Origin: Candidatus Omnitrophota bacterium
GTDB taxonomy: Bacteria; Omnitrophota; Gorgyraeia; Velamenicoccales; Velamenicoccaceae
Direction: 5' to 3'
Length of the DNA stretch: 64,000 nt
Assembly (NCBI GenBank): GCA_020052645.1
Contig: JAGVOQ010000011.1
Coordinates: forward strand, 40,890-104,889
In this document: positions 1-64,000 of the stretch, piece after piece
Layout of the letters: the number at the start of each line of letters is the position of its first letter
Numbering within the stretch: the first letter of the stretch is position 1
Notes under the pieces: model-generated
What the model saw: the letters and a program-made list of their open reading frames with translations, nothing else
What the model was told of the DNA's origin: nothing
Database searches by the model: none
Translations under genes and position numbers: made by a program

Positions 1-852
1 GGTGAAAAATTCATGATATCGTTTTTCGTTTTCCTGCAACACCGCCTGTGCCTTGCGAAGCTCTGTAATATCGCGTAACGTCGCAAAAAGCATTTTCTGG
101 CCTTCAAGCTCAATCCAATCCACATTCATAAGCGTAAAAAAAATCGAGCCGTCTTTCCGACGCAACGCCAATTCAAAATCACGGACGCGGCCGTTTGTTT
201 TTAAGACAGAAAGTATTTGATTACGACGCATACTATCAACATAAATTTCCTGAACATTAATTTTTTCGAAATCTTCGCCAAAATAGCCCGAAGCCAATTC
301 AACAGCTCGATTATGAGCGAAAACGCTGCCATCCAGCCTCGTTATAATGATCCCATCCGGTGACCAATCAAAAAGATTCCGGTATCTATCCTCGCTTTGC
401 TTAAACTGATCTTGCAATTTTTTGTACTCTGTGATATCGCTTACAACGGTGATGAGATATTTTTCATTCTGAAGTTCTATCATTTCAAGAGAAAGCAATC
501 CAGTACGAAATTCATCGTTACGAATTCTTATCTGCACTTCAAAATCCCGCACAAACCCTTGAGCCTTGAGCAATTGAATAAAGCTGGCACGTTGGTCCGG
601 ATTAGCATAGATATTAAGGTCCCGTGTTGTTTTTCCAATGACATCCTCTCGCCTATAATCAAAAATCTTCAAAAAATAATCATTAACTTCAACAAAGCGT
701 CCTTCTTCCACGGTCGTAATCGACATAAGCACAGGGCTCGCCTTGAATGCTTTTGTAAACATCTCTTGGCTCATAGAAAATACGCTCGGCCGCTTTTTAT
801 CAAAAACAACCTTTTTGCCGATCCTTTTTTTAATTAACTTTGATTTACCCAC
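1..852 (-). CDS. PAS-domain signalling protein, N-terminal part (gene runs past the window start)
   Basis: Absent from the ORF track because it has no stop in the window. My minus-strand translation from GTG at 852 stays open to base 1. It reads VGKSKLIKKRIGKKVVFDKKRPSVFSMSQEMFTKAFKASPVLMS...VVSDITEYKKLQDQFKQSEDRYRNLFDWS...RDITELRKAQAVLQENEKRYHEFFT, the typical DIT-E-x-K linkers between PAS modules. Confidence 0.8.
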   Translation of the reverse strand, partial: MGKSKLIKKRIGKKVVFDKKRPSVFSMSQEMFTKAFKASPVLMSITTVEEGRFVEVNDYFLKIFDYRREDVIGKTTRDLNIYANPDQRASFIQLLKAQGFVRDFEVQIRIRNDEFRTGLLSLEMIELQNEKYLITVVSDITEYKKLQDQFKQSEDRYRNLFDWSPDGIIITRLDGSVFAHNRAVELASGYFGEDFEKINVQEIYVDSMRRNQILSVLKTNGRVRDFELALRRKDGSIFFTLMNVDWIELEGQKMLFATLRDITELRKAQAVLQENEKRYHEFFT

Positions 853-898
853 GATACCCCGTTTTTTTCTAATTGAAAAAACACTTATGCCTCTTTAG

Positions 899-937
899 TA
901 AACCCCGTTAGAGAACTTCGTTCTCTAACGGGGTAAA
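899..937. repeat. 31-bp palindromic element (P element) copy 1, flanked by TAAA
   Basis: TAAA-CCCCGTTAGAGAAC-ttc-GTTCTCTAACGGGG-TAAA. Confidence 0.85.
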
Positions 938-954
938 ATCTCTTTACAAAAAAA

Positions 955-1428
955 TTATTTTTTTTCTAATGAATCAAGATAGGCCTGGTATTGCTTTTGC
1001 TGCTTCTCCCATACGCTCAAAAGGCCGTCTAATCTTTTTTGCTGCTCTTCTGTTTTTTCCGATTGTTTCAACAGCCTTTGCAGTATCAGCCTTTGATCAT
1101 CCCTGAATGCCTTCGTTTCTTCCATTTGGCGGGCAGATTCATTGTTTTGCTTCCTGGCCTCTTCCTGAATTGCTTTTTGAGCTTCCTGAATTTTTTCAGC
1201 TTCAGCCTGAAGCCTCTTTTCTTCGGCCAGTCGCCTGTCATACTCTTCCTGCTGTCTGGCGGAAGTAGCAAGCCTATCGCCATATTCTTTCATCATTTTT
1301 GTTTTAGCTTCATTTAGAGAAACTTTTTCATCTTCCTGCGTATTCAAATTTTCAGCATTTAAAATACAAGAAAAAGAAAAAATAGAAAAAATCACCAATA
1401 ACGGAATCACATTAACAGTCTTTTTCAT
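955..1428 (-). CDS. secreted coiled-coil protein (hypothetical)
   Basis: N-terminal signal peptide (MKKTVNVIPLLVIFSIFSFSC) followed by E/K/Q-rich heptad-like sequence. Confidence 0.55.
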   Translation of the reverse strand: MKKTVNVIPLLVIFSIFSFSCILNAENLNTQEDEKVSLNEAKTKMMKEYGDRLATSARQQEEYDRRLAEEKRLQAEAEKIQEAQKAIQEEARKQNNESARQMEETKAFRDDQRLILQRLLKQSEKTEEQQKRLDGLLSVWEKQQKQYQAYLDSLEKK

Positions 1429-1718
1429 CTTAAAACCCCCTTTTTTTTATTATCGGTTTCTTTTATTTCAAAAATTTGGGTAAAAGGTTCAATCGTTTGC
1501 ATCTTCGGATACGGCCCCCCACAACCCGATCCGCTCTGACCATTTGGCAGGAATATATATAGTACTTATTTTAACGCGAACAGGTTTTCAACGCAATATA
1601 TATCACGTCTAAAATCAACTTCTGCTTTACGCGTTTATAGAGTTAAACTCTATAATTTTTTGGACTTAATTTTGTTGCGGATAAAAAAACTTTTTTAAAA
1701 AAAATTTATTAACAGCAA

Positions 1719-2255
1719 CTAATTTTCAATCATTGATTTGACAAAATTATCATATTCGGACGTCGAAGAACAGACATCTCCTAAAAGCTCACAACTTACA
1801 GAAGGATAGTCGTAATAATGCCGCCCATCTCCTAAAATTTTAATAAACGCAGCGATTTTTTTCCCGCTTGGCACTTCAAAAATCTCAACGATGTTATTCC
1901 ATCTATTGCATAAAGGCGAACCATTTATTATCTGAACGAAACACTTGCCTAACTTGCGATTATAATGACCTCGATATTCTGAAATTTCCGGACTTTCTGG
2001 ATTCCGACAACCAAAATTCTTGAAAAAATCGTCCGCCTCCCGCGCGCAACTGTTCTGAGCGTCAAAATCGGATATTGCGTTTTTTCCACCAGGACCTTTA
2101 GAGAAGACCATGTCCTTTCCTTTGCGCGATACCTTTAAAAAAAAATGATAAGAAATAAAAACAACTGCCAAATTTAATAAGATAATCAAAATCATCCACC
2201 ACAGGCTATTCTTCTTAAAAAATTTCTGCATCCACTCTCCCAAATGTGCTCTCAT
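1719..2255 (-). CDS. membrane-anchored Cys-rich hypothetical protein
   Basis: One TM segment (LWWMILIILLNLAVVFISYHFF) followed by a soluble domain with 6 or more Cys. No family recognised. Confidence 0.45.
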   Translation of the reverse strand: MRAHLGEWMQKFFKKNSLWWMILIILLNLAVVFISYHFFLKVSRKGKDMVFSKGPGGKNAISDFDAQNSCAREADDFFKNFGCRNPESPEISEYRGHYNRKLGKCFVQIINGSPLCNRWNNIVEIFEVPSGKKIAAFIKILGDGRHYYDYPSVSCELLGDVCSSTSEYDNFVKSMIEN

Positions 2256-2330
2256 TTTTTTCTCTAAAACAAAACGTTTTTTATTCCAACCTTAACCTAA
2301 AGAATTTTTGAAAAAACATCCGCCCGACTA

Positions 2331-2867
2331 TTATCTCGCTTCGGAATATTCCCTAATCGAGCGATCCTGCCACTCCAATATCCCGCTCATTTTTTCTATG
2401 TCCTGCTTAGAAGCCTTATGGCTTATGTATATATTTTTAAAAATCTCCATCGCTTCTCTCTTTGATATTTCAGACAAACGGTTATATTTTAAACTGGCCC
2501 TTTCGTTACCTAAAACAATGGTCGCCATCAGTGCGTACTTATAAGATTCAATAAGCTTGGCGTGATATTGCTTAAATTCATCAGAAGGATGTAGGACCCC
2601 TAACCCATCGATAATAAAACGGCACCTTTGTTGCATACGTTGCGTGGCATCATCCCCCGCGATGGTGCCATCCTCATGTTTAGCCGGCGTTGTCAAACTC
2701 TTTTCAATAACTTGATTCACCTTATCCATATAGCTTCGCGCCCTTTTTTCCCATTTTTCAAACGTCCTGTGTTCGTCAGACGTCATAACAATCGTTTGCG
2801 CAAAAGCAACGTTTGAAAAAAATAAGGCCGCATTTAATCCCAGAGTTAAAACTTTTTTTATTTTCAT
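2331..2867 (-). CDS. secreted hypothetical protein
   Basis: ORF 2331..2915. The likely start is Met17 (MKIKKVLTLGLNAALFFSNVAFAQ signal peptide), ATG at 2867. Confidence 0.45.
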   Translation of the reverse strand: MKIKKVLTLGLNAALFFSNVAFAQTIVMTSDEHRTFEKWEKRARSYMDKVNQVIEKSLTTPAKHEDGTIAGDDATQRMQQRCRFIIDGLGVLHPSDEFKQYHAKLIESYKYALMATIVLGNERASLKYNRLSEISKREAMEIFKNIYISHKASKQDIEKMSGILEWQDRSIREYSEAR

Positions 2868-2962
2868 GCGTCTGAATCTAAAATTATCCATTTGTTTTAA
2901 CGTTTCAAGAACCAAAGCCTTGCATAAATAGATAAAAAGGAACCCTTGAAAAACTAAAATTT

Positions 2963-4819
2963 TTATTTTTTAAAAATAGTCCCCAAAAGGCTCTCAACGA
3001 TTTCTGCAGCCCCAGACTTATTCTCTTCGTTTGTCTGCGTTGGTAAAACCCTTGAGCCCTGAGCCGATGTTTGGGTATCCGTCTCTTTAACGCCAATGGC
3101 TTTATCAATCACCCTGATCAACTGCGTCTTTACTTGATTAACAACAAGCTTTTTCCCTATATACTCCGCGTCTACAATAAATTTCATCTCTCCCGCACTC
3201 TTTAAGATTTTAAGAGGGATATAGATCTCTCTATTTTCGTTTAAAAGATACTTAAGCTCCGGGACTCCGGCAACAAAAGCTGAAGAAAATTCCTCAAAAA
3301 TTAAAAAAGAACCCTCACAAGAAAATGCGCCGTCAAAACCAACTTCAACCGATCCCTTAAATAAGAATTCACTGGAGCCCAAAACCGCTTCCGGAACAAC
3401 CATGACTCCTTGTTTGATCGTCACAGGCAATTCTATATCCGAAAGAGCCGTATCCGTCTCTGTCAGCTTTTCCCGGTACTTTGTCGGTAAGTTGGTTTCC
3501 ATTTTTTCAGACAATCCCGGAATTACCGAAATCTTATCCAAAACAGTCTTTAAAACATTAATGTTTTTAAGTTTTGCCTTCTTGACAGAGATTGTTCCTT
3601 CTCCCGTCAATGAAGACAGGGCCTTTGGGTCGAACCCCTGGCCGGCAAGCTTCATCCCAACCGAAATATCTCCTTCAACTTTGACAGGCGCTTCTCCCTG
3701 TTTAAGAAGCTCTTGCGCTTTTAAATTTTCGGCATTAATGCTTACCGTAAAATTCTGTTCCTTTAAATAATCTTTTATTATCCCGGCAGCGTTAACCGTA
3801 CCGCCTGCTAAACCCAGCAACGCATCCTCTAAAACAATCTCCGATTGTGTCATCTTAATATCCAACCGAACGTCTTTGATCGGTGAAGCCAATTCCTTAA
3901 ATTCCGCGAAACCATCTTTTAAGGAAACATCGCCCATTAATTCCGAAAGTCCCCCAGGGCCAACCGTCATCTTTTCAATCTTCACGTCAGCCAGGCCTTT
4001 AAGCTGGGTGGGCATTGTCGCGTTCTTTGCGTTAGGAAACACTTCAGGGATCTTTTCTAATAGAAATTCGGAAAGATCTGTTGCGCCTTTTAGCTCAGTA
4101 ACAGTTGCTGTGTCTGTCTTCATATCAAGGCTGACTTTCCCCTTAATCTTGATATTCTTCTTCGTGCTTAAAACAACACCTTCGGCAACAAAAGGAAAAG
4201 GCTCTGTTAAAGAAATATTATCCACCTTAACACTTACATCAGAAATCACCAATTTCAATTCCGGCTCAAAAGACCGATCCAGATATGTCACCTGTCCCCG
4301 ACTTAACACAAAAGAAGAAATAAGAAGCGGTGGCAAGGCAGGCGTTGCAGAAACAGCCTTCTTTTCTTCTTCTTGTGCCTCTTTTTTCTCGTCTTGAGAC
4401 ACTTTTGATCCAAGACTATTAACATTCAAACTGCCGTCTTTGCGTCGAATAATCGTGACCGTTGGTGTATCAACAAAAATCCGTGGGATCAAAAATTTTT
4501 TTTTGAAGAGATACTTTAAAACATCCACGCTTAAAAGAACACCCCGAACATTTAAAAAATCTCCTTTTTGAAATGCTGGATCCTCTCCGATTGAGAGCTC
4601 ATTGACTTTTAAAACAAATCCATTTGCTAAAGAAATATCTAAGACGGCATTTTCAAAATCAACATCCCTATTCAGCGCAACTTTGGCCTCGCTTAAAATT
4701 CGAGGCTTGAAACGATTGACATCGAATGTTTTAACAAAGATAAAAAGAGCAATGATCAAGAGGAACACCAAAACAAAAAACGAAATTAGAACATTCTTAA
4801 AAATTTTCAATTTGCTCAC
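2963..4819 (-). CDS. AsmA-family outer-membrane biogenesis protein
   Basis: N-terminal TM anchor, then FDVNRFKPRILSEAKVALNRDVDFENAVLDISL, an AsmA-type N-terminus. 618 aa, beta-rich. Confidence 0.65.
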   Translation of the reverse strand: MSKLKIFKNVLISFFVLVFLLIIALFIFVKTFDVNRFKPRILSEAKVALNRDVDFENAVLDISLANGFVLKVNELSIGEDPAFQKGDFLNVRGVLLSVDVLKYLFKKKFLIPRIFVDTPTVTIIRRKDGSLNVNSLGSKVSQDEKKEAQEEEKKAVSATPALPPLLISSFVLSRGQVTYLDRSFEPELKLVISDVSVKVDNISLTEPFPFVAEGVVLSTKKNIKIKGKVSLDMKTDTATVTELKGATDLSEFLLEKIPEVFPNAKNATMPTQLKGLADVKIEKMTVGPGGLSELMGDVSLKDGFAEFKELASPIKDVRLDIKMTQSEIVLEDALLGLAGGTVNAAGIIKDYLKEQNFTVSINAENLKAQELLKQGEAPVKVEGDISVGMKLAGQGFDPKALSSLTGEGTISVKKAKLKNINVLKTVLDKISVIPGLSEKMETNLPTKYREKLTETDTALSDIELPVTIKQGVMVVPEAVLGSSEFLFKGSVEVGFDGAFSCEGSFLIFEEFSSAFVAGVPELKYLLNENREIYIPLKILKSAGEMKFIVDAEYIGKKLVVNQVKTQLIRVIDKAIGVKETDTQTSAQGSRVLPTQTNEENKSGAAEIVESLLGTIFKK

Positions 4820-4950
4820 CTGGGTTAAATCTTATTTTAAAAAGTAGTGGAATCCCCCGGGCTAAAGGCCGGGGTTCCTTTTTTCTTTCAAACAATCTCG
4901 AAAATAATTCTTACAACACCTTCCCGGGGGTCCCCTCCCAAAGGCAACCT

Positions 4951-4999
4951 GCATTCATCCCCGGCCTAAAGGCCTTAGGAATCCTGCCGTGGGATTGAA
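4951..4999. repeat. degenerate copy of the 3' module of the 69-bp repeat family
   Basis: GCATTCATCCCCGGCCTAAAGGCCTTAGGAATCCTGCCGTGGGATTGAA, compared with CCATTCATCCCAAGGGTTAAAGCCCAAAGATTTCTGCGGAGGATTAAA at 25746-25793. Confidence 0.5.
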
Positions 5000-5023
5000 T
5001 AATCGTATACACCGGCACCACTG

Positions 5024-6076
5024 TCATTGGCTCAATTTAAAATATCGTTTCTTAAAATATAATGACACGCTGACAAGACTTATCAAAACAGGCACCTCCA
5101 CAAGAGGCCCGATCACAGCCGCAAACGCAGCTCCTGAATTAATTCCGAACACAGCCACGGCCACGGCAATGGCCAATTCAAAATTATTGCTGGCAGCTGT
5201 AAATGACAGCGTCGCTGTTTTGGCGTATCCGGCCTTAAATTTATGGCCCATATAAAACGAGATCAAGAACATAACAACAAAATAAATCAAAAGCGGCAAA
5301 GCGATCCTTAGAACATCCGAGGGGATGCGCACGATGAATCCGCCTTTTAAAGAAAACATAACGATAATAGTAAATAAGAGTGCTGCAAACGTTATAGGAC
5401 TGATCCTCGGAATGAATTTCTTTTCGTACCATTCTTTATTTTTAAGTTTGATAAGAACAAAACGCGTGAACATGCCTGCGATAAAAGGAATTCCTAAATA
5501 GATAAAAACACTCTTGGCGATCTGAGCTATTGTTATGTTGACCGCGACCCCTTTCAAACCAAACCAGCCCGGCAAAACAGTAATAAAAATCCAGGCATAC
5601 ACCGAATAGAATAAAACCTGAAAAATCGAATTAAATGCCACGAGCCCCGCGCAATATTCGGTATCACCCTTCGCCAACTCGTTCCAAACAATAACCATAG
5701 CGATACATCGCGCAAGCCCAATCATAATAAGACCGACCATATATTCAGGATACCCCCGCAAAAATACAACCGCGAGGATAAACATAAGAATAGGCCCAAT
5801 CACCCAGTTTTGAATAAGCGAAAGCCATAAAACTTTTGTGTTACGAAATACATCCCCCATTTCTTCGTATTTAACCTTTGCCAATGGCGGGTACATCATA
5901 AGGATCAGACCGATCGCAATCGGAACATTCGTCGTCCCTGCCTGGAACTGATTCCAAAAATTCACGATCTGTGGAAAAAAATATCCCGACCCTACGCCTA
6001 ACGCCATAGCCAGAAAAATCCATAACGTCAAAAATCTATCCAAAAAAGATAACCGCCGATCCACGCTCATTGCCAT
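5024..6076 (-). CDS. acr3: arsenite efflux transporter, ACR3 family
   Basis: [29 protein letters not shown] and a 10-TM layout typical of ACR3. Confidence 0.88.
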
Positions 6077-6087
6077 CGCGCCTTCCC

Positions 6088-6780
6088 TTATTTAAATAAC
6101 TTCAGAATAGTGGCGTCTAAATAATACAACCCTACAATAATAAAAATACCGCCTGTAATTTTACGGGCATAGTATTCGACTTTCGTGATCCGCTGGAACC
6201 AATGACTCATCGAGGTAACGCCTAAGGCAATAGTTACTGAAAATATGAACACCGGAAGCCCCGTTCCCGCACCATAAACAAAAGGCAATAATGCCCCCAC
6301 TTTGCTATTAAGCGCCAACGGGATAAGGCTGCCGAAAAACAATGCCGCTGAAACCGGACAAAACGCTAATGCGAAAATAACCCCTAAAAAAAACGCTCCG
6401 GGCGCTCCTGACTCCGCAAGTTTATTTTGATGATCTTGAGACAATGCCACGCCAGGAAATCTTATTGTGACCACTTCCAGTAAAAATAATCCGGTGATTA
6501 TCAAAAGAGGCCCTAATGCCTTAACCATATTTTTCTGCAGAAACTGCGCCACTTGCGGCACGCTTAAAAGAGAATTAATAATGACCCAGCCGAGAACTGC
6601 ATAAGCCGCCATCCTACCAAGTGTGTAGGCAAGCCCTGAAATAAATACCAGCGCCGGATGAGCGATCCTCTTTGAAAGAAACGATACTGCCGCGATATTT
6701 GTAGCCAAGGGACACGGACTAATGGATGTCAGAATCCCCAGCCACAATGCTGACGCAAAACTTATCGATATCTCTGTCAT
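6088..6780 (-). CDS. CcdA/DsbD-type transmembrane thiol-disulfide electron transporter
   Basis: Six TM segments. Has the [10 protein letters not shown] Cys-Pro motif in TM1 and a second CP ([10 protein letters not shown]). Confidence 0.7.
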
Positions 6781-7214
6781 TCGGTTTCCTTTAAAAAATT
6801 AGCAACTTCACCCTTCACATAATTAATAAATTTCTGCTTATTACCAACATGCTCCCAGACTTTCTCAAGATTAATCCACTTTATTTGCTTGCCGTCCTTG
6901 ACTAATGACAAAATAAGCGATTTGGTATAAAGTTTGTAGTCGTTTGTATAATGTTCATTACCTTTATCTTCTAAATTCACAGCCTTAAATTCCAGCTTTC
7001 CCGACGCGAGCGCATCTTTAAAGTTTGCTTCGATAGCTTCTTGTGAATATTGCTCAAGTTTATGGCAAGTCGAACAACGAAATGTTCCATGAAAATAATA
7101 GACAATAACGCGTGAACCCTTTTCATCTTCTCCGGCTTGAATCAACGACACAAGAATCATGCTTAAGCTAATAAACACAACAGCCATTACAAGAATTAAA
7201 AATAACTTCTTCAA
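6777..7214 (-). CDS. exported thioredoxin-fold protein with CxxC
   Basis: Signal/anchor, then VIVYYFHGTFRCSTCHKLE (CxxC). Its start overlaps the stop of the next gene by 4 nt. Confidence 0.5.
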   Translation of the reverse strand: MKKLFLILVMAVVFISLSMILVSLIQAGEDEKGSRVIVYYFHGTFRCSTCHKLEQYSQEAIEANFKDALASGKLEFKAVNLEDKGNEHYTNDYKLYTKSLILSLVKDGKQIKWINLEKVWEHVGNKQKFINYVKGEVANFLKETE

Positions 7215-7225
7215 TTTGCCCCCTG

Positions 7226-7459
7226 TTATTTTGACAAAATCTTCTTAATTTCGTCTTTACTCAACACCTTGCCTGCTGTTATCACAACACCATCCACTAC
7301 CAAAGCAGGCGTCATCATCACGCCGTACTCGATGATCTTGCCGATATCTGTCACTTTATTGACCTCAACCTGAATATTCAATTCTTTAACTGCCGCCTCT
7401 GCATTTGCGGCAAATTGTTTGCATTTAGGGCAACCTGTACCCAAAACTTCAATCTTCAT
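7226..7459 (-). CDS. small thioredoxin-family protein (redox-active disulfide protein 2 type)
   Basis: MKIEVLGTGCPKCKQ... The track ORF (to 7546) is trimmed to Met30, which is preceded by GAGGG. Confidence 0.8.
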   Translation of the reverse strand: MKIEVLGTGCPKCKQFAANAEAAVKELNIQVEVNKVTDIGKIIEYGVMMTPALVVDGVVITAGKVLSKDEIKKILSK

Positions 7460-7472
7460 TCTTTCCCTCTTT

Positions 7473-8264
7473 TCACTTCTTAAAAGCCAGGACTTTAATA
7501 CTAAGAACCGCGTCTTTGGCGGCCTCAAAATTCTCAAACATCGCATCCACAGGATAACTCGCCTGGCTGACCACTTTTACATCCTGGAATCCGGCCATGG
7601 TTATAAATTTCAGATAATCGTCTTTCATAATGGCCCCAGCCAGACAGCCCACGTAAGCCTCAACAGACTCCTTAATAGGATCCGGAAGTTTCTTCGTAAG
7701 CACTAAATCAGAAACCATCAACCTGCCGCCGGTTTTTAATACCCTGAAAGCTTCCTTAAAAACCGTCTCTTTATCCGGCGATAAATTAATCACACAGTTT
7801 GAGATGATCACGTCTATGGAGCTATCTTCAATAAGGAGTTTCTCTATTTCACCCAAACGAAATTCGACATTTTCATACCCGCCCTTTTCGGCGTTAGCCC
7901 TTGCCTTCTCAAGCATTTCAGGAGTCATATCAACACCGATCACACGCCCATTCTGCCCGACTCTTTGTGCTGCAAGAAACGCATCAAATCCGGCACCGCT
8001 TCCCAAATCAAGCACGACTTCACCTTCTTTTAAAGATGCCAAGGCAACAGGATTGCCACAGCCTAGCCCGAGGTTGGCACCTTCAGGCACTTCCTTCATC
8101 TCTTGATCGCTGTATCCGACAGCAAAACTAACATCCTGCGCTTTATTAACACTTCCACAGCAGGAACTCGAGGAACAACAAGTTGTTCCTCGTGCTGCCA
8201 CTCTGCCATATCCTTCTTTAACGAATTTTTTTATCTCTTTTGCGTCTTTTTTCATATCTTGCAC
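7473..8264 (-). CDS. arsM: arsenite S-adenosylmethionine methyltransferase
   Basis: Cys-rich N-terminus (TTCCSSSSCCGS), SAM motif VLDLGSGAGFD and the GCLAGA cysteine, typical of ArsM. Confidence 0.85.
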   Translation of the reverse strand: MQDMKKDAKEIKKFVKEGYGRVAARGTTCCSSSSCCGSVNKAQDVSFAVGYSDQEMKEVPEGANLGLGCGNPVALASLKEGEVVLDLGSGAGFDAFLAAQRVGQNGRVIGVDMTPEMLEKARANAEKGGYENVEFRLGEIEKLLIEDSSIDVIISNCVINLSPDKETVFKEAFRVLKTGGRLMVSDLVLTKKLPDPIKESVEAYVGCLAGAIMKDDYLKFITMAGFQDVKVVSQASYPVDAMFENFEAAKDAVLSIKVLAFKK

Positions 8265-8268
8265 CTTT

Positions 8269-9222
8269 CTATCGTAATATCAAATTAAACAAATACCCTG
8301 TAAACATAATCCCCATACCCACCACTGAAGCAAAAATGATAAGTAACTTCAGCTTCATGGCTCTTCGCAGAATAATAAATTCCGGAAGCGAAAGCGCGGT
8401 AACAGCCATCATAAAAGAAAGAGCTGTTCCCATAGCAACGCCTTTTTCAGTTAACGCGCTGACAAGAGGAATAACCCCGGCAGCATTGGAATACAAAGGA
8501 ATACCAATAAGCGTCGCCAAAGGAACTGCAAGCCAATTTCCTTTGCCTGCTATTCTGCCTAGAAAATCCGCAGGGACATAACCATGAATCCAGGCCCCTA
8601 CCCCAATGCCTAAAATAACAAACAACCATATTCTTTTTAAAAGATCCGTAACGTATTCTTCGGCATAAACAATCCTATCCCGAAATTTCATGCCTGATAG
8701 TAACACAGCACAGCAAGCCTGCTTCTTTTGACCAAATTGTTCAACCAAATCCTCAACCTTAAAGCTACCGATCACGATGCCTGAAACAATCGCAATAACA
8801 AGCCCGCTGCCGATATAAATCAAGGATATCTTCCAACCAAAAATCCCCCACAACATCACCAGCGCCACTTCATTGATCATGGGCGATGCTACTAAAAAAG
8901 AAAACGTTACACCCAACGGAACCCCGGCTTCTAAAAAACCCAAAAATAACGGAACAGCACTGCAAGAACAAAACGGGGTAACAATCCCTAAAAATGCCGC
9001 CAAAACATTTCCCCAACAATTCTTCTTATTGCTTAAAATTAGGCGCGTTTTTTCAGGAGAAAAAAAAGTCCGTATGATAGCGACGATAAAAATGATAACA
9101 GTCAATAAGAGAAAAATCTTGATAGTGTCATAAAGAAAAAAATTAAGGGCCTCAGATAAAAGAGCCCCTTTTCGCATCTTAAAAATACCATACACCAACC
9201 AGTCAATGATCGGTTTAATCAT
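8269..9222 (-). CDS. ArsP-type (UPF0718) permease
   Basis: Polytopic membrane protein with the TPFCSCSAVPL vicinal-Cys motif of the predicted-permease/ArsP family. Confidence 0.7.
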   Translation of the reverse strand: MIKPIIDWLVYGIFKMRKGALLSEALNFFLYDTIKIFLLLTVIIFIVAIIRTFFSPEKTRLILSNKKNCWGNVLAAFLGIVTPFCSCSAVPLFLGFLEAGVPLGVTFSFLVASPMINEVALVMLWGIFGWKISLIYIGSGLVIAIVSGIVIGSFKVEDLVEQFGQKKQACCAVLLSGMKFRDRIVYAEEYVTDLLKRIWLFVILGIGVGAWIHGYVPADFLGRIAGKGNWLAVPLATLIGIPLYSNAAGVIPLVSALTEKGVAMGTALSFMMAVTALSLPEFIILRRAMKLKLLIIFASVVGMGIMFTGYLFNLILR

Positions 9223-9542
9223 GGCTTATCTTTCCCTTTCTTTTTTATAATCTCACAACAGCCGCCTTCAATCCGTATGGCTTTTATATTAACCAGCCCA
9301 TCAGCAATCTTTCTCTGCGCAGATGTTAAAATGCGAGAGAATGTCGGCCTTGAAATTTGCATGAGCTTTGCGGCATCAATTTGTTTTAATCCTTCCAAAC
9401 ACGCCAGACGAACCGCCTCAAATTCATCCAAAGACAAATAGACCCCTTTGCATTTGCGCATAGGCTTACACTGGGGCTTAAAACAACGTTCGCCCGGAAC
9501 GCATTTGACCCATCGTGTTTTTTTAGGACGCATAAAATTCAT
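9219..9542 (-). CDS. DUF134 (UPF0251) putative DNA-binding protein
   Basis: RPKKTRWVKCVPGERCFKPQ N-terminus plus an HTH (IDAAKLMQISRPTFSRIL). First gene of the ars operon. Confidence 0.7.
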   Translation of the reverse strand: MNFMRPKKTRWVKCVPGERCFKPQCKPMRKCKGVYLSLDEFEAVRLACLEGLKQIDAAKLMQISRPTFSRILTSAQRKIADGLVNIKAIRIEGGCCEIIKKKGKDKP

Positions 9543-9546
9543 TCCT

Positions 9547-9570
9547 AGTTATGAACATATGTTCATAACT
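9547..9570. promoter_or_regulatory. perfect 24-bp palindrome, candidate operator of the ars operon
   Basis: AGTTATGAACAT|ATGTTCATAACT, 5 nt upstream of the DUF134 start codon. Confidence 0.5.
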
Positions 9571-9620
9571 ATACCACCGTCTTTATGAATGTCAAATATA
9601 ATTTTTGCGGGAAACAAAAC

Positions 9621-9646
9621 AAAAAAGGCACCCAATTACAGGTGCC
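9621..9646 (-). terminator. intrinsic terminator hairpin (bidirectional shape)
   Basis: GGCACC-caattaca-GGTGCC, flanked by A6 and T5. On the minus strand it ends in a T-run. Confidence 0.6.
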
Positions 9647-9901
9647 TTTTTATTGTTTGTTGATCGACTGCATGTTTCACCCTTCGGCGGCACTCACTGA
9701 ATGTTCCTTTCCGAATGCATTATTGTGTGTCGCGGAACTGCGATCAAGCACATTAATGTGTACCATAGATAGATCCAGCACAGTTCTTGCAAACGTTAGC
9801 GAACTAGGGTTGAACGAACGAGAAGATTAAAGAGAGCCACCCGTATTCGCCAAAGGCTCATACGGGTATAGAGATGTCCAATCTAAAATGATGAGCATCT
9901 C

Positions 9902-10327
9902 TTATTTTTCATCAAGCCATGCCTTTACCCTGCGTCTAATTTTATCCCTAACCTCTCGAGTTTTTTCCAATTTTTCTTCCAAACTCCCTTGGAAACTTGA
10001 CGGATCTTCAAAACCCCAATGCAGCCTTTCGATCACTGCAGGAAAAACCGGGCATTTGCCGGATTGCGATTCATCACAAACAGTAATTACATAATCATAG
10101 CGCTTGCCCTGCTTATAAAAATCAAACACACCCTTGGTCTTGTTCTGTGAAATATCGATGTCAATTTCTTTCATGACCTCAACAACCACCGGATTCAGCT
10201 CGCCCGGTTCCAAGCCGGCACTCTCCACCTCAAACCTGTCCCCTGCCATCTGTTTTAAAAATGCTTCAGCCATCTGGGATCTAGCAGAATTGTGAACACA
10301 AATAAATAATACCTTCTGTTTTTCCAT
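9902..10327 (-). CDS. arsC: arsenate reductase, thioredoxin-coupled LMW-PTPase type
   Basis: [17 protein letters not shown] (CX5R P-loop) plus the [11 protein letters not shown] Cys pair. Trimmed to Met31, which lies 4 nt after the phoU stop. Confidence 0.85.
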
Positions 10328-10331
10328 GGGT

Positions 10332-11000
10332 TTATTTGAGTTTTTCTGGGTGATGCCTGACAACTTCTGCCTGAACCATATAAATAACGTCTTCAGCAAT
10401 ATTCGTCGCATGATCACAAATGCGTTCCAAAAAACGAGCTATGAGCAACAGCTGAACCGCTCTTGGCGCCGTTGAAGCATCTTTAACCATATAATCTTCA
10501 ATTAACTCTCTTTGAATTACATCGCGAAACTGATTAGCTTCAGAATCTGACAACAAAACTTTTTTAGCTAAAAGAATATCACCTTTGACAAATGCGTCTA
10601 TCGACATCTTCACCATATTTTGAGCAATGGTTGTTAGCTTCGGAATATCGATCAATGGCTTTAATATAGGCTTATCCACCAATTCAAGCGTACGCTGAGC
10701 TATGTCCACGGCGATATCCGCTATTCTTTCCAATTCGGCGTTGATCTTCATCCCGGTTGTAATAAAACGAAGGTCCCGTGCCATGGGTTGATAGCGCGCG
10801 ATCAAATCAATGCACTTTTCGTCGACATCCAATTCCAACTTATCAATAGCGACGTCATGATCGATAACGCTCTTGGCCATCTCTCTGTCGCGATTTTTAA
10901 GCGCTTCTACAGATTTAAAAATGGCTTCCTCCGCCAAAGCGCCCATCTTAAGAATATCTTCTTTTAGTTCTTTTAATTCCTGGTCAACATGTCTTTCCAT
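10332..11000 (-). CDS. phoU: phosphate signalling regulator PhoU
   Basis: Two PhoU repeats (ARDLRFI..., [14 protein letters not shown]). Start at Met14, preceded by GAGAGG. Confidence 0.9.
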
Positions 11001-11064
11001 TATAAACCTCTCTTTTTCCCGCCCTTGGCGGAATTTCACAAGATTACGACATTAAGATGCTCAA

Positions 11065-11823
11065 TTATCCATATCTTCCGGTAATATAATCTTCTGTGCG
11101 CTGATCAAGTGGTGCTTTAAAAACCTGGTCAGTCCTACCGAATTCTACCAATTCCCCTAATAGCATAAAACCCGTATCATCCGAAACGCGCGCGGCCTGC
11201 TGCATATTATGGGTTACTATTATTATAGTATATTTATTTTTCAATTCTCGCATCAATTCTTCGACTCTTGCAGTTGCCTGCGGGTCTAAAGTAGAGCAGG
11301 GTTCATCCATTAACAATACGTCAGGCCTAATAGCAATAAGCCTGGCAATGCAAAGCCTCTGTTTCTGTTCCAAGGATAATCGAAGCGCAGGTTCATTCAG
11401 TTTATCTTTTAATTCATCCCACAAAAGAACATCTTTGAGACTTTTCTCAACAATCTCATCCAATTTATCTCTAATTATATGCTCGCCATGAATTTTCTCG
11501 CCAAAAATTATATTTTCGTAAATTGACAGCGGAAACGGATTTGGCCTTTGAAAAACCATCCCGACTTTTTTGCGCAGTGCGACTAAATCCACACCTGAAT
11601 CCAGAATATTTACGCGGTCAATCAAAACCTCGCCTTGCGTACGCACACCGTCAATTAAATCGTTCATACGGTTAAAAACTCTCAGCATGGTAGACTTGCC
11701 ACACCCCGAAGGCCCGATGATAGCCGTGATCCTGTTAGCCTCAAAGCCTGAATTAATGTTTTTTAAGGCATGGAAACCGCCGTACCAGAGATTTAAATTT
11801 TTAGTGATAATCTTGAAGCTCAT
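11065..11823 (-). CDS. pstB: phosphate ABC transporter ATPase PstB (degenerate signature motif)
   Basis: [39 protein letters not shown] and the C-terminal EDYITGRYG. The signature motif reads LSLEQKQR instead of LSGGQQQR. Confidence 0.9.
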
Positions 11824-12566
11824 CCGAATTCCCCTCTTACGTAACCATCTGTGCGTTTATCGCAAGGCGCAGTAAAAATCTTTTCAGTCTTATCCAACTC
11901 AATAAGCTCTCCGCTTAAAAAAAACGCGGTTCGATCCCCTACTCGCGCCGCCTGCTTGACGTTATTAGTCACTAAAACAATGGTGTATTTCTCTTTTAGT
12001 TTTATCATCGCATCTTCGACTTTAGCTGTAGAAATAGGATCCAGCCCGGAACAAGGCTCATCGAACAAAATCACTTCCGGCCCCACAGCCAGCGTCCTGG
12101 CAATACAAAGCCTCTGCTGTTGACCTCCGGATAATTTGAAAGCGGATTCATCCAACCTGTCCTTAACTTCCTCCCACAGGTACGCCTGTTGCAATGCCTC
12201 TTCAACCTTATGCCCTAGCACCTTTTTTCTTTTTTCTCCGTACACCCTGATTCCATAAGCCACATTTTCAAATATGGATAACGGCAAAGGCAGAGGCAGA
12301 GCAAACACCATTCCGATCCTACGACGTAAATCCTCGATATTGATTCCCCTAATATCCTGCCTTTCAAGTTCCACAGCCCCTGTCATCCTAAATCTTGCAT
12401 TAAGATCGTTTAAACGGTTGAGGGTGCGCAAGAACGTGGTCTTTCCGCTATTCGAAGGCCCGATCACGCTTAAGATCTCATTGGCCTGAATCTCCAGATT
12501 CACCTGTTTTAAGGCTTGGGTCGACGCAAACCAAATATTTAAATCGTGAATTTCAAACTTTACCAT
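11820..12566 (-). CDS. pstB: PstB paralogue with degenerate Q-loop and H-loop
   Basis: [17 protein letters not shown] (Q to A), [13 protein letters not shown] and VTNNVKQA (H to N). Overlaps its neighbours by 4 and 7 nt. Confidence 0.85.
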
Positions 12567-13408
12567 TTTTTCTTTTTCCTGAATTTAGTTCGAATGATGA
12601 TCGCGACCAAATTCATAAACAACACCAGTGTTAATAACACAAAGGCTGTGCCATATCTTATTTTTTCGTCGACATTAGGTACTTGCGTTGAAATAACATA
12701 GAGATGATACGGCAATGCCATCGCCTGATCAAAAATAGACTTAGGCAGCCGCGGAAGATAAAACGCGGCAACAGTAAATAAAATAGGCGCTGTCTCGCCA
12801 GCTGCTCTCCCCAAACCTAATATGGTGCCGGTCAAAATACCAGGGATAGCGTTCGGCAATACGATATGCCTTATGGTCTGCCACTTGCTGGCCCCAAGCG
12901 ATAGGCTGACTTCGCGGAATGATTGCGGCACGCTTTCTAAAGCTTCACGCGAAGTCGTAATAATGACAGGCAGGATCATAATTCCAAGCGTAAGTGAACC
13001 AGCAAGAATTGATGCGCCGAATTTTAGGAAAACTACAAAAAGAGCCAGGCCAAAGAGCCCATAAACTACCGAGGGTACGCCCGCTAAATTGACAATAGCT
13101 AGCTTAATGATTCGAGTGAGCAGATTCTCCTTGGCATATTCACTTAAATAGATCGCCGCCAGAAGCCCTATCGGCAAAGCAAAAAGTATAGCGCCCGATA
13201 CCAAATAAAACGTCCCTACAATTGCCGGAAATATGCCACCTGTGCGCATCCCTTGCCGCGGTATATCCGAGACAAACTGCCAATTGATCGCGGGCAATCC
13301 TTTTTGAATAATAACCACAACGATCAACCCAACCGGTATGATTATTAAAAGCGTGGCTAAGAGCAAAAAGAAAAACGCAATATTTTGTGTTCGATGAGAG
13401 TTTCTCAT
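12560..13408 (-). CDS. pstA: phosphate ABC transporter permease PstA
   Basis: EAxxSLGASKWQTIRHIVLP EAA-loop and a 6-TM layout. Confidence 0.9.
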   Translation of the reverse strand: MRNSHRTQNIAFFFLLLATLLIIIPVGLIVVVIIQKGLPAINWQFVSDIPRQGMRTGGIFPAIVGTFYLVSGAILFALPIGLLAAIYLSEYAKENLLTRIIKLAIVNLAGVPSVVYGLFGLALFVVFLKFGASILAGSLTLGIMILPVIITTSREALESVPQSFREVSLSLGASKWQTIRHIVLPNAIPGILTGTILGLGRAAGETAPILFTVAAFYLPRLPKSIFDQAMALPYHLYVISTQVPNVDEKIRYGTAFVLLTLVLFMNLVAIIIRTKFRKKKKW

Positions 13409-13446
13409 TAACTTTGACTATAAAGGCTTATATTCTCTACAAGGTT

Positions 13447-13542
13447 AACTCCGAAGCGTACGCAGTAAACCCCGTTAGAGAACGGAGTTCTCTAACGGGG
13501 TAAATTACCGAAAGAGAATTTACAAGCATATACGCAAGGAGC
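13447..13542 (+). repeat. box-hairpin-box intergenic element (E family), copy interrupted by P
   Basis: AACTCCGAAGCgtacGCAGTAAA[P]TAAATTaccgaaagagAATTTACAAGcatataCGCAAGGAGC. Confidence 0.7.
13466..13504. repeat. P element copy 2, flanked by TAAA (pstC-pstA spacer)
   Basis: TAAA-CCCCGTTAGAGAAC-gga-GTTCTCTAACGGGG-TAAA. Confidence 0.85.
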
Positions 13543-13555
13543 AGGTTATTTTACT

Positions 13556-14419
13556 CTATTGTCTTTTATGTAAAAATAAATCCGCTGTTACGTTAATTGC
13601 AAAACTAATAATAAAGAGCACGATGCCTATGGCGAACAAAGCAAAATAATGTTCACTCCCCACCACCGCCTCTCCCATTTCAGCAGCAATGGTAGCTGTT
13701 AACGTTCTAACCGGCACCAAGATACTATTTGGCATGACCGCAGCGTTTCCGGTAATCATCATCACCGCCATCGTCTCGCCAATGACGCGTCCGATTCCAA
13801 GCATAACTGCCGCAAGTATACCGCTTGAGCTGGCAGGAAGCATCACGCGCCAAATCGTCTGCCAATGTGTTGCTCCCAATGCAAGAGCGCCTTCTTTATA
13901 TGTCTTGGGAACAGAATACAACGCATCTTCAGCAACCGAGACTATTGTCGGCATTGCCATAAACGCAAGCATGATGGAGCCCGACAAAGCGGTTAGACCG
14001 GTTGGCAAATGAAAAACACTTTTAACCAAAGGCACAAGAGTTATCATACCAACGAATCCTAAAACAACGCTAGGAATCGCCGCTAACAATTCTATCCCAG
14101 CCTTAAGAATCTCTTTGATCTTTGCCGGAGCTATCTCAGCAATATAAACAGCACAACCCACTCCAACAGGTATGGAAATAATCGCTGCGCCCAAAGTAAC
14201 CAATAAAGAACCAAAAATTAACGGTAGGATTCCTAACTGCGCAGGTTCTGAAATAGGATACCAACTCTTACCAAATAAAAATTTAAAAGGGCCTACAGTT
14301 TTAAATACCGCAAGCCCTTCTTTGAGCAGGAATAAAAAAATCAGCACGACAAAAAATATCGAAGCTAAACCACAGATCAATATCAGTTTTTCGATGATAA
14401 ACTCTTTTAACTTACGCAT
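13556..14419 (-). CDS. pstC: phosphate ABC transporter permease PstC
   Basis: EGALALGATHWQTIWRVMLP EAA-loop. I prefer Met26 (ATG 14419) over the track start at 14494. Confidence 0.88.
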   Translation of the reverse strand: MRKLKEFIIEKLILICGLASIFFVVLIFLFLLKEGLAVFKTVGPFKFLFGKSWYPISEPAQLGILPLIFGSLLVTLGAAIISIPVGVGCAVYIAEIAPAKIKEILKAGIELLAAIPSVVLGFVGMITLVPLVKSVFHLPTGLTALSGSIMLAFMAMPTIVSVAEDALYSVPKTYKEGALALGATHWQTIWRVMLPASSSGILAAVMLGIGRVIGETMAVMMITGNAAVMPNSILVPVRTLTATIAAEMGEAVVGSEHYFALFAIGIVLFIISFAINVTADLFLHKRQ

Positions 14420-14518
14420 TGAGTACCTTAATGTCCTTATCCAGCGAAATCCCGCGACGTATGCCAAAATTTTTAAAGTGAAAAATTTTGGCATATCTTA
14501 CGCAGCGGGACAGACGCT

Positions 14519-15373
14519 TTATCTATTTACCGGCACAAAATCAGTTGCCAAGACAATATCCTGGCCTTCTTTAGAAAGAGTAAAATCTATAAATTTTTTA
14601 ACCAATCCCTCCGGTACGCCGTTCGTATAGAAGAAAAGCGGCCTTGAGATCGGATATTTACCACTGATAACATTCTCTATTGTGGGCGCTTCGTACTCTG
14701 ACTTCTCATCTTTAGCTATTGATACCGGTTTCTGTTTATTTGAAATATACCCCATCCCGTAATAACCTATAGCAGCAGAATTCCCAGCTATCTCATCAGC
14801 GATAGCCTGCGAAGACGAAAGCATTAAAGCACCCGGCGCAAATTCTTCTCTACTGTTGGGATCGTTCTTTCTTAACACGTGCTCTTTAAAGTAAACGTGA
14901 GTACCGGAATTAACTTCACGCGACAATAAGACGATCTTCTCGTCTTTTCCGCCCAATTCTTTCCAATTGGTGATCTTCCCGGTAAAAATCGCGGCCAACT
15001 GATCCATGGTAAGCTTACTCACTGAGTTCTTCGGACTCACCACAACCGCAAGCCCGTCTAATGCCACTTTTATTTCATTGGGATTAATGCCTTTTTGTTT
15101 AGCAAGAGCCACTTCTTTTTCTTTTATATTTCGAGAGCTCATAGCAATATCACAAGTGCCACTCATGAGGCTTGATAATCCAACACCTGAGCCGCCTCCT
15201 GTAACTGCTATAAAATTAATTGAATCTTGTTCCATATACTTCTCGGCCCAAGCCTGGCCTAGATTCACCATGGTGTCCGAACCTTTAATCTGTATCGAAT
15301 TCTTATCTTTTGCGGCAAATGCCGACGTTGCAAACATAAACAATAAAAAAACCCCCAATGCCTTTTTAAACAT
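14519..15373 (-). CDS. pstS: periplasmic phosphate-binding protein PstS
   Basis: Signal peptide, GSDTMVNL and GGGSGVG motifs. Start at Met10, preceded by AGGAGG. Confidence 0.9.
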   Translation of the reverse strand: MFKKALGVFLLFMFATSAFAAKDKNSIQIKGSDTMVNLGQAWAEKYMEQDSINFIAVTGGGSGVGLSSLMSGTCDIAMSSRNIKEKEVALAKQKGINPNEIKVALDGLAVVVSPKNSVSKLTMDQLAAIFTGKITNWKELGGKDEKIVLLSREVNSGTHVYFKEHVLRKNDPNSREEFAPGALMLSSSQAIADEIAGNSAAIGYYGMGYISNKQKPVSIAKDEKSEYEAPTIENVISGKYPISRPLFFYTNGVPEGLVKKFIDFTLSKEGQDIVLATDFVPVNR

Positions 15374-15400
15374 ACACCCTCCTATTTTTAAATAAATCAT

Positions 15401-15449
15401 ATTATATTCATATTATGTTTGTGTGAGGTTCATGTAAAATGTGTGTAAA
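15401..15449 (-). promoter_or_regulatory. Pho-box-like direct repeats plus -10 element upstream of pstS
   Basis: The minus strand reads TTTACAcacatTTTACAtgaacCTCACA (boxes at 15449-15444, 15438-15433 and 15427-15422, 11-bp phasing). TATAAT follows at 15406-15401, then AGGAGG and the ATG. Confidence 0.55.
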
Positions 15450-15460
15450 ATTTAAAAAGC

Positions 15461-16114
15461 CTAGAACACCACCTTAAATTTTGTTCCAAGCACATTCGTA
15501 TCCACCCACGTGTCTGTGCCCTTAGTACTTCGCAGCATGTAATAAAGTTCCACTTTTATATTTTTGGTCAGATCAAAGCTGAAACCGGTAGAAAACCTGT
15601 TTTCGTTAAACTGACTGATCGTTCCAAATATGAGAAAAATTTCATCAGACAGATACGGCGCAATCCCCAGCTTTGTAAATTTCAAGGGAAGTTTTATGGT
15701 GATTTTATTGCGGTAGCGCCAAAAATCAGTTTGATAATCAAAATGCCTGTATTCCAGACGGCTGCGATCGTCGAATTTGAATCCTTTCGCATCCCAAAAA
15801 AGCGTTGCCATGCCGTAAGGCGCACTCTCTCCCTTAAACTTACCACTCTTTTTCTCAAATATCTGCCTGTAACCCAGGCCGACATTCAAATGCTTGCTCA
15901 TGTTATAAACATAGCCCAAGTCATAATGATGATAATAAAACTCTTCAGCATTATCACCCCAACGGAATTCCTCCTCCAGAGTTATCTTAGAAGACTTATT
16001 AATCTTCAGCTCTTCGACATCCGTATTCCATACCTGAAAATCATGATCATCATAGGCATGGCATTCACCTACCAATAAAAAAACACCAACCAAAAAAACA
16101 TAAAACTTTTTCAT
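15461..16114 (-). CDS. outer-membrane beta-barrel protein (DUF2490-like, possible phosphate-regulated porin)
   Basis: Signal peptide, alternating aromatic beta-strand pattern and a C-terminal ...KFKVVF. Pho-box-like repeats lie upstream. Confidence 0.55.
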   Translation of the reverse strand: MKKFYVFLVGVFLLVGECHAYDDHDFQVWNTDVEELKINKSSKITLEEEFRWGDNAEEFYYHHYDLGYVYNMSKHLNVGLGYRQIFEKKSGKFKGESAPYGMATLFWDAKGFKFDDRSRLEYRHFDYQTDFWRYRNKITIKLPLKFTKLGIAPYLSDEIFLIFGTISQFNENRFSTGFSFDLTKNIKVELYYMLRSTKGTDTWVDTNVLGTKFKVVF

Positions 16115-16214
16115 CCTTCCCTCCCTGCCTGCCGGCAGGCAGGCTTTTGTGTTAATTGTTTTTCATTTTCTAAGGGAAGTATAAAATACTGACATTAAAT
16201 CCGCACGAAGGAAA

Positions 16215-16231
16215 GGTAAAATATAAGTAAA
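16215..16231 (-). promoter_or_regulatory. two Pho-box-like hexamers upstream of the barrel-protein gene
   Basis: The minus strand reads cTTTACTtataTTTTACC, with 11-bp phasing, about 100 nt upstream of ATG 16114. Confidence 0.35.
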
Positions 16232-16307
16232 GTCTTTTTTTAAGGGGATTATTGCATTCTATCGGGAATAACGCCCCGCACTTAGAGGCATTACACGGGG
16301 GTCCCTC

Positions 16308-18086
16308 TTACCGAGGGAGGATAAACCAGAACTTCGAACCAAACCCTTCTGTGCTTTCGACGCCGACACAGCCACCATGAAGCTCGACGATATGCTTAAC
16401 GATAGAAAGCCCGAGACCTGTTCCGCCAAGTTCGCGCGAGTGCGCCTTATCCACGCGGTAGAAACGCTCAAAAATGCGCGAAATGTCTTTTCCCGGGATA
16501 CCGATTCCTGAATCTTCTATGGTGATTTTTATTTTTCCGTCTGCTTCCTCAGCATATATACGAATAGCGCCTTTTTCTTTATTAAATTTAATCGCATTAT
16601 CAATAAGATTAGTAAATACTTGTTCTATTTTATTTCTGTCAGCGCTGATCGAAACGCTATCAGACAATTCATTCTTTATTTCTATACTCATTTTTTTCAA
16701 TTGAGATTTAAAACCTGAAGTAACCTTTTCAAGCTGCAATTTTAAAATAAAACTTTTCTTTTCGAGCGTTATTTCTTTTGACTCAAGATGCGACAGAGAA
16801 AGCAAGTCATCAACCAAATTATTAAGCCGTTCGGAATGATCCTGGATAATCTTCAGAAAGTTTCGATTATTTTCTTTATCGTCTAATGCGCCCTCAAGCA
16901 GCGTCTCCACAAAACCCTTAATAGAAGTCAGCGGTGTTTTTAATTCATGCGAAACATTAGCCACAAAATCGCTGCGCACCGTCTCAAGCCTTCTTAGCTC
17001 GGTTATGTCATGAATAACCACCAAACAGCCTGCTACAATATCATTATCGAAAATAGGCGTGGCATTTACCTCAAAAATCCTACGCATGGGATAAATAAGT
17101 GTAATTTCGGTAGTTAGGGGTTTACCTTCTCTTGAGATCGCATTAACAACCTCTGCAATATCATTATTACGTATTGCCTCTAAAAATACTCTGCCTTCCA
17201 TGGTATCTTTTGTAGCGCCGAATATTTTTTCGATCGTTGAGTTAACGGAGACGATACGGCCTGTCTTGTCTACAACAATAACCCCCTCGACCATGCTATT
17301 AAAAATCGCGGAGAGCTTCTGATTCTGCGCCTTAATCTCTTTAATCTTATTCTCTATTGTCTCAGCCATCTTGTTCAAGGTTACTGCAAGCTCCCCTATT
17401 TCGTCTTTTGAGGATTGCATGACCCTACGACTAAAATCACCTTCTGAAAACTTACGAGAAACATGTATCATCCTATTAATAGGATCAACTGTTCTCTGGG
17501 CCACTATTGAACCTAAAACCAGAACAAGCCCTAGCGCAAAAAGTAACCCGAAAAGAACTGTTTTTCTAATCGCAAACAACGTATTCTTCACACTCTCCAA
17601 GGGAAGGGCTAATCTCAAGACTCCCGAGATAGTATTTCCGGCCTCAAGAGGCAACGCAACGTAAAGCATATCTATTTTAAGAGTGGGGGAATACCGAGTG
17701 TCACTACCTATGCTGCCACTCAAGGCAATTTTTACTTCTTCCCGATAGAGATGATTCTCCATAAGAAGGACATCTTCTAGGGATTTCTCTGAATCGGCTA
17801 AAACCTTCCCCTTCGCATTGATTATAGTGATACGGCATTTTGTCTTAGGGGATAAAGCTTTAACCAGCCTTTCCAAAGAAGCAACATCGTCTTGTTTAAG
17901 ACTTTCAGCTGAAATCTGAACTTCGATTAGCTTAGCCTGAGCGATAAGGGAAGATTGAATATTTTGGAGAGAGTTTTCTTCTAAATTTCTATCTAGGAAG
18001 AGGCCTATAAAACCGAAAGATACCAATATAACAAAAACATACGAAAGGATTAGCTTCAATTTAAAACTTTTAATCTTCATATTCAA
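16308..18086 (-). CDS. phoR: phosphate-sensing histidine kinase PhoR-like
   Basis: Two TM segments, HAMP, PAS, the H-box FVANVSHELKTPLTSI, and G-boxes (DSGIGI, GGTGLGLSIV). Confidence 0.85.
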   Translation of the reverse strand: MNMKIKSFKLKLILSYVFVILVSFGFIGLFLDRNLEENSLQNIQSSLIAQAKLIEVQISAESLKQDDVASLERLVKALSPKTKCRITIINAKGKVLADSEKSLEDVLLMENHLYREEVKIALSGSIGSDTRYSPTLKIDMLYVALPLEAGNTISGVLRLALPLESVKNTLFAIRKTVLFGLLFALGLVLVLGSIVAQRTVDPINRMIHVSRKFSEGDFSRRVMQSSKDEIGELAVTLNKMAETIENKIKEIKAQNQKLSAIFNSMVEGVIVVDKTGRIVSVNSTIEKIFGATKDTMEGRVFLEAIRNNDIAEVVNAISREGKPLTTEITLIYPMRRIFEVNATPIFDNDIVAGCLVVIHDITELRRLETVRSDFVANVSHELKTPLTSIKGFVETLLEGALDDKENNRNFLKIIQDHSERLNNLVDDLLSLSHLESKEITLEKKSFILKLQLEKVTSGFKSQLKKMSIEIKNELSDSVSISADRNKIEQVFTNLIDNAIKFNKEKGAIRIYAEEADGKIKITIEDSGIGIPGKDISRIFERFYRVDKAHSRELGGTGLGLSIVKHIVELHGGCVGVESTEGFGSKFWFILPR

Positions 18087-18765
18087 ATCTGTATCCGTAA
18101 TTTTTTACGGTAAGGATGCGCTTTGATTCGTTTTTTAGCTTTTTACGCAGCGTCCTAATATGTACATCTACGGTACGCGTCTGAATTTCCATCGCGTGGT
18201 CAAAACCCCAGATGGTATCTAAAAGATAGTCCCGTGACAAAACCCTTCCCTTCGCCTTTAACAACGTTTTTAATAATTCAAACTCTTTTGCCGTTACTGC
18301 GACGGGCTTATCTTTAACCATCACTACGATCTTTGAAAAATCAACAGTAAGATCGCCGACCCTAAACACCTGTGGCAATTTTTCTTTTTCATTTATACGG
18401 CGCAACACCGCCTTTATTCGCGCAATCAATTCCCTGGGGCTAAAAGGTTTTGTAATATAATCGTCTGCTCCTAATTCAAGACCAATAACTTTATCAGATT
18501 CCTGCGATTTGGCAGTCAACATAATAATAGGAATAGAGTCTGTTTTTGCTTCTTTTTTTAATTCCTTACAGACTTCCAAACCATCCATCCCCGGAAGCAT
18601 TAAATCCAACAGCACCAGATCAGGATGCTCCCGCATTGCCATATCCAAAGCATCCTCTCCATCTCTGGCAGACAAAGTTCTAAATCCTTCTTTCTGAAGG
18701 TTATATTCCAGCATTTTCACAATATCTTTTTCGTCTTCTACAATCAGAATTTTTTCTTTAGACAT
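18070..18765 (-). CDS. phoB: OmpR-family response regulator PhoB/PhoP-like
   Basis: Receiver domain (LVLLDLMLPGMDG, TAKS) plus a winged-helix domain (VDVHIRTLRKKL). Confidence 0.9.
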   Translation of the reverse strand: MSKEKILIVEDEKDIVKMLEYNLQKEGFRTLSARDGEDALDMAMREHPDLVLLDLMLPGMDGLEVCKELKKEAKTDSIPIIMLTAKSQESDKVIGLELGADDYITKPFSPRELIARIKAVLRRINEKEKLPQVFRVGDLTVDFSKIVVMVKDKPVAVTAKEFELLKTLLKAKGRVLSRDYLLDTIWGFDHAMEIQTRTVDVHIRTLRKKLKNESKRILTVKNYGYRFEYED

Positions 18766-18785
18766 AATCTCTCCGTGTGAATCTT

Positions 18786-18813
18786 ATTCTATCATTTCCT
18801 TGAAAAACATCAA
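18786..18813 (-). promoter_or_regulatory. candidate sigma70-type promoter of phoB-phoR
   Basis: The minus strand reads TTGATG-16 nt-TAGAAT, about 20 nt before GGAGA and the ATG. Confidence 0.35.
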
Positions 18814-18818
18814 AACAT

Positions 18819-18856
18819 AAAAAACCTCGGCTAGTATTTCTAGCCGAGGTTTTTTT
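18819..18856. terminator. bidirectional intrinsic terminator between dsrE and phoB
   Basis: A6-CCTCGGCTA-gtatttc-TAGCCGAGG-T7. Confidence 0.75.
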
Positions 18857-19028
18857 ATCTCTCTATATAGATTTCGAGAGATCAATCTGGTTGCCCAAGT
18901 CCGATTGATACTACTTTATAAATACTTCTCTGATAATCTGGTTCATCCAGATAAAATTTGACTTTCGAATCGCAATCGGCCGAAACGAGCCCGATTTGAT
19001 CTTATCCCAACCTAATCCTCATCGGCAC

Positions 19029-19349
19029 CTAAAAAGTAACAACCTTATCACTTTCTTTTACGATCTCGTACATATCCTTCATCGTATTGATAGGGCACAT
19101 CTCGGTGCCTTCCTGATTCCGGGATTTAATGCACGTACCACAGGCAAGGATCTTGCCGCCTGCCTTTAAGAGCTTATCTGCCTGCTCAACCGTATTAAAC
19201 TTTTCAGTGCTTATTTTTTGGTACTCGACACCTTTGCCAGTCAAAAACACCTTAACCTCATCCTTTTGTCCGAGAGAGAAATTAGCATAACGCAGTGCAT
19301 TCCAGCAGGTTTCCGCATCGTTACTTGAAACAATAACTCCTATTTTCAT
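19029..19349 (-). CDS. DsrE/DsrF-like family protein
   Basis: MKIGVIVSSNDAETCWNALRYA..., about 106 aa, with conserved Cys (ACGTC). Confidence 0.65.
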   Translation of the reverse strand: MKIGVIVSSNDAETCWNALRYANFSLGQKDEVKVFLTGKGVEYQKISTEKFNTVEQADKLLKAGGKILACGTCIKSRNQEGTEMCPINTMKDMYEIVKESDKVVTF

Positions 19350-19921
19350 TTTGCATCCTCCTTCTCTAAAACAATTCCAAAGTGATATGGTTTAAGATCG
19401 TATTGAATTGGTTTGTGAAACCCCGCGCTTTGGGCCCATTGAATACATTGTTCCGGCTTTGGCCTTATATCCATCGAAGGCCCGCGAGGCGTCTTTGAAT
19501 CATAATTCCAGTGCATGATTCCAAGCTTTCCGGCTTTCTTCAAGATTCTTTGTGCCTCGCCAAGCAGAACCTTCGGATTTTCAAGATGAAGGATATTAAA
19601 AAGCATTACATAATCCATGCTTTCATCTTTAAGTCCTGACCCATCGGCCATAAAATCGCGCTGTATGGCTTCCACATTAGTCAAACCTTGCTTCTTCGCT
19701 TCCTTCCTGGTTAGGCGGATCATATCGGATTCGATATCAAACGTATAGATTTTGCGCTTTATTATTTTGGCAGCGGGAATAGTAAAAGTACCGTAACCGC
19801 AGCCAAATTCCGCCACATCATTGATCTGGTTATCTAAGCCAAGCGTGGCTAAAAGCTTCTTGGGGTTAAAGAACTTCTCCCACGTTTCCAGACTCGGCAT
19901 GCCGCTTTCGCGTATTTTCAT
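19346..19921 (-). CDS. class I SAM-dependent methyltransferase
   Basis: VAEFGCGYGTF motif I. Trimmed to Met51, whose ATG at 19921 lies 1 nt after the arsR stop. Confidence 0.75.
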   Translation of the reverse strand: MKIRESGMPSLETWEKFFNPKKLLATLGLDNQINDVAEFGCGYGTFTIPAAKIIKRKIYTFDIESDMIRLTRKEAKKQGLTNVEAIQRDFMADGSGLKDESMDYVMLFNILHLENPKVLLGEAQRILKKAGKLGIMHWNYDSKTPRGPSMDIRPKPEQCIQWAQSAGFHKPIQYDLKPYHFGIVLEKEDAK

Positions 19922-19922
19922 A

Positions 19923-20252
19923 TTATTTCCTGATGCGTATTTTTTGGGATAGCTTTTCCGCCCGAGACAGCCTTTCAAGAAGCATCTCTCTGATAATATC
20001 AAACGCCTTGCTGATCTTGGGATTCGAGAGAGAATAATAAATCGTAACACCATCCCGGCGAGTGTTAACAATGCCTTTCTCGCGCAAAATGCTCAAATGC
20101 TGCGAAAGATTCGCCTGTTTGATATCAAGGCCTTTTGCCAACTGGCCCACCGAAAGCTCCTTTCCTCTCAAGAGGTTCAAAATCTCCAGCCGCTTGGCAG
20201 AGGTGAAAATCCGGCACATCTGAGCATGCATTTCGTAAAGTCTCTTATCCAT
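19923..20252 (-). CDS. arsR: ArsR/SmtB-family transcriptional repressor
   Basis: RLEILNLLRGKELSVGQLAKGLDIKQANLSQHLSILREKGIV, a winged HTH. Confidence 0.85.
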   Translation of the reverse strand: MDKRLYEMHAQMCRIFTSAKRLEILNLLRGKELSVGQLAKGLDIKQANLSQHLSILREKGIVNTRRDGVTIYYSLSNPKISKAFDIIREMLLERLSRAEKLSQKIRIRK

Positions 20253-20272
20253 AATCCCTCCATTAATTCATT

Positions 20273-20284
20273 ATATTCGAATAT
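20273..20284. promoter_or_regulatory. 12-bp palindrome upstream of arsR, candidate operator
   Basis: ATATTCGAATAT, about 20 nt upstream of the arsR ATG and overlapping TATAAT-like sequence on the minus strand. Confidence 0.35.
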
Positions 20285-20348
20285 TAGCATATAATAGACT
20301 TCCCGTCAAACCTTTCTCTTATCTCTCGAACTACACCGAAATTCCTAA

Positions 20349-20486
20349 GCCCTTCCTTTATGAGGAATCAGGAAGGCATGCCCTTTCTGTGCTAGGCCCT
20401 CCTCTAATAAGGAATTCGGAGGTCTGTCCCTTGTGGACTAGACCCTCCTCTATGAGGAATACGGAGGTCTGTCCCTTGTGGACTAG
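20349..20486. repeat. three tandem 45-47-bp units
   Basis: Units at 20349-20395, 20396-20441 and 20442-20486. Each has a CCTYC...GGARG hairpin followed by ...CCCTTGTGGACTAG. Confidence 0.85.
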
Positions 20487-20734
20487 TTAATGCCAAACAT
20501 ATGCCTCAATTAATGGCGATTACCGTCGATAATTCTATTAACTAGGAACCATAAACTAAGCGCGAATTCAGCGATAAAACGATGGTTTGGCGAGACTTAT
20601 TGGTCTAGATTTTACGATCTTAGAGTTTCAAATCGTCTGGTTGGTCGACTCGTCAAAAGCCCTCGTCGACACTGCCCTGAATACAAAAAAGCCAACCTCA
20701 GAGAATAGAGATTGGCTTTTTTGCCACATTAAAG

Positions 20735-20811
<77 letters not shown>

Positions 20812-20873
20812 ATCATATCTTTTTAAAAAATTTTTTATCTTTGTTACTCAATAAAACGTACACAAAGAACATT

Positions 20874-20974
20874 GGCTGCTCCATCACGTAAAATGGCCTA
20901 TCGGCCATCACGTGATAGACACGTGGATGCTAAAGGCATCTTTACGTGCCACCCCGCGATCATATCTTTTTAAT
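20874..20974 (-). pseudogene. duplicate of the tRNA-fMet promoter-proximal region plus tRNA bases 1-17, interrupted by a 65-nt insert
   Basis: GGCTGCTCCA[65 nt]CCACCCCGCGATCATATCTTTTTAA matches 20795-20829. CCA is duplicated at both insert ends. Confidence 0.75.
20884..20948. mobile_element. 65-nt MITE-like insert with 8-bp terminal inverted repeats
   Basis: CACGTAAA...TTTACGTG termini, with internal hairpins ATGGCC-tatc-GGCCAT and GATGC-taaag-GCATC. Flanked by a CCA/CCA duplication. Confidence 0.5.
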
Positions 20975-21033
20975 CTATGGTCTATGGTCAATAGTCTATC
21001 AGTAAAACAAAAGAAATAAAATCTAATAAAATG

Positions 21034-21357
21034 CTACTGTTTCTTTGTCGTATTTGCGAACGTTGCGTTCTCTGTGTTTAACGCAGCCGGCACTTCTTCA
21101 CCCTCCCGAATGATCTTAATAACCGTCTCGCCTTTTTTAACTACGCCCATTTTTTCACGCGCAACGATTTCCAGATATTCCTGATTTTTCATCTGGGAGA
21201 GCTTCTGCTCCAAGGCTCCAATATCATTCAACGCCTTCTTCACCCCGATTTCGGTTTCGCTTAATTTTTGCTTCAACTCCTGAAGCTTGGCGAATCCAGG
21301 CAAATAGACGAGAATAAGTATTATTATAATAATGAAGAACCTGAACTTTTGCAACAT
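21034..21357 (-). CDS. ftsB: septum formation initiator FtsB/DivIC-like
   Basis: N-terminal TM segment plus a coiled coil, and the conserved eno-ftsB gene order. Confidence 0.65.
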   Translation of the reverse strand: MLQKFRFFIIIIILILVYLPGFAKLQELKQKLSETEIGVKKALNDIGALEQKLSQMKNQEYLEIVAREKMGVVKKGETVIKIIREGEEVPAALNTENATFANTTKKQ

Positions 21358-21406
21358 ATATATTAAAACTAAGTAACGCTAATAATCACGAATCCAACGC
21401 GAACGG

Positions 21407-21424
21407 TCGCGAATTAATTCGCGA
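21407..21424. repeat. perfect 18-bp palindrome in the eno-ftsB spacer
   Basis: TCGCGAATT|AATTCGCGA, surrounded by further CGCGAA/TTCGCG copies. Confidence 0.8.
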
Positions 21425-21465
21425 AAATTTGCGTGTAATTAGCGTAAATTCGCGTTAATAAGAAC

Positions 21466-22821
<1,356 letters not shown>

Positions 22822-22903
22822 TTAGAAAAATACGGAGCAATGTTATATATTTTCTTAGACCCGTCCCTTGTATGGAATGGGTTAGGTCTACCCTTCCTGA
22901 ATG

Positions 22904-22978
22904 AACTCCACAGCTTATGCAGTAAATTTTCTGCCCACATATGCTGGTAAGAAAATTTACAAATGCTTAAGCAAGGAG
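22904..22978 (+). repeat. E-family element, intact copy
   Basis: AACTCCacAGCttatGCAGTAAATTTTCTgcccacatatgctggtaAGAAAATTTACAAatgcttaAGCAAGGAG. Confidence 0.7.
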
Positions 22979-23103
22979 TTTCCTTTAATAAAATTATTTC
23001 CCTTTAAGATAATAGAGGTTATCACAAGGGTCATATCCCGTCAAGTGAATAAATCCCTTAAAAATCCCCCTAAAACCCTCTTCATTGACAGTGCGCCCCT
23101 TTT

Positions 23104-24759
23104 ATGATATGGTTTTATACTATGAAACTCGATAAACTCATTATTCGCAAATTCATCTCATTCCTCAAAGACCACTGGATCGCCCTTCTGATCGCCGTTG
23201 TTATGATCGCTTTGATCATCCTGACCGTCGTGGGCCTCATGGGGATGGAGTCTTTTTACCGCAAAATGCAGCTGGCGCAAATGCCGGCCCAATTTTTGTT
23301 TTACATCATAGGCTCAGCCATTGCGGCGGTTATCTATGTGTCTTTCATGTTCGGCCGTTTCGGACAAATTGACAAAAAAAAGATCAGAGGAACAGGCGTC
23401 AATGTTAAATTTTCCGATGTGCTCGGGATCAATGAAGCCAAAGAAGAAGCCTTGGAAGTCGTTAATCTCTTAAAAGATCACACCTCCGTTAGAAAAATCG
23501 GCGGAAAAATTATTAAAGGGCTGTTGATGGTCGGGCCCCCTGGCTGCGGCAAGACGTATCTAGCAAAGGCCATCGCCACTGAAGCAGGCCTCCCCTTTTT
23601 ATCTTTATCAGCTTCGGAATTTACGGAAATTTTTGTTGGTGTCGGTGCCAAGCGCGTACGCAAACTTTTTAAACAAGCCCGACGACTCTCCTATGCCTCA
23701 GGCGGAGCGATCATTTTCATCGACGAAATCGATGCCATCGGCCGCACACGAACGTTCAGCTTTATGAGCGGTCAAGAAACAAATACAACCCTAAACCAAC
23801 TCCTGGTCGAAATGGATGGATTGCAGGATGAGAAAGAAAATGTTGTCGTCATCGGCGCCACGAACTCTCCCGAGGAAATTTTAGACCCAGCGCTCTTGCG
23901 CCCAGGCCGTTTTGACAGAAAAATTTATGTCGAAAAACCGACCTTAGAAGGCCGAGAAGAACTTTTTAAATTTTACTTAAGCAAAGTCAGCTACGACGCG
24001 TCTATTAATGTCGGCCGGCTCGCCCGTAAGGCGGTCTACAAAACACCGGCAGAAATAGAAAATATCGTCAAAGAAGCCTCTCTCATTTGTCTGCGCAACA
24101 AACATGATACTATCTCATACAAAGACCTTACCGAAGCCATGGAACGCGTGGACCTCGGCATCAAACACCGCAAGCACATGACGCCGGATGAGCGTAAATT
24201 GATCGCCTATCATGAAGCCGGGCACCTCATCACTCTCTATCTCCTGCATCCCACGGACGACGTTTTTAAGGCTTCCATCATTGCACGACGCGGCGCGTTA
24301 GGCATGGTCCACCATCAACCGCGCGAAGAGATTTTTACTTCAAACAGAGAACGCCTGCTCGCTAATGTCAAAGTCGCCCTTTCAGGCTATATCGCAGAAA
24401 AAATCAAATTCAATACCACCTCAGACGGCGTCGCTTCTGATTTTAACAACGCCACACAACTGGCGCATCTTATGATCTGGCGCCTAGGCATGGGGCCAAA
24501 ACATTTAGGCGACTTCTACGCGATCCCGGATAAAAATTTATCAGAAAAAATAAAAGAAGAATTGAACGAAGAAACCGAACAGCTTATGCAAGGGGCCTTA
24601 AAAGATACAGAGGCGCTTTTAAGACAAGAAATAGTTTTGTTAGACCGCTTTGCCAACGAACTCTTAACAAAAGAAGAACTGGAATACGATGAAATCGATG
24701 CCATCTTTAAAGAATACAACAAGTCCAAATTCGATCCTGCAAAAAATCTGTTACTTTAA
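23104..24759 (+). CDS. ftsH: FtsH-family AAA+ zinc metalloprotease (short paralogue)
   Basis: Two TM segments, [43 protein letters not shown] and HEAGH. The start may be ATG 23122. Confidence 0.85.
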   Translation: [551 protein letters not shown]

Positions 24760-25615
24760 AACAATCTCCTTAAAATCAATCTTTTCTTTTTTATTGCTCA
24801 CTCTTTTAGGAATTGTCTTTAGTTCCTGCGAACCCTCTTTCCCGGCAAAAACACTCTCGTCTCAGTTAACAAAACTTGTCAAAGAAGAACAGTCCATTGA
24901 TATCACCTGCCATATCAGTGGCAAAACTCTTTGGGTGTATGTCCCCTTGACCGACCTGGTCAAAGAAGAAGAACTTTCCTGGAACGAAGCAGGCGCTGAA
25001 AAAATGAACAAAGTCCTCTCCTGCATCCACCGTGTCCTCTTAAGCACAGATGCACAACTGAATTTTGCCGTGATGACCGCCGCTGACGTCAAGCACTATG
25101 GAGTTCAATTGATCACCATTGAATACATCCCGGATCTCAGGCAGGCGATTTTGGAAAATTTTTCAAGAGGGGAATTTTTTGAACGCAGCGTCAAAGACAT
25201 TCAGGTTGACCCAAAAGTTGTCAATGACTTAACAGGTGCAACAAGAAAATACTTCGACCTCTCTTTTAATGAATTCATCGCCTTCCAAGTCATTCACCGC
25301 GCCAAAAGCCTTTTTCTCAAAGATAAGACTTTGAGTAAACTCTTTGAGCTGAAATCAACGACTCAAAACATAAAATTCGGCATCATCAAGCTTGAATTTG
25401 AATTTGTTAAAAAGAAATACGGCGCGGGGGCGGAATTAGAAGCAATAAAACCTTTGGATTATGTTCAAATGATCACAGCCCTGGTCGTCAAAAATTACGA
25501 CACAAAAGATTTCCAAGCGATACAGATCACCGACACATTCAGCGATGAAAGCCGCAAACTATCCTTCGAAGATCTTAAAAAAACAAAAATCAAGCTCCCG
25601 GAATTCCTCGATTAA
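24689..25615 (+). CDS. lipoprotein, hypothetical
   Basis: Lipobox LLGIVFSSC. The annotated ATG overlaps the ftsH end by 71 nt, so the true start is uncertain. Confidence 0.45.
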   Translation: MKSMPSLKNTTSPNSILQKICYFKTISLKSIFSFLLLTLLGIVFSSCEPSFPAKTLSSQLTKLVKEEQSIDITCHISGKTLWVYVPLTDLVKEEELSWNEAGAEKMNKVLSCIHRVLLSTDAQLNFAVMTAADVKHYGVQLITIEYIPDLRQAILENFSRGEFFERSVKDIQVDPKVVNDLTGATRKYFDLSFNEFIAFQVIHRAKSLFLKDKTLSKLFELKSTTQNIKFGIIKLEFEFVKKKYGAGAELEAIKPLDYVQMITALVVKNYDTKDFQAIQITDTFSDESRKLSFEDLKKTKIKLPEFLD

Positions 25616-25684
25616 ATTTCTACGGGATATCATTCTAGACTTTATCCTTAGGGTTAAAAAGCCTTGAAGGATTTCGCGCTTCGA

Positions 25685-25753
25685 AGTGAAGTTCCTTAGG
25701 ACTTTAAGTCCTAAGGCTTCCTCCTTTAGCAGAAAATGCATAACACCATTCAT
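25685..25753. repeat. 69-bp dispersed repeat, copy A
   Basis: AGTGAAGTTCCTTAGGACTTTAAGTCCTAAGGCTTCCTCCTTTAGCAGAAAATGCAtAACACCATTCAT. It differs at 1 position from 55137-55205. Confidence 0.9.
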
Positions 25754-25790
25754 CCCAAGGGTTAAAGCCCAAAGATTTCTGCGGAGGATT

Positions 25791-25822
25791 AAAAAAGGCC
25801 GTCCCAGAAACGGAAACGGCCT
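25791..25822 (-). terminator. intrinsic terminator downstream of purN
   Basis: GGCCGT-13 nt-ACGGCC, followed on the minus strand by TTTTTT. Confidence 0.5.
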
Positions 25823-25854
25823 GAAAAAACTTTTTCAAAACTTTCTTTAAAACA

Positions 25855-26469
25855 TCACCGAATCTTTGCCCTTAGGACGACGCGCCTTCCCCGAATCGAA
25901 AACCTGTTATCACAAACTTTCTGAATCGCCTCTGAATATATCCCATGCTCAACCTTATGGATTCTTTTCTCGAGCTGAGACATGGTCTCATGATCGCCGA
26001 CACTAACAACCTCCTGCATAATAATCGGGCCATTGTCAATTTTCTCATCAACAAAATGAACCGTCACGCCCGTCACTTTGGCCCCGTATTCATAGGCGTC
26101 ATGAATCGCATGCGCCCCTTTAAAAGCAGGCAAAAGGGCCGGATGAATATTTAAGATCCTATTTTTATATTTTTTTAAAAAAACCGGCCCCAGAATACGC
26201 ATGAAACCCGCCAGAACAATAAAGTCAATTTTCTCATCTTCTAGTAAAGAGATGAGATGGTGTTCGTAATCATTTTTATGGGTAAATTTTTTTGGGTCAA
26301 CAAAAAAAGCAGGGATCCCTGCTTTTTTGGCACGCCTTAAAGCAAAGGCTGAACTCTTATCGCTCAACACAAGCTTTAAATTCACGCGCAAGGTTCCTTT
26401 GGCGATACGATTAATCATCGCCTGGAGATTTGTCCCGTATCCTGAAACGAAAACAGCTATATTTTTCAT
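25855..26469 (-). CDS. purN: phosphoribosylglycinamide formyltransferase
   Basis: VFVSGYGTNLQA, NIHPALLPAFKG and the VHFVDEKIDNGPII motifs. Confidence 0.9.
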   Translation of the reverse strand: MKNIAVFVSGYGTNLQAMINRIAKGTLRVNLKLVLSDKSSAFALRRAKKAGIPAFFVDPKKFTHKNDYEHHLISLLEDEKIDFIVLAGFMRILGPVFLKKYKNRILNIHPALLPAFKGAHAIHDAYEYGAKVTGVTVHFVDEKIDNGPIIMQEVVSVGDHETMSQLEKRIHKVEHGIYSEAIQKVCDNRFSIRGRRVVLRAKIR

Positions 26470-26542
26470 AGAGTTTTTTAGTTTAGAGGCTCAACCATAA
26501 ATATTTTAGCACACGAAAGCAAACCTTGCTCTAATTCATTAC

Positions 26543-26664
26543 TTTACCCCGTTAGAGAAAGCCGCCGACTTTAGTCGGCGGTTATCCAGCTGTAAAGCTG
26601 ACGGTGGCCTAAGACATCAGTTAAGCGCAGACCGTTAGAAAACATAGTTCTCTAACGGGATTTA
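26543..26664. repeat. compound, expanded P element copy 3, flanked by TTTA
   Basis: TTTA-CCCCGTTAGAGAA, then a 70-nt insert with hairpins. Next comes a degenerate full palindrome, CCGTTAGAAAAC-ata-GTTCTCTAACGGG, then a-TTTA. The right TTTA contains the stop codon of the 26662 gene. Confidence 0.7.
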
Positions 26665-27216
26665 CTTCACTTTTGATAAAATCTCTTGAGCGCGTTCAGA
26701 AATTGAATCGATCACTGCCCGGGAAGTAGCGGTCGCGCCTGTAACAGCATCGATAGAAGAATTCAACCCGTTTACCGTCTTGCCTCTGAACTGATCTTGA
26801 AACCAAAAACGCCCAGCCGAAACATTCAAAGCCTTCTCATCATCTACAACCCTACTGCCGATCCCGTATGTTTCTTTTTGCGAAAGGATTTTAATACGTG
26901 TGATAACTCCGGAAGAGGTCATTCCCACCAGCGTCACGATATCACTGACATATCCCCATTTCTTAACCTGAAAAACATACCCTAAAAGTCTTTTCTCCCG
27001 GCTCAAAACCCGATAGTACGATAAAATATCCTTTTCAAAAACAGGCTCGAAAATAACACCATTTGGAAAAACTTCTTTAAAAAACTCCTGCTCCTTAAAA
27101 CTCTTAGAAACGGCATCCTCGGAAGAACCCAGCCGCTGAACAAAACTTAAAAATAAAGCAATAGCACAAAGAACGATACCGCAGCCGATCAAAATTTTTA
27201 TGAGTTTACTATTCAT
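26662..27216 (-). CDS. membrane-anchored FMN-binding domain protein
   Basis: N-terminal TM segment plus the IDAVTGATATSRAV FMN_bind motif (RnfG/NosR type). Confidence 0.65.
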   Translation of the reverse strand: MNSKLIKILIGCGIVLCAIALFLSFVQRLGSSEDAVSKSFKEQEFFKEVFPNGVIFEPVFEKDILSYYRVLSREKRLLGYVFQVKKWGYVSDIVTLVGMTSSGVITRIKILSQKETYGIGSRVVDDEKALNVSAGRFWFQDQFRGKTVNGLNSSIDAVTGATATSRAVIDSISERAQEILSKVK

Positions 27217-27247
27217 ACGCGACTCCGATTTTTATCGCTAGATTTTT

Positions 27248-28531
27248 TTAACCGTTCGATAAAATCTTACCTGTCGCCAAAGGAGTATTTCTGGTCTTTA
27301 AAAATCCAATAAAACCGCTTAAGACAAGCAAAGAACTGACTGTCAAAAGAATAACATGATGGCCGATGCGATCTGCCAAAGAAGCAGAGACAAGCATGGC
27401 TATTAAAAAACCAAAATGGACGATGATCTCCAAAGAACTGAAAATCTTGCCCCGCATCGAATTGTCCGTCAACTGATGCACCATGGTCGTAGAAATAACC
27501 ATACTGGGCGAAATAACAAAACCCAGCAAAAAAGCCAGCCCCATCGCAAGAAAAAGATTAGGTATTTTCATGACGGCTATGACAAAAGAAGCCAAAGCCA
27601 AGCCCGCTAAAAAAATACAGGTAAAAATCGTTCTGACCCCTGAGCCTTTTTGACCGAATCTTCCATAAGCAAGTGTTCCTAAAAAAAGCCCGATACCTAA
27701 AGCCACCACGATCAACCCCACTTCTTTGGTAACAGAAGAAAAAATCTTTTGGATAAAAACAACGACCGTGACATAGACAGCCCCCAGGGCAGCCCATAAA
27801 AGAAAAAGCAGACCAAAACAAGCCCTCAATTGTTTCTGATTTTTTAAAAAAATGACCGCATCTTTCATTTCGTTAAAGACAGATTTTCGGATAACTTCGG
27901 CAATTTCTTTGCCCACATCGATCAGACGCTCATGTTTTAGTTCCTTCATCAGTTTTGTACTTAAAAAGAAAACCAACATACCTGAAACAAGGAAGCTGAT
28001 GCCATCGATCACAAAGCCGCCTTCTACACCCACCATGCCAACTAAAATGCCGCCCAAGCCCAAACCAAGCATGGCCGCCACCATCCCAGTCGTATTGACT
28101 AAGGAATTAGCCAAAAGAAGATCATCGCTTTTAACGAGATCGGGAATGATAGACATTTTTGCTGGCACATAAAACCGACCGATGGAAAAAACAAGAAAAA
28201 CAATTATGTAGATAGGCAACAGTGAATGCATACGCATGAAGAACAAAGGAATGAGAAGAATGAGAATGCCTCGGAGAATATCACAAACCACCATGGTGCG
28301 CCGCCTGTCCCACCGATCCACATAAACACCGGCAACAGGGCCTATAAGAAAAACAGGAAGGATTGTAAAACTCATGACCTTGGCCATCTGGACGGTTGAA
28401 CCAGGGGCAAATTTATAGATGAGCGCGATCAAGGCCATCTGATCAAGCCTATCGCCGAATTGCGATATGATCTGTCCTACCCAAAGGAGTGAAAAATTAC
28501 GATTGCGTATGATATTCCTGAACCGTCCCAT
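27248..28531 (-). CDS. MFS transporter
   Basis: 12 TM segments and the VDRWDRRRTMV loop 2-3 motif. Confidence 0.8.
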   Translation of the reverse strand: MGRFRNIIRNRNFSLLWVGQIISQFGDRLDQMALIALIYKFAPGSTVQMAKVMSFTILPVFLIGPVAGVYVDRWDRRRTMVVCDILRGILILLIPLFFMRMHSLLPIYIIVFLVFSIGRFYVPAKMSIIPDLVKSDDLLLANSLVNTTGMVAAMLGLGLGGILVGMVGVEGGFVIDGISFLVSGMLVFFLSTKLMKELKHERLIDVGKEIAEVIRKSVFNEMKDAVIFLKNQKQLRACFGLLFLLWAALGAVYVTVVVFIQKIFSSVTKEVGLIVVALGIGLFLGTLAYGRFGQKGSGVRTIFTCIFLAGLALASFVIAVMKIPNLFLAMGLAFLLGFVISPSMVISTTMVHQLTDNSMRGKIFSSLEIIVHFGFLIAMLVSASLADRIGHHVILLTVSSLLVLSGFIGFLKTRNTPLATGKILSNG

Positions 28532-28649
28532 AAGATAAAGAGGCTAGCTGTCTAACTAAAAATCCCCCGCCTCGGGAAAAAAATTTACCTTCGGCAGGAT
28601 TTCGTTAAATGCGCCGATAGCTGCACTTCAGCGCATATTGAGTTCAATA

Positions 28650-28722
28650 AGCCGATGAGTGGAATCGAACCACCGACCCACGCTTTACGAAAGCGTTGCT
28701 CTACCAACTGAGCTACATCGGC
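28650..28722 (-). tRNA. tRNA-Thr (CGT)
   Basis: The reverse complement reads GCCGATGTAGCTCAGTTGGTAGAGCAACGCTTTCGTAAAGCGTGGGTCGGTGGTTCGATTCCACTCATCGGCT. CCA is not encoded. Confidence 0.88.
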
Positions 28723-28819
28723 ATAAAATCGTTTTAATTACTAATCCTGGACGCGCTTAAAAAGCTCGGTCCTTCGACGCGTTCGCCTCTTCGAGGCTCT
28801 CTTGCTCAGGATGTTTCGA

Positions 28820-28879
28820 CTTGTGGTGAGCCTGTCGAACCACTTGTGGTGAGCCTGTCGAACCACTACATCGGCATAA
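28820..28879. repeat. 23-bp tandem duplication ending in a collapsed tRNA-Thr scar
   Basis: CTTGTGGTGAGCCTGTCGAACCA appears twice (28820-28842 and 28843-28865). Then TCGAACCAC|CTACATCGGCATAA joins the tRNA T-arm 3' piece to the 5' acceptor and upstream flank. Confidence 0.7.
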
Positions 28880-28957
28880 TAACTATTCACAAGAGCACCA
28901 ATTATAGCAAAAGACTATTCTAAACTCAAGGTTGCGTTCTTATTCAGGTCTTTGCAC

Positions 28958-30337
28958 CTACTCGCCGACTTTAAACAAGAGCTCCAAATCTTTCTTTGCT
29001 TCTTCAAGGTCACAAGCGCTTAATTCTCCAGTTTTTACAATGCATTTCACATTTCCATCATAATCCGACCACTCCTCAGAAAGCAACTCCCCTCTTTCCT
29101 CTACTTGCCTAAAATACTCAGTACCTGGAAAAGGGGTCGCATATGAAAACTGACAAGAATCAGGCTTCAATTCTTGGATAAAAGACTTCATCGCGCGGAT
29201 CGTCTCTTTTGTCTCACCCAATAGCCCTAAACAAAAGGTCAAGTGAACCTTGATCCCTTGATCTTTAGTCGCCTGAATCATCTGCCTTGTTTTTTTAAGA
29301 TCGATATTTTTCTTGATCCCCTCTAGAACGGCTTGCGAGACAGATTCAACGCCATATTTAACCGCATAAAAACCGCTTCCCGCCAGAACATCTAAGGTTC
29401 CTTCATCCATCAAGTCAGCGCGCGCCATGGCTGACCAGGGAACAGACAACTTTCTTTTTTTAATCTCACCGGCAATCCCAAGCACATGGTTTTTATCAAC
29501 ATTGAAGCAATCATCGTCGAAATAGACGGCTTTAAAATGATATTCTTTAACCAAATATTCCATCTCATCGACTACGGCTCTAGGATTTCTGAGGCGGATG
29601 CGACGCTCGTTGTAGATCACTTGAGGCCAAAGACAAAACGTACACGCAAACGGACAACCGCGGCTTGACAACATCTGCACGCTTGGAAACGGCATTTGAC
29701 AAAAACCGTCATGATATCTTTCCAGCGGCAAACTCGCGCGTTCAGGCCAAGGGAGTTCGTCAAGAGGTTCAATGCTCAAACGACGCGGATTTTCTAATAC
29801 TTGGCCGCTTTCCCGATAAGACAATCCGCGCACCTGGCTTAACTTTGAACCCGTCGCAAGATGCCGCACTAAATCCAAAAGCGTTCCTTCATACTCACCC
29901 CGAAAGACATAATCGATAACCGGATAGTGCTCAAGAATCTGTTGTGAAAATACCGTGGCATGCGGCCCAACAAGCGCAACAGAACCAGGAACAAGGCATT
30001 CCTTCATTTTCTTAATAAGGAACAAATCGTTGTCAAAAGAAGGCGTGGATGTTTCTACGACGATCAATGTGGGTGAAAAAAACTTTATTTTTTCAATCGT
30101 CTCGTTAATATTCAATTCTTGGGCTATTGAATCCAAGAGCAAAACTTCAACTCCGTCTTTTTTTAAAACAGCAGCAGCTGTCGCCAAAAAAAACGGAAAA
30201 GGAATATAAGGCAAATGCCCTTTGGGCACTGGAGGCGCTGTGAATGGCCAGCGCGAACCGGCGCGCACGCCAAAACGGCCCCGCACTTCCCAGGGAAGAT
30301 TAACCAGAACAACGCGCATATTACTTTTTGAAATCAA
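28958..30337 (-). CDS. B12-binding-domain radical SAM enzyme (class B)
   Basis: N-terminal Rossmann/B12-like module (MRVVLVNLPW...) followed by SSRGCPFACTFCLWP (CxxxCxxC). Confidence 0.8.
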   Translation of the reverse strand: MISKSNMRVVLVNLPWEVRGRFGVRAGSRWPFTAPPVPKGHLPYIPFPFFLATAAAVLKKDGVEVLLLDSIAQELNINETIEKIKFFSPTLIVVETSTPSFDNDLFLIKKMKECLVPGSVALVGPHATVFSQQILEHYPVIDYVFRGEYEGTLLDLVRHLATGSKLSQVRGLSYRESGQVLENPRRLSIEPLDELPWPERASLPLERYHDGFCQMPFPSVQMLSSRGCPFACTFCLWPQVIYNERRIRLRNPRAVVDEMEYLVKEYHFKAVYFDDDCFNVDKNHVLGIAGEIKKRKLSVPWSAMARADLMDEGTLDVLAGSGFYAVKYGVESVSQAVLEGIKKNIDLKKTRQMIQATKDQGIKVHLTFCLGLLGETKETIRAMKSFIQELKPDSCQFSYATPFPGTEYFRQVEERGELLSEEWSDYDGNVKCIVKTGELSACDLEEAKKDLELLFKVGE

Positions 30338-30659
30338 GGTGTTGCTCGATTTGTTCGAATGTAGAGGTTATTTGCTCAATATTAAGATTCATATCTTTAC
30401 AATCGCAATTCATCTGTTCCAGCATCTGCTTGGAATCAAACAACATCTGGCCCATGTTGGCGAACATGCGCACCAACGCCGCAGCCAACAGGCTATTGAA
30501 CAAAATAAAAAAACCCACCAACGGCAAACGCCCCTTCTGAAAATCAAAGATTGTCATGTAAATGGCCCCGCTCGCCCCTAAAAAAACCATGAGCCAGGAA
30601 AAAATTTCCAAAACAATCGTTGTCGGCATCTGTTGATTCTTCTTCGTCCATTTAATCAT
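30321..30659 (-). CDS. small 2-TM protein with a helical Met/Gln/Cys-containing tail
   Basis: Strong RBS (AAAGGGGG, 5 nt before the ATG). Two TM segments, then MLFDSKQMLEQMNCDCKDMNLNIEQITSTFEQIEQHL. Overlaps the next gene by 17 nt. Confidence 0.5.
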   Translation of the reverse strand: MIKWTKKNQQMPTTIVLEIFSWLMVFLGASGAIYMTIFDFQKGRLPLVGFFILFNSLLAAALVRMFANMGQMLFDSKQMLEQMNCDCKDMNLNIEQITSTFEQIEQHLDFKK

Positions 30660-30827
30660 ACGTAACCCCCTTTGTTTTGCTTCGCTTAAGGTCTCACCCT
30701 TTCAAAACAAACCTCGACGCTTTCTTAAAACTTTTTGAAGTTTTTAAGAGTTTAAGCGGCGGGTTATTCGCTAAATCATCTAAACGCCTTTTCAGAGATT
30801 AAACAAGAAATACTTCGCTTCCTTTTT

Positions 30828-32126
30828 TCACATTTCCCTATGCGTTGCTTCAGCTGCCTGTGCCAGAAGCATCAACATCTCAGGCATGCGCATTCTTAGG
30901 CCCTCGACCCATTCTTCAAAACAGACGGAAGATTCTTTTAAAAAACTTGTATCCAAATGAGGATGCTCTTTTTCCCTAATATCCTTCCAGTCATGAGCGC
31001 CTTCAACCAAAGCGACAAAACTTTTTAAAAGTTCCTCTTTAACATCAGGAAAAACAGATAAAAAAAGGTCTTTAAAAAAAGACTCACGAAATCGTGAATC
31101 GCGAAATTGGTGCCGTAGACAATTACTTAAAAGAAGGGAAAACGCGAAAAAATTCTGCGCAAGCGCCTTTGAGTCCGGGACAAGGCTTAAAAATGTAGAA
31201 CGCCCTCGGTCCATATGGTAAAAAAAACTTAAGTCCATCAACGCAACAAATCGAGAGAAGTCTGAGGCCTCCTCGCGCGACGATTTCTTTTTCTCCTGAA
31301 AAAAGAAAAATTCAAAATCTTTAAAAGCATGATGAACAGCCATTAAAAAATTAATGTAGAGTAAATTTTTGTTTCCCGCTTTTAAGTCTTCTTCCATGTA
31401 ATGCTGAGCGGTCCAGAAATCTGTTTTGATTTTTGTCAAAAATCGCGTAGCCTGAAAATGATTCTCCTGCGTATAATAAGGCAATTGCCAATGCCAATGA
31501 TTATTTAAAACAGATATAAGAGTGTCCCGCTTTAAATGGTTCGCGACAGCCCTTGGTTCATATTTAAAAATATACCCCGCGTTCCTCAACCTTGAACAAA
31601 TCTCAACATCCTCGTAGTTGGTCTTATAAATCTCATCGTAAAGACCGATTTTTGAAAAGACGTCGTGACGAAAAACCGTGTTAGAGCCGAATAAAAAAGG
31701 CGGTTCGCTTTGAGTCTCATGCCAATATTGGCGCATATGCACGGAGCGCCACTCATCGCAAACGTTCGACGTATACGCTTCGCAAAGTTTGCCGCCGGCG
31801 CCCGCGACGCAAGGCGCGTCAAATTTTTCAACAAGAAGCTTCAGCCAATCGGCTTGCGGAACACAATCCGCATCCAGGGATGCGATAAAAACCGAACGGG
31901 TATTCTTAAGACCCGAATTGCGGGCCGCTGCCAGTCCGAGATTGCTTTGATGACGAATGAGACGGACAGGATACCTTAAGACGATATCAACCGTTTCATC
32001 ACTTGAGCCGTCATCAATGACCAAAACCTCTTTTAATGGAAACGACTGCGCCAACACAGCCTTCAAACAGGGCTCGATGGTGTGCGCGGCGTTAAAACAA
32101 GGAATAACAACAGTAACGTCATCCAT
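30828..32126 (-). CDS. family-2 glycosyltransferase with an unassigned C-terminal domain
   Basis: VTVVIPCFNAAHTI..., VLVIDDGSSDET and a DADC (DxD) motif. The C-terminal half of about 200 aa is unrecognised. Confidence 0.8.
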   Translation of the reverse strand: MDDVTVVIPCFNAAHTIEPCLKAVLAQSFPLKEVLVIDDGSSDETVDIVLRYPVRLIRHQSNLGLAAARNSGLKNTRSVFIASLDADCVPQADWLKLLVEKFDAPCVAGAGGKLCEAYTSNVCDEWRSVHMRQYWHETQSEPPFLFGSNTVFRHDVFSKIGLYDEIYKTNYEDVEICSRLRNAGYIFKYEPRAVANHLKRDTLISVLNNHWHWQLPYYTQENHFQATRFLTKIKTDFWTAQHYMEEDLKAGNKNLLYINFLMAVHHAFKDFEFFFFQEKKKSSREEASDFSRFVALMDLSFFYHMDRGRSTFLSLVPDSKALAQNFFAFSLLLSNCLRHQFRDSRFRESFFKDLFLSVFPDVKEELLKSFVALVEGAHDWKDIREKEHPHLDTSFLKESSVCFEEWVEGLRMRMPEMLMLLAQAAEATHREM

Positions 32127-33297
32127 TTTTTAAATAATCCAGTTTTTTTTGAATATTGTCCTGTGCTGAGCGAATCTCAGCCAATATTTTATTTGAGGCA
32201 TCCTCTTTCCTTCTTGAAACCATAACTTGATCCAACAAAACACGTGCGATTTTTAAACCCATATATCTAAAATATTGATAAGCCCTGAAATAAAATCTTT
32301 TTTTTTGAATTTTCTTGAACTTCGCAACGTTAAACGTCTTTAATAATTTATATCCGCGTGGAACAAAATTACGGTCATAACAACTCATAAGACAACCGCA
32401 ACAACCAGTTTTTAAAACATCCTGCCGCAAGCGATCATGTGCGTCGGAATTCCAAATATTAAGCAGCGAGCCTTGCGCGATATTACCCAAGGGCTTGTCG
32501 CTTAAAACCCAGCAAAGAAAAACATCGCCTTGGGCTGATATAGGGCACGATGTCCATAAGGCACGGCAAGAATGCTCTTTGACAGGCGGCCTTAGATCGC
32601 ACAGATACGAGGCCAGATCCAAAAGATACCCCTTAGGGTTGGTTTCGATTCCATAAGACCTGGCCAATTCCATCACGCGTTCAAGGCTCGCCTGAACATC
32701 CGCAAGCAATTCACTGGAAATAAAAAAATCCCGCCGCTTGTTTTTATCAATAAGAAAAATATCACTAAAGGGCTGGAATTTCACCGAAGAGACGCCGTGA
32801 CGGCGGGCCAGATCCATAACATCAGACAACGTCTGATAATTCTGCCGACACACAATAGTGGCAATCGTTGTCTCAATTTTTTTTGCAGAAAGAATCTCGA
32901 GCGCTTTTAAAGCTCTTTTAAAGCTCCCCTGGCCTCTTAAAACATCATGCACGACTTCAGGCCCCTCGAGCGAGATATTAACAACGCCGATTCCCGAAGC
33001 TGCGAGACGTTCGGCGATGGCCTCATCAATCAACGTCCCATTAGACGTCAAGCAGGTGTTGATCTTTAATTCATGGACAAGAGACATTAGCTCAAAGATA
33101 TCAGACCGTACAAGCGGCTCTCCTCCGCTAAAAACAATGCTTTCAGGACACAACCGCGCGGCATCCCGGATCAATCTCTTACACTGTTCAGTGCTTAATT
33201 CCGCCTTGTCATTTTTTTCAGGAATCTGACACATGGCACATCTTAAATTGCACCGGTTTGTTATGGAAAGGATGACTTCTTTTAATCTATTGTTCAT
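32119..33297 (-). CDS. radical SAM enzyme with a Cys-rich C-terminal (SPASM/twitch-like) domain
   Basis: ITNRCNLRCAMCQ, FSGGEPLVRSDIF, TSNGTLID, and a C-terminal CPISAQGDVFLC...GCCGCLMSC. Confidence 0.85.
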   Translation of the reverse strand: MNNRLKEVILSITNRCNLRCAMCQIPEKNDKAELSTEQCKRLIRDAARLCPESIVFSGGEPLVRSDIFELMSLVHELKINTCLTSNGTLIDEAIAERLAASGIGVVNISLEGPEVVHDVLRGQGSFKRALKALEILSAKKIETTIATIVCRQNYQTLSDVMDLARRHGVSSVKFQPFSDIFLIDKNKRRDFFISSELLADVQASLERVMELARSYGIETNPKGYLLDLASYLCDLRPPVKEHSCRALWTSCPISAQGDVFLCWVLSDKPLGNIAQGSLLNIWNSDAHDRLRQDVLKTGCCGCLMSCYDRNFVPRGYKLLKTFNVAKFKKIQKKRFYFRAYQYFRYMGLKIARVLLDQVMVSRRKEDASNKILAEIRSAQDNIQKKLDYLKNG

Positions 33298-34493
33298 GGA
33301 TGGCTGGGTTTTCTTTCTATCATGGACTCATACGGCTTAAGCATCTTCAAGCCTTTTTCTAAAATTTCTCTTTTTTCCAGATCACTTAAAGGCAAGGACT
33401 CGATTTGACAGGTAAAATTTTCAACGATAGCACTCAACGAATCAGCTTCAGGCCGCGCCCAACAAGTCTGTAAACACGGCTTAGCGCAACGCAGCATCTT
33501 ATCTCGGGCTTTTTGAGCCTGGGCGCTCGATAAACAATCATTCAAGCTCATGTCCCTGACGTTGCCGAAAGAAGAACCACAGCTCCTGACATTCCCATCA
33601 GGGCCAATATCAATAAATACAAAAGGATTGCACTTCCAAATCTCTCTTGTTAATGTCCCTTGAAAATAATCGAGCCAAAGCATAGGGTCGTGTAGAAAAG
33701 CAATCCGCTCGTCATTCTTTTGGGCCGCCGCGATCCGCTCAATCTGAACTTTCAAGAGATTTACCTTATCTTTTCTTACCCAAAACGAACCTGTAGAAAT
33801 CGTATTCTGCATATCCGCCTGAGCCACGATAACAGGATGATAAACCAAGTGATCTATTTCAAGCTCTTGGGCAAGCGTCATCATATCGCAGAGCTCTTCT
33901 AAATTTTCTTTCATAATAGTCATCCAAACAGAAATATCAGGGCCACTCCCCTTCTTTTTCTTTTCTTGGGAAAGAGCACGCAAAGCGCCAACAGCCTTTT
34001 GATACGTACCGCCCACGCCACGAATCGCATCATGAGTTTCAGCGACAGCGCCGTCCAAAGAAACAGCGATATTCTTTAAGCCCGAGGCCACAATCTTTTC
34101 AATCATATGAGCGCTATCAATCAGGGTGCCATTCGTAACAACTTCTGTTTTTAACCCAAGAGATACCGCCCCATCAATAATGCTAAAAATGTCCCTTCTT
34201 AAAAATGGCTCGCCCCCTGTAAAAACAACACAAGGATCCGTTTGCCACTGTGCGATTTCAGCCAAAACCTTTTTCAAAAGCATAAAGTCCAGTTTATGCC
34301 GTCGAAGCGTTCTCTTGTTGCCGCACATTTGACAGTCTAAATTACATTTATGAGAAAGGCTGATGTAAATCCATTGCGGCCTAGCCAATGGTTTCTTAAA
34401 CACAGAGGAAAAATAATATTTCAGATTTTCCTCGAAATTCTTTAGTGGCGCTGAACCCGAATGCGTTTTTTCTAACTTCATTGTTTCATTCAT
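33294..34493 (-). CDS. radical SAM enzyme, paralogue 2
   Basis: SLSHKCNLDCQMCG, FTGGEPFLRRDIF and RCAKPCLQTC. The start at Met25 forms an ATGA overlap with the upstream stop. Confidence 0.85.
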   Translation of the reverse strand: MNETMKLEKTHSGSAPLKNFEENLKYYFSSVFKKPLARPQWIYISLSHKCNLDCQMCGNKRTLRRHKLDFMLLKKVLAEIAQWQTDPCVVFTGGEPFLRRDIFSIIDGAVSLGLKTEVVTNGTLIDSAHMIEKIVASGLKNIAVSLDGAVAETHDAIRGVGGTYQKAVGALRALSQEKKKKGSGPDISVWMTIMKENLEELCDMMTLAQELEIDHLVYHPVIVAQADMQNTISTGSFWVRKDKVNLLKVQIERIAAAQKNDERIAFLHDPMLWLDYFQGTLTREIWKCNPFVFIDIGPDGNVRSCGSSFGNVRDMSLNDCLSSAQAQKARDKMLRCAKPCLQTCWARPEADSLSAIVENFTCQIESLPLSDLEKREILEKGLKMLKPYESMIERKPSHP

Positions 34494-35752
34494 CGTAAAG
34501 AATTGATTTTTTTCCTTATACATCCAAGGCGACCCAATTCCCGTCCCAAGCCGTATGTTTCCCAAAAGCCGAAAGCACCCACTTTTTTATCTTTGATTTC
34601 TGTCCTTAAAACATCTTCTAAGGCTTTAAGCCTGTCCAAGAGCCCGGCCTTAACCTCGCTCTTTTCATCCTGGGGCTTTGAAGAAACCTTTTTAAGATAC
34701 TCACTGACTTGAGCTATGATATCCGTCGGAAAATAAATGCAATCCTGCATACAAAAATTCCTGCAGTTTTTAGCGCTTTCCCTGATTTTTTTAGCCTTAT
34801 GACAAAACCAGAGTTCTTTAAGGGTTTTATTTTTTAAATTTCCATACACACCGAAACAGCTCCAAAGGACACCGTCATAAGAAATAACGATCCGCTTGAT
34901 CGCCTCATAACAGTTAAAACTTTTGAACACCTTCTTACTTTTAAAATATGCCGGCATGGCGTTAAGAATCGCCCTGTCGGTAAAAACGTTTGTCTCTTTA
35001 AAACCAGGTTTTAAGCTTAAAACTTTATTCCAGACTGATTTTAATAAGTCTATATCTCTTGCCTTCGGCCACAGATCATCTTTGGCCTCTTCATACATTT
35101 TTGTATTATTTGCCAAAAGTGGCTGAAAAAGGATGCTGCATTTATGATCCCTGGCAAATTCAACTAAAGGTAAGATATCGCCAATGTTAGCCCCCATCAC
35201 GGTACAATTAATGATAAGGGTCGGAAAAAATGTATTATACACCGACTTCAAGCGATTGAGCCTCTCAATATTCGATTTTACTTTTTCAAAAACACCCACC
35301 CCGCGTATAAAATCATTTTTTTCTTTCAAGCCGTCCAAAGAAAAAGACACATTGTTCACTTTCAACTTAATTATCTGTTCGCATTTCGCCTCATCAAGCA
35401 AAGTTCCGTTGGTGATAATATCCACCATCTCGATGCCGCGGCGAACAGCATAAGCAACAAGTTCGGATAATCCCTCTTTTAAAAAAGGCTCACCCCCTGA
35501 AAATATAATATGCCGGGCCCCCAGATCTTTAATTTGATCAATGATGTTTTTAAGTTCTTCAACACTCAACTCCTGTTCAAGCCTTGATGAAATATCAGGG
35601 ATATCACACATCTTGCACCGCAGGTTGCAGCGGTTGGTGAGATTGAAATAGACATGTTCCGGAGGGACAAGAGGTCGAGAAAGGGCCCTGCCGAAATAAA
35701 ACCCTAAGATATCTTTCCACTGATTCAATTCTCTTCGCGCGAATAAATCCAT
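34490..35752 (-). CDS. radical SAM enzyme, paralogue 3
   Basis: NLTNRCNLRCKMCD, FSGGEPFLKEGL, ITNGTLLDE and NCRNFCMQDC. Confidence 0.85.
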   Translation of the reverse strand: MDLFARRELNQWKDILGFYFGRALSRPLVPPEHVYFNLTNRCNLRCKMCDIPDISSRLEQELSVEELKNIIDQIKDLGARHIIFSGGEPFLKEGLSELVAYAVRRGIEMVDIITNGTLLDEAKCEQIIKLKVNNVSFSLDGLKEKNDFIRGVGVFEKVKSNIERLNRLKSVYNTFFPTLIINCTVMGANIGDILPLVEFARDHKCSILFQPLLANNTKMYEEAKDDLWPKARDIDLLKSVWNKVLSLKPGFKETNVFTDRAILNAMPAYFKSKKVFKSFNCYEAIKRIVISYDGVLWSCFGVYGNLKNKTLKELWFCHKAKKIRESAKNCRNFCMQDCIYFPTDIIAQVSEYLKKVSSKPQDEKSEVKAGLLDRLKALEDVLRTEIKDKKVGAFGFWETYGLGRELGRLGCIRKKINSLR

Positions 35753-35767
35753 GTTTGAACTTTTTCT

Positions 35768-36805
35768 TTAACTACACAACTGTTTCGCTAAATGCTTCAA
35801 ACTCCCCGCGGCTATTTTAGAATAACAGGCCTGTAAACACAGCCGCGTGCACGTCTTGGAATGCCTACGCAATTCATGAGCCTCTTTTGACCTCCAGGCT
35901 TTTTTTAATGAACACCTGCTTAAGTCGCCGCAAAGGCCGTGGCAGGAATACGCATAGGGAATTTTATGAGAAAAACAGACAAACAATGTTTTGAAACCTC
36001 CAAAACAAACCCAATCTTTTTGAGTCAAAGTTCCGTCGTAATATTTAACAAGAAGATTCAGGCTGGGCTCTTCATAAAGGCGCACATGCCGGTATTGGGC
36101 GGTTTTTATTTTTTCGATCTCATCTTTTAACAACCTTAAACTGTTTTTTTGGACCCACCCAGAGCTTTTGGAACAATCCGTAAAATCAGCATTGTCCGAA
36201 AGAATCGGCTGAAAATTAATAACATCTATCTTGTGCTCATCCGCCCACGCGGCGATTTTTGACAATTCACCCGCGTTAACATCCATCACTGTGCAGGCGA
36301 CTCCTAAAGAAAAAAAACGTTTTTTGAAGCGGAACTCATTCAAAAAACCTATCCCTTCAACGATTTTCCCAAACGTCCCAGAACCTCTTAAATGATCATG
36401 GGTAGCCTTTAGCCCATCCATTGAAATATGAACATGGGCAACGCCACTGTCAGCGAGTTTTTTAGAAACATCCTCATCTAACAAAGTGCCATTAGTCGTA
36501 AGTACAGTCTTTAAGCCGCGTACAGCGGCATAGCGACAAATGTCAAAGATATCGCTCCGAAGAAGCGGCTCTCCACCGGTTAAGACCAATTCCTTAACCC
36601 CTAGAGCCACAGCGCCATCTAAGAGCTTTTCCACCTGGGCCTGCGCAAGTTCTTCCTCCTGCGGCAATAATTGCTTTAAATGACAAATTTTGCACTTCAA
36701 ATTGCAACGATACGTCAGCGCAACCTGCATCACTTGAGGACCAACAAGAGGATAACCGATCTTGTGCGACAGCCAAAAGAAAAAATTATCTTTTTGACAG
36801 ATCAT
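35768..36805 (-). CDS. radical SAM enzyme, paralogue 4
   Basis: ALTYRCNLKCKICH, LTGGEPLLRSDIF, TTNGTLLDE and TCTRLCLQAC. Confidence 0.85.
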   Translation of the reverse strand: MICQKDNFFFWLSHKIGYPLVGPQVMQVALTYRCNLKCKICHLKQLLPQEEELAQAQVEKLLDGAVALGVKELVLTGGEPLLRSDIFDICRYAAVRGLKTVLTTNGTLLDEDVSKKLADSGVAHVHISMDGLKATHDHLRGSGTFGKIVEGIGFLNEFRFKKRFFSLGVACTVMDVNAGELSKIAAWADEHKIDVINFQPILSDNADFTDCSKSSGWVQKNSLRLLKDEIEKIKTAQYRHVRLYEEPSLNLLVKYYDGTLTQKDWVCFGGFKTLFVCFSHKIPYAYSCHGLCGDLSRCSLKKAWRSKEAHELRRHSKTCTRLCLQACYSKIAAGSLKHLAKQLCS

Positions 36806-36824
36806 TTTTTAAATTTATTTTTTG

Positions 36825-38741
36825 TCATGCTTCACAAAAACACGGTAATAAACATGGCCAGGGACATTTTTTAACACGTGCCGAAGCTCGCATCCTCTTA
36901 GGACTATTCAGGATATTTTCAAAATTCTTCTTTTTGATATTACCGTAAGAAGAAAAACAAGTCGTACAATCTCCTAAAGTTGAGACCAAAACAGTCCGGC
37001 CGGCAGATTGGCATTGGATATCCCTCGACGTAAGCGTCCCCCGATAATATTTTTTTATCAGCAATAAATTTAAAAGTGAATTTTTTATAAAATTAGGGCA
37101 CTGGCGCTTTAAAGCAACCAGCTTATCCAACGCGGCATCCAGCACAGAAAAACGCTCTTCAGGAACCCAAAAACCGCTCGCCTTTCTTTCGTCCATCTTT
37201 AAATTATTCGGCAAAAGCGACTGGAATTGCAACGAATTGGCACCTAGCGAATGAACGAATGAAACAATCTCATCAAGCTCTTCTAAGTTCTGATTCAAGA
37301 TGACCGTAATAACATTAAAATTGATCTGGGGATTTTTATTTTTTGCCTGCGCCAACCTTCTCAATACGGCGTGCGTTGCCTCCCAGGCAATTTCAGAATT
37401 CCTGACCGTGTTATGGACAACTTGTTTCAAAGAATCAAAAGAAATCACAAGAGAAATGGTATTATCACAAAGATATGGCATCACAACCTCAAAATGTTTT
37501 TCTACCAATATACCATTGCTTAAAACCCCTAGATTTTTAATTTTTAGATTCCGCGCGGTTTCAAAAACATTAAATATGTCCTGACGTAAAAGCGGTTCAC
37601 CGCCGGATAAAGTAATTTCAGGGATCTTAAGTGCCTGGGCTTGCGACAAAATACGCGCAAGAGCATCAAACCCTAAGTCTTCATCCTTGCTTTTAGTTTT
37701 CCAAATATCGCAAATATTACACATCAAATTGCATTGATGCGTGATGTCGAGGATCAAAAGACGGGGAACTCCAGCGCCACCGTCGTTTGTGCCGAATCCG
37801 TTTTTTTTGATCTGGAAAAATTCGCGAATGTTGCCTGCGATATAACAAATTTTGTGCATCGTAAAAAAAAGATAAATATCACATTTGTTAAAAAATCCTT
37901 TCACATCCTCTTCACGAATCAGTTTTCGTCCGCAGAGAAAACTAAAACGCGGGATCTTTAAAATATTGACGAAAGAACCAAACCAAAAAGACAAAGAGCC
38001 GGTTCTTAGTTCCTTAAGCAGAGGATGATCTCTATGCATATGCTGAACCAAAAAGTTCCCGCGGCCATAAACAAAGGCCTGCCTTAAAAAACTTTTTACA
38101 GTCCCTTCCCTGTCGTGAAGGACTTTGATTTCAGGGATAAAAAGAAAACGCCTGCCTTTTTTAAACAAACGCCAGAAAAATTCAAGATCCTCTCCTCCCG
38201 GAAAAAGAAAGCGTTCGTCAAAACTTTTTAAGCCGAAAACATCTCTTTTACATGAAACATTACAGGTAGGGAAAAATATAATTTCTTTCTTGCCAGCCAA
38301 TTTCGTTTCAATGCTCCATGTGCTTAATTTTTGACTGATCAAAAGATGAGGCGTAGAACACCCTGAAATTGTTTCACCTCCGATACAAGATATCTTGGGG
38401 AATTTTTGATGGGCTTCAACCATCTGTGCGACCCATGACCCCATGACCAGGCAATCATCATCAACAAAACCTATCAGAGAGCCACTGGCCACCTCGATGC
38501 CGCGATTTCGGGCGCGCGCCGGCCCTTGGTGAGATCCGGAGACATAACGAAGATTAAAAAAATCGTTTTTTGCTTCATCGACAACTTTTTTCGTTGATTC
38601 AGAAGCTCCATCATCAACAACAATGATCTCAAAAGTATAGCGGCGATCCTTCATTGCCGCAAAAGAATCCAAACAGCGCTTAAGACTTGCGTCTCGCTTA
38701 CATGTCGGTAGTACGATCGAAATATCGATGCTCATATTCAA
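36825..38741 (-). CDS. fusion protein: N-terminal GT2 glycosyltransferase plus C-terminal radical SAM domain
   Basis: Residues 1-300 carry ISIVLPTCKRD, IIVVDDGASEST and FVDDDC. From residue 330 they carry ILDITHQCNLMCNICD, LSGGEPLLRQDIF and KCPWPCLLPC. Confidence 0.85.
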   Translation of the reverse strand: MNMSIDISIVLPTCKRDASLKRCLDSFAAMKDRRYTFEIIVVDDGASESTKKVVDEAKNDFFNLRYVSGSHQGPARARNRGIEVASGSLIGFVDDDCLVMGSWVAQMVEAHQKFPKISCIGGETISGCSTPHLLISQKLSTWSIETKLAGKKEIIFFPTCNVSCKRDVFGLKSFDERFLFPGGEDLEFFWRLFKKGRRFLFIPEIKVLHDREGTVKSFLRQAFVYGRGNFLVQHMHRDHPLLKELRTGSLSFWFGSFVNILKIPRFSFLCGRKLIREEDVKGFFNKCDIYLFFTMHKICYIAGNIREFFQIKKNGFGTNDGGAGVPRLLILDITHQCNLMCNICDIWKTKSKDEDLGFDALARILSQAQALKIPEITLSGGEPLLRQDIFNVFETARNLKIKNLGVLSNGILVEKHFEVVMPYLCDNTISLVISFDSLKQVVHNTVRNSEIAWEATHAVLRRLAQAKNKNPQINFNVITVILNQNLEELDEIVSFVHSLGANSLQFQSLLPNNLKMDERKASGFWVPEERFSVLDAALDKLVALKRQCPNFIKNSLLNLLLIKKYYRGTLTSRDIQCQSAGRTVLVSTLGDCTTCFSSYGNIKKKNFENILNSPKRMRASARVKKCPWPCLLPCFCEA

Positions 38742-38750
38742 CTTTTTTTC

Positions 38751-41468
38751 CTAAACATCGCCAAAAACAATCCTGCCTGTAAAATATGAATGTTCGCCCA
38801 TATCTAAAACAGCGGCATTTTTTGTGAGATACTGAAGAATCCTACCTCGAAAATAAAGATCCGAATTAACGATATTTAAACAACCGTTTCTATTATTTGC
38901 ATCTAAAGAAAAAACAATCGGCGGCAAGGCACCATCGACTCCTGACGCAACCCCTATAGAACGATCGCACTTTTCTTTAGCCCCATCTTCTGTCCAAATC
39001 AAATCCCAATCATCATCGATATCGCCTCGAAAATCAGGAAAAGCCCCTTCTGCCCCCAGCCCTTGCCATTTAAGATATTCTTCAGAAAGCATGAGATTCG
39101 TTTGCAGGCGTTCAAAAGCAAGCCCTTGATCCAAAATCAGACGTACATTGAAAAAAACCCTCATTTGTTCATCCAGAGAAATTTCCCAAATCTGGCTCAT
39201 GGGCAACTCTCTCCATCGCCCTCGGGCTCTTATGAAGCGCGCGTTATTCTCTAAAATTTCCCATTGAGCCATTAGCAGGGAATCATGCCAGCGCCCTTTA
39301 TAGCGCAAAGACGTATAAAAAGCGTGTTTCTTGGTCAGCTCTTTTCCTTTCTTAAACAAACGCACGCATCCATTATCAAAAACTATTTTTTTATTCTCGT
39401 CTAAAACGATTTCCGCCCGCATCTTTAGAAAAACAATCGGTTCATTTTTAAATGCGACACTTAATTCAAAACAAGGGGTGAAGCCACGGGAAAATTTCAT
39501 CCTTCCTTCAGGTTCAACGCGTTCTATTTTTAACTCACGGGCGCTGTACGAAAAATCAGAATTACCGATTTTCGCAAAATTATTCAATACTTTAGAAAAT
39601 TTTATTTCACAAGAAGGCAAAGAATCACCCTGTGCGCTCAAACCCACAACGCCGCCGCAAATACAACGTTGAACCACATCAAAAAAAACTTCGCCAAAAT
39701 CATTCAAGAATTCCCCGCGATCAACATCCGTAAACCAATAACCATATTGCGACAAACATCTGAACGTCATGCCCTGACTTTCTATATCCACTTCCTGACT
39801 TAAATCCAGGCCCACCTTTACCCTGAATTCGGATTCATTTAAAATTTCTATCTCCCACACCTGGGAAAGAGGCAAGTTGTGCCAAAACCCCCGAGCAATA
39901 AGCTTCGTTGCGCTTTCTTTTTTAAACTCCCATTGGGCGTACGTCGAAGAATACCATCGTCCGTTGGCAAAGAAAGAAACGCTCGCATGATCCCCCTTGG
40001 TAAGCGTTACCCCTTTACAAGAAACCATGAGGCGGCCGTTATCAAAAACACATTTTAAAGCTCCTTTTTCTAAAACAAATTCTTCCTGTATTTGGCGCAG
40101 AAATTTTTCAGGCTCAGGGACCGCGCAAAGAATTTTTCCGGAAAAAATATGCCGATGGACTATCCCCAAATCTTCGTTCTCGTTAAAAACAGTTGTCTTA
40201 AATTGCAAAAGACGACAATTCAAAAAATCATCGGAATTAAAGATCTGGGCATGGCAAAGGCCGGACTGCTGAAAGATCAAAGGCGCGAGATTTGTATCGG
40301 AAGTTGTCTCTGCCTTAACTCCTAACGCCTTTCTCTCAATATTGTTACCCAGAAAAGCCTGCCAATTCCAACTGGCCTGCCCTTGAGATAAAAATTCACC
40401 CTGTTCTAAAGTCGTCATCCAATGCGTAAAGCCGCGGGTAAGCATAATATTGGAGCATCCCTCTTGAACAACGAAATTCCTTGGTCCCTCAACCTCAACC
40501 TGCCAATCAATACAACTGTTTCTTAAACTAATTTTCCAGACTTGAGTCAATGCAGGGCTTGAAAGTTTCCCTCTTAAGACCCACAGGCCTTCCCCGCCGC
40601 TTGCAACCTCCCAATCGAATTCCTGAGAGCTGACCCATTTATTATCCACGCGCAAAACCATGTGCGCGCCTAAACCCGGGGTCAAAAGCACGTCGCAAAA
40701 ATTTATGAAGAGCCGGCCGTTATTAAAAATAATTTTTAAAGGCCCCTCTTGCAATCCGGCGATCCCTTTCTTTTCTCCGATATTCTGCAAAAACGCCGAA
40801 ACAACCAAATCCACCGGCCCATCCTTGATCAGCCGGCCCTCTTTAAAAAGAAGGACGCGACAACACAATTGCCGCAATAAATTAATATCATGCGTCACAA
40901 AAAGAATCGTCTTTCCCTGTTCTTTCAGCTCAAAAATCTTCTGAACACATTTTTTCTGAAAATATTCATCACCGACAGCCAAGGTATCATCAATCAAAAG
41001 GATGTCCGGATCTACATGTACGGCGATGGCGAAAGCCAGACGCACAAACATGCCTTGCGAATAACATTTAACCGGGGCATGGATAAATTTACCTAAAGCC
41101 GCGAAACGTATAATGGCGTCACGACGCTCTTCAATCTGTTTTTTATTTAATCCAAAAAGGCCGCCGCTTAAAAATATATTTTCCTCGCCAGTCAATTCAG
41201 GTTGAAATCCGGCCCCAAGCTCTAACAACCCTGAAACACGGCCTTCAATACCAACCTGGCCCCGGTCAGATTTTAGAAGACCAGCTATTAATTTCAAAAC
41301 CGTCGATTTACCGGCGCCGTTTTCTCCGATAATACCCAGGGTTTCGCCTTTTTCAACGCTAAAACTAACGTCTTTCAAAGCCCAAAAGCTCTCCCAGGCG
41401 GTCCTTCGCCTCTGGAAGAACTTAATCCTATACATTTCCCAAACGTTTTTGAATTGAACAACAGGCAT
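38751..41468 (-). CDS. Wzt/TagH-type polysaccharide ABC exporter ATPase with a roughly 660-aa triple-repeat C-terminal extension
   Basis: GENGAGKST, YSQGMFVRLAFA, ILLIDDTLAVGD and VTHD in the first 230 aa. Three homologous modules of about 215 aa follow. Confidence 0.85.
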   Translation of the reverse strand: MPVVQFKNVWEMYRIKFFQRRRTAWESFWALKDVSFSVEKGETLGIIGENGAGKSTVLKLIAGLLKSDRGQVGIEGRVSGLLELGAGFQPELTGEENIFLSGGLFGLNKKQIEERRDAIIRFAALGKFIHAPVKCYSQGMFVRLAFAIAVHVDPDILLIDDTLAVGDEYFQKKCVQKIFELKEQGKTILFVTHDINLLRQLCCRVLLFKEGRLIKDGPVDLVVSAFLQNIGEKKGIAGLQEGPLKIIFNNGRLFINFCDVLLTPGLGAHMVLRVDNKWVSSQEFDWEVASGGEGLWVLRGKLSSPALTQVWKISLRNSCIDWQVEVEGPRNFVVQEGCSNIMLTRGFTHWMTTLEQGEFLSQGQASWNWQAFLGNNIERKALGVKAETTSDTNLAPLIFQQSGLCHAQIFNSDDFLNCRLLQFKTTVFNENEDLGIVHRHIFSGKILCAVPEPEKFLRQIQEEFVLEKGALKCVFDNGRLMVSCKGVTLTKGDHASVSFFANGRWYSSTYAQWEFKKESATKLIARGFWHNLPLSQVWEIEILNESEFRVKVGLDLSQEVDIESQGMTFRCLSQYGYWFTDVDRGEFLNDFGEVFFDVVQRCICGGVVGLSAQGDSLPSCEIKFSKVLNNFAKIGNSDFSYSARELKIERVEPEGRMKFSRGFTPCFELSVAFKNEPIVFLKMRAEIVLDENKKIVFDNGCVRLFKKGKELTKKHAFYTSLRYKGRWHDSLLMAQWEILENNARFIRARGRWRELPMSQIWEISLDEQMRVFFNVRLILDQGLAFERLQTNLMLSEEYLKWQGLGAEGAFPDFRGDIDDDWDLIWTEDGAKEKCDRSIGVASGVDGALPPIVFSLDANNRNGCLNIVNSDLYFRGRILQYLTKNAAVLDMGEHSYFTGRIVFGDV

Positions 41469-41469
41469 C

Positions 41470-42285
41470 TTAGATTCGTTTTAACAGATTGGATTCAAAA
41501 CGCGCAAAAATCAATAATCCCAACATTAGGGTTAACCCGGACAAAAGGAAAAGAAGAAAAAAACTAAAAGCAGACGGAATTTGGCCATAAAAAACAAGGG
41601 CCCTAAAATCAATCACGTAGAGTGTGACTGGATTAAGAGCAACAATCCAGCGGAATTTCACAGGAAGCATATCCAGCGAATAAAAAACCGGAGTGATCCA
41701 AAACCAACACATAAAAATGACGCCCAGAAGATGGCCCAGATCGCGGACAAAAACATTTAGAACAGACAGCGCAAGCCCCGCGCCCCAGGTCAAAAACAAA
41801 AATAAAAGAAGAACGATCAAAATAAAAGGAAGGAAAAAAATGATCTTCGGATGTTGGATTATAAACAAAGGAAGAACGACAATCCACCCAATCATAAAAT
41901 TTAAAAAATTGGCCAGAATAGAAGACAAGGGCAAAATTTCTTTAGGAATGTTGAACTGACGTAAAATAGCGGCTTGGTTTAAGAATACCGAAGAGGCCTC
42001 TGTCAACGCGCAGGAAAAAAACATCCATAAAAAAATCCCGGAAAGGACAAAAAGAGAATAGTGACCGACACTCATTCTCGAAAAACCGCTGAATACACAT
42101 GTAATAGCCAGAGCGACCAACAACGGATTTACGATCGCCCAAAATACCCCCAAAAATGAACCTGCGTATTTAGCCTTAAGCTGCTTGAACGCCAAATCCC
42201 ACAACGCATGACCGTACAAAAATATATCCTCAACTCGTTTCTTAAAATCCATTCGCACCCCAAGAGGTTTTTTTATGCTTTCCAT
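41470..42285 (-). CDS. ABC-2 type (Wzm/TagG-like) exporter permease
   Basis: LKAKYAGSFLGVFWAIVNPLL N-terminal motif and 6 TM segments. Sits 1 nt from the ATPase gene. Confidence 0.85.
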   Translation of the reverse strand: MESIKKPLGVRMDFKKRVEDIFLYGHALWDLAFKQLKAKYAGSFLGVFWAIVNPLLVALAITCVFSGFSRMSVGHYSLFVLSGIFLWMFFSCALTEASSVFLNQAAILRQFNIPKEILPLSSILANFLNFMIGWIVVLPLFIIQHPKIIFFLPFILIVLLLFLFLTWGAGLALSVLNVFVRDLGHLLGVIFMCWFWITPVFYSLDMLPVKFRWIVALNPVTLYVIDFRALVFYGQIPSAFSFFLLFLLSGLTLMLGLLIFARFESNLLKRI

Positions 42286-42347
42286 ACGGATATTTCCTTA
42301 ACAGTTTAAAGGGATATTGCCTCTATTTCAAGCAAAAGGTGAATGCG

Positions 42348-43847
42348 TCAGGAACGGGACGAATGAGATACAGCCAAGGCAAAAACAACCAGAGCCGCAT
42401 AACAAAAAACCACGGCAAAAGCAGGGATTTTGACAACTTCGAATGAAGCTAAAGGACACAAGGACAGGATGTGACTACACTTTAAAAAAACAGCTATCAG
42501 GAATTCCGCGCCAAAACTTAAAGGCCCAACTAGAAAATCAAAAAAATACCCCAAGACCACCAAGGCAAAACCAGCGGCGATAACCACGGTAGCCAAAGGA
42601 ACAATAACCATGTTGGCTGCCACAGCGATCAGGGAAACATTGCCGAAGTTTGAAGCGATCAGCGGAGCTGTCCCCAGCCAAGCGGCGCAAGAAACAGAAA
42701 AACAATTAACCAGCGAAACAACTACAGGTTTTTGTGGCAAACATTTTAAACAATACTCCCTGATCTTGGGCGAAAGAACAACGATAAAAAATATGCTAAG
42801 AAATGAAAGTTGAAAACCAATGTTAAAAAGCTCCAAAGGATTAAGGAACAGGATAAAGAGAGCTGCCAGGCACAACGAATTACAAAACAATGGATTACGC
42901 CTGATCAAAAAACTCAGCAGAAAAGCTTCTGTCATAATTGTTGCCCGAACCACCGGCGCACACGCGCCTGTAATCAGGCAATAAATCCATAACAATCCCA
43001 TGATCAAAAGAATGCGTAAAGTCCGCTGGATCTTAAAAATCTTTAACACGACGAACAGAACAAATGCAACAAAAACAGTATGCGAGCCACTGACCACAAC
43101 CACATGCCACGTGCCGGTTTTAACCATCATTGTTTTAACGAACGGCGCTAGATGGCTTCCGTCACCCAGCACCATCGCTGAAAGGATAGACGCTGAAAAG
43201 TGAGGCAGATGCTGAACAATAACCTTCTTCATCCTGTCTTTTGAAGCAAGGGCCAGAGCCTTAAGCCACCAGCCGCTCTTTCGTCCCGTAAAAATGAGCG
43301 CACCAGGTTTATTTTTAACGCACACAACAGGCCTTCCCCGGTATTTAAAAAGAGTGCCCCGGACAATCACCTCGTCCCCGTAAAAATAGTTTTGCGCGTT
43401 ATACAAACGCACGAAAACATGCCCCGAAACCTTAAATTCCTGATCTTTTTGAACAAGACGGGAAACCTTTAAAAGAAAAAATCTTTTTTTTAAAAAATTT
43501 GCATTTTCACTATCCACATTCCCTTTTAAACAAATTGTCCGGCTTCCTGAATTCATTAAATAAATAACAGAATCCTTAGGAATAAGCTGCTTTTGAGCCA
43601 GGCATAGAGCCCCAAAAAGAAAAATAATTATGCTTAAACAAATTTCAGGAAGGAATCGTTTTTTTAAGAAAAGAATACTTGCTATCAAAAACAATGCAAC
43701 GAGGGCCAAAAGGTTCCGGCAAGCAAAGGGCCAATGCCTTTCAAAAATAATCCCAAAACAGAAAAAAATACATCCAAACACCAAAGGCGGGATCTGAAGC
43801 TTTTTGAACTGCGCAACAAGAAGACTTAGAAGATAAGAAGCACCCAT
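42348..43847 (-). CDS. comEC: ComEC/Rec2-family DNA internalisation channel (no beta-lactamase domain)
   Basis: Polytopic protein with an OB-like insert (DUF4131-type) followed by a competence domain. Adjacent to comEA. Confidence 0.7.
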   Translation of the reverse strand: MGASYLLSLLVAQFKKLQIPPLVFGCIFFCFGIIFERHWPFACRNLLALVALFLIASILFLKKRFLPEICLSIIIFLFGALCLAQKQLIPKDSVIYLMNSGSRTICLKGNVDSENANFLKKRFFLLKVSRLVQKDQEFKVSGHVFVRLYNAQNYFYGDEVIVRGTLFKYRGRPVVCVKNKPGALIFTGRKSGWWLKALALASKDRMKKVIVQHLPHFSASILSAMVLGDGSHLAPFVKTMMVKTGTWHVVVVSGSHTVFVAFVLFVVLKIFKIQRTLRILLIMGLLWIYCLITGACAPVVRATIMTEAFLLSFLIRRNPLFCNSLCLAALFILFLNPLELFNIGFQLSFLSIFFIVVLSPKIREYCLKCLPQKPVVVSLVNCFSVSCAAWLGTAPLIASNFGNVSLIAVAANMVIVPLATVVIAAGFALVVLGYFFDFLVGPLSFGAEFLIAVFLKCSHILSLCPLASFEVVKIPAFAVVFCYAALVVFALAVSHSSRS

Positions 43848-43923
43848 AGATAAAGGAATAAAAAATTCGCTTTTGCTTTTTCAGGAAGCTTCTTAAGAAA
43901 TTTTTAAGAAGATGCGGGAAGGA

Positions 43924-44280
43924 TTATAAATTGTTGCTTGTCGCAGCACACAAATATTTTTTTAAAGACTCGAGTTTTTTATCGCTGATCCCTTTGATAT
44001 TTTTCAGTTCATCGACTCCTGAAAAATACCCATGGTCCAGACGGTAAGCGATGATCGCGTCAGCCGTTACCTCTGCGATGCCCGGCAACGCTATTAATTC
44101 TTCTCTTGTTGCATTATTAATATCTAAGGGTTTGCGGACTGGATTTTGCGGGAAAACTCCTAAGAGGAGACACGTGCTTGGGCCTTGGGATTTTTTATAA
44201 TAACTAAGGCCAAAACCCAAAAGGAACAACAACATCAGAAAAATAAAGATCTTTCGCTCTTGATTTGTTAAAGAGATCAT
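43924..44280 (-). CDS. comEA: ComEA-like helix-hairpin-helix DNA-binding protein
   Basis: TM anchor plus INNATREELIALPGIAEVTADAIIAYR...IKGISDKKLESLK. Start at Met24 in a TAATG overlap with the leuS stop. Confidence 0.75.
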   Translation of the reverse strand: MISLTNQERKIFIFLMLLFLLGFGLSYYKKSQGPSTCLLLGVFPQNPVRKPLDINNATREELIALPGIAEVTADAIIAYRLDHGYFSGVDELKNIKGISDKKLESLKKYLCAATSNNL

Positions 44281-46727
44281 TAGACAACAATGCTGACAAG
44301 CTTCTTGGGAACAATCAGGATTTTTTTCACCACTGCCCCCTTGATCCATTCCTGTGTTTTAACATCTGAGAGAACAAGACGCTTGACCTCTTCATCATCA
44401 GCATCAAGTTTAACAATGATCTTTGACCTCACCTTGCCATTCACCTGGATCACATAAATCGCTGCATCTTCTTGAAGCTCTTTTTCGCTGAATGTCGGCC
44501 AATGAGATTTAAAAACACTCTCTTTGCTTCCTAACCTCTGCCACATCTCTTCACAGACATGCGGCGTAAACGGAGCCAACAAACACACCGTAGCCTGAAC
44601 GGCCTCAAGGGCTATTGGATGACCCTGTTCTTCTGAAGACAATTTATAGAGTTCATTAACCAATTCCATAACAGCGGAAATCGCGGTATTGAATTTAAAA
44701 CCGCCGTCCATATCACAAGTGATTTTTTTAACGGTTTCATGCATTTTGCGACGGACATTCTTTAAGCCCGCGCTCTCAGAAGCTAGAGCAGTAACTTTCT
44801 TTTCCTGACAGGTTTCCACCAAACGCCAGACGCGGCTCAAAAACCGCCACGCGCCGTCCATGCCTGTATCAGACCAATCCAGTTCTGCTTCGGGAGGCGC
44901 GGCAAAAAGAATAAACAATCTTAAAGTATCCGCACCGTATTCTTTAAGCAATCCGTCAGGATCAACGATATTGCCTTTAGACTTTGACATGACTTCACCA
45001 TCTTTCAAGACCATGCCTTGAGTCAAAAGCCTGTCAAAAGGTTCCTTAAAATCCAACATCCCGATATCCTTCAAAAATTTCGTAAAAAATCTTGAATACA
45101 AAAGATGCAAGACCGCGTGTTCAATACCGCCGATATACTGATCCACCGGCATCCAATATTTAACATCTTCTTTTTTAAAAGGCGCTTGATCTTCATCAGG
45201 TGAACAAAATCTTAAAAAATACCAGGAGGAATCAATAAAAGTCGCCATGGTGTCTGTTTCACGGCGCGCTTTTTTCCCACATTTCGGGCATTTTGTTTCG
45301 ACGAAATTTTTAACGTGGTTCAACGGGCTTCCGCCTTCACCCGTGATTTTAACTTTCTCAGGCAACCGGACAGGAAGATCTTTTTCGCTGACGCCGACCA
45401 CCCCACAGGTATCGCAATAAATAACCGGGATAGGCGTCCCCCAATAACGCTGACGTGAGATCAACCAGTCGCGCAGGCGCCAATGAATTGTCTTTTTACC
45501 GATTCTGGATTCTTCCATCCACTGGGCAATCTTTTCTTTGGCCTCTTCATTGCCAACCCCGTTAAAAGCATTGGAGTTAACCAAGACGCCCTCTTCCTCA
45601 AAAGCGCTCTCCATCGCATCAGCAGATAAAGTCACGCCTTTAGGCTGAATAACAACGCGCATCGGCAATCCGTGTTCTTTGGCAAATAAGAAATCTCTCT
45701 GGTCATGTGTCGGAACTGCCATGATTGCGCCTGTGCCATATCCCATCAATACATAATCAGCCACCCAGACAGGGATCTTCTCTTTCGTAACAGGATTAAG
45801 GCAATAGCTGCCTGTAAAACATCCTTCTTTTTTAACATCCGCAGCTTCGCGCACCTGACGGCTCTCATGAGCCACCTTCTCAATAAAGCTTGAGACTTCT
45901 TTTTCCTGAGGCTTGTTACGGATCAGTTCTTTGACAACCGGATGCTCGGGTGCCAAAACAACATACGTCGCCCCGAAAATCGTATCCTGACGCGTGGTAA
46001 AAACAGGCAAGGTGCGTCCGTCTTCGAGTTTAAAATAAATTTCAACGCCCGTGCTCTTGCCAATCCAATTCTTTTGCATGGCCAAAACACGCACCGGCCA
46101 ATTTTTTAAAATGTCCAAATCCTCTAGAAGACGCTCGCTGTAATCCGTGATTTTTAAATACCACTGTTCTAATTCCTTATCGACAACCGGCGTATGGCAC
46201 CGCCAGCAGCCACCCTGGACAACTTCTTCATTAGCCAGCGTTGTCAAGCAACTCGGGCACCAATTAACACTGGATGCCTTGCGGTACGCCAGCCCTTTCT
46301 CCAGCATTTTTAAAAAAATCCACTGATTCCATTTATAATAATCGCTTAAGCACGTTGAAACCTCGCGCTCCCAGTCATAGGAATACCCCATGCGAAACAT
46401 TTCTTTTTTCATCCAATCGATGCATTGTAACGTCCAGTCTTCGGGGTCAGAATTATTTTTAATGGCCGCATTCTCTGCCGGTTGACCGAACGCGTCAAAC
46501 CCCATGGGATGAAGCACATTGAATCCCTGCATGGTCTTGTAGCGCGCGATCACGTCACCGATCGTGTAATTGCGCACATGGCCCATATGGATCCTGCCCG
46601 ACGGATAAGGAAACATTTCCAAGACATAATATTTGGGCCGGGACGGATCTGTCACCGCCCGTGCAGCCTTCTCTTTATTCCAGGCCTTTTGCCACTTTTC
46701 TTCAATCTTTTTAAAATCAAATTCCAT
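44280..46727 (-). CDS. leuS: leucyl-tRNA synthetase
   Basis: [15 protein letters not shown] (HIGH region), VMSKSKGN (KMSKS) and a CP1 editing domain. Confidence 0.95.
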
Positions 46728-46734
46728 AGCTTCG

Positions 46735-46762
46735 GGGATCAGGGATCTGGGATCAGGGATCA
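46735..46762. repeat. 4 x 7-bp tandem repeat directly upstream of leuS
   Basis: GGGATCA GGGATCT GGGATCA GGGATCA. On the minus strand this reads CTGATCC-type units ending 7 nt before the ATG. Confidence 0.85.
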
Positions 46763-46815
46763 GTGAAAACTTTTGTTTTCTGATGCCTGATACCTGTTGC
46801 CCGTTGTCTGAAAAA

Positions 46816-47694
46816 TTATGTTTTATTAATAAGCTTCTTCACTCTATTTAAATTCAGCTTATCCGCTGTCGGCTTGTCTTTGGGGGTTTCTAAAATAAAA
46901 GCTGCTTCCTTTAACGACGGATGATTCACGATATGTTTAAAACCCTTTAAACCGATGAAACCTTTGCCGATATGGTCGTGATGATCAATGTGCGAACCAA
47001 GATCTGATTGCGAATCATTAAGATGCACCACGCGAAGAGCGGCCCTGCCGACCTTGCGGTCAATGTCCTCGATCAACGCATTAAAAGTTTCTTCTCGACG
47101 GATATCGTAACCAGCGGCAAAAGCATGAGCCGTATCCAGGCAAATACCTAAACGGCTGTTATCTTTAACACTGTCAAAAATCTTTTTATGATGGTCAAAG
47201 GTGTATCCCAGCCAGTGGCCGGAACCCGCCGTATTTTCTAAAAGCAACCGCACATTTTTGTTATCTTTCGTTTCTTTAAAAACAATATCCAAAGCTTTTA
47301 TGAACTGGCTCATCCCCTCTTTTAAGGTGATATTTTTATAACTACCCATGTGAGTCACAAGATAATCCGCGCCCAAGAGAGAGGTTTCCCTGATATCTTC
47401 AATGTAAGCTTCAATGGATTTTTTATAAAGAACGTCGTAACCTGTTGCTAAATTAATAAGATACGGAATGTGAACAGCAACAATCTTAACACTGCTGGCC
47501 TCTCGCTTATGTCTAAATTCCTGAGCAGCAGTTTCGCTCAAAGGCAATTGGCGCCATTGCCTGGGATTTCTTGAAAAAATCTGCATGGCTGTACAACCTA
47601 AGGCTTGAGCCCGCTCAACAGATTCAGAAATTTTCCCGCTTATAGACACATGGACGCCCAAATACATTAAGGAAAATATTAACACAAAATGCAA
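46816..47694 (-). CDS. nfo: endonuclease IV
   Basis: [30 protein letters not shown] and HLNDS motifs. The start may be Met10 (47667). Confidence 0.88.
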
Positions 47695-47797
47695 ATGGGT
47701 TCAAGGCAGTTTCCGTATAATCAAAAATGAGATTTTATTGAAAAAAATATCAAAAAAATTCAAAAACATTCATCTTGATCTCATTTTGGGAGTTCTG

Positions 47798-47826
47798 TTG
47801 ACAATAAAGGCTGACTATACTATTAT
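47798..47826 (+). promoter_or_regulatory. near-consensus sigma70 promoter upstream of tRNA-Ala
   Basis: TTGACA-17 nt-TATTAT, about 105 nt upstream of the tRNA 5' end. Confidence 0.45.
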
Positions 47827-47932
47827 TATAAGACAAAAATAACTCCAATCTTTTAGCACTTCTGCATCTTTCTCCTCCCCCTTTTAGAAGTATTTTAGGG
47901 AACGAGGGTTATAAGTTTACTCTGTAAATTCT

Positions 47933-48008
47933 GGGGCTGTAGCTCAGCTGGGAGAGTGCCTGACTGGCAGTCAGGAGGTCGCGGGTTCGATCCCCGCCAG
48001 CTCCACCA
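47933..48008 (+). tRNA. tRNA-Ala (GGC)
   Basis: GGGGCTGTAGCTCAGCTGGGAGAGTGCCTGACTGGCAGTCAGGAGGTCGCGGGTTCGATCCCCGCCAGCTCCACCA, with the G3:U70 pair and an encoded CCA. Confidence 0.92.
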
Positions 48009-48031
48009 TTTTGCCGCCTCTGGCGGCAAAA

Positions 48032-48214
48032 GGTGGATGCCGAAGTCTCTGACTTCGGCGCCACCACCTTAATTTTTACTTGTGATAAACAAAAATTTTA
48101 GTGGATGCCGTACAAACGTAACGTTGCGACAAAGCAACGTAGTGAAGTACGGCGCCACCACCTTAATATTTACTTGCAACAAAGCAACGTCGTTAAGCAC
48201 GGCACCACCACCCC
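48032..48214 (+). repeat. array of acceptor-stem-like minihelices ending in GCCACCACC
   Basis: U1 48032-48068, U2 48100-48162 and partial U3 48197-48214. U1 is GGTGGAT-GCCGAAGTC-tct-GACTTCGGC-G-CCACCACC. Confidence 0.75.
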
Positions 48215-48233
48215 ATTATCTTTTCCTATTCTT

Positions 48234-48623
48234 ATGAAACAAAAAAAAGGAATGCTTTTTTTTGGCCTTACGGAAATAACCATTGGTACGTTCACGCTCA
48301 TAGCGACGGCCATAAGTTTTTTTTATCACATCTCCACCAAACCGCTCAACATCCTTATCTTTGTTATCGCTAGCAGCATCATCTCGATTTCTTTGGGCTT
48401 AGGAATTATCTTACGGTATCATTACGCACGCAAACTTCTTATGTTTTTTGCGGGCTGGATCATTTTAAGTAAATTCCTGGTCTCAACAAACATTATCTCT
48501 ATCTCAGGGGCCTTGGAAACAACTTTACCTTTAAGCTTAAAAAATATAATTTCTATCCTCTATCATTTAGTAATTATCCTTTACTTCCATCATCCATCCG
48601 TCAAAAAGGAGTATGCCGAATGA
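48234..48623 (+). CDS. small 4-TM membrane protein (hypothetical)
   Basis: Track ORF 48105.. trimmed to Met44, because its 5' part lies in tRNA-like repeats. Overlaps the nfeD start by 4 nt. Confidence 0.5.
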   Translation: MKQKKGMLFFGLTEITIGTFTLIATAISFFYHISTKPLNILIFVIASSIISISLGLGIILRYHYARKLLMFFAGWIILSKFLVSTNIISISGALETTLPLSLKNIISILYHLVIILYFHHPSVKKEYAE

Positions 48624-50059
48624 ATGCTAGAAAACCCAAACTTCTTTTATTTATTTTGACCTTTTTTATTTCTTTGTCGTTAAGTCCTTTAACTCAGAGT
48701 GAAGAAATCCTAGGAAATAAATTCCTCGTCCTTTCCATCGACAACGCCATCATTGGCCCTGTGATCGCTGATTATATTACTTGTGGCATTGACAAGGCTC
48801 AAGAAGAATCTTTCGCAGGCGTTATCATTCAAATGGACACACCTGGAGGGCTGCTTGAATCTACGCGCGTTATCGTTAAAAAAATGATGAATGCCACAAT
48901 CCCGGTCATTGTCTATATCGCTCCCGCAGGCTCCCGGGCAGGTTCAGCCGGCGTATTCATAACGCTAGCGTCTCATATCGCCGCTATGGCCCCGTCTACG
49001 AATATCGGAGCCGCTCATCCCGTTGCTTTAGGCGAAGGTGAAAAAGAAAACCGTTCCTTAAAAAGATCCATCGAAGAATTGATCGAGATGCTTCGAAGTG
49101 AGCGGATCAAAAAAACAAAAAAAGATAATTCTGAAAAACAGAATTTAAAAAGTACGCCTGGTGCATCCCCCATGGAAGACAAAATCTTAAATGATACTTT
49201 GGCGTGGATCAGCACTATCGCCAAAAGCAGGAATAGAAATGCCATCTGGGCCCGTCAGGCTGTTTCTGAAAGCATCTCCGCCACAGAAAAAGAAGCCTTG
49301 GACAATAAAGTCATCAACCTTATCGCTCTTGATTTAAAAGACCTACTCAAAACAATAGACGGAATCACCGTTGGATTTCCTGATAAAACAATAACGCTTC
49401 ATACAAAAAATGCTCAACTCATCACCCAAGATCTTTCCTGGTCTCAGAATATTTTAAACACACTGATCAACCCTAACATCGCCTATATTCTTATGCTTGT
49501 CGGTTTCTTAGGGCTCTTCATTGAAATAACACATCCGGGCGTCATCGTTCCCGGGATTGTCGGCATCATCTCTCTCATTCTTGCCTTTTATGCTTTTGCC
49601 ATTTTGCCGATCAATTTTGCCGGGCTTCTTTTAATCATAGTCGCGATCGTCCTTTTTATCGGCGAAGCCCTGACACCGATTTCATTCGGCATCCTAACAC
49701 TAACAGGAGCCATCGCCATGTTTTTTGGCTCGCTCATGCTCATTGATTCAACATTTTTCACTTTGAGAGTTTCTATCGGGGTTATTCTTCCCTTTGTCCT
49801 GTCCATAGCAACAATAGTTATCTTTCTGGCCACCAACGTCGTCAAAACCCACCGCCGAAAAGTACAGAGTGGAGTTTCAACTCTGATCGGAAAAATCGGC
49901 ATGGCGCAAACAGATATTGTTGAGACCGGACAAGTTTTTCTGGATGGAGAAATATGGACAGCCCTTAATCAGGATCAAGCCCCTATTCTTAAAGGACAAA
50001 AAGTCAAAGTCTTAGGGATTGACAAAGTTAAGCTTCTTGTGTCAAAATATGTGACCTAA
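48620..50059 (+). CDS. NfeD-family membrane-bound ClpP-class serine protease
   Basis: Signal peptide, ClpP-like domain (GGLLESTR..., GSRAGSAGVFI), TM block and a C-terminal OB domain (GEIWTA...VKVLGIDKVKLLV). Confidence 0.8.
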   Translation: MNARKPKLLLFILTFFISLSLSPLTQSEEILGNKFLVLSIDNAIIGPVIADYITCGIDKAQEESFAGVIIQMDTPGGLLESTRVIVKKMMNATIPVIVYIAPAGSRAGSAGVFITLASHIAAMAPSTNIGAAHPVALGEGEKENRSLKRSIEELIEMLRSERIKKTKKDNSEKQNLKSTPGASPMEDKILNDTLAWISTIAKSRNRNAIWARQAVSESISATEKEALDNKVINLIALDLKDLLKTIDGITVGFPDKTITLHTKNAQLITQDLSWSQNILNTLINPNIAYILMLVGFLGLFIEITHPGVIVPGIVGIISLILAFYAFAILPINFAGLLLIIVAIVLFIGEALTPISFGILTLTGAIAMFFGSLMLIDSTFFTLRVSIGVILPFVLSIATIVIFLATNVVKTHRRKVQSGVSTLIGKIGMAQTDIVETGQVFLDGEIWTALNQDQAPILKGQKVKVLGIDKVKLLVSKYVT

Positions 50060-50102
50060 AGTAGGACCTTCGTGGTTTTCGCGAAGATAAAAGGAGGCCG
50101 CT

Positions 50103-50849
50103 ATGAACCTAGCAATGATGATCGGGATTTTCATCGTTATCTATTTGCTCAATTCAATAAAAATTCTTAATGAATACGAACGGGGCGTCATTTTCAGACT
50201 CGGGCGCATCCTCCCTGTTCCTAAAGGACCGGGCATCATTTTTGTTTTTGCTCCCATTGATAGGATTGTCCGCGTAAGTTTACGCACGATCGCCTTTGAC
50301 GTACCTCCACAGGACGTCATCACCAAAGACAACGTCTCTGTTAAAGTCAACGCAGTTGTTTATTATAAGGTCATCGATCCCAATCGAGCGATCATTGAAG
50401 TCGAAGATTACAATTTTGCGACGTCACAAATGTCTCAGACATCTTTAAGAAGCACGCTGGGTCAGACAAGCCTCGATGAATTACTTTCCGAGAGAGAAAA
50501 AATCAACTCTGAACTTCAGCTGATTATCGATCGAGCCACAGATCCTTGGGGCATCAAAGTCTCTCATGTTGAAATAAAACACGTGGATCTACCGCAAGAG
50601 ATGCAGCGTGCGATGGCGCGCCAGGCTGAAGCAGAACGTGAACGACGCGCTAAAATTATTTCCGCGGAAGGCGAATATCAGGCTTCGGAAAAACTTTCCA
50701 TGGCTGCTGAAGTTTTACAGAAACAGCCCATGTCACTACAGATGAGATATTTGCAGACATTGATGGATATTTCAACAGAGAAATCTTCCATCATCGTCTT
50801 TCCTTTACCGATGGAATTACTGAAGTATTTTAGTAAGCCGGAAAAATAG
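50103..50849 (+). CDS. SPFH/band-7 (stomatin-like) protein
   Basis: [11 protein letters not shown]..., the [17 protein letters not shown] motif and [17 protein letters not shown]. Confidence 0.88.
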
Positions 50850-50859
50850 ACAGACATTT

Positions 50860-50874
50860 TGCGCCTTTGGCGCA
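50860..50874 (+). terminator. short hairpin after the SPFH gene
   Basis: TGCGCC-ttt-GGCGCA followed by AATTT. The T-run is weak. Confidence 0.35.
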
Positions 50875-50970
50875 ATTTCGCTGAATCAAGACATTGTCGT
50901 AAGCTCTCCCTCTTCGTACGAATGTACTCCGAGGGATTTCGCTGAATCAAGACATTAAGGTGCTCAATTT

Positions 50971-51056
50971 GCCGAAGTGGCGGAATGGCATACGCGGCGG
51001 TCTCAAAAACCGTTAGGTTCACGCCTGTGTGGGTTCGACTCCCACCTTCGGCACCA
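50971..51056 (+). tRNA. tRNA-Leu (CAA)
   Basis: GCCGAAGTGGCGGAATGGCATACGCGGCGGTCTCAAAAACCGTTAGGTTCACGCCTGTGTGGGTTCGACTCCCACCTTCGGCACCA, with a long variable arm. Confidence 0.88.
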
Positions 51057-51065
51057 AATTAAAAA

Positions 51066-51092
51066 CCTCGACGCTCCATAGTCGGGGTTTTT
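51066..51092 (+). terminator. intrinsic terminator after tRNA-Leu
   Basis: CCTCGAC-gctccata-GTCGGGG-TTTTT. Confidence 0.7.
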
Positions 51093-51332
51093 AATTTGGT
51101 CTGTTGTGGGAGTCGAAGCCGACCCGAGCGCCGAAGGATGAAGCGAGGGCGGCCGGCGACGGAGGAGACTCGACGAATGTCGAGTCGGGGGAGGAGGACT
51201 CCCACTTTGCTATCTAAAGTTATGCAACCGGGTCACCTCACATCTCGCTGTCCGTGCTAAACATTCAGACTCATTTGTCCAAGGGCGTCCTTCAGCATAG
51301 ATTTGCCCTCTGAATTATTTTTTCTTCAAATT

Positions 51333-51405
51333 ACTCCGAAGCCTGCGCAGAAAATTTCCAGCCGGTTTGCCCTGGCGGAAATTTACAAGTGTATAGGCAA
51401 GGAGC
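51333..51405 (+). repeat. E-family element, intact copy
   Basis: ACTCCGAAGCctgcGCAGAAAATTTCCagccggtttgccctggcGGAAATTTACAAGtgtatagGCAAGGAGC. Confidence 0.7.
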
Positions 51406-51413
51406 AAAACCAC

Positions 51414-51460
51414 TCCCAACGATCTATAGTTGGGGTTTTTAATTTGGTTTACCGTGGGAA
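51414..51460 (+). repeat. second copy of the tRNA-Leu terminator and downstream sequence
   Basis: TCCCAAC-gatctata-GTTGGGG-TTTTTAATTTGGTtTacCGTGGGAaTC, compared with 51066-51113. The stem is kept by a G-C to A-T compensatory change. Confidence 0.7.
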
Positions 51461-51714
51461 TCACTTGCTTCGCGGGATTTCGCTAAATATTTACGCTAAT
51501 GTCCTCAAGAAGCCGACCCCTGCCTGCTGGCAGGCAGACGAACACCGAAGGATAAAACACGGAGCAATAATAGAAAAACCCCCATAGATACAACAAACAG
51601 CTTAAAAAATATCTTCATTTTCGATACTTTTTGCTTGCTTAATGTTAAGGTTCTTTATATAATTGAGGCAATACTATCGACGAGGAGAAATTTCTCGCCA
51701 AGAAGACTAAAAAA

Positions 51715-52089
51715 ATGAAAAAAATATCTCTCTTATTTCTCTGCGCACTTTTATTTGGCTGCACAACTATTTCTCGTGTTTCTCCTCGGCTTAATCTGGG
51801 AATGACAAAAGCGGAAGTCTTAAAAAAATGCGGGCCTCCTCGTCAGGCAGGAGCCATGAAAGACAATGATCTTCAGATCATAGAAACTTTCAAATACACG
51901 GAACTTCCTTTTTTCCATTCCGCCTCAACCGAACCCATCACGACTTATGTCTATTTCTTGGAAGGTAATGTTGTTTACTACGGCCCCAGCCCGCGTTTGC
52001 CGAAAGAATTAATCTCTGAACACAAAAAACAAGACCGAAGAAATCAAAACTCACCCACTCTAACCGCTCCTGCGCGCGTTAATCGCTAA
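51715..52089 (+). CDS. SmpA/OmlA (BamE-like) lipoprotein
   Basis: Lipobox LLFGC and LGMTKAEVLKKCGPP. Confidence 0.5.
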   Translation: MKKISLLFLCALLFGCTTISRVSPRLNLGMTKAEVLKKCGPPRQAGAMKDNDLQIIETFKYTELPFFHSASTEPITTYVYFLEGNVVYYGPSPRLPKELISEHKKQDRRNQNSPTLTAPARVNR

Positions 52090-52113
52090 AGACCCTTTAA
52101 TAAACACCTAAAA

Positions 52114-53472
52114 TCAAACCGGCGGCGGAAAACCATGATAAACGCGATCCATGGATATAATGGCCAGGTCGTTAAGGCGGGACTTCACCACGAGGTCCCA
52201 AAACCTCTGATATTCAATCAAAGCAAATACGATAAGACATAAAACTAAAAAAATCATCGCCAAATAAAAAAAACAATTCCTAAGCTTAGCCCTTAAAAAA
52301 AGAATAACCTCCCAGACACCGCATGCGCTCAATAAATAAAAAGGCCCGCTAACAACACCCATGTACCTCATATTTTTTAAATTCGGCATATAAGTAATGA
52401 TGCCAATGTAAGCGGTCAAAATAAAAATCATGAAAAAAACAATATCCTGATTTTTATGAAAAAATAGAACTTTGGGTTTAATTTTATTAAATAGCGCCAC
52501 AACAATAGCCAAGGCACATAAAACCATACTACAAGGCATTAACAACCAAAAACCTTTAATGATTTGAAACCATGGGCCGGAGCAAGTCCTAACGCCATAA
52601 GGCGAACCATCCATGATTCCCCGAATATGGGAGATAGCTTCCCACACAATAGGCGCCCCGCCGACTACCCAAAAAAGAATTCCTGCGCTTATCGCCATTC
52701 CAAGGATGCTGAAAATTACCAACAAACCTGCCCTTTTAAATTCTTTTTCCCTGAAAATCAAAAATCCCAATACATACAGAAGACACAGCCCATAAATGAT
52801 AACAGCTGATTCTTTAATGAGCAGACCATACGCACCGGCAACGATAAAAAGAACCATCCAAATCGTCTTGCGAAAATCTTTTATTATCCTGCAGCTTAAA
52901 TACAAGAGCAACATTCCCAAGCACCCCATCATGGCATCTTGCCAAAATCTTTGCGCCAACGCAATATCTAAGGGAGAAACCGCCGCAAGAAAAAGAGCCA
53001 ACGCAGCAATCGGCCAATTAAAAAAACGGATGGCAAACATCATCATAAGCAATAATGACACGATAGTAAAAAAACAAGAAACAGCAACCCCACCCTGGAG
53101 ACTTGGTACTCTTGTTATTTTCATAACCAGTGCAATAGGAACAAGATAACCTATTCTATAAGGAGGTGGATAATACCAGCTTTCTTTATTGGCATTAAAA
53201 TTTCGCAGCAAAAGCCTTATGCCAGAAATTTCTTTTTCCATTATAGTCGTCGTAAAATAAGCATATATACCTTCATCAGCGCTTCGGCCATCCAACTGAT
53301 GCATGCTCTCAAGCCGAAAGACGCTCCCAGTAAAAAAAGCCTGGAACAATATTATAGACACAAAAAAATTCCTAATCCTGCGACCAGACCCTCCCTCTAT
53401 TTTTGCCACAAACACTTCCAGCCGAGCGTCTTCTTTCTTTTTTAGGTCTTTAATAACTTGCTCATCCTTCAC
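52114..53472 (-). CDS. GT-C fold (ArnT/PMT_2-like) membrane glycosyltransferase
   Basis: About 11 TM segments and an acidic first-loop motif, SADEGIYAY. Confidence 0.6.
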   Translation of the reverse strand: MKDEQVIKDLKKKEDARLEVFVAKIEGGSGRRIRNFFVSIILFQAFFTGSVFRLESMHQLDGRSADEGIYAYFTTTIMEKEISGIRLLLRNFNANKESWYYPPPYRIGYLVPIALVMKITRVPSLQGGVAVSCFFTIVSLLLMMMFAIRFFNWPIAALALFLAAVSPLDIALAQRFWQDAMMGCLGMLLLYLSCRIIKDFRKTIWMVLFIVAGAYGLLIKESAVIIYGLCLLYVLGFLIFREKEFKRAGLLVIFSILGMAISAGILFWVVGGAPIVWEAISHIRGIMDGSPYGVRTCSGPWFQIIKGFWLLMPCSMVLCALAIVVALFNKIKPKVLFFHKNQDIVFFMIFILTAYIGIITYMPNLKNMRYMGVVSGPFYLLSACGVWEVILFLRAKLRNCFFYLAMIFLVLCLIVFALIEYQRFWDLVVKSRLNDLAIISMDRVYHGFPPPV

Positions 53473-53493
53473 CGCAATCTCCTTTTTAAAAGT

Positions 53494-55104
53494 CTAAAGA
53501 ACATCAAAAATCTCAATAACCATGGCATTCCTTTCAAACCTTTTTAACAAAACTAAATGATTTTTTAAAAATATCTCTTCCTCGGGCTGCCCCTCATCTT
53601 TCAGCGCCTGCTTATCATAAACAAAAATATCAAATTTTTCCTTTACATTAACCACGCGCAACGGTTTTTTAACATAGCCTAACGCAGGGTATCTCAAAAC
53701 AGCCATAAACGGCCACGAGGTTAAAATACGCTTATCCGAAAAATTTAATTCGACATAACGCGCGGCATCTTGAGAAATTTTCACCGCATCGATATATTCG
53801 TTATTATAAACAACTGAATCTAGGGCCCATCCATTAACATCATAGCGCATCAATGAAAATAGTACGGTTAAATAAAATACAACTTTAGGCAAAAGCAATT
53901 TATTTTCATCAATAAATCTTACCAAGCTTAGAACCCCCAAAAAATAAAAAAATGGGTAAAAAGGAATCAGCCAACGCGCGCTAAAACTTTTAACAAGAGC
54001 AAAAGAAAAGATCACAACGAAAAGAAATAAAATAAAAAAAATCCTTAAAAAACCGAGCGGCTTGCGCCTATGGACGTCGGCAATAAAATGATAAAAAATT
54101 ATAATTGTCAGGAATACATTCCCAAACAAAAAGAAATGCTCGAATATGCGCCCCACCCTTAAAACATACAATGGGCCTGATAGCTGCAATCCATTGTAAC
54201 GCTCAAAAATTTCTGAATATAGCAAAATACCGCTTGAGTAATAATGGCCGATAAACCAAGCAACATAAACAATAAAAGGTAAACAAAAAAAGAAACAATC
54301 CCTGCTTTTTAATTTTAATCTATCTTTTTCATAAAATTTCAATATGATAAAATTCAAAAAGAGCAAGACACCTATTGATACAATACCGGTGGCTTTCGTT
54401 AAAACCGCAAAAGATGAAAAAAGACCGAAAAGAAGATACTTTTTGCGCAACAACGAATATGTTGAAGCCAAAAAAAACGCTGCCAGAGGAACATCCAAGA
54501 CGACAGTCCCGAAATGAGTAAATACTGTCGGGGAATAAAAAAATAACACCGCCGCAAAAAAACCGATCCTGGCATCTTTGAAAAAATCCCTGCCGATCAG
54601 ATAGGTATAAAAAAGGGGCATCCAAGAAAAAACTAGAGCTGCCAGATGAGAAACAATGATTTTCTGGCCAAAAACATTCCATAAAAACGCCAGAAATTCG
54701 AAATAAAAGAAAGGGTGCCCTGTATCAAAAGGAGCAGCCGAGGAAAAAGGCCAGAGGTGATTCTTAAAAATAACATCCGCATGTCCAATGGTCCATTGTT
54801 CATCCCAGTAAAAAGGAAGGCGCAAAACATTGGCCCTGTTTATTAAAACCATTGCGAGAATAAAAAAAGCAACAAAGACAGGACGATCCAACAATCCATC
54901 TTTCTTTATATCTTTTACAGGGAAGAGATAGACAAAACAAAACGACAGGGCAGCGCAGGAAAAAAACAGAATTATTTTGTAATGAAGAGGATACGCCTCA
55001 TGAAAATTATATAAATAATAAAAAGTCAGGCCGCCGGTTAGAACAAAGAACAGTGCTACGGCCGAAAAGAGCTTACTTGCCCTCGCATTCATTCGCGTCA
55101 GCAT
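53494..55104 (-). CDS. GT-C fold (ArnT/PMT_2-like) membrane glycosyltransferase
   Basis: Polytopic protein with the first-loop motif LPFYWDEQW and a C-terminal soluble domain. Confidence 0.6.
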   Translation of the reverse strand: MLTRMNARASKLFSAVALFFVLTGGLTFYYLYNFHEAYPLHYKIILFFSCAALSFCFVYLFPVKDIKKDGLLDRPVFVAFFILAMVLINRANVLRLPFYWDEQWTIGHADVIFKNHLWPFSSAAPFDTGHPFFYFEFLAFLWNVFGQKIIVSHLAALVFSWMPLFYTYLIGRDFFKDARIGFFAAVLFFYSPTVFTHFGTVVLDVPLAAFFLASTYSLLRKKYLLFGLFSSFAVLTKATGIVSIGVLLFLNFIILKFYEKDRLKLKSRDCFFFCLPFIVYVAWFIGHYYSSGILLYSEIFERYNGLQLSGPLYVLRVGRIFEHFFLFGNVFLTIIIFYHFIADVHRRKPLGFLRIFFILFLFVVIFSFALVKSFSARWLIPFYPFFYFLGVLSLVRFIDENKLLLPKVVFYLTVLFSLMRYDVNGWALDSVVYNNEYIDAVKISQDAARYVELNFSDKRILTSWPFMAVLRYPALGYVKKPLRVVNVKEKFDIFVYDKQALKDEGQPEEEIFLKNHLVLLKRFERNAMVIEIFDVL

Positions 55105-55136
55105 TCGTTTAAAGCGCCTTCTTTAGACCCTTCTTG

Positions 55137-55205
55137 AGTGAAGTTCCTTAGGACTTTAAGTCCTAAGGCTTCCTCCTTTAGCAGAAAATGCACAACACCA
55201 TTCAT
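55137..55205. repeat. 69-bp dispersed repeat, copy B
   Basis: Same sequence as 25685-25753 except T/C at 25741/55193. The flanks are related but diverged. Confidence 0.9.
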
Positions 55206-55257
55206 TCTTTAGGGCTAAAAGCCTTAAAAGGATTTCTGCTAAAGGATTAAGCCTAGT

Positions 55258-56892
55258 TCATCGACGGATCAAAACTATTAATAAAAACGTATAGAAGAAA
55301 TAAAATAAAAAAATGTTCTTTTCTTTTGCCCCTGATCGTTGAATATAGAAAAAATTTAATGCCCCGTATAAAAATGAAAACGGCAAAAGAAAAAAGGGAA
55401 TCCGTACAACCACAGTTAAGCGAAGAACTAAAGGTATAATCGCATAGCTGACAAAAACACAGAAAGCAATCAAAGCTCTCGCCTTTCTTGCACCCAAAAG
55501 GACAGGCAAAGAATAAACATGAGCGCATTTATCTCCTTCGATATCCTTTAGGTCTTTAATAGATGAGGATAAAAAGAATACAATGAATACTAAAAACCAA
55601 ATCGGCGCATACGCAAAATTCAACGAGCTTTCAGCCTGTAAAGACAGCTGGCCTATTAAAAATGCCATTAAAGCTTCACTGCCGATAATCAACGATGAGG
55701 TCAGAAAAAATTTTTTTATTCTAAAAGGGGGCAAAGAATATACAGCGTAGAACGCGACGAAGATCATCGTCATCATAAAGCACGCGTCTCCAACCCAGAG
55801 AGAAAACAAAAAAGCAAAAGCCAGATAAACAAAACCGACTTTGGAATACTCCTCTTTTCCTATCACCTGAGTCACCAAGGGCCTGTCTGTGTTGGAAACC
55901 TTGTCGCACTCCACATCAACAACATCATTCGTCACAACAGAAAACTGGAAAGCAAAAAATATAGACGCCAATATCCCAAAAACTTTTAAAAAGAGAAAAT
56001 AATCATTATTTCCTGTATTCAGCAAATAGAATAAAAGGCCCAAGACAGCCAGTAGCATATAGTGTAAGGAGCGCGTCCATCTTAAATTCCTGACTAAAGC
56101 CAGCCATTTATTTCTGTCATATCGATAATACCAGACCACAACCGTGACAAAAGCCACAAAAAGCTCTACAATCATTAAATTCTGGTCCAAAAACACTCCC
56201 TCTGAAACAACCTCCGATCCTCTTGACCCTAGCCCTAAAAGATTTCTTAAGAAATGGACAGCTGTATGCAGGAAAGGCGTAACAAAAACACAGGTGTTAA
56301 TAAAAATTCCCGGGATCGCGATGTAAAAAAAACAGGTAGCAAATATGAAAAAGGCCCCGCCTAAGGATAAAAAAACTTTGCGTCTTTTTAAAAAAATATA
56401 AACAAATGATCCTAAAGTAGCTAAGGCAATCTCCAGGCGTAACGTCAACGGGAAGTCAGCGATTCTGAAAAAAGGGTTAAAGAAATTGATAAAATTTAAG
56501 CCTACATTTTCTGTGATATAAAAATATTCCATTTCCTTTTTAGTCAATAATATAAAGATAAAGTCAACAATGGCGGGGAAAAGGATCAAAGGGAAAAAGT
56601 ATATCGCAAGTTTAGAAACTTTGACAATATCAGTTTGCGTAAAAAAATGCAGGAAAACAATAATGGTTAAAAGAAGTGATAAAAAAAACAATGGAAAGTG
56701 TACGAGATAAAATGGGTGGATAAAAGGAAATTCTTTCCCGGTCATCACTGTTTCAAAAGCACAGCGTAAAACAACGATACATAAACTCGCAAAAATCCAC
56801 TGGCCAAAGGTCAAAGGGCTTTCCTCGCAAAATCGGATCATTTCTTTAATTTTATTCATAAGCATCCTTTTTTGATGAATCCTGTGTTCCAA
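55258..56892 (-). CDS. UbiA-family prenyltransferase fused to an N-terminal polytopic domain
   Basis: C-terminal half carries VVTNDVVDVECD (NDxxDxxxD) and DLKDIEGD (DxxDxxxD). About 290 aa of extra TM domain lie upstream. Several start codons are possible (56892, 56865, 56859). Confidence 0.7.
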   Translation of the reverse strand: MEHRIHQKRMLMNKIKEMIRFCEESPLTFGQWIFASLCIVVLRCAFETVMTGKEFPFIHPFYLVHFPLFFLSLLLTIIVFLHFFTQTDIVKVSKLAIYFFPLILFPAIVDFIFILLTKKEMEYFYITENVGLNFINFFNPFFRIADFPLTLRLEIALATLGSFVYIFLKRRKVFLSLGGAFFIFATCFFYIAIPGIFINTCVFVTPFLHTAVHFLRNLLGLGSRGSEVVSEGVFLDQNLMIVELFVAFVTVVVWYYRYDRNKWLALVRNLRWTRSLHYMLLAVLGLLFYLLNTGNNDYFLFLKVFGILASIFFAFQFSVVTNDVVDVECDKVSNTDRPLVTQVIGKEEYSKVGFVYLAFAFLFSLWVGDACFMMTMIFVAFYAVYSLPPFRIKKFFLTSSLIIGSEALMAFLIGQLSLQAESSLNFAYAPIWFLVFIVFFLSSSIKDLKDIEGDKCAHVYSLPVLLGARKARALIAFCVFVSYAIIPLVLRLTVVVRIPFFLLPFSFLYGALNFFYIQRSGAKEKNIFLFYFFYTFLLIVLIRR

Positions 56893-59047
56893 AGACAGTG
56901 TTTAATTTCTTCTGGATACTTTCATCATGAAAACCCAATTGATCAGCCTCTTTATAGCACTGTGCGGCCAGTTCATATCTCTTCTTTTTTAAATACAGCA
57001 GGGTTAAATTTTTATAACTGACTGCCGACGGCTTAATCGCCAGCGCCTTTTTAAATGACAAAACAGCTTCCTCATCATATCCTAAGCGAGCATGCACAAC
57101 GCCCAGATTATTATAGTTTTCACCATCTAGGGGATCAATAATAGCAGCTTTTTTAAGCAGGCTTAAAGCTTCTTCGTTTCGTCCTCTAGATAAAAAAACC
57201 GTACCTAAATGGCGATAGCCGATCCCAAGATCCGGGTTGATTTCAATCACCCTCTTAAAGCACTGTCCAGCAGCCTCCATTTGATTTCGGTTATAGTAAA
57301 GCATTCCAAGGACAGCAAAGGCTTCAGCGAAATCGGGCTTAGTCTCAACAGCCTTTTGACAAGCCTCCAAAGCGCGATCAAAATGGCCCTGGCGGTCATA
57401 AGCGACACAAAGGTTCATGTACGCGTTAGGCTTGGCAGGCTCGCTTGCGACAGCTCGCTTTAAAAATTCAATCGCGCGGTCCTGTTCCCCCACCTCACTG
57501 GCAAGGCTTCCGAGATTATTAAGAGCAAAATAATGACGCGGCTGGATACTCAGGGTTTTTTTAAAAGAAAGGATTGCCCTTTCTCGATCTCCTCGATCCT
57601 GAAGTGCCTTGCCTAAATTATTATAAATCGTGGTTGAATTTTTTGCCCCTGGATTATTCTTAACCGCGTCACTCCATAACGTCACGCTGTCTTTCCAAAC
57701 CTTACATCTCTCATACGTCAAAAAAACACCCCAGGCTATTAAACATGACAAAAACGCCAAAAAGACAAATTGCATCTTGCGACTCCTAAGAGTCCGCTCT
57801 CTGGTCAGCAACGCAATAAAACCTGAGCTTGCAATATAGAAGAAACCTATAGAAGCAATATAGACATACCGATCCGCAACGATAATAGAACCCGCAGGAA
57901 CAAATTGAAGAACCGGCAATAAAATAACAACATAAAACAAGACACCAAAAACTAAGTTTTTGCGGGTCTTAAAAGCAAAAAAAAGCAACAACCCACAGGC
58001 AAATACAAGCACCGGAGTCAAAAAATAAATAAGGGGTAAATCGCCTAAGTTCAATCCTGAATAAGGATATAAATTGCATAAACCAAAAGGGAAAAGAAGC
58101 TTATAAATATAAAAAACAAGCACAAAGTTAGCGATAATGAACGAAGAAAAAAAATTAAGAAACTCACTATGACGAATCGCGTGGCTTTCAAAAGCGGCGA
58201 AGAGGGCCATATACGCAAAAACAAAAGCTACTGTAAAAAAAGGAATCTTGTCCATCCAAAACTCTTTAGTTTTTTTACGACTGAAGAGGTAATCCAGAAG
58301 AAACAAAACAAGAGGCAATGTCATGGCCATAGCTTTTGACAAAAGAGACGCTAAAAACAACACTAAAGAAATAAAGTAAGCGCCATTCAGGCGACCTTTA
58401 CGTAAATAATATAAATAACTAATCAAGGCGCCTAAAAAAAACAAAGAATACAAAACATCCTTGCGCTCGCTGATCCATGCAACAGACTCCACGTGCATCG
58501 GATGAATGCCAAATAACAATGCCGTCAATAAAGCGACAGGGGCATTGGCGCTTATCATCATAACAAACCATGCCACGAGAGCCGTATTGACAATATGCAG
58601 ACAAAGATTTGTCAGATGATAGCCAAAAGGATCTTGTTTAAAAAAATGATACGTAGAAGCAAAAGAAAGAATGGTCAAGGGCTGGTAATGACCGATAAAA
58701 AAAGAGGTGGAAATTTTCTTTAAGTGAGCGAGAGAAAAAGATTTTATAGCAGAGTTGTTCTTAACATAAGCCTCATCATCCCAATTGACAAAGCCATTTT
58801 TAAGAGAAGGACTGAAAGCCAAAAACGTTATTATTAAAATAAGTGCAAGCGCACCATAAAATTTTATACCCGGCGACCTAAAACCGCGCCCTTTAAAAGA
58901 CGCACCTGCCTTCCGACCCTCGGCTTCGCTGCGAGGCGAGCAGACAGAGATGTTTATGGCCGCTTGAACATTCCGCTTAAAAAAGAACCACAGACTTTTG
59001 GCCTGGGTAGGCTCCATTTTTTTTTGAAATTCATGCATTTTGCTCAA
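56852..59047 (-). CDS. TMTC-like GT-C glycosyltransferase with a C-terminal TPR array
   Basis: VNWDDEAYV first-loop motif and about 11 TM segments. About 8 TPR repeats follow (YNNLGKALQDRGD..., ALNNLGSLAS..., YMNLCVAY...). Confidence 0.7.
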   Translation of the reverse strand: MSKMHEFQKKMEPTQAKSLWFFFKRNVQAAINISVCSPRSEAEGRKAGASFKGRGFRSPGIKFYGALALILIITFLAFSPSLKNGFVNWDDEAYVKNNSAIKSFSLAHLKKISTSFFIGHYQPLTILSFASTYHFFKQDPFGYHLTNLCLHIVNTALVAWFVMMISANAPVALLTALLFGIHPMHVESVAWISERKDVLYSLFFLGALISYLYYLRKGRLNGAYFISLVLFLASLLSKAMAMTLPLVLFLLDYLFSRKKTKEFWMDKIPFFTVAFVFAYMALFAAFESHAIRHSEFLNFFSSFIIANFVLVFYIYKLLFPFGLCNLYPYSGLNLGDLPLIYFLTPVLVFACGLLLFFAFKTRKNLVFGVLFYVVILLPVLQFVPAGSIIVADRYVYIASIGFFYIASSGFIALLTRERTLRSRKMQFVFLAFLSCLIAWGVFLTYERCKVWKDSVTLWSDAVKNNPGAKNSTTIYNNLGKALQDRGDRERAILSFKKTLSIQPRHYFALNNLGSLASEVGEQDRAIEFLKRAVASEPAKPNAYMNLCVAYDRQGHFDRALEACQKAVETKPDFAEAFAVLGMLYYNRNQMEAAGQCFKRVIEINPDLGIGYRHLGTVFLSRGRNEEALSLLKKAAIIDPLDGENYNNLGVVHARLGYDEEAVLSFKKALAIKPSAVSYKNLTLLYLKKKRYELAAQCYKEADQLGFHDESIQKKLNTVFGTQDSSKKDAYE

Positions 59048-59081
59048 GCAATAATACGGCGCAAAAGTTAACTATCTATAT

Positions 59082-60347
59082 TTATTTCCAGCCAATTTTT
59101 TTATAATAATCCGGCAATTCTTTTATAGAAGCATATTGATCAATCATCTGACAGGCTTCTTCAAAAGAGAGAGGCTTGATAGGCGCACCTTCAGGAAATA
59201 ACGATTGTAACTGAGAGATTTTTTCTTTTAAGGGACATTTCCTGAAAGGGCTCTTAAATTGAGCGGTGAGTTTTTTCCATTCGGTTTCAAAAGGCTCTTG
59301 GCGTATATTTCCAAAAGCCACCTGAAAAAAATCGCAAGGAAACAAATTCCCGAAAGCATCGATATACATGCAACCCTTGCCTCCGCTGCACCCCATATTC
59401 TGTTCGCGCTCAGCAAAAGGGATCGACATCCAGTTAGGCCAATCTTTTCTATCTTGAGCCTTAGAACAAAAATCATCCAAAATTTTATTTTCTGCGTCAC
59501 CAAGAAAAAAATCCTCCTTTTTCCATGTCCAGTTTCCCGACGGCAAAGGCTCCGTAATTCGAATTTCCTGAACTCCTAATCCTTTGGCAAATTTCCAATA
59601 ATCAGTTAAGAACTTGTCATTAACAACATCTTTGCGAACCGTTAGATGAATAGCCGTATAAAATCGATTTTTTAAAGACACCTCAATAGCGTCCAGGGCC
59701 GTACGAAAGGCAAGCTCAGACCTCCTGAAGAGGTTGTGTTCTTTTGCATCGTAATGGTCCAAACTAATAGAAACATAAGAAAGCCCTGCGTCCTTTAAAC
59801 GCGCGGCCCTATCTTGATGAAGCCCATCTCCTGACGTCAATAGAATGCTGGTCGCCCTTTCGTCAATACTTTTGACGATTTGCTCTAGATCAGGCCTCAG
59901 CAACGGCTCACCACCAGTTAAAGCAATAAGACAAATACCAAAATCCTGAAGTTCTTTTACGAGCTCGACCAACCTTTGTGTTGAAAGCTCTTCTCCGACC
60001 CGATAGGTTCGACTGCAATGCGAACAATTAAAATGGCATTTATGAGTCACAGCCAAATTCAATTGATAAGGACGGGCTTGGCCATTAAAATCTAGAATTT
60101 GTTTTTGTTTATAACGCTCAAAGGCAGGACTCGGAAAAGGCGGCAAGAATGTTGACAAGACATAACGACCATCTAATTTCGTTAACTTAGCCTTCTGGTT
60201 TTGACGAAATAGAAACCACAGGATAGACAAGGACGGTTTTTTTAGCCTTTTTTCCTTTATCCATTCATTCAATCTATTGCATGATTTTCTATCTAAAAGG
60301 TGTTTTAATAGAATCAAATCTCTTTTTATCCCGACAATTTGTTCCAT
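59082..60347 (-). CDS. radical SAM enzyme with a twitch-like C-terminal Cys cluster
   Basis: AVTHKCHFNCSHCS, LTGGEPLLRPDL and GCSGGKGCMYIDAFGNLFPC. Confidence 0.8.
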   Translation of the reverse strand: MEQIVGIKRDLILLKHLLDRKSCNRLNEWIKEKRLKKPSLSILWFLFRQNQKAKLTKLDGRYVLSTFLPPFPSPAFERYKQKQILDFNGQARPYQLNLAVTHKCHFNCSHCSRTYRVGEELSTQRLVELVKELQDFGICLIALTGGEPLLRPDLEQIVKSIDERATSILLTSGDGLHQDRAARLKDAGLSYVSISLDHYDAKEHNLFRRSELAFRTALDAIEVSLKNRFYTAIHLTVRKDVVNDKFLTDYWKFAKGLGVQEIRITEPLPSGNWTWKKEDFFLGDAENKILDDFCSKAQDRKDWPNWMSIPFAEREQNMGCSGGKGCMYIDAFGNLFPCDFFQVAFGNIRQEPFETEWKKLTAQFKSPFRKCPLKEKISQLQSLFPEGAPIKPLSFEEACQMIDQYASIKELPDYYKKIGWK

Positions 60348-60367
60348 AGCACTCCTTTTAAAAAAAA

Positions 60368-61255
60368 TTAACCAACTAAAACTTTTAAAGCCTTCAGATA
60401 TTTCTCAGATGTCTTCTTAATAATCTCTTCGGAAACTTCCGGCGCAGGAGGCGTCTTATCCCATTTTAAACTCTCCAGATAATCACGCATAAACTGTTTA
60501 TCAAAACTTGGGCAAGACGCGCCGACACGATAACTCTCCTTAGGCCAGAACCTCGATGAATCCGGGGTCAGCGCTTCATCAATCAAAATCAGCTTATTCT
60601 GAAAATAGCCGAATTCAAACTTTGTGTCAGCGATAATAATGCCCTTGGTCTCGGCATATCGGCTCGCCTGAACATAAAGCGCCAGGCTTTTCTCTTTTAT
60701 CTCGCAAAATGCGTCCTCTCCGATAAGTTTTTTAGCCTCGGCATCGTTGATATTCAAATCATGTCCGGATTCAGCTTTGGTCGATGGCGTAAAAATAGGC
60801 TGAGGTAATTTTTCTGATTCCTTTAAACCTTTGGGCAAAGCAACACCACAGACAGAAGCCTTATCCCTATATTCCTTCCACCCCGACCCTGATAAATATC
60901 CGCGTACAATACATTCAATAGGAAGACTCTTAGCTTTTTTAACAAGCATGGATCTGCCTGCAAGAATTTTTTTATAAGGCTTTAGGCTTTCAGGATATTT
61001 ATCTACGTCAGCCGTCACCAAATGATTGACAACGATATTTTTAAGATACTCGAACCAAAAAAGAGAAATCGCTGTAAGAACACGCCCCTTTTCAGGGATA
61101 CCGCATCCTAAAACAACGTCAAAACATGAAATACGATCAGTGGCTACAATCAAGAGATTATCGCCCAAATCGTAGACATCGCGGACCTTGCCTTTTTTCA
61201 ATAACTTTATTTCCGGAAATTCCGTCGTTAGAAGAATACTATCTCTTTTTTCCAT
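60368..61255 (-). CDS. purC: SAICAR synthetase
   Basis: GKVRDVYD, ATDRISCFD, LIADTKFEFG and IDEALTPDSSRFW. Confidence 0.92.
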   Translation of the reverse strand: MEKRDSILLTTEFPEIKLLKKGKVRDVYDLGDNLLIVATDRISCFDVVLGCGIPEKGRVLTAISLFWFEYLKNIVVNHLVTADVDKYPESLKPYKKILAGRSMLVKKAKSLPIECIVRGYLSGSGWKEYRDKASVCGVALPKGLKESEKLPQPIFTPSTKAESGHDLNINDAEAKKLIGEDAFCEIKEKSLALYVQASRYAETKGIIIADTKFEFGYFQNKLILIDEALTPDSSRFWPKESYRVGASCPSFDKQFMRDYLESLKWDKTPPAPEVSEEIIKKTSEKYLKALKVLVG

Positions 61256-61292
61256 TTTATTTTTTTCCTATAGACTATCGATTATCGTCTAA

Positions 61293-63101
61293 TTATTCCT
61301 GAAGTCTTCTATTCTGCTCTTCCCACTCTTTCCAAATCTCCTTAGGAAGCTTATCATCGAAAGTCTTTAAAAACTCCTTCTGAGATTCCATTTCCTGAAG
61401 CCACTCAAATTTATCAATTTCAAGAAGCTTGGCCAAATTCTCCTTAGATAAATGCAGGCCGGTCATATCTAAGCTATCAGGAGTAGGCACATAGCCAATG
61501 GGGGTTTTTTGGGCGCCTGTGGATTTATTGCATCGATCTAAAATCCATTCTAGGATCCTTAAATTTTCTCCATAACCAGGCCATAAAAACTTCCCCTGCT
61601 CATCCAAACGAAACCAATTAACATGAAAAATTTTCGGGACTTTTTCAAGCCGTTGCCCAATAGTCAGCCAGTGTTTAAAGTAATCCCCCATGTGATATCC
61701 ACAAAATGGCAGCATCGCCATAGGGTCACGACGCACCTCGCCTTGTTCACCAAACTGAGCCGCCGTTCGCTCTGAAGCCATGGTTGCTCCGACATAAACA
61801 CCATGTTGCCAACTAAAAGACTCATAGACGAGCGGCGCCACATGAGCCCTGCGACCACCAAAAACAATCGCTGAAATAGGAACACCATGATGATGCTCAA
61901 GTCTAAAAGAAATAGACGGGCACTGCGCCGCAGGAGTTGTAAAACGACTATTGGCATGCGCCGCCTTGATGCTATTCCCTTTTTCGTCTTTTAAGCCCGG
62001 TTTCCAAGGCCTTCCCTGCCAATCCATCCCTTCGCTTGGGGCCAGCTCATCACTATTCTCCCACCACACAGTAAAATCTTTTTTCAGAAGGACATTAGTA
62101 AAAATTGTGTTTTTCTTAATGGTGGCAACGGCATTGGGATTTGTTTTAGAATTAGTCCCCGGGGCGACACCAAAAAAACCGCTTTCCGGATTAATAGCCC
62201 ATAAACCTCCGTCTGTATCGATCCTCATCCAGGCGATATCATCGCCAACAGTCCAAATTTTATAACCTTTAACTTTTAAACCCTCAGGCGGGATCAACAT
62301 GGCGAGGTTCGTCTTGCCGCAGGCGCTCGGAAAAGCCGCAGCGATATATTCAACGTGACCATTAGGTTCTTCAACGCCCATGATCAGCATATGTTCAGCC
62401 AGCCATCCTTCTTGACGCGCCAAAAAGCTTGCGATCCTTAAAGATAGGCACTTTTTCCCTAAAAGTACATTTCCGCCATATCCCGAATTAACGCTCCAAA
62501 TCGTATTGTCCTCGGGAAAATGTAAAATGAGTCTCTTGTTAATATCTAACTCAGCCTTTGAATGAAGGCACTTGGTAAATTCTCCTTCAGCGCCCAAATA
62601 ATCTAAAACTTTTTGTCCGACACGCGTCATGATGCGCATATTCAAGACAACATAAATACTGTCCGTAAGCTCAACCCCGACCTTGCTAAAAGGAGATCCT
62701 ATAGGCCCCATAGAAAAAGGAACAACATACATGGTCCTTCCTTTCATGGAACCTTTAAAATAAGCTCCCGCTTTCTTATAGCCTTCTTTAGGAGCCATCC
62801 AATTATTTGTGGGTCCGGCGTCTTTCTTATTTTTACTACAGATAAAGGTTAGATTCTCCGTGCGGGCAACATCATTAACAGCCGTGCGATGATAAAAACA
62901 ACCAGGGAGCTTCTCCTGATTCAAGCGGATGACCTCACCCGTTGCTACCGCCTCATCCTCGAGCCTCTTTTTTTCTTCCTCTGATCCCTCGATCCAAACA
63001 ATCCGTTCAGGTTTACACAAAGCCGCCATCCCAGACACCCAAAGCTTGAGCTTTATGTTAAGCGTCTTTGGTCCATCATCGGAAGAAAATAATGAAGCCA
63101 T
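61293..63101 (-). CDS. pckG: phosphoenolpyruvate carboxykinase (GTP)
   Basis: FPSACGKTNLAML, WMRID and the GYGGN... and NWF motifs of GTP-PEPCK. Confidence 0.92.
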   Translation of the reverse strand: MASLFSSDDGPKTLNIKLKLWVSGMAALCKPERIVWIEGSEEEKKRLEDEAVATGEVIRLNQEKLPGCFYHRTAVNDVARTENLTFICSKNKKDAGPTNNWMAPKEGYKKAGAYFKGSMKGRTMYVVPFSMGPIGSPFSKVGVELTDSIYVVLNMRIMTRVGQKVLDYLGAEGEFTKCLHSKAELDINKRLILHFPEDNTIWSVNSGYGGNVLLGKKCLSLRIASFLARQEGWLAEHMLIMGVEEPNGHVEYIAAAFPSACGKTNLAMLIPPEGLKVKGYKIWTVGDDIAWMRIDTDGGLWAINPESGFFGVAPGTNSKTNPNAVATIKKNTIFTNVLLKKDFTVWWENSDELAPSEGMDWQGRPWKPGLKDEKGNSIKAAHANSRFTTPAAQCPSISFRLEHHHGVPISAIVFGGRRAHVAPLVYESFSWQHGVYVGATMASERTAAQFGEQGEVRRDPMAMLPFCGYHMGDYFKHWLTIGQRLEKVPKIFHVNWFRLDEQGKFLWPGYGENLRILEWILDRCNKSTGAQKTPIGYVPTPDSLDMTGLHLSKENLAKLLEIDKFEWLQEMESQKEFLKTFDDKLPKEIWKEWEEQNRRLQE

Positions 63102-63132
63102 CTATATAGTCCTTCTATAGTGAGTCTTTTTG

Positions 63133-63606
63133 TTATTTTTTAATTTCCGCTGAAATCTCATTTACAGGAACCGACATGAGTGAATTTTTCAACACAGCCC
63201 ATGTCTTAGGCCCCACCTTACCATCTGTCCTAAGATTATTCTGGCTTTGAAATTCCTTAATCGCCATCTTCGTCTTTGGCCCTAGCTTCCCGTCAACAGA
63301 CCCTTCGTAAAGCCCGAGATTTTTCAGGGCTTTCTGGATCATAAAGATATCCGGGGTCTCAGAAGAGACGCTTTCCGATGAAACAGATGCCTCAACCAAA
63401 GGCGCGGCATCCTGATTAACAACAATCCCATTATTTGTATTCTGCGACGCAGGCATCTGATTGCCTTCAACCGATTGACTCAAAAGTTTATCCGCTCCAT
63501 TCAAACTTAAGGTCTCCGCATTCAGCACTTCTTCCGGCTTAGGGGCCTTTTTACACCCAACGATCGTCAATGATAAAACCGCCATTAGTACAATAAAAAT
63601 TCTCAC
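63133..63606 (-). CDS. lipoprotein with a C-terminal peptidoglycan-binding (PG_binding_1) domain
   Basis: Lipobox LTIVGC and IQKALKNLGLYEGSVDGKLGPKTKMAIKEFQ. Confidence 0.7.
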   Translation of the reverse strand: MRIFIVLMAVLSLTIVGCKKAPKPEEVLNAETLSLNGADKLLSQSVEGNQMPASQNTNNGIVVNQDAAPLVEASVSSESVSSETPDIFMIQKALKNLGLYEGSVDGKLGPKTKMAIKEFQSQNNLRTDGKVGPKTWAVLKNSLMSVPVNEISAEIKK

Positions 63607-63641
63607 GACCGATCTCCTTTCTTCAAAAAATCCAATATTAT

Positions 63642-64000
63642 TTAAGAAATATACTTTAGAAGTTTTTCCTTAGTGGCCGGGCCAGCAATGCCATCAACTT
63701 TCAAACCTTCGGCTTCTTGAAATTTTTTCACAGCGGCCTTCGTTTGGGCTCCAAACTTCCCATCGATTTCACCTTCATAATAACCGGCTTTTTTAAGAGC
63801 TTCCTGAACCTGCGTTTTCTTCATGTCCTGAGCTGTCACTTCACCAATCGCAGCCTGCGCGACCTCGAGAGCGGATGCGCCAGATGTATTATTTTCCGCA
63901 ACAACCTCCTGAGTGCTTGAAGCAGATTCCTTATTTTTCAAAGTTTCTGACAACGATGATTTTGTCGTACTGCAGCCGGAAATAACAAATAATCCTATGA
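63642..64000 (-). CDS. lipoprotein with a PG_binding_1 domain (N-terminus beyond the window end)
   Basis: The frame stays open upstream of the track's TTG start: ...IGLFVISGCSTTKSSLSETLKN (lipobox). The C-terminus reads VQEALKKAGYYEGEIDGKFGAQTKAAVKKFQ. Confidence 0.7.
   Translation of the reverse strand, partial: IGLFVISGCSTTKSSLSETLKNKESASSTQEVVAENNTSGASALEVAQAAIGEVTAQDMKKTQVQEALKKAGYYEGEIDGKFGAQTKAAVKKFQEAEGLKVDGIAGPATKEKLLKYIS

Follow-up and report, generated by a model that had tools for sequence, protein, structure and literature searches.

A conserved Omnitrophota operon probably links radical-SAM sugar tailoring to Wzm/Wzt-dependent surface glycan export

Wzm/Wzt-dependent O-antigen pathways, such as those of Escherichia coli O9a, Klebsiella O12 and Aquifex aeolicus (6an5, 7k2t, 8dku), pair a Wzm permease with an adjacent Wzt ATPase that carries a C-terminal beta-sandwich extension, and hold GT2 glycosyltransferases in the same operon. 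In the hopanoid pathway (HpnH/HpnI/HpnK/HpnJ), a GT2-type transferase is followed by a radical-SAM enzyme with a B12 domain acting on a lipid-linked sugar, and HpnJ has been proposed to contract the glucosamine ring of the GT2 (HpnI) product (PMC13459092). Mycofactocin biosynthesis combines the SPASM radical-SAM enzyme MftC with the GT2 MftF, while BlsE, the cytosylglucuronate decarboxylase of the blasticidin S pathway, and AprD4 of the apramycin pathway act directly on the sugar rings of soluble nucleoside or aminoglycoside intermediates. Known radical-SAM enzymes that act on sugars modify either soluble intermediates of antibiotic pathways or individual lipid head groups, and to our knowledge radical-SAM enzymes are very rare in polysaccharide assembly. 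Here we describe an operon of Candidatus Omnitrophota that places six radical-SAM enzymes beside an O-antigen-type exporter; we know of no O-antigen locus that carries six. A literature search found no paper describing this gene combination, which fits the statement of the initial annotation that it is not a described system.

Within the window, the whole 64-kb stretch of DNA that was analysed, positions 28958-42285 hold ten co-directional, tightly packed genes on the minus strand, transcribed from 42285 to 28958 and encoding Wzm, Wzt, a GT2::radical-SAM fusion, four SPASM-type radical-SAM paralogues (A to D), a GT2, a two-transmembrane (2-TM) protein and a B12 radical-SAM enzyme. All parts of the operon given below, and the tRNA gene that follows it, lie on this strand. 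The initial annotation had correctly recognised the operon but miscounted its genes as eleven, where the ORFs number ten. We confirmed the packing and all junctions that it had listed, namely (from ORF coordinates and sequence) Wzm and Wzt separated by one nucleotide at 41469, an ATGA overlap at 34493-34490 between paralogues B and C, a 4-nt overlap at 33294-33297 between paralogues C and D, and an 8-nt overlap at 32119-32126 between paralogue D and the GT2. The sole sizeable gap within the operon, a 168-nt spacer at 30660-30827, has no Rfam match, and promoter and terminator scans of it gave chance-level results. ORF calls and stops in all three frames of this spacer bore out the earlier claim that no precursor-peptide ORF lies in the gaps. 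A tRNA-Thr(CGT) directly downstream (28650-28722; Rfam 70.3 bits and ARAGORN) forms the 3' boundary of the locus.

The gene block is a signature locus of Candidatus Omnitrophota. Its marker gene, the GT2::radical-SAM fusion, occurs in about 50 species representatives (53 loci), nearly all Omnitrophota and usually beside Wzm and a Wzt of ~905 aa; this evidence comes almost wholly from metagenome-assembled genomes (MAGs), some with doubtful taxonomic labels. Because the same block recurs, in syntenic order, in about 50 species-level genomes, its clustering is not due to chance, and the conservation in related genomes that had been named at the outset as a test was thereby found. Many loci share the order [GT4]-WecA-like-FAD oxidase-Wzm-Wzt-GT2::rSAM-(variable rSAMs)-rS_C-rS_D-GT2ctd-TM protein-B12 rSAM. 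In the 24 related loci whose flanks are covered for 9 kb or more on each side, Wzm and Wzt are each present in 22, and the number of radical-SAM genes ranges from 2 to 10 per locus with a median of 6. A WecA-like gene (PF00953, best match WecA) lies directly upstream in 16 of the 24, a likeness to O-antigen pathways at the start of the locus. Related loci also hold GT4, PMT_2 GT-C with TPR, GH44-like, FGE-sulfatase-like and SGNH/GDSL proteins, and one carries NDP-sugar epimerases together with a Wzy_C/WaaL-like gene. In a relative with 61% identity, the operon occupies the same LeuRS-ComEA-ComEC ... MFS site without paralogues A and B, the pattern expected of variable tailoring modules.

The usual partner genes had been described as lacking. 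This holds for the locus of the present lineage, where no WecA-like, amine-oxidase-like or GDSL homologue, and no WecA/PF00953 or PGT initiating transferase, was found anywhere within the 64-kb window, and where the larger ORFs scanned with Pfam yielded no family of nucleotide-sugar, polymerase or ligase type; it does not hold for most related loci, given their upstream WecA-like transferase. The window also holds a UbiA prenyltransferase and a radical-SAM gene at 55258-60347.

The first gene of the operon, Wzm (41470-42285; 271 aa), encodes an ABC-2 type permease (PF01061, 47.5 bits) with multiple hydrophobic segments, whose best NCBIfam match, galactan Wzm/RfbD, falls below cut-off. It adjoins a Wzt/TagH-type ATPase of 905 aa. 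In PDB sequence searches, the nucleotide-binding domain of this Wzt (40752-41468; aa 1-239, PF00005) scored 223 bits against the Aquifex aeolicus O-antigen Wzt (8dku/6amx) and 166-181 bits against TarH/TagH (TarH 181), and the TagH and galactan-Wzt models were the top NCBIfam matches of Wzt. At the sequence level, the pair is thus nearest to O-antigen, teichoic-acid and galactan exporters. As in O-antigen systems, Wzt bears a C-terminal beta-sandwich extension (38751-40751), but here it consists of three tandem domains of ~220 aa (aa 240-454, 463-676 and 687-903) from a family not modelled so far. The repeats are homologous (hhalign probability 100, E 1e-41 to 1e-44), as anticipated by the initial description of a triple-repeat tail of ~660 aa; the tail spans aa 240-905. 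The tail gave no Pfam or PDB sequence match, and the Wzt_C profile (PF14524) did not match it at E<=0.01; it is a different domain family, unrelated to known Wzt_C. Its AF2 model (pLDDT 85) is all-beta, and Foldseek matched it to galactose-mutarotase-like sandwiches of carbohydrate enzymes, the similarity being modest (TM about 0.45-0.49 to mutarotase-like domains, E 1e-4 to 5e-6). We propose that the tail is a glycan-binding module.

The GT2::radical-SAM/SPASM fusion (36825-38741; 638 aa) combines PF00535 (aa 8-169), PF04055 (aa 333-496) and a weak SPASM match (aa 577-622), with invariant DxD, CxxxCxxC and C-terminal CxxxCxxxCxC motifs. It has at least 120 full-length homologues (44-83% identity), of which nearly all with an organism name are Omnitrophota; the start of the gene is annotated 29 codons later in JGI. 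The second GT2 (30828-32126; PF00535, 122.5 bits) comprises a GT-A fold (aa 1-200) and a C-terminal domain (aa 203-431) that, in agreement with its earlier description as unassigned, has no Pfam match past about aa 214. This domain is conserved and all-helical in the AF2 model of the protein (pLDDT 91), with invariant residues K232, D247, H265, H266 and D270, and the Foldseek matches, including WrtF and TarP, fall in the GT-A part. The protein has more than 100 full-length homologues of ~435 aa. Next to it, the 112-aa membrane protein (30321-30659) has the two transmembrane helices first assigned to it, with hydrophobic segments at 11-38 and 44-69 in a KD scan, followed by a conserved, predicted cytoplasmic C-terminal motif. 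Although it matches no Pfam or NCBIfam model, its homologues (128-301 aa) likewise sit between the GT2ctd and B12 radical-SAM genes, sharing the motif 'CD(S/T)KD...FF..IERHLDLKK' and a coiled-coil insert of variable length.

Six proteins of the operon have a Radical_SAM Pfam match, and four of these six also match SPASM. The four paralogues reported initially are all present, but they are distant, being only 25-34% identical to one another. Paralogue A (35768-36805; 345 aa, PF04055 84 bits, CNLKCKIC at aa 34) and paralogue B (34490-35752; 420 aa, PF04055 96.9 bits, SPASM 21.6 bits) are accessory, with orthologues in a subset of loci at 46-53% and 42-48% identity, respectively. Paralogue A has no SPASM match by Pfam but still carries C-terminal Cx3Cx3C cysteines (C-terminal Cys at 267-327). 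Paralogue C (33294-34493; PF04055 and SPASM) has orthologues of 47-57% identity in 14 of the 24 loci and is closest among solved proteins to BlsE (61.5 bits); the mechanical ORF, a TTG-initiated one of 423 aa, reaches 34565, and because of the ATGA overlap we place the true start at 34493, giving 399 aa. Paralogue D (32119-33297; 392 aa, PF04055 107.6 bits, SPASM 38.6 bits), with orthologues of 40-54% identity in 12 of the 24 loci, matches SkfB (56 bits) and BlsE (51 bits, 50.8 unrounded) in the PDB.

The last gene (28958-30337) encodes a class B radical-SAM enzyme, as shown by its PF02310 (38.1 bits, cut-off 32.1) and PF04055 (57 bits) matches and its CxxxCxxC motif, CPFACTFC at aa 228-235; the Pfam matches and motif confirm the initial assignment, and cobalamin binding is putative. 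The ORF spans 459 aa, and translation probably starts at Met7, giving 453 aa. Its best curated match is the HpnJ model (262 bits against a cut-off of 577, covering 32-419 of 472), and its nearest solved relative is AprD4 (6fd2, 79 bits). In at least 10 loci, the 3'-terminal position is taken by an orthologue of 452 aa (50-58% identity). The reactions first suggested, C-methylation by the B12 enzyme and epimerisation or dehydration by the others, are speculative, and HpnJ and AprD4, the nearest relatives of the B12 enzyme, are not known to be methylases. The nearest solved or curated relatives of the operon's radical-SAM enzymes, BlsE, AprD4 and HpnJ, all act on sugars; identity to BlsE and AprD4 is low and confined to core domains, and neither of these is linked to GT2 fusions or ABC-2 exporters. 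No radical-SAM protein of the operon reaches any curated NCBIfam family cut-off.

We consider it probable that the operon encodes an Omnitrophota ABC-transporter-dependent pathway for a lipid-linked surface glycan whose sugars are tailored by radical chemistry, and the pathway would probably be of the O-antigen, teichoic-acid or galactan type. The earlier suggestion of an exported polymer or glycolipid with radical-tailored units is supported by homology, gene context and domain fusions, from which the lipid carrier, a glycan as product and the individual reactions are inferred. In this model, an initiating transferase encoded elsewhere in the genome would act first, and the two GT2 enzymes would build up the sugar chain at the cytoplasmic face, with polyprenyl phosphate as its carrier. 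The six radical-SAM enzymes, five of one SPASM/twitch-type subfamily and a sixth that is HpnJ/AprD4-like with a B12 domain, would remodel the lipid-linked sugars; since one of the five forms a single polypeptide with a GT2, both the transfer of the sugar and the radical reaction would take place on the same intermediate. The 2-TM protein may serve as membrane anchor or positioning element for the last GT2 and the B12 enzyme, and Wzm/Wzt would export the finished glycan. E. coli O9a Wzt binds its glycan through a carbohydrate-binding domain, and the three beta-sandwich domains of the Wzt tail may do likewise; a WbdD-type kinase or methyltransferase terminator, as in the O-antigen pathways, is absent from the operon. 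Counting against a glycan polymer are the odd ratio of two GT domains to six radical enzymes, the fact that SPASM-type enzymes mostly modify peptides or cofactors, a window without initiating transferase, nucleotide-sugar genes or ligase, the modest fold similarity of the Wzt tail and its lack of kinship with Wzt_C, and the origin of almost all the evidence in MAGs.

Being phylum-wide, with a glycosyltransferase fused to a radical-SAM enzyme and up to ten radical enzymes beside an O-antigen-type exporter, the locus is set apart from known sugar-acting radical-SAM systems, and taken together these traits point to an anaerobic route, independent of oxygen, to surface sugars of unusual chemistry. 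The Omnitrophota, which are ultra-small, have been reported to depend often on a host, and the product could bear on their attachment to hosts or prey. The operon also offers a compact ten-gene target for heterologous expression.

The main alternative is the remodelling of a glycolipid head group rather than of a polymer, in which the GT2s would glycosylate a membrane lipid, the radical-SAM enzymes would rearrange it, and Wzm/Wzt would flip it to the outer leaflet. Such chemistry, on the head group or the lipid, could contract the ring to give a cyclitol, in line with the proposals for HpnJ and Cds, form C-C or ether bonds, or add methyl groups. This view, which we regard as possible if rather unlikely, gains from the HpnJ match of the B12 enzyme, from further matches to TIGR04072 'lipid biosynthesis B12-binding/radical SAM protein', HpnH and the tetraether synthase Tes/GDGT-MAS, from the presence of only two GT domains, and from the UbiA prenyltransferase and radical-SAM gene elsewhere in the window. 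Precedents exist in HpnI, a GT followed by HpnJ on hopanoid-linked glucosamine, and in calditol synthase, whose substrate is a glycolipid (PMC13459092). Omnitrophota MAGs have been reported to encode homologues of Mss, Hbs and similar radical-SAM genes that modify lipids. Every lipid-family score, however, is far below cut-off, and although HpnH-like matches occur among the paralogues, HpnH reaches 63 bits against 225 and HpnJ falls short likewise, which speaks against membership of the hopanoid pathway. Neither a squalene-hopene cyclase, HpnG or HpnK nor a lipid-synthesis gene was found among the ORFs scanned in the window, and the operon differs from that pathway in its Wzm/Wzt exporter and polyprenyl-linked glycan context. 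The related loci carry WecA-like, GT4, GH44-like and WaaL-like genes typical of polyprenyl-linked polymers, the Wzt nucleotide-binding domain is nearest to polymer exporters, and a 660-aa three-domain binding module fits an extended ligand.

Within the preferred glycan reading, we tentatively advance a more specific proposal, itself doubtful, that surface glycan diversity arises mainly from a swappable radical-SAM battery (2-10 per locus) and not from glycosyltransferases, with the 3' module acting as a WbdD-like terminator-and-ruler. On the lipid-linked chain, the battery would give rise to sugars that are carbocyclic, C-methylated, deoxygenated, or cross-linked through C-C or ether bonds. 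Three proteins would make up the 3' module, namely the HpnJ-like B12 enzyme, the GT2 that bears the helical domain, and the 2-TM protein, whose coiled coil varies from 0 to 190 aa; the end-modification made by this module may be read by the triple Wzt domain ahead of export.

It is improbable that the product is instead a peptide or protein that is both glycosylated and modified by radical-SAM enzymes, either RiPP-like or a membrane protein, with a precursor encoded elsewhere or the 112-aa protein itself as precursor and its C-terminal motif as core. SPASM enzymes are typical peptide maturases, and sub-threshold NCBIfam matches to StsB, WgkB, MftC, ScmE/F and PapB were observed; the C-terminal ~30 aa of the 112-aa family are strongly conserved, with a Cys in most members, but this Cys is Ser in L032, L049 and L050. 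Both GT2 domains and paralogue D match mycofactocin models, yet MftF scores 138 and 116 bits against a cut-off of 280 and MftC 120 against 265, and the operon has an ABC-2 exporter while MftA precursor, MftB (RRE), MftD and MftE are absent. More generally, all RiPP maturase models stay below their cut-offs, no gap contains a short ORF, and there is no RRE/PqqD Pfam match; as the radical-SAM cores start at aa 16, 34, 42 and 50, there is no room for an N-terminal RRE/PqqD domain. The Wzm/Wzt exporter, in place of a peptidase-containing peptide exporter, and the WecA-like and glycan-processing genes of related loci also speak against a peptide.

A chance assortment of cofactor or metalloenzyme maturases beside an exporter is very improbable and already disfavoured, for although AhbD, NirJ, MoaA and the tungsten cofactor oxidoreductase maturase are the top NCBIfam matches by E-value, the best scores of all five SPASM-type proteins (84-124 bits) lie 3-6 fold under the family cut-offs (284-650), which places the paralogues outside PqqE, NirJ/AhbD, MoaA and anSME, the families whose recognition the initial annotation had named as refuting its reading. 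Further points against it are the translational coupling of the radical-SAM genes to those for GT2 and Wzt, the GT2 fusion, the synteny of the block across about 50 genomes, and the absence of neighbouring genes for haem, PQQ or Moco pathways.

The domain of the Wzt tail extends beyond this operon, occurring in 561 representative proteins with 1-8 copies each, and constitutes a new domain family in which ligand binding is putative. Among eight of these proteins scanned with Pfam, the domain was found, besides in Wzt ATPases, fused to radical-SAM/SPASM and PMT_2 GT-C enzymes, in the combinations ABC_tran with rSAM/SPASM (P0358), B12-rSAM with rSAM/SPASM (P0415), and PMT_2 GT-C (P0404, P0351). 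Its fusion to all three argues that transporter, radical enzymes and GT-C may recognise one common ligand.

According to the ORF listing, the minus strand between 28958 and 42285 carries ten co-directional genes, which corrects the eleven counted in the initial annotation. Assigned from ORFs and Pfam, they encode Wzm (41470-42285; ABC2_membrane), a 905-aa Wzt (38751-41468; ABC_tran), a GT2::radical-SAM fusion (36825-38741; GT2 and Radical_SAM), four radical-SAM proteins termed paralogues A to D (35768-36805, 34490-35752, 33294-34565 and 32119-33297), a 432-aa GT2 (30828-32126), a 112-aa protein called as an ORF (30321-30659) and a B12-domain radical-SAM enzyme (28958-30337; B12-binding and Radical_SAM). 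The tight junctions described earlier were recovered, namely the 1-nt gap at 41469, the 4-nt overlap at 33294-33297, the 8-nt overlap at 32119-32126 and an ATGA at 34493-34490 on the minus strand, the last of which indicates that the true start of paralogue C lies at 34493, giving 399 aa. The lone 168-nt spacer of the operon was also confirmed and contains stops in all frames. Promoter and terminator scans gave results at chance (28 vs 26.3 expected and 24 vs 21.3 expected, respectively) and are thus uninformative on this spacer or on the operon ends. Rfam matched four tRNAs only and no riboswitch, so that none of the cobalamin type lies close to the B12 enzyme.

Pfam bore out the predicted domain content, with six Radical_SAM, one B12-binding and two GT2 domains in addition to ABC2_membrane and ABC_tran, and detected SPASM in four operon proteins. 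A C-terminal Cx3Cx3C-type cysteine pattern is common to five SPASM-type proteins, whose SPASM-type domains are mutually just 25-34% identical. Nothing in Pfam matched past approximately aa 214 in the GT2 at 30828-32126, nor past aa 163 in Wzt.

The tail of Wzt (aa 240-905) consists of three homologous units of approximately 220 aa (hhalign probability 100, E 1e-41 to 1e-44), with no Pfam model and no sequence match in the PDB. An AlphaFold2 model built from a 32-sequence alignment was all-beta (mean pLDDT 85), and its Foldseek matches in the PDB were galactose-mutarotase-like "supersandwich" domains of carbohydrate-active proteins, including cyclic glucan synthase (E 5e-6), aldose 1-epimerases (TM ~0.45-0.49), LacZ, GH38, GH129 and cellobiose phosphorylase. 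When the three repeats were used as a profile, 561 representative proteins among 1.84 billion were retrieved, each with 1-8 copies, the largest number being found in a 2244-aa protein. Eight of the 561 were scanned with Pfam. Three carried an N-terminal ABC_tran and otherwise repeats alone, and one, of 259 aa, had no Pfam match whatsoever. The tail domain was also joined to ABC_tran (an ABC ATPase) and radical-SAM/SPASM in P0358 (1856 aa, five copies), to B12-type radical-SAM and radical-SAM/SPASM in P0415 (1403 aa, two copies), and to PMT_2 GT-C transferases in P0404 and P0351. These fusions provide the strongest argument that one common ligand, recognized by this domain, is handled by exporter, radical enzymes and periplasmic GT-C enzymes alike.

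Full-length homologues of the GT2::radical-SAM fusion numbered at least 120 (44-83% identity), and nearly all of those with an organism name belong to Candidatus Omnitrophota/Omnitrophica. Scanning one genome per species gave 53 related loci, in which ORFs were called and matched to the window proteins. Many share a 5' order of GT4, a WecA-like PF00953 transferase, an FAD amine-oxidase-like protein, sometimes a TPR protein, Wzm, a Wzt of approximately 905 aa and the fusion, followed 3' by a series of SPASM-type and B12-type radical-SAM genes that varies between loci. Many also carry a 3' module consisting of paralogue C, paralogue D, the GT2 with its helical domain, the small TM protein and a 452-aa B12 enzyme. 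In the 24 loci flanked by at least 9 kb of sequence in both directions, Wzm and Wzt were each present in 22, the FAD protein in 19 and the WecA-like gene in 16, and radical-SAM genes ranged from 2 to 10 per locus (median 6). Further recurrent genes encode PMT_2 GT-C transferases, often with TPR repeats, GH44-like proteins of approximately 700 aa, SGNH/GDSL proteins and an FGE-sulfatase-like protein.

The absence of the usual partner genes, remarked on in the initial annotation, stands for the 64-kb window, which holds no WecA-like, FAD-oxidase-like or SGNH homologue anywhere and, among its larger ORFs, no nucleotide-sugar, polymerase or ligase family; it does not extend to most of the fully covered related loci, two thirds of which (16/24) have a WecA-like gene. 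That no WecA lies adjacent characterizes this lineage, as it does the related locus L033, rather than the system. One related locus carries NDP-sugar epimerases together with a Wzy_C/WaaL-like gene. The FAD protein, which is PRK07208-type and approximately 433 aa long, is paired with the WecA-like gene upstream of Wzm in L002, L004, L005, L007, L009 and other loci; its assignment as a UDP-galactopyranose mutase was rejected (score 32.8 vs 303.75). The fusion was also found on one contig labelled Paceibacterota (L027) and on two labelled Nanoarchaeota (L042 and L054). The latter two also carry paralogues C and D, with no Wzm/Wzt within the flanks, and reflect either mis-binning or transfer beyond Omnitrophota.

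The model of the GT2 at 30828-32126 (pLDDT 91) comprises a GT-A domain and an all-helical domain at aa 203-431, in which the polar residues K232, D247, H265, H266 and D270 are invariant. Foldseek matches were dominated by the GT-A half, with no independent match for the helical domain, and TM segments were predicted in neither GT2. The small TM protein always sits between this GT2 and the B12 enzyme. Its family, with homologues in L004, L025, L029-L033, L041, L049 and L050, combines two N-terminal TM helices with a conserved C-terminal motif, (C/S)D(S/T)KD...FF..IERHLDLKK, separated by a coiled-coil or repeat insert of 0 to approximately 190 aa; total length is 112-301 aa, and the window copy is the shortest. 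The positive N-terminus suggests a cytoplasmic C-terminus, and the protein may act as a membrane anchor or a molecular ruler or spacer, which we offer as a lead.

The export scaffold matches the ABC systems for O-antigen, teichoic acid and galactan, and we infer that the operon probably encodes an ABC-transporter-dependent, polyprenyl-linked surface-glycan pathway. The two GT2 enzymes would add sugars, which the six radical-SAM enzymes would remodel while on the carrier, and the fusion would couple glycosyl transfer with radical chemistry. The solved structures nearest in sequence are those of sugar-acting enzymes: paralogues C and D lie closest to BlsE, a cytosylglucuronate decarboxylase, and the B12 enzyme to AprD4. 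The paralogues may work most like BlsE, and the B12 enzyme most like HpnJ or AprD4; the latter enzyme would carry out a late step, for example a ring rearrangement, a deoxygenation or a methylation. The triple domain of Wzt would then recognize the finished glycan for export by Wzm/Wzt.

The likeness to HpnJ also fits a remodelling of glycolipid head groups resembling that by HpnI/HpnJ or by calditol synthase (PMC13459092), a reading that we consider rather unlikely; the B12 enzyme scored 262 bits against the HpnJ model (cut-off 577), and the HpnH cut-off was likewise not reached. A modified, RiPP-like peptide or protein is a distinctly improbable product, since we found neither a precursor nor an RRE (the PqqD-like peptide recognition domain), the Cys varies within the 112-aa family and the type of exporter does not fit. 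Unrelated cofactor maturases can be dismissed almost entirely on curated cut-offs, as the paralogues, whose clean placement in such families would by the initial annotation have refuted its reading, scored 84-124 bits against AhbD, NirJ, MoaA, PqqE, MftC, anSME and RiPP maturases (cut-offs 265-650).

All operon radical-SAM proteins fell far under every curated NCBIfam cut-off, those of mycofactocin (Mft) among them, and of the features of O-antigen ABC systems, the Wzt_C domain and a WecA in the locus were both lacking. Literature searches found no description of the gene cluster; a Xanthomonas match proved to be an unrelated plasmid gene, and in published work on Omnitrophota genomes, polysaccharide cassettes and radical-SAM domains come up in generic terms only. 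The export logic is known, and what is new is the undescribed battery of radical-SAM tailoring enzymes, the GT2::radical-SAM fusion and the Wzt domain with its putative ligand binding. This combination of genes is surprising and phylum-wide. The analysis shows its architecture, its conservation, the fusions and the exclusion from known families; the carrier, the product, each reaction and ligand binding by the triple domain are what we infer.

The operon lies among housekeeping genes, with ComEC, ComEA and LeuRS upstream and tRNA-Thr, MFS, an FMN-binding protein and PurN downstream. In the 83%-identity relative (L057), ComEC and MFS flank an identical ten-gene operon, and the 61%-identity relative has the operon at the same LeuRS-ComEA-ComEC ... 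MFS-FMN_bind site without paralogues A and B, indicating that the radical-SAM complement varies even at a syntenic site. With this shared site and a GC content of 0.41-0.46, like that of the flanks, a horizontally acquired island is not favoured. The tRNA-Thr(CGT) gene (28650-28722, minus strand; Rfam and ARAGORN) abuts the 3' end of the last operon gene, in the 426-nt gap before MFS, a point noted beside the island reading. ComEC is intact in the window (499 aa). In L057 (4048-6392) it is cut down to a 201-aa fragment, with a 562-aa large serine recombinase and approximately eight small unannotated genes ahead of it, and looks like the site of an inserted integrative element or prophage.

A second envelope-type cluster on the minus strand (52114-60347) encodes two PMT-like GT-C proteins (452 and 536 aa), a 544-aa UbiA-family prenyltransferase extended at its N-terminus by approximately 260 aa, a 731-aa TPR protein and a seventh radical-SAM/SPASM protein (421 aa), none reaching an NCBIfam cut-off. 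Because GT-C and TPR genes lie inside the main locus in other Omnitrophota, this cluster and the operon at 28958-42285 may be functionally linked. Also on the minus strand are an arsenic-resistance-like set (5024-10417), with an SBF/Acr3-type transporter, a DsbD_2 membrane protein, a SAM methyltransferase, an ArsP-type permease and an ArsC-like low-molecular-weight phosphatase, and a phosphate-uptake regulon (10332-18765), with PhoU, two PstB-like ATPases, two permeases, a PBP_like_2 binding protein, DUF2490 and a PAS/HAMP histidine kinase with an OmpR-type regulator.

Follow-up and report, generated by a model that had tools for sequence, protein, structure and literature searches.

ABC-transporter-dependent O-polysaccharide pathways combine multi-domain cytoplasmic glycosyltransferases with fused tailoring enzymes, as in Escherichia coli O9a, which has the multi-glycosyltransferase polymerase WbdA and the fused terminator WbdD. 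The locus analyzed here resembles them in both respects. It lies in a 64,000-nucleotide stretch (hereafter the window; positions 40,890 to 104,889 of contig JAGVOQ010000011.1, assembly GCA_020052645.1) from a member of the Omnitrophota, ultra-small and often host-dependent bacteria. WecA-like and WaaL-like genes and LpxC, part of the same likeness, are encoded in the genome (source genome: LpxC, a WecA-like gene, WaaL-like genes, two Wzy_C and two Ugd-family genes), with candidates for the initiating transferase and the ligase on contigs other than the one carrying the operon. The exporter genes are also similar to Aquifex aeolicus WzmWzt, with which they share a Wzm permease, a Wzt ATPase domain (43–44% identity to the A. 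aeolicus O-antigen Wzt, TM 0.86; PF00005 matched) and a beta-rich C-terminal extension of Wzt. However, the tail of the Wzt studied here comprises three modules where these pathways have one, and a radical SAM domain is fused to a glycosyltransferase and followed by four to more than 10 others; we know of no ABC-transporter-dependent O-polysaccharide pathway that uses radical SAM enzymes.

To our knowledge, radical SAM chemistry on carbohydrates is restricted to small molecules (aminoglycosides, nucleoside antibiotics and lipid head groups). In the BlsD/BlsE system of blasticidin S biosynthesis, glycosyl transfer is followed by the action of a radical SAM cytosylglucuronate decarboxylase (BlsE; PDB 7VOB), and our locus may likewise transfer a sugar and then edit it in its attached state; nonetheless, BlsD and BlsE are separate proteins, their substrate is a nucleoside antibiotic and not a polymer, and similarity is confined to the core. 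In the HpnI/HpnK/HpnJ system (hopanoid cyclitol ether) and with calditol synthase Cds (acting on GDGTs), a GT2 enzyme similarly works alongside a (B12-)radical SAM enzyme by which the transferred sugar is remodeled, but compared with HpnI/HpnK/HpnJ the radical SAM half of our fusion is SPASM/twitch-like and not of the B12 type, and a search of the genome for a hopene cyclase found none. Mycofactocin clusters hold both enzyme types, MftF (GT2) and MftC (radical SAM/SPASM), whereas the Omnitrophota operon is without MftA/B/D/E, a peptide or an RRE domain and scores far under the cut-offs. BtrN, NeoN, DesII and AprD4 offer a parallel in the anaerobic abstraction of a hydrogen atom from a sugar carbon, leading to oxidation, epimerization or deoxygenation, although these enzymes all have small-molecule substrates and lack a fused glycosyltransferase, and similarity is weak (28–38 bits). 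A full-text literature search found no description of a GT2-radical SAM fusion or its locus, and in the Omnitrophota genome papers examined radical SAM appears only as a Pfam tally. The locus suggests that cell-surface sugars are tailored by a radical route that has yet to be studied.

Architecture and conservation of the fusion

The fusion gene is encoded on the minus strand, a detail absent from the first-pass annotation. The uninterrupted frame of 638 codons claimed there was confirmed: counted from TTG at 38741, the open reading frame extends to a stop codon at 36825–36827 without an internal stop. The true start is likely ATG at 38735, giving a protein of 636 amino acids, because homologues begin with MSIDISIV and AGGA is found ∼12 nt upstream. 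Judged against the alignment, the public gene call in the source genome (609 amino acids, starting from M30) is too short, since it cuts off family-invariant residues. The same fused frame is found in more than 120 full-length homologues (44–83% identity, ∼635 amino acids) drawn from independent assemblies, which backs its continuity across the domain junction.

The N-terminal part had been proposed to hold a complete GT2 module, and the motifs named are present (ISIVLPTCKRD at residues 7–17, IIVVDDGASEST at 39–50 and FVDDDC at 92–97), together with a Glycos_transf_2 match (PF00535) over residues 8–169 (90.1 bits, E = 2 × 10−25; gathering cut-off 23.3). To identify invariant positions, 37 homologues of 44–83% identity were aligned. 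Within the DxD motif (38454–38462) D94 and D96 are invariant and D95 occurs in at least 90% of sequences, and the acidic catalytic-base motif G183-E184-D185 (ED motif) is invariant in all 37. Foldseek assigned this half a GT-A fold resembling the fucosyltransferase WrtF, AvpGT, the chondroitin polymerase K4CP, hyaluronan synthase and SpsA. Its best NCBIfam match was the exopolysaccharide glycosyltransferase EpsD (NF041875; 128.1 bits, below the equivalog cut-off of 370), and the mycofactocin glycosyltransferase MftF (TIGR03965) scored 115.8 bits against an equivalog cut-off of 280; no NCBIfam equivalog was reached by either half of the fusion.

Following the GT2 core is a conserved helical module, modeled by AlphaFold (AF2) as three amphipathic, basic helices (residues 249–261, 263–277 and 283–313), in which the invariant residues include K262, P264, F266, H296, K297, Y300 and G303. 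Transmembrane anchoring of the fusion was ruled out: the highest 19-residue hydropathy was 1.24 and the module holds no transmembrane segment. Stand-alone GT2 relatives of 302–323 amino acids also possess the module. As the list of representatives retrieved with the GT2 half was topped by giant multi-GT2 proteins with summed repeats, only single-stretch matches that covered the helical module are counted as GT2 relatives here.

For the C-terminal part, the first-pass annotation had claimed a full radical SAM core from about residue 330, and we recovered both of its motifs (HQCNLMCNICD at 335–345 and LSGGEPLLRQDIF at 378–390) within a Radical_SAM match (PF04055) at residues 333–496 (64.3 bits, E = 2 × 10−17; cut-off 29.5). 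The [4Fe-4S]-binding Cx3Cx2C cysteines (C337, C341 and C344; 37710–37733) and the SAM motif GGE (G380-G381-E382) are invariant in the 37 homologues. In the auxiliary domain that follows, C577-x17-C595 and C626-x3-C630-x3-C634 are invariant, C636 is found in at least 90% of sequences and C592 is not conserved. SPASM (PF13186) matched residues 577–622 at 19.1 bits, under its cut-off of 21.5, and the cysteines depart from the SPASM pattern (Cx9-15Gx4C … Cx2Cx5Cx3C … C), with five to six of the canonical seven conserved; by these signatures the domain is SPASM/twitch-like and not a canonical SPASM domain. The C-x3-C-x3-C tail (C626-x3-C630-x3-C634) was said to be common to the neighboring paralogues, which holds for three of the four; the fourth has C-C-G-C-x3-C instead.

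Foldseek likened the radical SAM half to SuiB and SkfB, and a profile search against solved structures returned SkfB, BlsE and MoaA, with BlsE (PDB 7VOB) second best (82 bits, core only) and DesII at 38 bits, below these three; BtrN was also retrieved (BtrN/DesII range, 28–38 bits). Its closest solved relatives include both peptide maturases (SkfB, SuiB, CteB) and sugar enzymes, all of them distant, and the BlsE model (TIGR04466; cut-off 400) lies outside the best 25 NCBIfam families of the fusion.

In the AF2 model of the fusion (pLDDT 90.7), two well-folded domains are joined by a flexible linker of ∼10 residues, of which the nine at 315–323 are disordered and form the sole low-confidence stretch (pLDDT <50); the linker is also the sole poorly conserved stretch of the homologue alignment. 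With a pTM of 0.56, the model does not predict how the domains are oriented toward each other. All catalytic residues of both domains are invariant across the 37 aligned homologues and both domains are complete, which argues for a selected bifunctional enzyme and not an accident. On this comparative evidence, the fusion is a real, conserved, predicted bifunctional enzyme of uncultured Omnitrophota, with 70 loci among GTDB species representatives and occurrence in 14 of 301 sampled Omnitrophota genomes.

The operon and its exporter

The fusion is the third gene of an operon that begins with Wzm and Wzt and ends with a B12-binding radical SAM enzyme (Table 1). By domain content, Wzm and Wzt constitute an O-antigen-type ABC exporter, and a glycan-binding role is predicted for the tail of Wzt. 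Of 39 loci, 35 have Wzm and 33 have long Wzt directly upstream of the fusion; of 30 loci, 24 have an rSAM3 orthologue and 21 an rSAM4 orthologue downstream. When genomes with long Wzt were defined by a full-length Wzt tail at E < 1 × 10−60 among the 301 sampled genomes of the phylum, 11 of 12 encoded the fusion. The fusion, the exporter and the radical SAM paralogues are inherited together.

Table 1. Coordinates of operon genes and fusion domains in the window (residues are those of the fusion protein)
Feature	Coordinates	Strand	Evidence
Wzm, ABC-2 permease, first operon gene	41470..42285	-	PF01061; best match NF050109 galactan Wzm/RfbD
Long Wzt, 905 aa, ATPase domain then three all-beta modules	38751..41468	-	Pfam, NCBIfam, structure comparison
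GT2-radical SAM fusion gene	36825..38741	-	ORF listing, Pfam, homologues, alignment
GT2 (GT-A fold) catalytic domain, residues ∼5–235	38037..38729	-	PF00535, invariant columns, Foldseek
Helical module after GT2 core, residues 249–313	37803..37997	-	AF2 model, hydropathy, stand-alone GT2 relatives
Flexible interdomain linker, residues 314–325	37767..37802	-	pLDDT, variable columns, sequence, natural split forms
Radical SAM core, residues 326–545	37107..37766	-	PF04055, alignment, AF2, profile search
C-terminal auxiliary Fe-S domain, SPASM/twitch type, residues 546–638	36828..37106	-	Pfam, alignment, paralogue comparison
rSAM1, stand-alone radical SAM paralogue	35768..36805	-	Pfam, NCBIfam
rSAM2, stand-alone radical SAM paralogue	34490..35752	-	Pfam, NCBIfam
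rSAM3, stand-alone radical SAM paralogue	33294..34565	-	Pfam, NCBIfam
rSAM4, stand-alone radical SAM paralogue	32119..33297	-	Pfam, NCBIfam
Second GT2 glycosyltransferase, 432 aa	30828..32126	-	Pfam, NCBIfam
Small 2-TM protein, 112 aa, conserved, with conserved C-terminal tail	30321..30659	-	Homologue comparison
B12-binding radical SAM enzyme, last operon gene	28958..30337	-	Pfam, NCBIfam

The four stand-alone paralogues (rSAM1 to rSAM4; together 32119..36805) share homology with the radical SAM half of the fusion over their full length (24–27% identity), bringing the operon's set of homologous radical SAM domains to five; relatives have up to a dozen or more. The top operon score against the BlsE model was that of rSAM3 (TIGR04466; 68.9 bits, cut-off 400), and rSAM4 scored 119.6 bits against MftC (cut-off 265). 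HpnJ was the best match of the B12-binding enzyme, nearly full length at 262 bits (E = 1 × 10−77; cut-off 577.6). Promoter and terminator scans of the locus returned hits at chance level only. A horizontally acquired island is unsupported by base composition, as the GC content of the operon (0.40–0.46) is in line with its flanks.

Proposed pathway and rival readings

The first-pass annotation had argued for a glycan or glycoconjugate substrate, a claim now supported by Wzm and Wzt upstream, the likeness of Wzt to known exporters, co-inheritance, other glycosyltransferase-radical SAM fusions and nearby glycan genes. Radical tailoring of an exported glycan is the best reading of the locus, and the fusion is probably a bifunctional cytoplasmic enzyme, peripherally associated with the membrane, that serves a glycan pathway of the ABC-transporter-dependent (Wzm/Wzt, O-antigen-type) kind. 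In such a pathway, the GT2 half, acting at the membrane's inner face, would take a sugar from a nucleotide-sugar donor and attach it to a polyprenyl-phosphate-linked glycan, and the 5′-deoxyadenosyl radical of the tethered radical SAM half would take hydrogen from the added sugar or its neighbor, which would then be tailored with no need for oxygen or NAD. Candidate reactions, by comparison with BlsE, BtrN, NeoN and DesII, are epimerization, dehydrogenation, decarboxylation and deoxygenation. Further edits may come from the four paralogues and the B12-radical SAM enzyme, and the three beta modules of Wzt would recognize the finished chain, which would then be exported. Both activities may share one acceptor, as the first-pass annotation deduced from the covalent fusion, but the target of the radical domain could be the sugar just added, the acceptor or the nucleotide-sugar donor.

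The last of these targets corresponds to a different arrangement, in which the radical SAM half edits a nucleotide sugar and passes the donor to the fused GT2, so that the fusion serves substrate channeling. There are precedents for radical SAM enzymes that act on NDP-sugars, the TDP-sugar enzyme DesII was recovered by our profile search, and a flexible linker with unpredicted domain orientation is compatible with channeling; however, the operon has five homologous radical SAM domains, a long series of nucleotide-sugar editors would be unusual, and the similarity to DesII is weaker than that to BlsE, SkfB and MoaA, and we consider editing of the donor unlikely. Far less credible is a merger of two adjacent genes by misassembly or frameshift in the metagenome-assembled genome. 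An A8 run on the coding strand (37801–37808) abuts the interdomain linker at the domain junction, and in a few relatives the halves are separate overlapping ORFs. Yet the linker reads through in frame with conserved sequence on either side, the natural split forms, whose break falls exactly at the linker, nest within the fused clade of the GT2 tree, and the fused frame recurs across independent assemblies; since more than 120 independent full-length homologues keep every catalytic motif, an artefact is excluded in practice, and its probability is negligible.

Two further readings retain the fusion as real and change its product. The GT2 half might glycosylate a membrane lipid whose sugar head group is remodeled by the radical SAM enzymes before the ABC-2 transporter moves it, with the hopanoid and calditol systems as models. 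The best match of the B12-radical SAM enzyme to HpnJ, amphipathic basic helices that would suit a membrane surface and the Mss/Hbs lipid radical SAM homologues that some Omnitrophota carry are consistent with this, but the HpnJ score is under half of its cut-off, the exporter is of the O-antigen Wzt type with beta-sandwich tail modules, and relatives have polymerase-like multi-glycosyltransferase fusions and WecA/Wzy_C neighbors, making a glycolipid product improbable. Its two specific versions were ruled out for the source genome, as no squalene-hopene cyclase was found (the genome is 89.9% complete) and the best score in the search for a GDGT/Tes link was 66.7 bits against a Tes cut-off of 450. 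A glycosylated RiPP, in which radical SAM enzymes cross-link a ribosomal peptide that the GT2 domains glycosylate and the ABC transporter exports, would fit the presence of SkfB, SuiB and CteB among the structural and profile neighbors of the radical SAM half and the scores of both operon GT2 domains on MftF and of rSAM4 on MftC. These MftF and MftC scores, however, all fall far below the cut-offs, the radical SAM half follows the linker immediately, with no N-terminal peptide-binding domain, and the transporter is Wzm/Wzt and not a peptide exporter. No precursor-like gene was found in the operon, where the sole small ORF encodes the conserved 2-TM membrane protein and the sole spacer measures 168 nt, and Pfam detected no PqqD/RRE domain or peptidase in any operon protein; by the absence of precursor, RRE domain and peptidase the RiPP reading, very improbable throughout, was ruled out.

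Returning to radical tailoring of an exported glycan, we suggest tentatively, with a confidence that stops somewhat short of even, a broader joint reading. The fusion may be the signature enzyme of an undescribed class of cell-surface polysaccharide, in which lipid-linked sugars are edited by a battery of radical SAM enzymes capable of anoxic C-H functionalization, epimerization, decarboxylation, C-methylation and carbocycle formation; the triple-module Wzt would read the edits as an export signal, and DPANN archaea would share the pathway, probably by transfer. A glycosyltransferase tied to a radical SAM domain and co-inherited with an exporter and paralogues would extend radical tailoring from small molecules to exported glycans, and would let anaerobes make unusual sugars without drawing on oxygen or NAD. 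Surface glycans of Omnitrophota are likely important in attachment and in phage or host recognition, and glycosyl transfer joined to a radical step on one polypeptide would be a compact handle on the pathway chemistry in vitro.

Relatives of the cluster vary around the same components. Beside it lie WecA-like (PF00953), Wzy_C, GT4, epimerase, GDSL, MurA and MurB genes, and other, independent fusions combine a B12-radical SAM domain with GT2 and radical SAM domains (B12-rSAM+GT2+rSAM), a GT2 with two radical SAM domains (GT2+rSAM+rSAM) or three glycosyltransferase domains with one radical SAM domain (GT2+GT2+GT1+rSAM).

Reading frame, conservation and start of the fusion

The first-pass annotation described a GT2 glycosyltransferase and a radical SAM domain on a single polypeptide, and this observation was confirmed: the frame is continuous for 638 codons with 0 internal stops, and all of the quoted sequence motifs (5/5) were found where they had been placed. 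Pfam assigned the protein to GT2 (residues 8-169, E = 2e-25) and to the radical SAM superfamily (residues 333-496, E = 2e-17), both well over the gathering score. A SPASM match fell just under its cut-off (residues 577-622; 19.1 bits vs 21.5), and the protein also lay below the thresholds of BlsE, MftF and EpsD; no NCBIfam equivalog threshold was reached by either half. A search of 5.8 billion proteins recovered >120 clusters of full-length homologues (600-650 aa, 44-83% identical, both Pfam domains in each) from JGI, ENA, NCBI and Logan assemblies, the named ones being labelled "glycosyltransferase [Candidatus Omnitrophota]".

Alignment of 37 homologues showed conservation over the whole length, with invariant residues in the GT2 half (D94 and D96 of the DxD motif, G183-E184-D185), the radical SAM half (C337, C341, C344, G380-G381-E382), the C-terminal cysteines (C577, C595, C626, C630, C634) and several positions of the interdomain helical region; residues 312-325 were the sole poorly conserved stretch. 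An AlphaFold2 model from this alignment (pLDDT 90.7, <50 only at residues 315-323) predicts two well-folded domains joined by a short flexible tether, with a pTM of 0.56 that leaves their relative orientation unpredicted. An A8 run on the coding strand adjoins this linker and shows no sign of sequence error, since the frame matches that of homologues on either side. The protein has no transmembrane segment; the helices that follow its GT2 core are amphipathic and basic, which would fit an enzyme at the inner membrane face.

The TTG that opens the 638-codon frame is probably not the start codon. The likely start is a nearby ATG, giving 636 aa, because homologues open with MSIDISIV and an AGGA precedes this ATG. 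The public gene call in the source genome (609 aa, from M30) is too short, as family-invariant residues fall outside it: residues 5-29 are conserved in all homologues, with S8, P12, R16, L20 and C23 invariant.

Coordinates of the fusion, its neighbours and related features (window positions unless another source is named)
Feature	Source	Position	Strand	Length
Fusion, open frame	window	36825-38741	-	638 codons
TTG, unlikely start	window	38741	-	
ATG, likely start	window	38735	-	636 aa
N-terminal stretch missing from the public gene call (609 aa, start M30)	window	38654-38741	-	
A8 run	window	37801-37808	coding strand	8 nt
Long Wzt	window	38751-41468	-	905 aa
Wzm	window	41470-42285	-	
rSAM1-rSAM4, radical SAM paralogues	window	32119-36805	-	
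2-TM protein	window	30321-30659		
GT-C/PMT-like pair and UbiA-family protein	window	52114-56892	-	452, 536 and 544 aa
Long Wzt, no fusion detected	genome G175	C3:16243-18228		
B12-rSAM+GT2+rSAM	locus L050	8411-11923		1170 aa
GT2+rSAM+rSAM/SPASM	protein P0117			963 aa
GT2+GT2+GT1+rSAM	locus L079	15996-20594		1532 aa
Fusion with rSAM3-/rSAM4-like genes	locus L068	1-21860		

Gene neighborhood and co-inheritance with a Wzm/Wzt exporter

The fusion is the third gene of an 11-gene co-directional block, ordered Wzm, long Wzt, fusion, four radical SAM paralogues, second GT2, 2-TM protein and B12-binding radical SAM enzyme. The paralogues align over the full length with the radical SAM half of the fusion (24-27% identity) and have the same five auxiliary cysteines; the C-x3-C-x3-C tail reported earlier for these neighbors holds for all bar one, in which it is a variant. 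GTDB species representatives yielded 70 related loci. Wzm and long Wzt were immediately upstream of the fusion in 35/39 and 33/39 loci with enough flank, respectively, and orthologues of rSAM3 (24/30) and rSAM4 (21/30) lay downstream, often with an inserted variable cassette of extra radical SAM and B12-radical SAM genes. Glycan genes adjoining the cluster in relatives encode WecA-like PF00953, amine-oxidase-like, Wzy_C, GT4, epimerase and GDSL/SGNH proteins. The 2-TM protein occupied the same position in 14 related loci; it matches no Pfam family, its coiled-coil middle varies, and its C-terminal tail is strongly conserved (...MNCDxKDxxxNIxQIxxFFExIERHLDLKK).

The ATPase domain of the long Wzt is 43-44% identical to that of the Aquifex aeolicus O-antigen Wzt (TM 0.86) and nearer to it than to TagH or TarH; the AlphaFold/AF2 model (pLDDT 83) places three all-beta modules, each about 215 aa long, after this domain. 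About 28 more of the sampled genomes of the phylum have weaker homologues of these modules, some of them in proteins of >4000 aa.

Co-inheritance was tallied in an even sample of 301 genomes from the phylum, 247 of them high-quality. The fusion was present in 14 (11/247 high-quality), which marks the cluster as accessory and patchy in its distribution; no sign of recent transfer was seen in base composition. Twelve genomes held a long Wzt (full-length tail match, E < 1e-60), and the fusion was found in 11 of these, the sole exception being G175 (full-length Wzt, E = 7.5e-136). The other three genomes with the fusion gave no strong Wzt match: in G211 the fusion is broken, G204 is 69% complete, and in G290 the match to the tail is only partial. 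As the genomes are interrelated, these counts serve as a tally rather than a statistical test. Fusion and rSAM3-/rSAM4-like genes were also encoded, at 37-39% identity, on three loci (L068, L056, L057) in bins labelled Nanoarchaeota/Woesearchaeota, which suggests either sharing of the cluster by Omnitrophota with DPANN archaea or mis-binning of these contigs. L068 additionally encodes an archaeal Hel308-type helicase domain, MurA, a GT2-MurB fusion, a sulfatase-family protein and GDSL proteins.

Likely substrate and proposed mechanism

These data support assignment of the fusion as a GT2-radical SAM didomain enzyme of a Wzm/Wzt glycan pathway. Its halves are flexibly tethered and co-inherited with an O-antigen-type exporter; by their motifs, the N-terminal half is an inverting-type GT-A GT2 and the C-terminal half a radical SAM enzyme with an auxiliary Fe-S domain, both predicted to be catalytically complete. 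The system resembles an ABC-transporter-dependent O-polysaccharide pathway with fused tailoring enzymes, and its glycosyltransferase-then-radical-SAM logic recalls BlsD/BlsE and HpnI/HpnJ; no paper on such a fusion or its locus was found in the literature. The glycan or glycoconjugate substrate originally proposed for the operon is supported by Wzm/Wzt co-inheritance, repeated GT-radical SAM joins and glycan genes. Encoded in the source genome (1.7 Mb, 89.9% complete) are LpxC, MraY, a second PF00953 protein (WecA-like), two Wzy_C proteins (ligase or polymerase-type) and two UDP-glucose/GDP-mannose dehydrogenase family proteins; the components required to initiate a polyprenyl-linked glycan and to join it to lipid A-core are therefore present.

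The GT2 half would add a sugar onto a lipid-linked glycan, and the radical SAM half would then abstract H from the added residue or its neighbor for tailoring, with decarboxylation, dehydrogenation, epimerisation and deoxygenation as candidate reactions by analogy with BlsE, BtrN, NeoN and DesII. The radical SAM half has only distant relatives among solved structures (profile scores: SkfB, 87 bits; BlsE, 82; MoaA, 74; GDGT-MAS, 68; then CteB, PqqE, SuiB, anSME, viperin, DesII and BtrN). Both steps may act on the same acceptor, as proposed earlier. That glycosyltransferase and radical SAM domains have been joined repeatedly and independently in this locus type is the strongest argument for a single pathway intermediate shared by the two activities. 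It is also possible that the radical SAM half works on the donor side, editing an NDP-sugar ahead of transfer. Other pathways are poorly supported. The last gene of the block is HpnJ-like (262 bits vs a cut-off of 577.6) and cannot act on hopanoids here; squalene-hopene cyclase was not found in the source genome; a tetraether lipid pathway lacks a Tes-type synthase in that genome (best, 66.7 bits vs 450); and a RiPP pathway lacks a precursor-like ORF, RRE domain or peptidase in the block, the sole small ORF being the conserved 2-TM protein.

Split forms and larger fusions

In two Omnitrophota loci the halves are adjacent ORFs in different frames, broken exactly within the linker, with overlapping stop and start codons (ATG..TGA in L059; ATG 17 nt ahead of TAA in L063); a 322-aa representative also terminates there. 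Because a quick tree of the GT2 half places the split forms inside the fused clade of Omnitrophota (SH-aLRT 95), they are secondary fissions or local errors. The L059 split follows an A6 run, and both splits fall at the same place as the window's A8; slippage or fission may occur readily at the linker junction. Stand-alone GT2 relatives retaining the helical module (302-323 aa) form a sister group in the same tree, and in one bin (L070) the orthologous halves are two distinct genes separated by 4 kb. Larger architectures are listed in the table.

Among 1.84 billion representatives searched, the GT2 half also matched giant proteins (1200-4400 aa) with 3-8 tandem GT2 repeats (P0122-P0124, P0151 etc.), which are related to its subfamily. 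Elsewhere in the window, two GT-C/PMT-like membrane glycosyltransferases lie beside a UbiA-family prenyltransferase and may form a separate periplasmic glycosylation module using a polyprenyl-phosphate sugar donor.

Follow-up and report, generated by a model that had tools for sequence, protein, structure and literature searches.

A probable lineage-specific island of PMT_2/TMTC-type GT-C proteins beside a conserved long UbiA protein in an Omnitrophota genome

GT-C glycosyltransferases of the PMT_2/TMTC type, such as ArnT, PMT and TMTC, classically use polyprenyl-phosphate-hexose or Ara4N donors supplied by GT2 enzymes. Extracytoplasmic pentofuranose systems combine three components, namely a UbiA-family PPPRS, a MATE flippase and a GT136 GT-C enzyme (Kelly et al. 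2024, PMC11127046). An Omnitrophota locus in which a UbiA-family gene lies among three GT-C genes had been proposed, in an initial annotation, to make and use its own lipid-linked sugar donor. The analysis described here supports that interpretation in part: periplasmic glycosylation from polyprenyl-phosphate sugars is a reasonable role for the GT-C proteins, but no sign of a pathway making its own donor was obtained from the relatives. The locus is, with a modest degree of probability, a lineage-specific and fast-evolving island of three PMT_2/TMTC-type GT-C proteins next to a conserved long UbiA protein, the genes being neighbours and not parts of a dedicated donor pathway.

The locus lies on the minus strand of the 64,000-nucleotide stretch analysed (the window). 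ORF translations place five consecutive genes at 52114-60347, exactly where the initial annotation had put its co-directional set: a radical SAM gene (59082-60347, 421 aa), the gene of a TPR-bearing membrane protein (56852-59047, 731 aa), a UbiA gene (55258-56892, 544 aa from a TTG codon) and the genes of polytopic proteins of 536 aa (53494-55104) and 452 aa (52114-53472). The UbiA product is likely that of the database, with 527 aa and a start at 56841, which leaves 10 bp after the stop of the TPR gene. The other intergenic gaps within the cluster measure 21-34 bp, except for 153 bp before the 536-aa gene, and co-transcription of all five genes is quite plausible. The radical SAM gene does head this set as had been claimed, but the co-directional run does not end there. 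It continues directly upstream, across gaps of 20 and 37 bp, into purC (60368-61255) and a GTP-dependent PEPCK gene (61293-63101), both on the minus strand and both identified from their translations and the Pfam labels of their orthologues in the close relative L081. These are context genes, outside any glycosylation function. Since the run extends into them and 51 of the 58 window ORFs share one strand, co-direction alone says little. All three GT-C genes of the window adjoin the UbiA gene. Domain searches found no phosphatase, flippase or epimerase within the cluster, and the window yielded no donor synthase of the GT2 Dpm1/GtrB type.

The GT-C assignment of the three polytopic proteins was confirmed by Pfam, homologue profiles and hhalign, which identify them as PMT_2/ArnT/TMTC-type relatives, and the five motifs quoted for them and for the UbiA protein were all recovered. 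Strong sequence evidence marks the 536-aa protein as a PMT_2/ArnT-type glycosyltransferase: it scores 25.5 bits against Pfam PMT (cut-off 22.7), PMT_2 is matched by 33 of its 36 homologues (best E 1.4e-19), and its family profile matches ArnT (5ezm, E 1.6e-6). Its loop motif is FYWDEQW (54793-54813), and D101 is invariant in the 36 homologues. The evidence is also good that the 731-aa protein is a GT-C relative, with a polytopic membrane portion at residues about 60-450 and TPR repeats after it (about 472-703); support is poor for the first ~55 residues of the ORF. Its Pfam matches are TPR families, the window protein itself matching neither DUF1736 nor PMT_2, and its Foldseek list is filled entirely by TPR matches, with no solved GT-C fold match readable from it. 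PMT_2 or PMT is matched by two of ten homologues, and hhalign relates the protein to the PMT_2-type family of the 536-aa protein (94.9%, E 4e-8). This TPR-bearing family has >6000 members, some of which are named protein O-mannosyltransferase by JGI. Its loop motif VNWDDEAYV (58763-58789) contains W89, D90 and D91, invariant across 25 homologues; these residues and D101 show that the acidic motifs are not chance strings. The TMTC-like architecture that had been described stands, but not the count of about eight repeats, as the AF2 model (pLDDT 84) contains seven and a capping helix. The 452-aa protein is probably a PMT_2-type GT-C as well, on weaker evidence than the other two: 26.4 bits against Pfam PMT_2 (cut-off 26.1), an hhalign match to the 536-aa family (89%, E 2.3e-6, 124 columns), the motif SADEGIYAY (53257-53283) and a K-E motif, LIKESAV (52801-52821). 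It is a fast-evolving near-orphan, whose sole relative in two metagenome scans is 63% identical. These enzymes would move sugars from polyprenyl-phosphate sugar donors, most likely produced by enzymes whose genes lie elsewhere in the genome, onto periplasmic acceptors, which for the TPR-bearing protein are probably proteins.

The only unusual part of the cluster is the double-length UbiA protein. Its UbiA domain (Pfam, 88.2 bits) carries both of the Asp-rich motifs first reported, NDVVDVECD (55903-55929) and DLKDIEGD (55531-55554), and what had gone unmentioned is that this canonical 9-TM domain is preceded by a conserved N-terminal membrane domain of ~250 aa. Seven membrane helices are predicted there, and the invariant residues include R26, E30, D93 and R135; the AF2 model of the protein has a pLDDT of 89.2. 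Comparison with Pfam and the PDB and by hhalign gave no match, and this domain is novel and undescribed. The UbiA domain had been taken as a donor maker by analogy with DPPR synthase, a placement that the comparisons do not support. Against solved structures its profile scores 85 bits for DGGGPS, 75 for AfUbiA, 64 for ChlG, 39 for ApUbiA and 33 for DPPRS. Foldseek likewise returned DGGGPS and AfUbiA first (target TM-scores 0.59-0.75) and DPPR synthase at rank 14, after 13 chains of DGGGPS, AfUbiA and ApUbiA; the list contained no chlorophyll synthase chain. The protein is equally remote from all solved UbiA enzymes (14-21% identity). In all 30 family members scored, the best NCBIfam models were those of the archaeal prenyltransferase PRK12884, ChlG and GGGP-transferase, with none of the 30 reaching a curated cut-off, and 25 also gave weak matches to PRK08238, which we take to be a HAD-UbiA family. 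The long UbiA may be described, with caution, as a putative intramembrane prenyl-diphosphate-type transferase, whose closest relations, DGGGP synthase, AfUbiA and chlorophyll synthase, are O-prenylating enzymes.

The radical SAM protein contains the motif CHFNCSHC (60015-60038), its CxxxCxxC corresponding to residues 104-111, and matches Radical_SAM (74.7 bits) and SPASM (24.6 bits) in Pfam after an N-terminal extension of ~90 aa. Its top NCBIfam matches, AhbD (112 bits, cut-off 500) and NirJ2, are both far under their cut-offs. It had been cast as a modifier of the donor, a role that its contexts elsewhere do not support: full-length homologues are paired with, or fused to, a class I methyltransferase, whose gene lies directly upstream, with an overlap in four contexts and a 79-bp gap in a fifth. 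The UbiE-like methyltransferase partner is absent from the window, where radical SAM genes make up 6 of the 58 ORFs. The order PEPCK-purC-radical SAM recurs on the contig that carries a 49%-identical homologue. The gene would appear affiliated with the PEPCK-purC block upstream of it and with a methyltransferase that is missing here.

Co-occurrence in relatives, on which the donor proposal also depended, was not found beyond a single organism. The whole cluster is retained, in identical order, in one close relative with a UbiA identity of 84%; this single organism accounts for both L081 and L087, which share 99.9% identity. The neighbourhoods of 80 other long-UbiA loci were compared, with up to 10 kb fetched per side. 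HMM scans of these regions detected a PMT_2 gene at one locus and the TPR-bearing GT-C at none, and no radical SAM homologue was present at any of the 80. At Omnitrophota loci with UbiA identities of 40-51%, the flanking genes are unrelated ones, for instance Maf, SmpB, SecDF and transporters. The long UbiA stands without a GT-C neighbour in most genomes. Orthologue identities in the close relative are 94% for PEPCK, 85% for purC, 84% for UbiA, 80% for the TPR-bearing GT-C, 72% for the 536-aa protein, 71% for the radical SAM protein and 63% for the 452-aa protein. These rates, together with two additional GT-C/TPR genes in the relative, suggest that the GT-C island is fluid and the UbiA next to it stable. 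The absence of synteny is also compatible with a functional coupling that evolved recently.

These observations bear on each of the explanations that can be offered for the locus. If the UbiA protein transferred phosphoribose or another sugar to polyprenyl phosphate, giving a lipid-linked donor that the radical SAM enzyme modifies and the three GT-Cs use in the periplasm, the locus would represent a variation on the established three-component systems of synthase, flippase and GT-C. PPPRS and GT-C systems of this kind are indeed widespread (PMC11127046), the genes are tightly packed in an order conserved in the close relative, the remoteness of the long UbiA from every solved enzyme leaves its chemistry unfixed by homology, and the PRK08238 matches, however weak, agree with such a role. 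Of three outcomes named beforehand as contradicting this proposal, two were found, the UbiA grouping and the missing co-occurrence. DPPRS is clearly weaker than DGGGPS, AfUbiA and ChlG in sequence and fold, GT-C synteny is missing at 79 of the 80 loci, the habitual partner of the radical SAM family is a methyltransferase and not a UbiA or GT-C protein, and the cluster has PMT_2/TMTC-type GT-Cs and none of the accessory enzymes; such a pathway is distinctly unlikely. A role of the UbiA and radical SAM proteins in membrane lipids, with DGGGPS-like ether or isoprenoid lipid synthesis followed by radical SAM modification beside unrelated GT-Cs, appears more improbable still. It would suit the best sequence and fold match, the widespread occurrence in bacteria of DGGGPS-like genes without an assigned role (PMC6431249), and one radical SAM homologue placed among lipid genes (CdsA-like, acyltransferases, an acyl-ACP-type ligase). 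The scores are nevertheless far under the DGGGPS equivalog cut-offs (43 versus 296 bits), GGGPS and G1P dehydrogenase were not seen among the window ORFs scanned, and other genomes show no synteny between the UbiA and the radical SAM gene.

A further reading, rather unlikely but deserving some weight, is that the long UbiA lipid-modifies, for example prenylates, an envelope component or carrier, with a periplasmic TPR domain, fused or provided by the neighbouring gene, recruiting the partner or substrate. A C-terminal TPR domain is present on 16 of 82 long-UbiA ORFs (~20%; also seen in P0036 and P0042), and would be periplasmic according to the UbiA topology suggested by the AF2 model and the cytoplasmic Asp motifs. 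The 10-bp spacing between the TPR and UbiA genes fits this coupling, as do 15 loci of the TPR-fused subfamily with secreted subtilases or FlgD_ig/Por_Secre_tail proteins directly upstream, even if this synteny may reflect mere close kinship of those genomes. TPR domains are generic, however, the TPR-bearing GT-C lies beside none of the 80 other long UbiAs, and the coupling is without biochemical precedent. We prefer the island reading, in which GT-C genes would have accreted around a conserved, slowly evolving long UbiA, and in which the genes are presumed functionally independent. Tight packing, the identical order in the one relative and the position of all window GT-Cs beside UbiA speak against it, and the C-terminal TPR domains of long UbiAs hint at periplasmic partners, as for TPR-bearing GT-C enzymes.

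Compared with the PPPRS, MATE and GT136 systems and with the mycobacterial DPPRS/DprE/Emb-Aft system, the locus has in common a UbiA-family enzyme beside GT-Cs. It differs in a UbiA domain that is not PPPRS/DPPRS-like, in GT-Cs of PMT_2/TMTC type, in the lack of a HAD or PAP2 phosphatase, flippase and epimerase, and in a UbiA-GT-C association that is not conserved in relatives. With the DGGGP synthase, AfUbiA and chlorophyll synthase branch, all three best in sequence and the first two best in fold, the window UbiA shares the NDxxDxxxD and KDxxDxxGD motifs and the 9-TM core. It is only ~20% identical to this branch, far under every curated family cut-off, and has in addition the predicted seven-helix N-terminal domain; its relatives in some lineages also carry a C-terminal TPR domain. 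The radical SAM protein resembles AhbD/NirJ/PqqE-type radical SAM-SPASM enzymes in its CxxxCxxC motif, Radical_SAM core and C-terminal auxiliary-cluster cysteines, but forms its own family, distinguished by the N-terminal extension and the usual pairing or fusion with a UbiE-like methyltransferase. The TPR-bearing GT-C is built like TMTC1-4 and the bacterial "TPR + PMT_2" proteins, with a polytopic domain at its N-terminus and TPR repeats at its C-terminus. The invariant DD of the first extracytoplasmic loop of TMTC1-4 is also present in its family, and equivalents of the TMTC motifs M2 (YQP), M3 (RKD) and M7 (DRYxY) are readable in the family alignment, whereas the glutamate of M4 (KE) is not conserved in the window protein (SKAMA). 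Its profile is homologous to the PMT_2/ArnT-type family, of which ArnT is the structural prototype.

The five consecutive open reading frames (ORFs) reported by the initial annotation at 52114-60347 were recovered on the minus strand with exactly the same coordinates, and all the motifs quoted for their products could be located in the window and mapped. From upstream to downstream, they encode a 421-aa radical SAM enzyme (59082-60347; Pfam Radical_SAM 74.7 bits, SPASM 24.6 bits), a 731-aa membrane protein matching Pfam TPR families (56852-59047), a UbiA-family protein (55258-56892; Pfam 88.2 bits) and two further proteins of 536 aa (53494-55104; PMT 25.5 bits for a cut-off of 22.7) and 452 aa (52114-53472; PMT_2 26.4 bits for a cut-off of 26.1). 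The UbiA ORF measures 544 aa from a TTG codon, and the product on record (P0001) has 527 aa and starts at 56841. The genes purC and PEPCK are found upstream of the cluster, NfeD and Band_7 downstream. The intergenic gaps between PEPCK, purC, the radical SAM gene, the TPR protein gene, UbiA, the 536-aa gene and the 452-aa gene are, in this order, 37, 20, 34, 10, 153 and 21 bp, and co-transcription from PEPCK through the 452-aa gene is possible. Such a transcript would also take in PEPCK and purC and is thus no evidence of a shared function. Consensus promoters and terminators were no more numerous than in shuffled sequence, so that transcription units are not definable on this basis. The strand bias of the window is strong, with 51 of its 58 ORFs on the minus strand and a negative GC skew in each 2-kb bin. 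Across the cluster, GC content is lower (0.37-0.40) and AT skew is high, which is expected of genes for very hydrophobic proteins.

Three of the five products had been proposed to be GT-C glycosyltransferases. This proposal was upheld, since an HMM or profile relation to PMT_2-type families was obtained for each of them, with a confidence that differs from one protein to the next. The 536-aa protein, for which a full-library search returned 1241 homologues, provides the clearest case. PMT_2 is matched by 33 of 36 aligned homologues (best E 1.4e-19), D101 of the YWDE motif in the first extracytoplasmic loop is invariant across these 36 sequences, and the family profile matches the ArnT structure 5ezm (E 1.6e-6, profile positions 42-346). 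On the basis of these sequence comparisons, this protein can be securely assigned to the PMT_2/ArnT type. The 452-aa protein is the weakest case of the three. It falls below the reach of the 536-aa-family HMM alone at E 0.01, and searches of the PDB with the single 536-aa or 452-aa sequence returned only noise. An hhalign comparison of the 452-aa protein with the 536-aa family gave 89% and E 2.3e-6, with the core helices and the K-E motif aligned, which makes it a marginal candidate PMT_2-type enzyme. Its gene comes close to being an orphan: in two metagenome scans, it was recovered from a single related organism, at 63% identity, the lowest value of the shared block.

The family of the TPR protein has more than 6000 members, and JGI names some of them protein O-mannosyltransferase. 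The membrane part of the TPR protein itself (467 aa) has no Pfam match at E <= 1, DUF1736 and PMT_2 included, and the profile of this domain has no match in the PDB at E <= 10. PDB searches with the whole protein or the full alignment were swamped by TPR matches, and all 50 matches listed by Foldseek for the full model likewise fall on the TPR part. PMT_2 or PMT is matched by only two of ten homologues. The relation to the GT-C enzymes was detected by hhalign, in which the N-terminal domain (120-sequence profile) aligned over 193 columns with the 536-aa family (147 sequences) at 94.9% and E 4.1e-8, placing NWDD on YWDE and SK(A) on TKE. Loop EL1 carries the DD motif, in which W89, D90 and D91 do not vary among 25 homologues. 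Of the motifs defined for the human TMTC proteins (PMC7801869), DD, S/HKSYRP, RxD and ERxxY have recognizable counterparts in the TPR protein, namely NWDD, HYQP, ERKD and DRYVY. In the AlphaFold (AF2) model (pLDDT 84), the seven TPR repeats come after 11-13 membrane helices. The TMTC-like architecture, a polytopic domain followed by TPRs, is therefore retained, with seven repeats in the model instead of the approximately eight counted initially. For the three GT-C proteins, sugar transfer from polyprenyl-phosphate donors would follow from family membership only.

The UbiA protein, located between these genes, is about twice the usual length. Its homologues of 518-557 aa align with full coverage at 41-52% identity in Omnitrophota and at 25-30% in CPR and other lineages. 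When species-representative genomes were scanned, 167 relatives were obtained, the best 80 of which were kept; they belong to Omnitrophota, Moraniibacteriota and other Parcubacteria, Saccharibacteria, Eisenbacteria, Cloacimonadota, Edwardsbacteria and a few archaeal bins. Judging from the names of the homologues, the organism of the window is itself a member of Omnitrophota. In the structure model (pLDDT 89.2), seven N-terminal membrane helices precede a nine-helix UbiA core. The Pfam score of 88.2 bits stands well above the cut-off of 34.2, and the residues N305, D309, D313, D430, D433 and D437 of the two Asp-rich motifs are invariant. A literature search returned no paper on this long form.

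By analogy with the mycobacterial DPPR synthase (DPPRS), this protein had been proposed to make a lipid-linked sugar donor. The comparison with solved structures points elsewhere. The family profile scores 85 bits against DGGGPS, 75 against AfUbiA and 64 against chlorophyll synthase, followed by ApUbiA (39 bits), DPPRS (8j8j, 33 bits) and UBIAD1 (25 bits). The fold comparison gives a similar order: DGGGPS and AfUbiA come first in Foldseek, with target TM-scores of 0.59-0.75, and DPPRS appears at rank 14 (E 4.5e-3). In NCBIfam, the models for the archaeal prenyltransferase PRK12884, ChlG/BchG and GGGP-transferase are each matched by all 30 family members searched, and no DPPRS model is present among the 25 families with the largest number of matching members. 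None of the 30 approaches a curated cut-off; for the DGGGP synthase equivalog, 43 bits were obtained for a required 296 (PRK12882) and 68.8 for a required 269 (PRK12884). A grouping with chlorophyll-type prenyltransferases, which the initial annotation itself had named as a ground for rejection, counts against the DPPRS analogy. Sequence and model together indicate that the long UbiA is a distinct, unassigned branch of the superfamily, which resembles O-prenylating enzymes more than phosphoribosyltransferases, even if an identity of about 20% does not settle its chemistry.

The additional N-terminal domain (residues 1-250 of the 527-aa product encoded within 55258-56892, minus strand; seven predicted membrane helices) has no relative in Pfam, in the PDB or in profile searches. 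Its residues R26, E30, F52 and Y106 are invariant, and D93, R135, E137 and K152 are at least 90% conserved; for D93 and R135, the 12-sequence N-domain alignment shows no variation, and the 30-sequence alignment gives the value of at least 90%. Three identities were considered for this domain and set aside. A duplicated UbiA half and a small GT-C module both gave hhalign probabilities below 1%, and a PAP2 phosphatase was rejected from the alignment alone because the conserved histidines are absent.

The proposed coupling between UbiA and the GT-C enzymes was also examined through the conservation of the gene order. The complete cluster was found again in a single organism, represented by two contigs (L081 and L087) that are 99.9% identical. 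In this close relative, identity to the window decreases from PEPCK (94%) through purC (85%), UbiA (84%), the TPR protein (80%), the 536-aa protein (72%) and the radical SAM enzyme (71%) to the 452-aa protein (63%). This order indicates that the GT-C genes are the fluid part of the region and that UbiA behaves like the housekeeping genes. The relative also carries two extra genes at 11498-15027 of L081, encoding a 487-aa PMT_2 protein and a second TPR-bearing GT-C protein of 675 aa, between its 449-aa gene and Band_7/NfeD. The corresponding interval of the window (51057-52113) contains two small ORFs only and adjoins a tRNA-Leu(CAA) gene (50971-51056); as read from the two sequences, the difference is a variable spot beside a tRNA gene.

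The other genomes containing a long UbiA were surveyed over up to 10 kb on either side of the gene, some loci being shortened by contig ends. When GT-C family HMMs were applied to all the ORFs of the 80 loci, no TPR-bearing GT-C protein was found, and a PMT_2-type gene was present in a single locus (L007), 4 kb away. Single-sequence searches detected no radical SAM homologue near the long UbiA, except for a marginal match (E 8e-4) in L004. In 13 loci of the Omnitrophota type, with a UbiA identity of 40-51%, the neighbors are unrelated (a Maf-M48 fusion, a HI0933-like flavoprotein, SmpB, SecDF and transporters). The expected synteny of UbiA with GT-C genes is thus limited to one close relative. 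In the CPR loci (L020, L025, L027-L029 and others), the long UbiA is alone on its strand. One flank contains a conserved block composed of a TSP3-repeat protein, two unknown membrane proteins, PrgI and a VirB4/TraG-like ATPase, and the other flank contains KsgA, a G5/DPBB protein and a ComM-like ATPase. These neighbors were considered as a functional link to UbiA and discarded: they are encoded on the opposite strand and were judged to reflect lineage synteny.

The radical SAM enzyme, suggested initially as a possible modifier of the donor, was examined in the same way. Its CxxxCxxC motif corresponds to C104, C108 and C111, and its full-length homologues constitute a family of their own in Omnitrophota, Thermoplasmatota, WOR-3, Planctomycetota and Elusimicrobia. 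Several of them are fused to a class I methyltransferase (about 670-700 aa). In five independent contexts, a UbiE-like methyltransferase gene is located directly upstream of the homologue, overlapping it in four and separated by 79 bp in the fifth. One context (L084) is rich in lipid-related genes (CdsA-like, acyltransferase and acyl-ligase), which suggests a lipid-related role. No orthologue of the partner methyltransferase was found in the window, where radical SAM genes represent 6 of the 58 ORFs. The order PG-binding protein, PEPCK, purC, radical SAM is common to the window (59082-63606) and to a contig (ENA ERZ1426817) encoding P0325, which at 49% identity is the closest homologue from outside the lineage of the cluster; this contig stops just past the gene. 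The pairing of the family with a methyltransferase and the upstream PEPCK-purC synteny explain the position of the radical SAM gene better by its attachment to the upstream block than by donor modification.

On these grounds, the region would be composed of a lineage-specific, fast-evolving GT-C island placed beside a conserved long-form UbiA, and the radical SAM gene would belong with its upstream neighbors and not with the island. This is the best explanation of the data, and we regard it as somewhat probable. Several observations nevertheless plead for a coupling. The 64-kb window contains three GT-C genes, all of which flank UbiA, and the stop codon of the TPR-bearing GT-C gene lies 10 bp ahead of the UbiA start. 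In addition, a C-terminal TPR domain is present in 16 of 82 long-UbiA ORFs from other phyla, giving total lengths of 755-891 aa (loci L013, L015, L022, L030-L032, L039, L044, L045, L050, L054, L055, L058, L060, L073 and L076), as well as in the proteins P0036 and P0042. Directly upstream of these fused genes, an S8 subtilase with a FlgD_ig tail is found in eight loci and a small FlgD_ig/Por_Secre_tail protein in seven. According to the model, the cytoplasmic position of the Asp motifs and the nine core helices imply that the C-terminus of UbiA should be periplasmic.

Taken together, the flanking GT-C genes, the 10-bp gap and the TPR-fused UbiA with its secreted neighbors keep open a reading based on periplasm-facing partners. 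The long UbiA would then be an undescribed envelope enzyme with a novel N-terminal domain and with a periplasmic TPR module that is either fused or, as in the window, carried by the adjoining gene, the window representing the unfused form. It could provide, for example, a new lipid-linked donor or a lipid-anchored acceptor for the TPR-bearing GT-C protein. The enzyme thus described is widely conserved in Omnitrophota, CPR/Patescibacteria, Eisenbacteria, Cloacimonadota and some DPANN bins. This second reading is regarded as unlikely, and the island beside a conserved UbiA is preferred.

The composition of the cluster also bears on the proposed donor pathway. In Gtr-type hexose systems, the GT-C enzyme needs two neighboring partners, a GT2 synthase and the flippase GtrA. 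Neither a GT2 polyprenyl-phosphate glycosyltransferase nor GtrA is encoded in the cluster, and the two GT2 genes of the window, at 30828-32126 and 36825-38741 (minus strand), lie 16-21 kb away in another cluster and lack a predicted membrane anchor. This second cluster (28958-42285, minus strand) also comprises a B12-binding radical SAM gene (28958-30337) and three tandem radical SAM/SPASM genes (32119-35752), and the GT2 at 36825-38741 is itself fused to a radical SAM domain. A 345-aa ORF, a 905-aa ABC ATPase and an ABC-2 permease are found in the same interval. The content of this cluster suggests a pathway for a glycan or glycolipid that depends on an ABC transporter and is heavily tailored by radical SAM enzymes. 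Its radical SAM genes are just 23-28% identical to the one at 59082-60347.

The GT-C and radical SAM components are ordinary members of large families, and follow-up is merited only for the long UbiA, whose N-terminal domain is undescribed. This enzyme is found in many lineages with reduced genomes, such as CPR and Omnitrophota, and its function could reveal an envelope or lipid role common to organisms whose membrane biochemistry is poorly known. If the cluster did make its own donor, the synthase-flippase-GT-C principle would also apply to a new branch of UbiA enzymes from uncultured phyla; the data argue against this.

This principle is the three-component concept in which a UbiA-family polyprenyl-phosphoribose synthase (PPPRS) is combined with a flippase and a GT-C enzyme, epimerases being optional (Kelly et al. 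2024, PMC11127046). The pathway proposed for the cluster resembles this concept, as well as the mycobacterial route through DPPRS, Rv3807c, DprE and Emb-Aft. The phosphoribose phosphatase (HAD PRP domain or PAP2) is absent from the five cluster proteins and from the N-terminal domain of UbiA, and neither a flippase (MATE or similar) nor an epimerase is encoded in the cluster. These absences, the UbiA placement and the non-conserved association with GT-C genes all speak against a dedicated donor-synthesis pathway. Unlike the PPPRS/DPPRS enzymes Rv3806c and ORF15 of C. youngae, the UbiA of the window is not PPPRS-like, its profile scoring 33 bits against DPPRS (8j8j) and 85 against DGGGPS.
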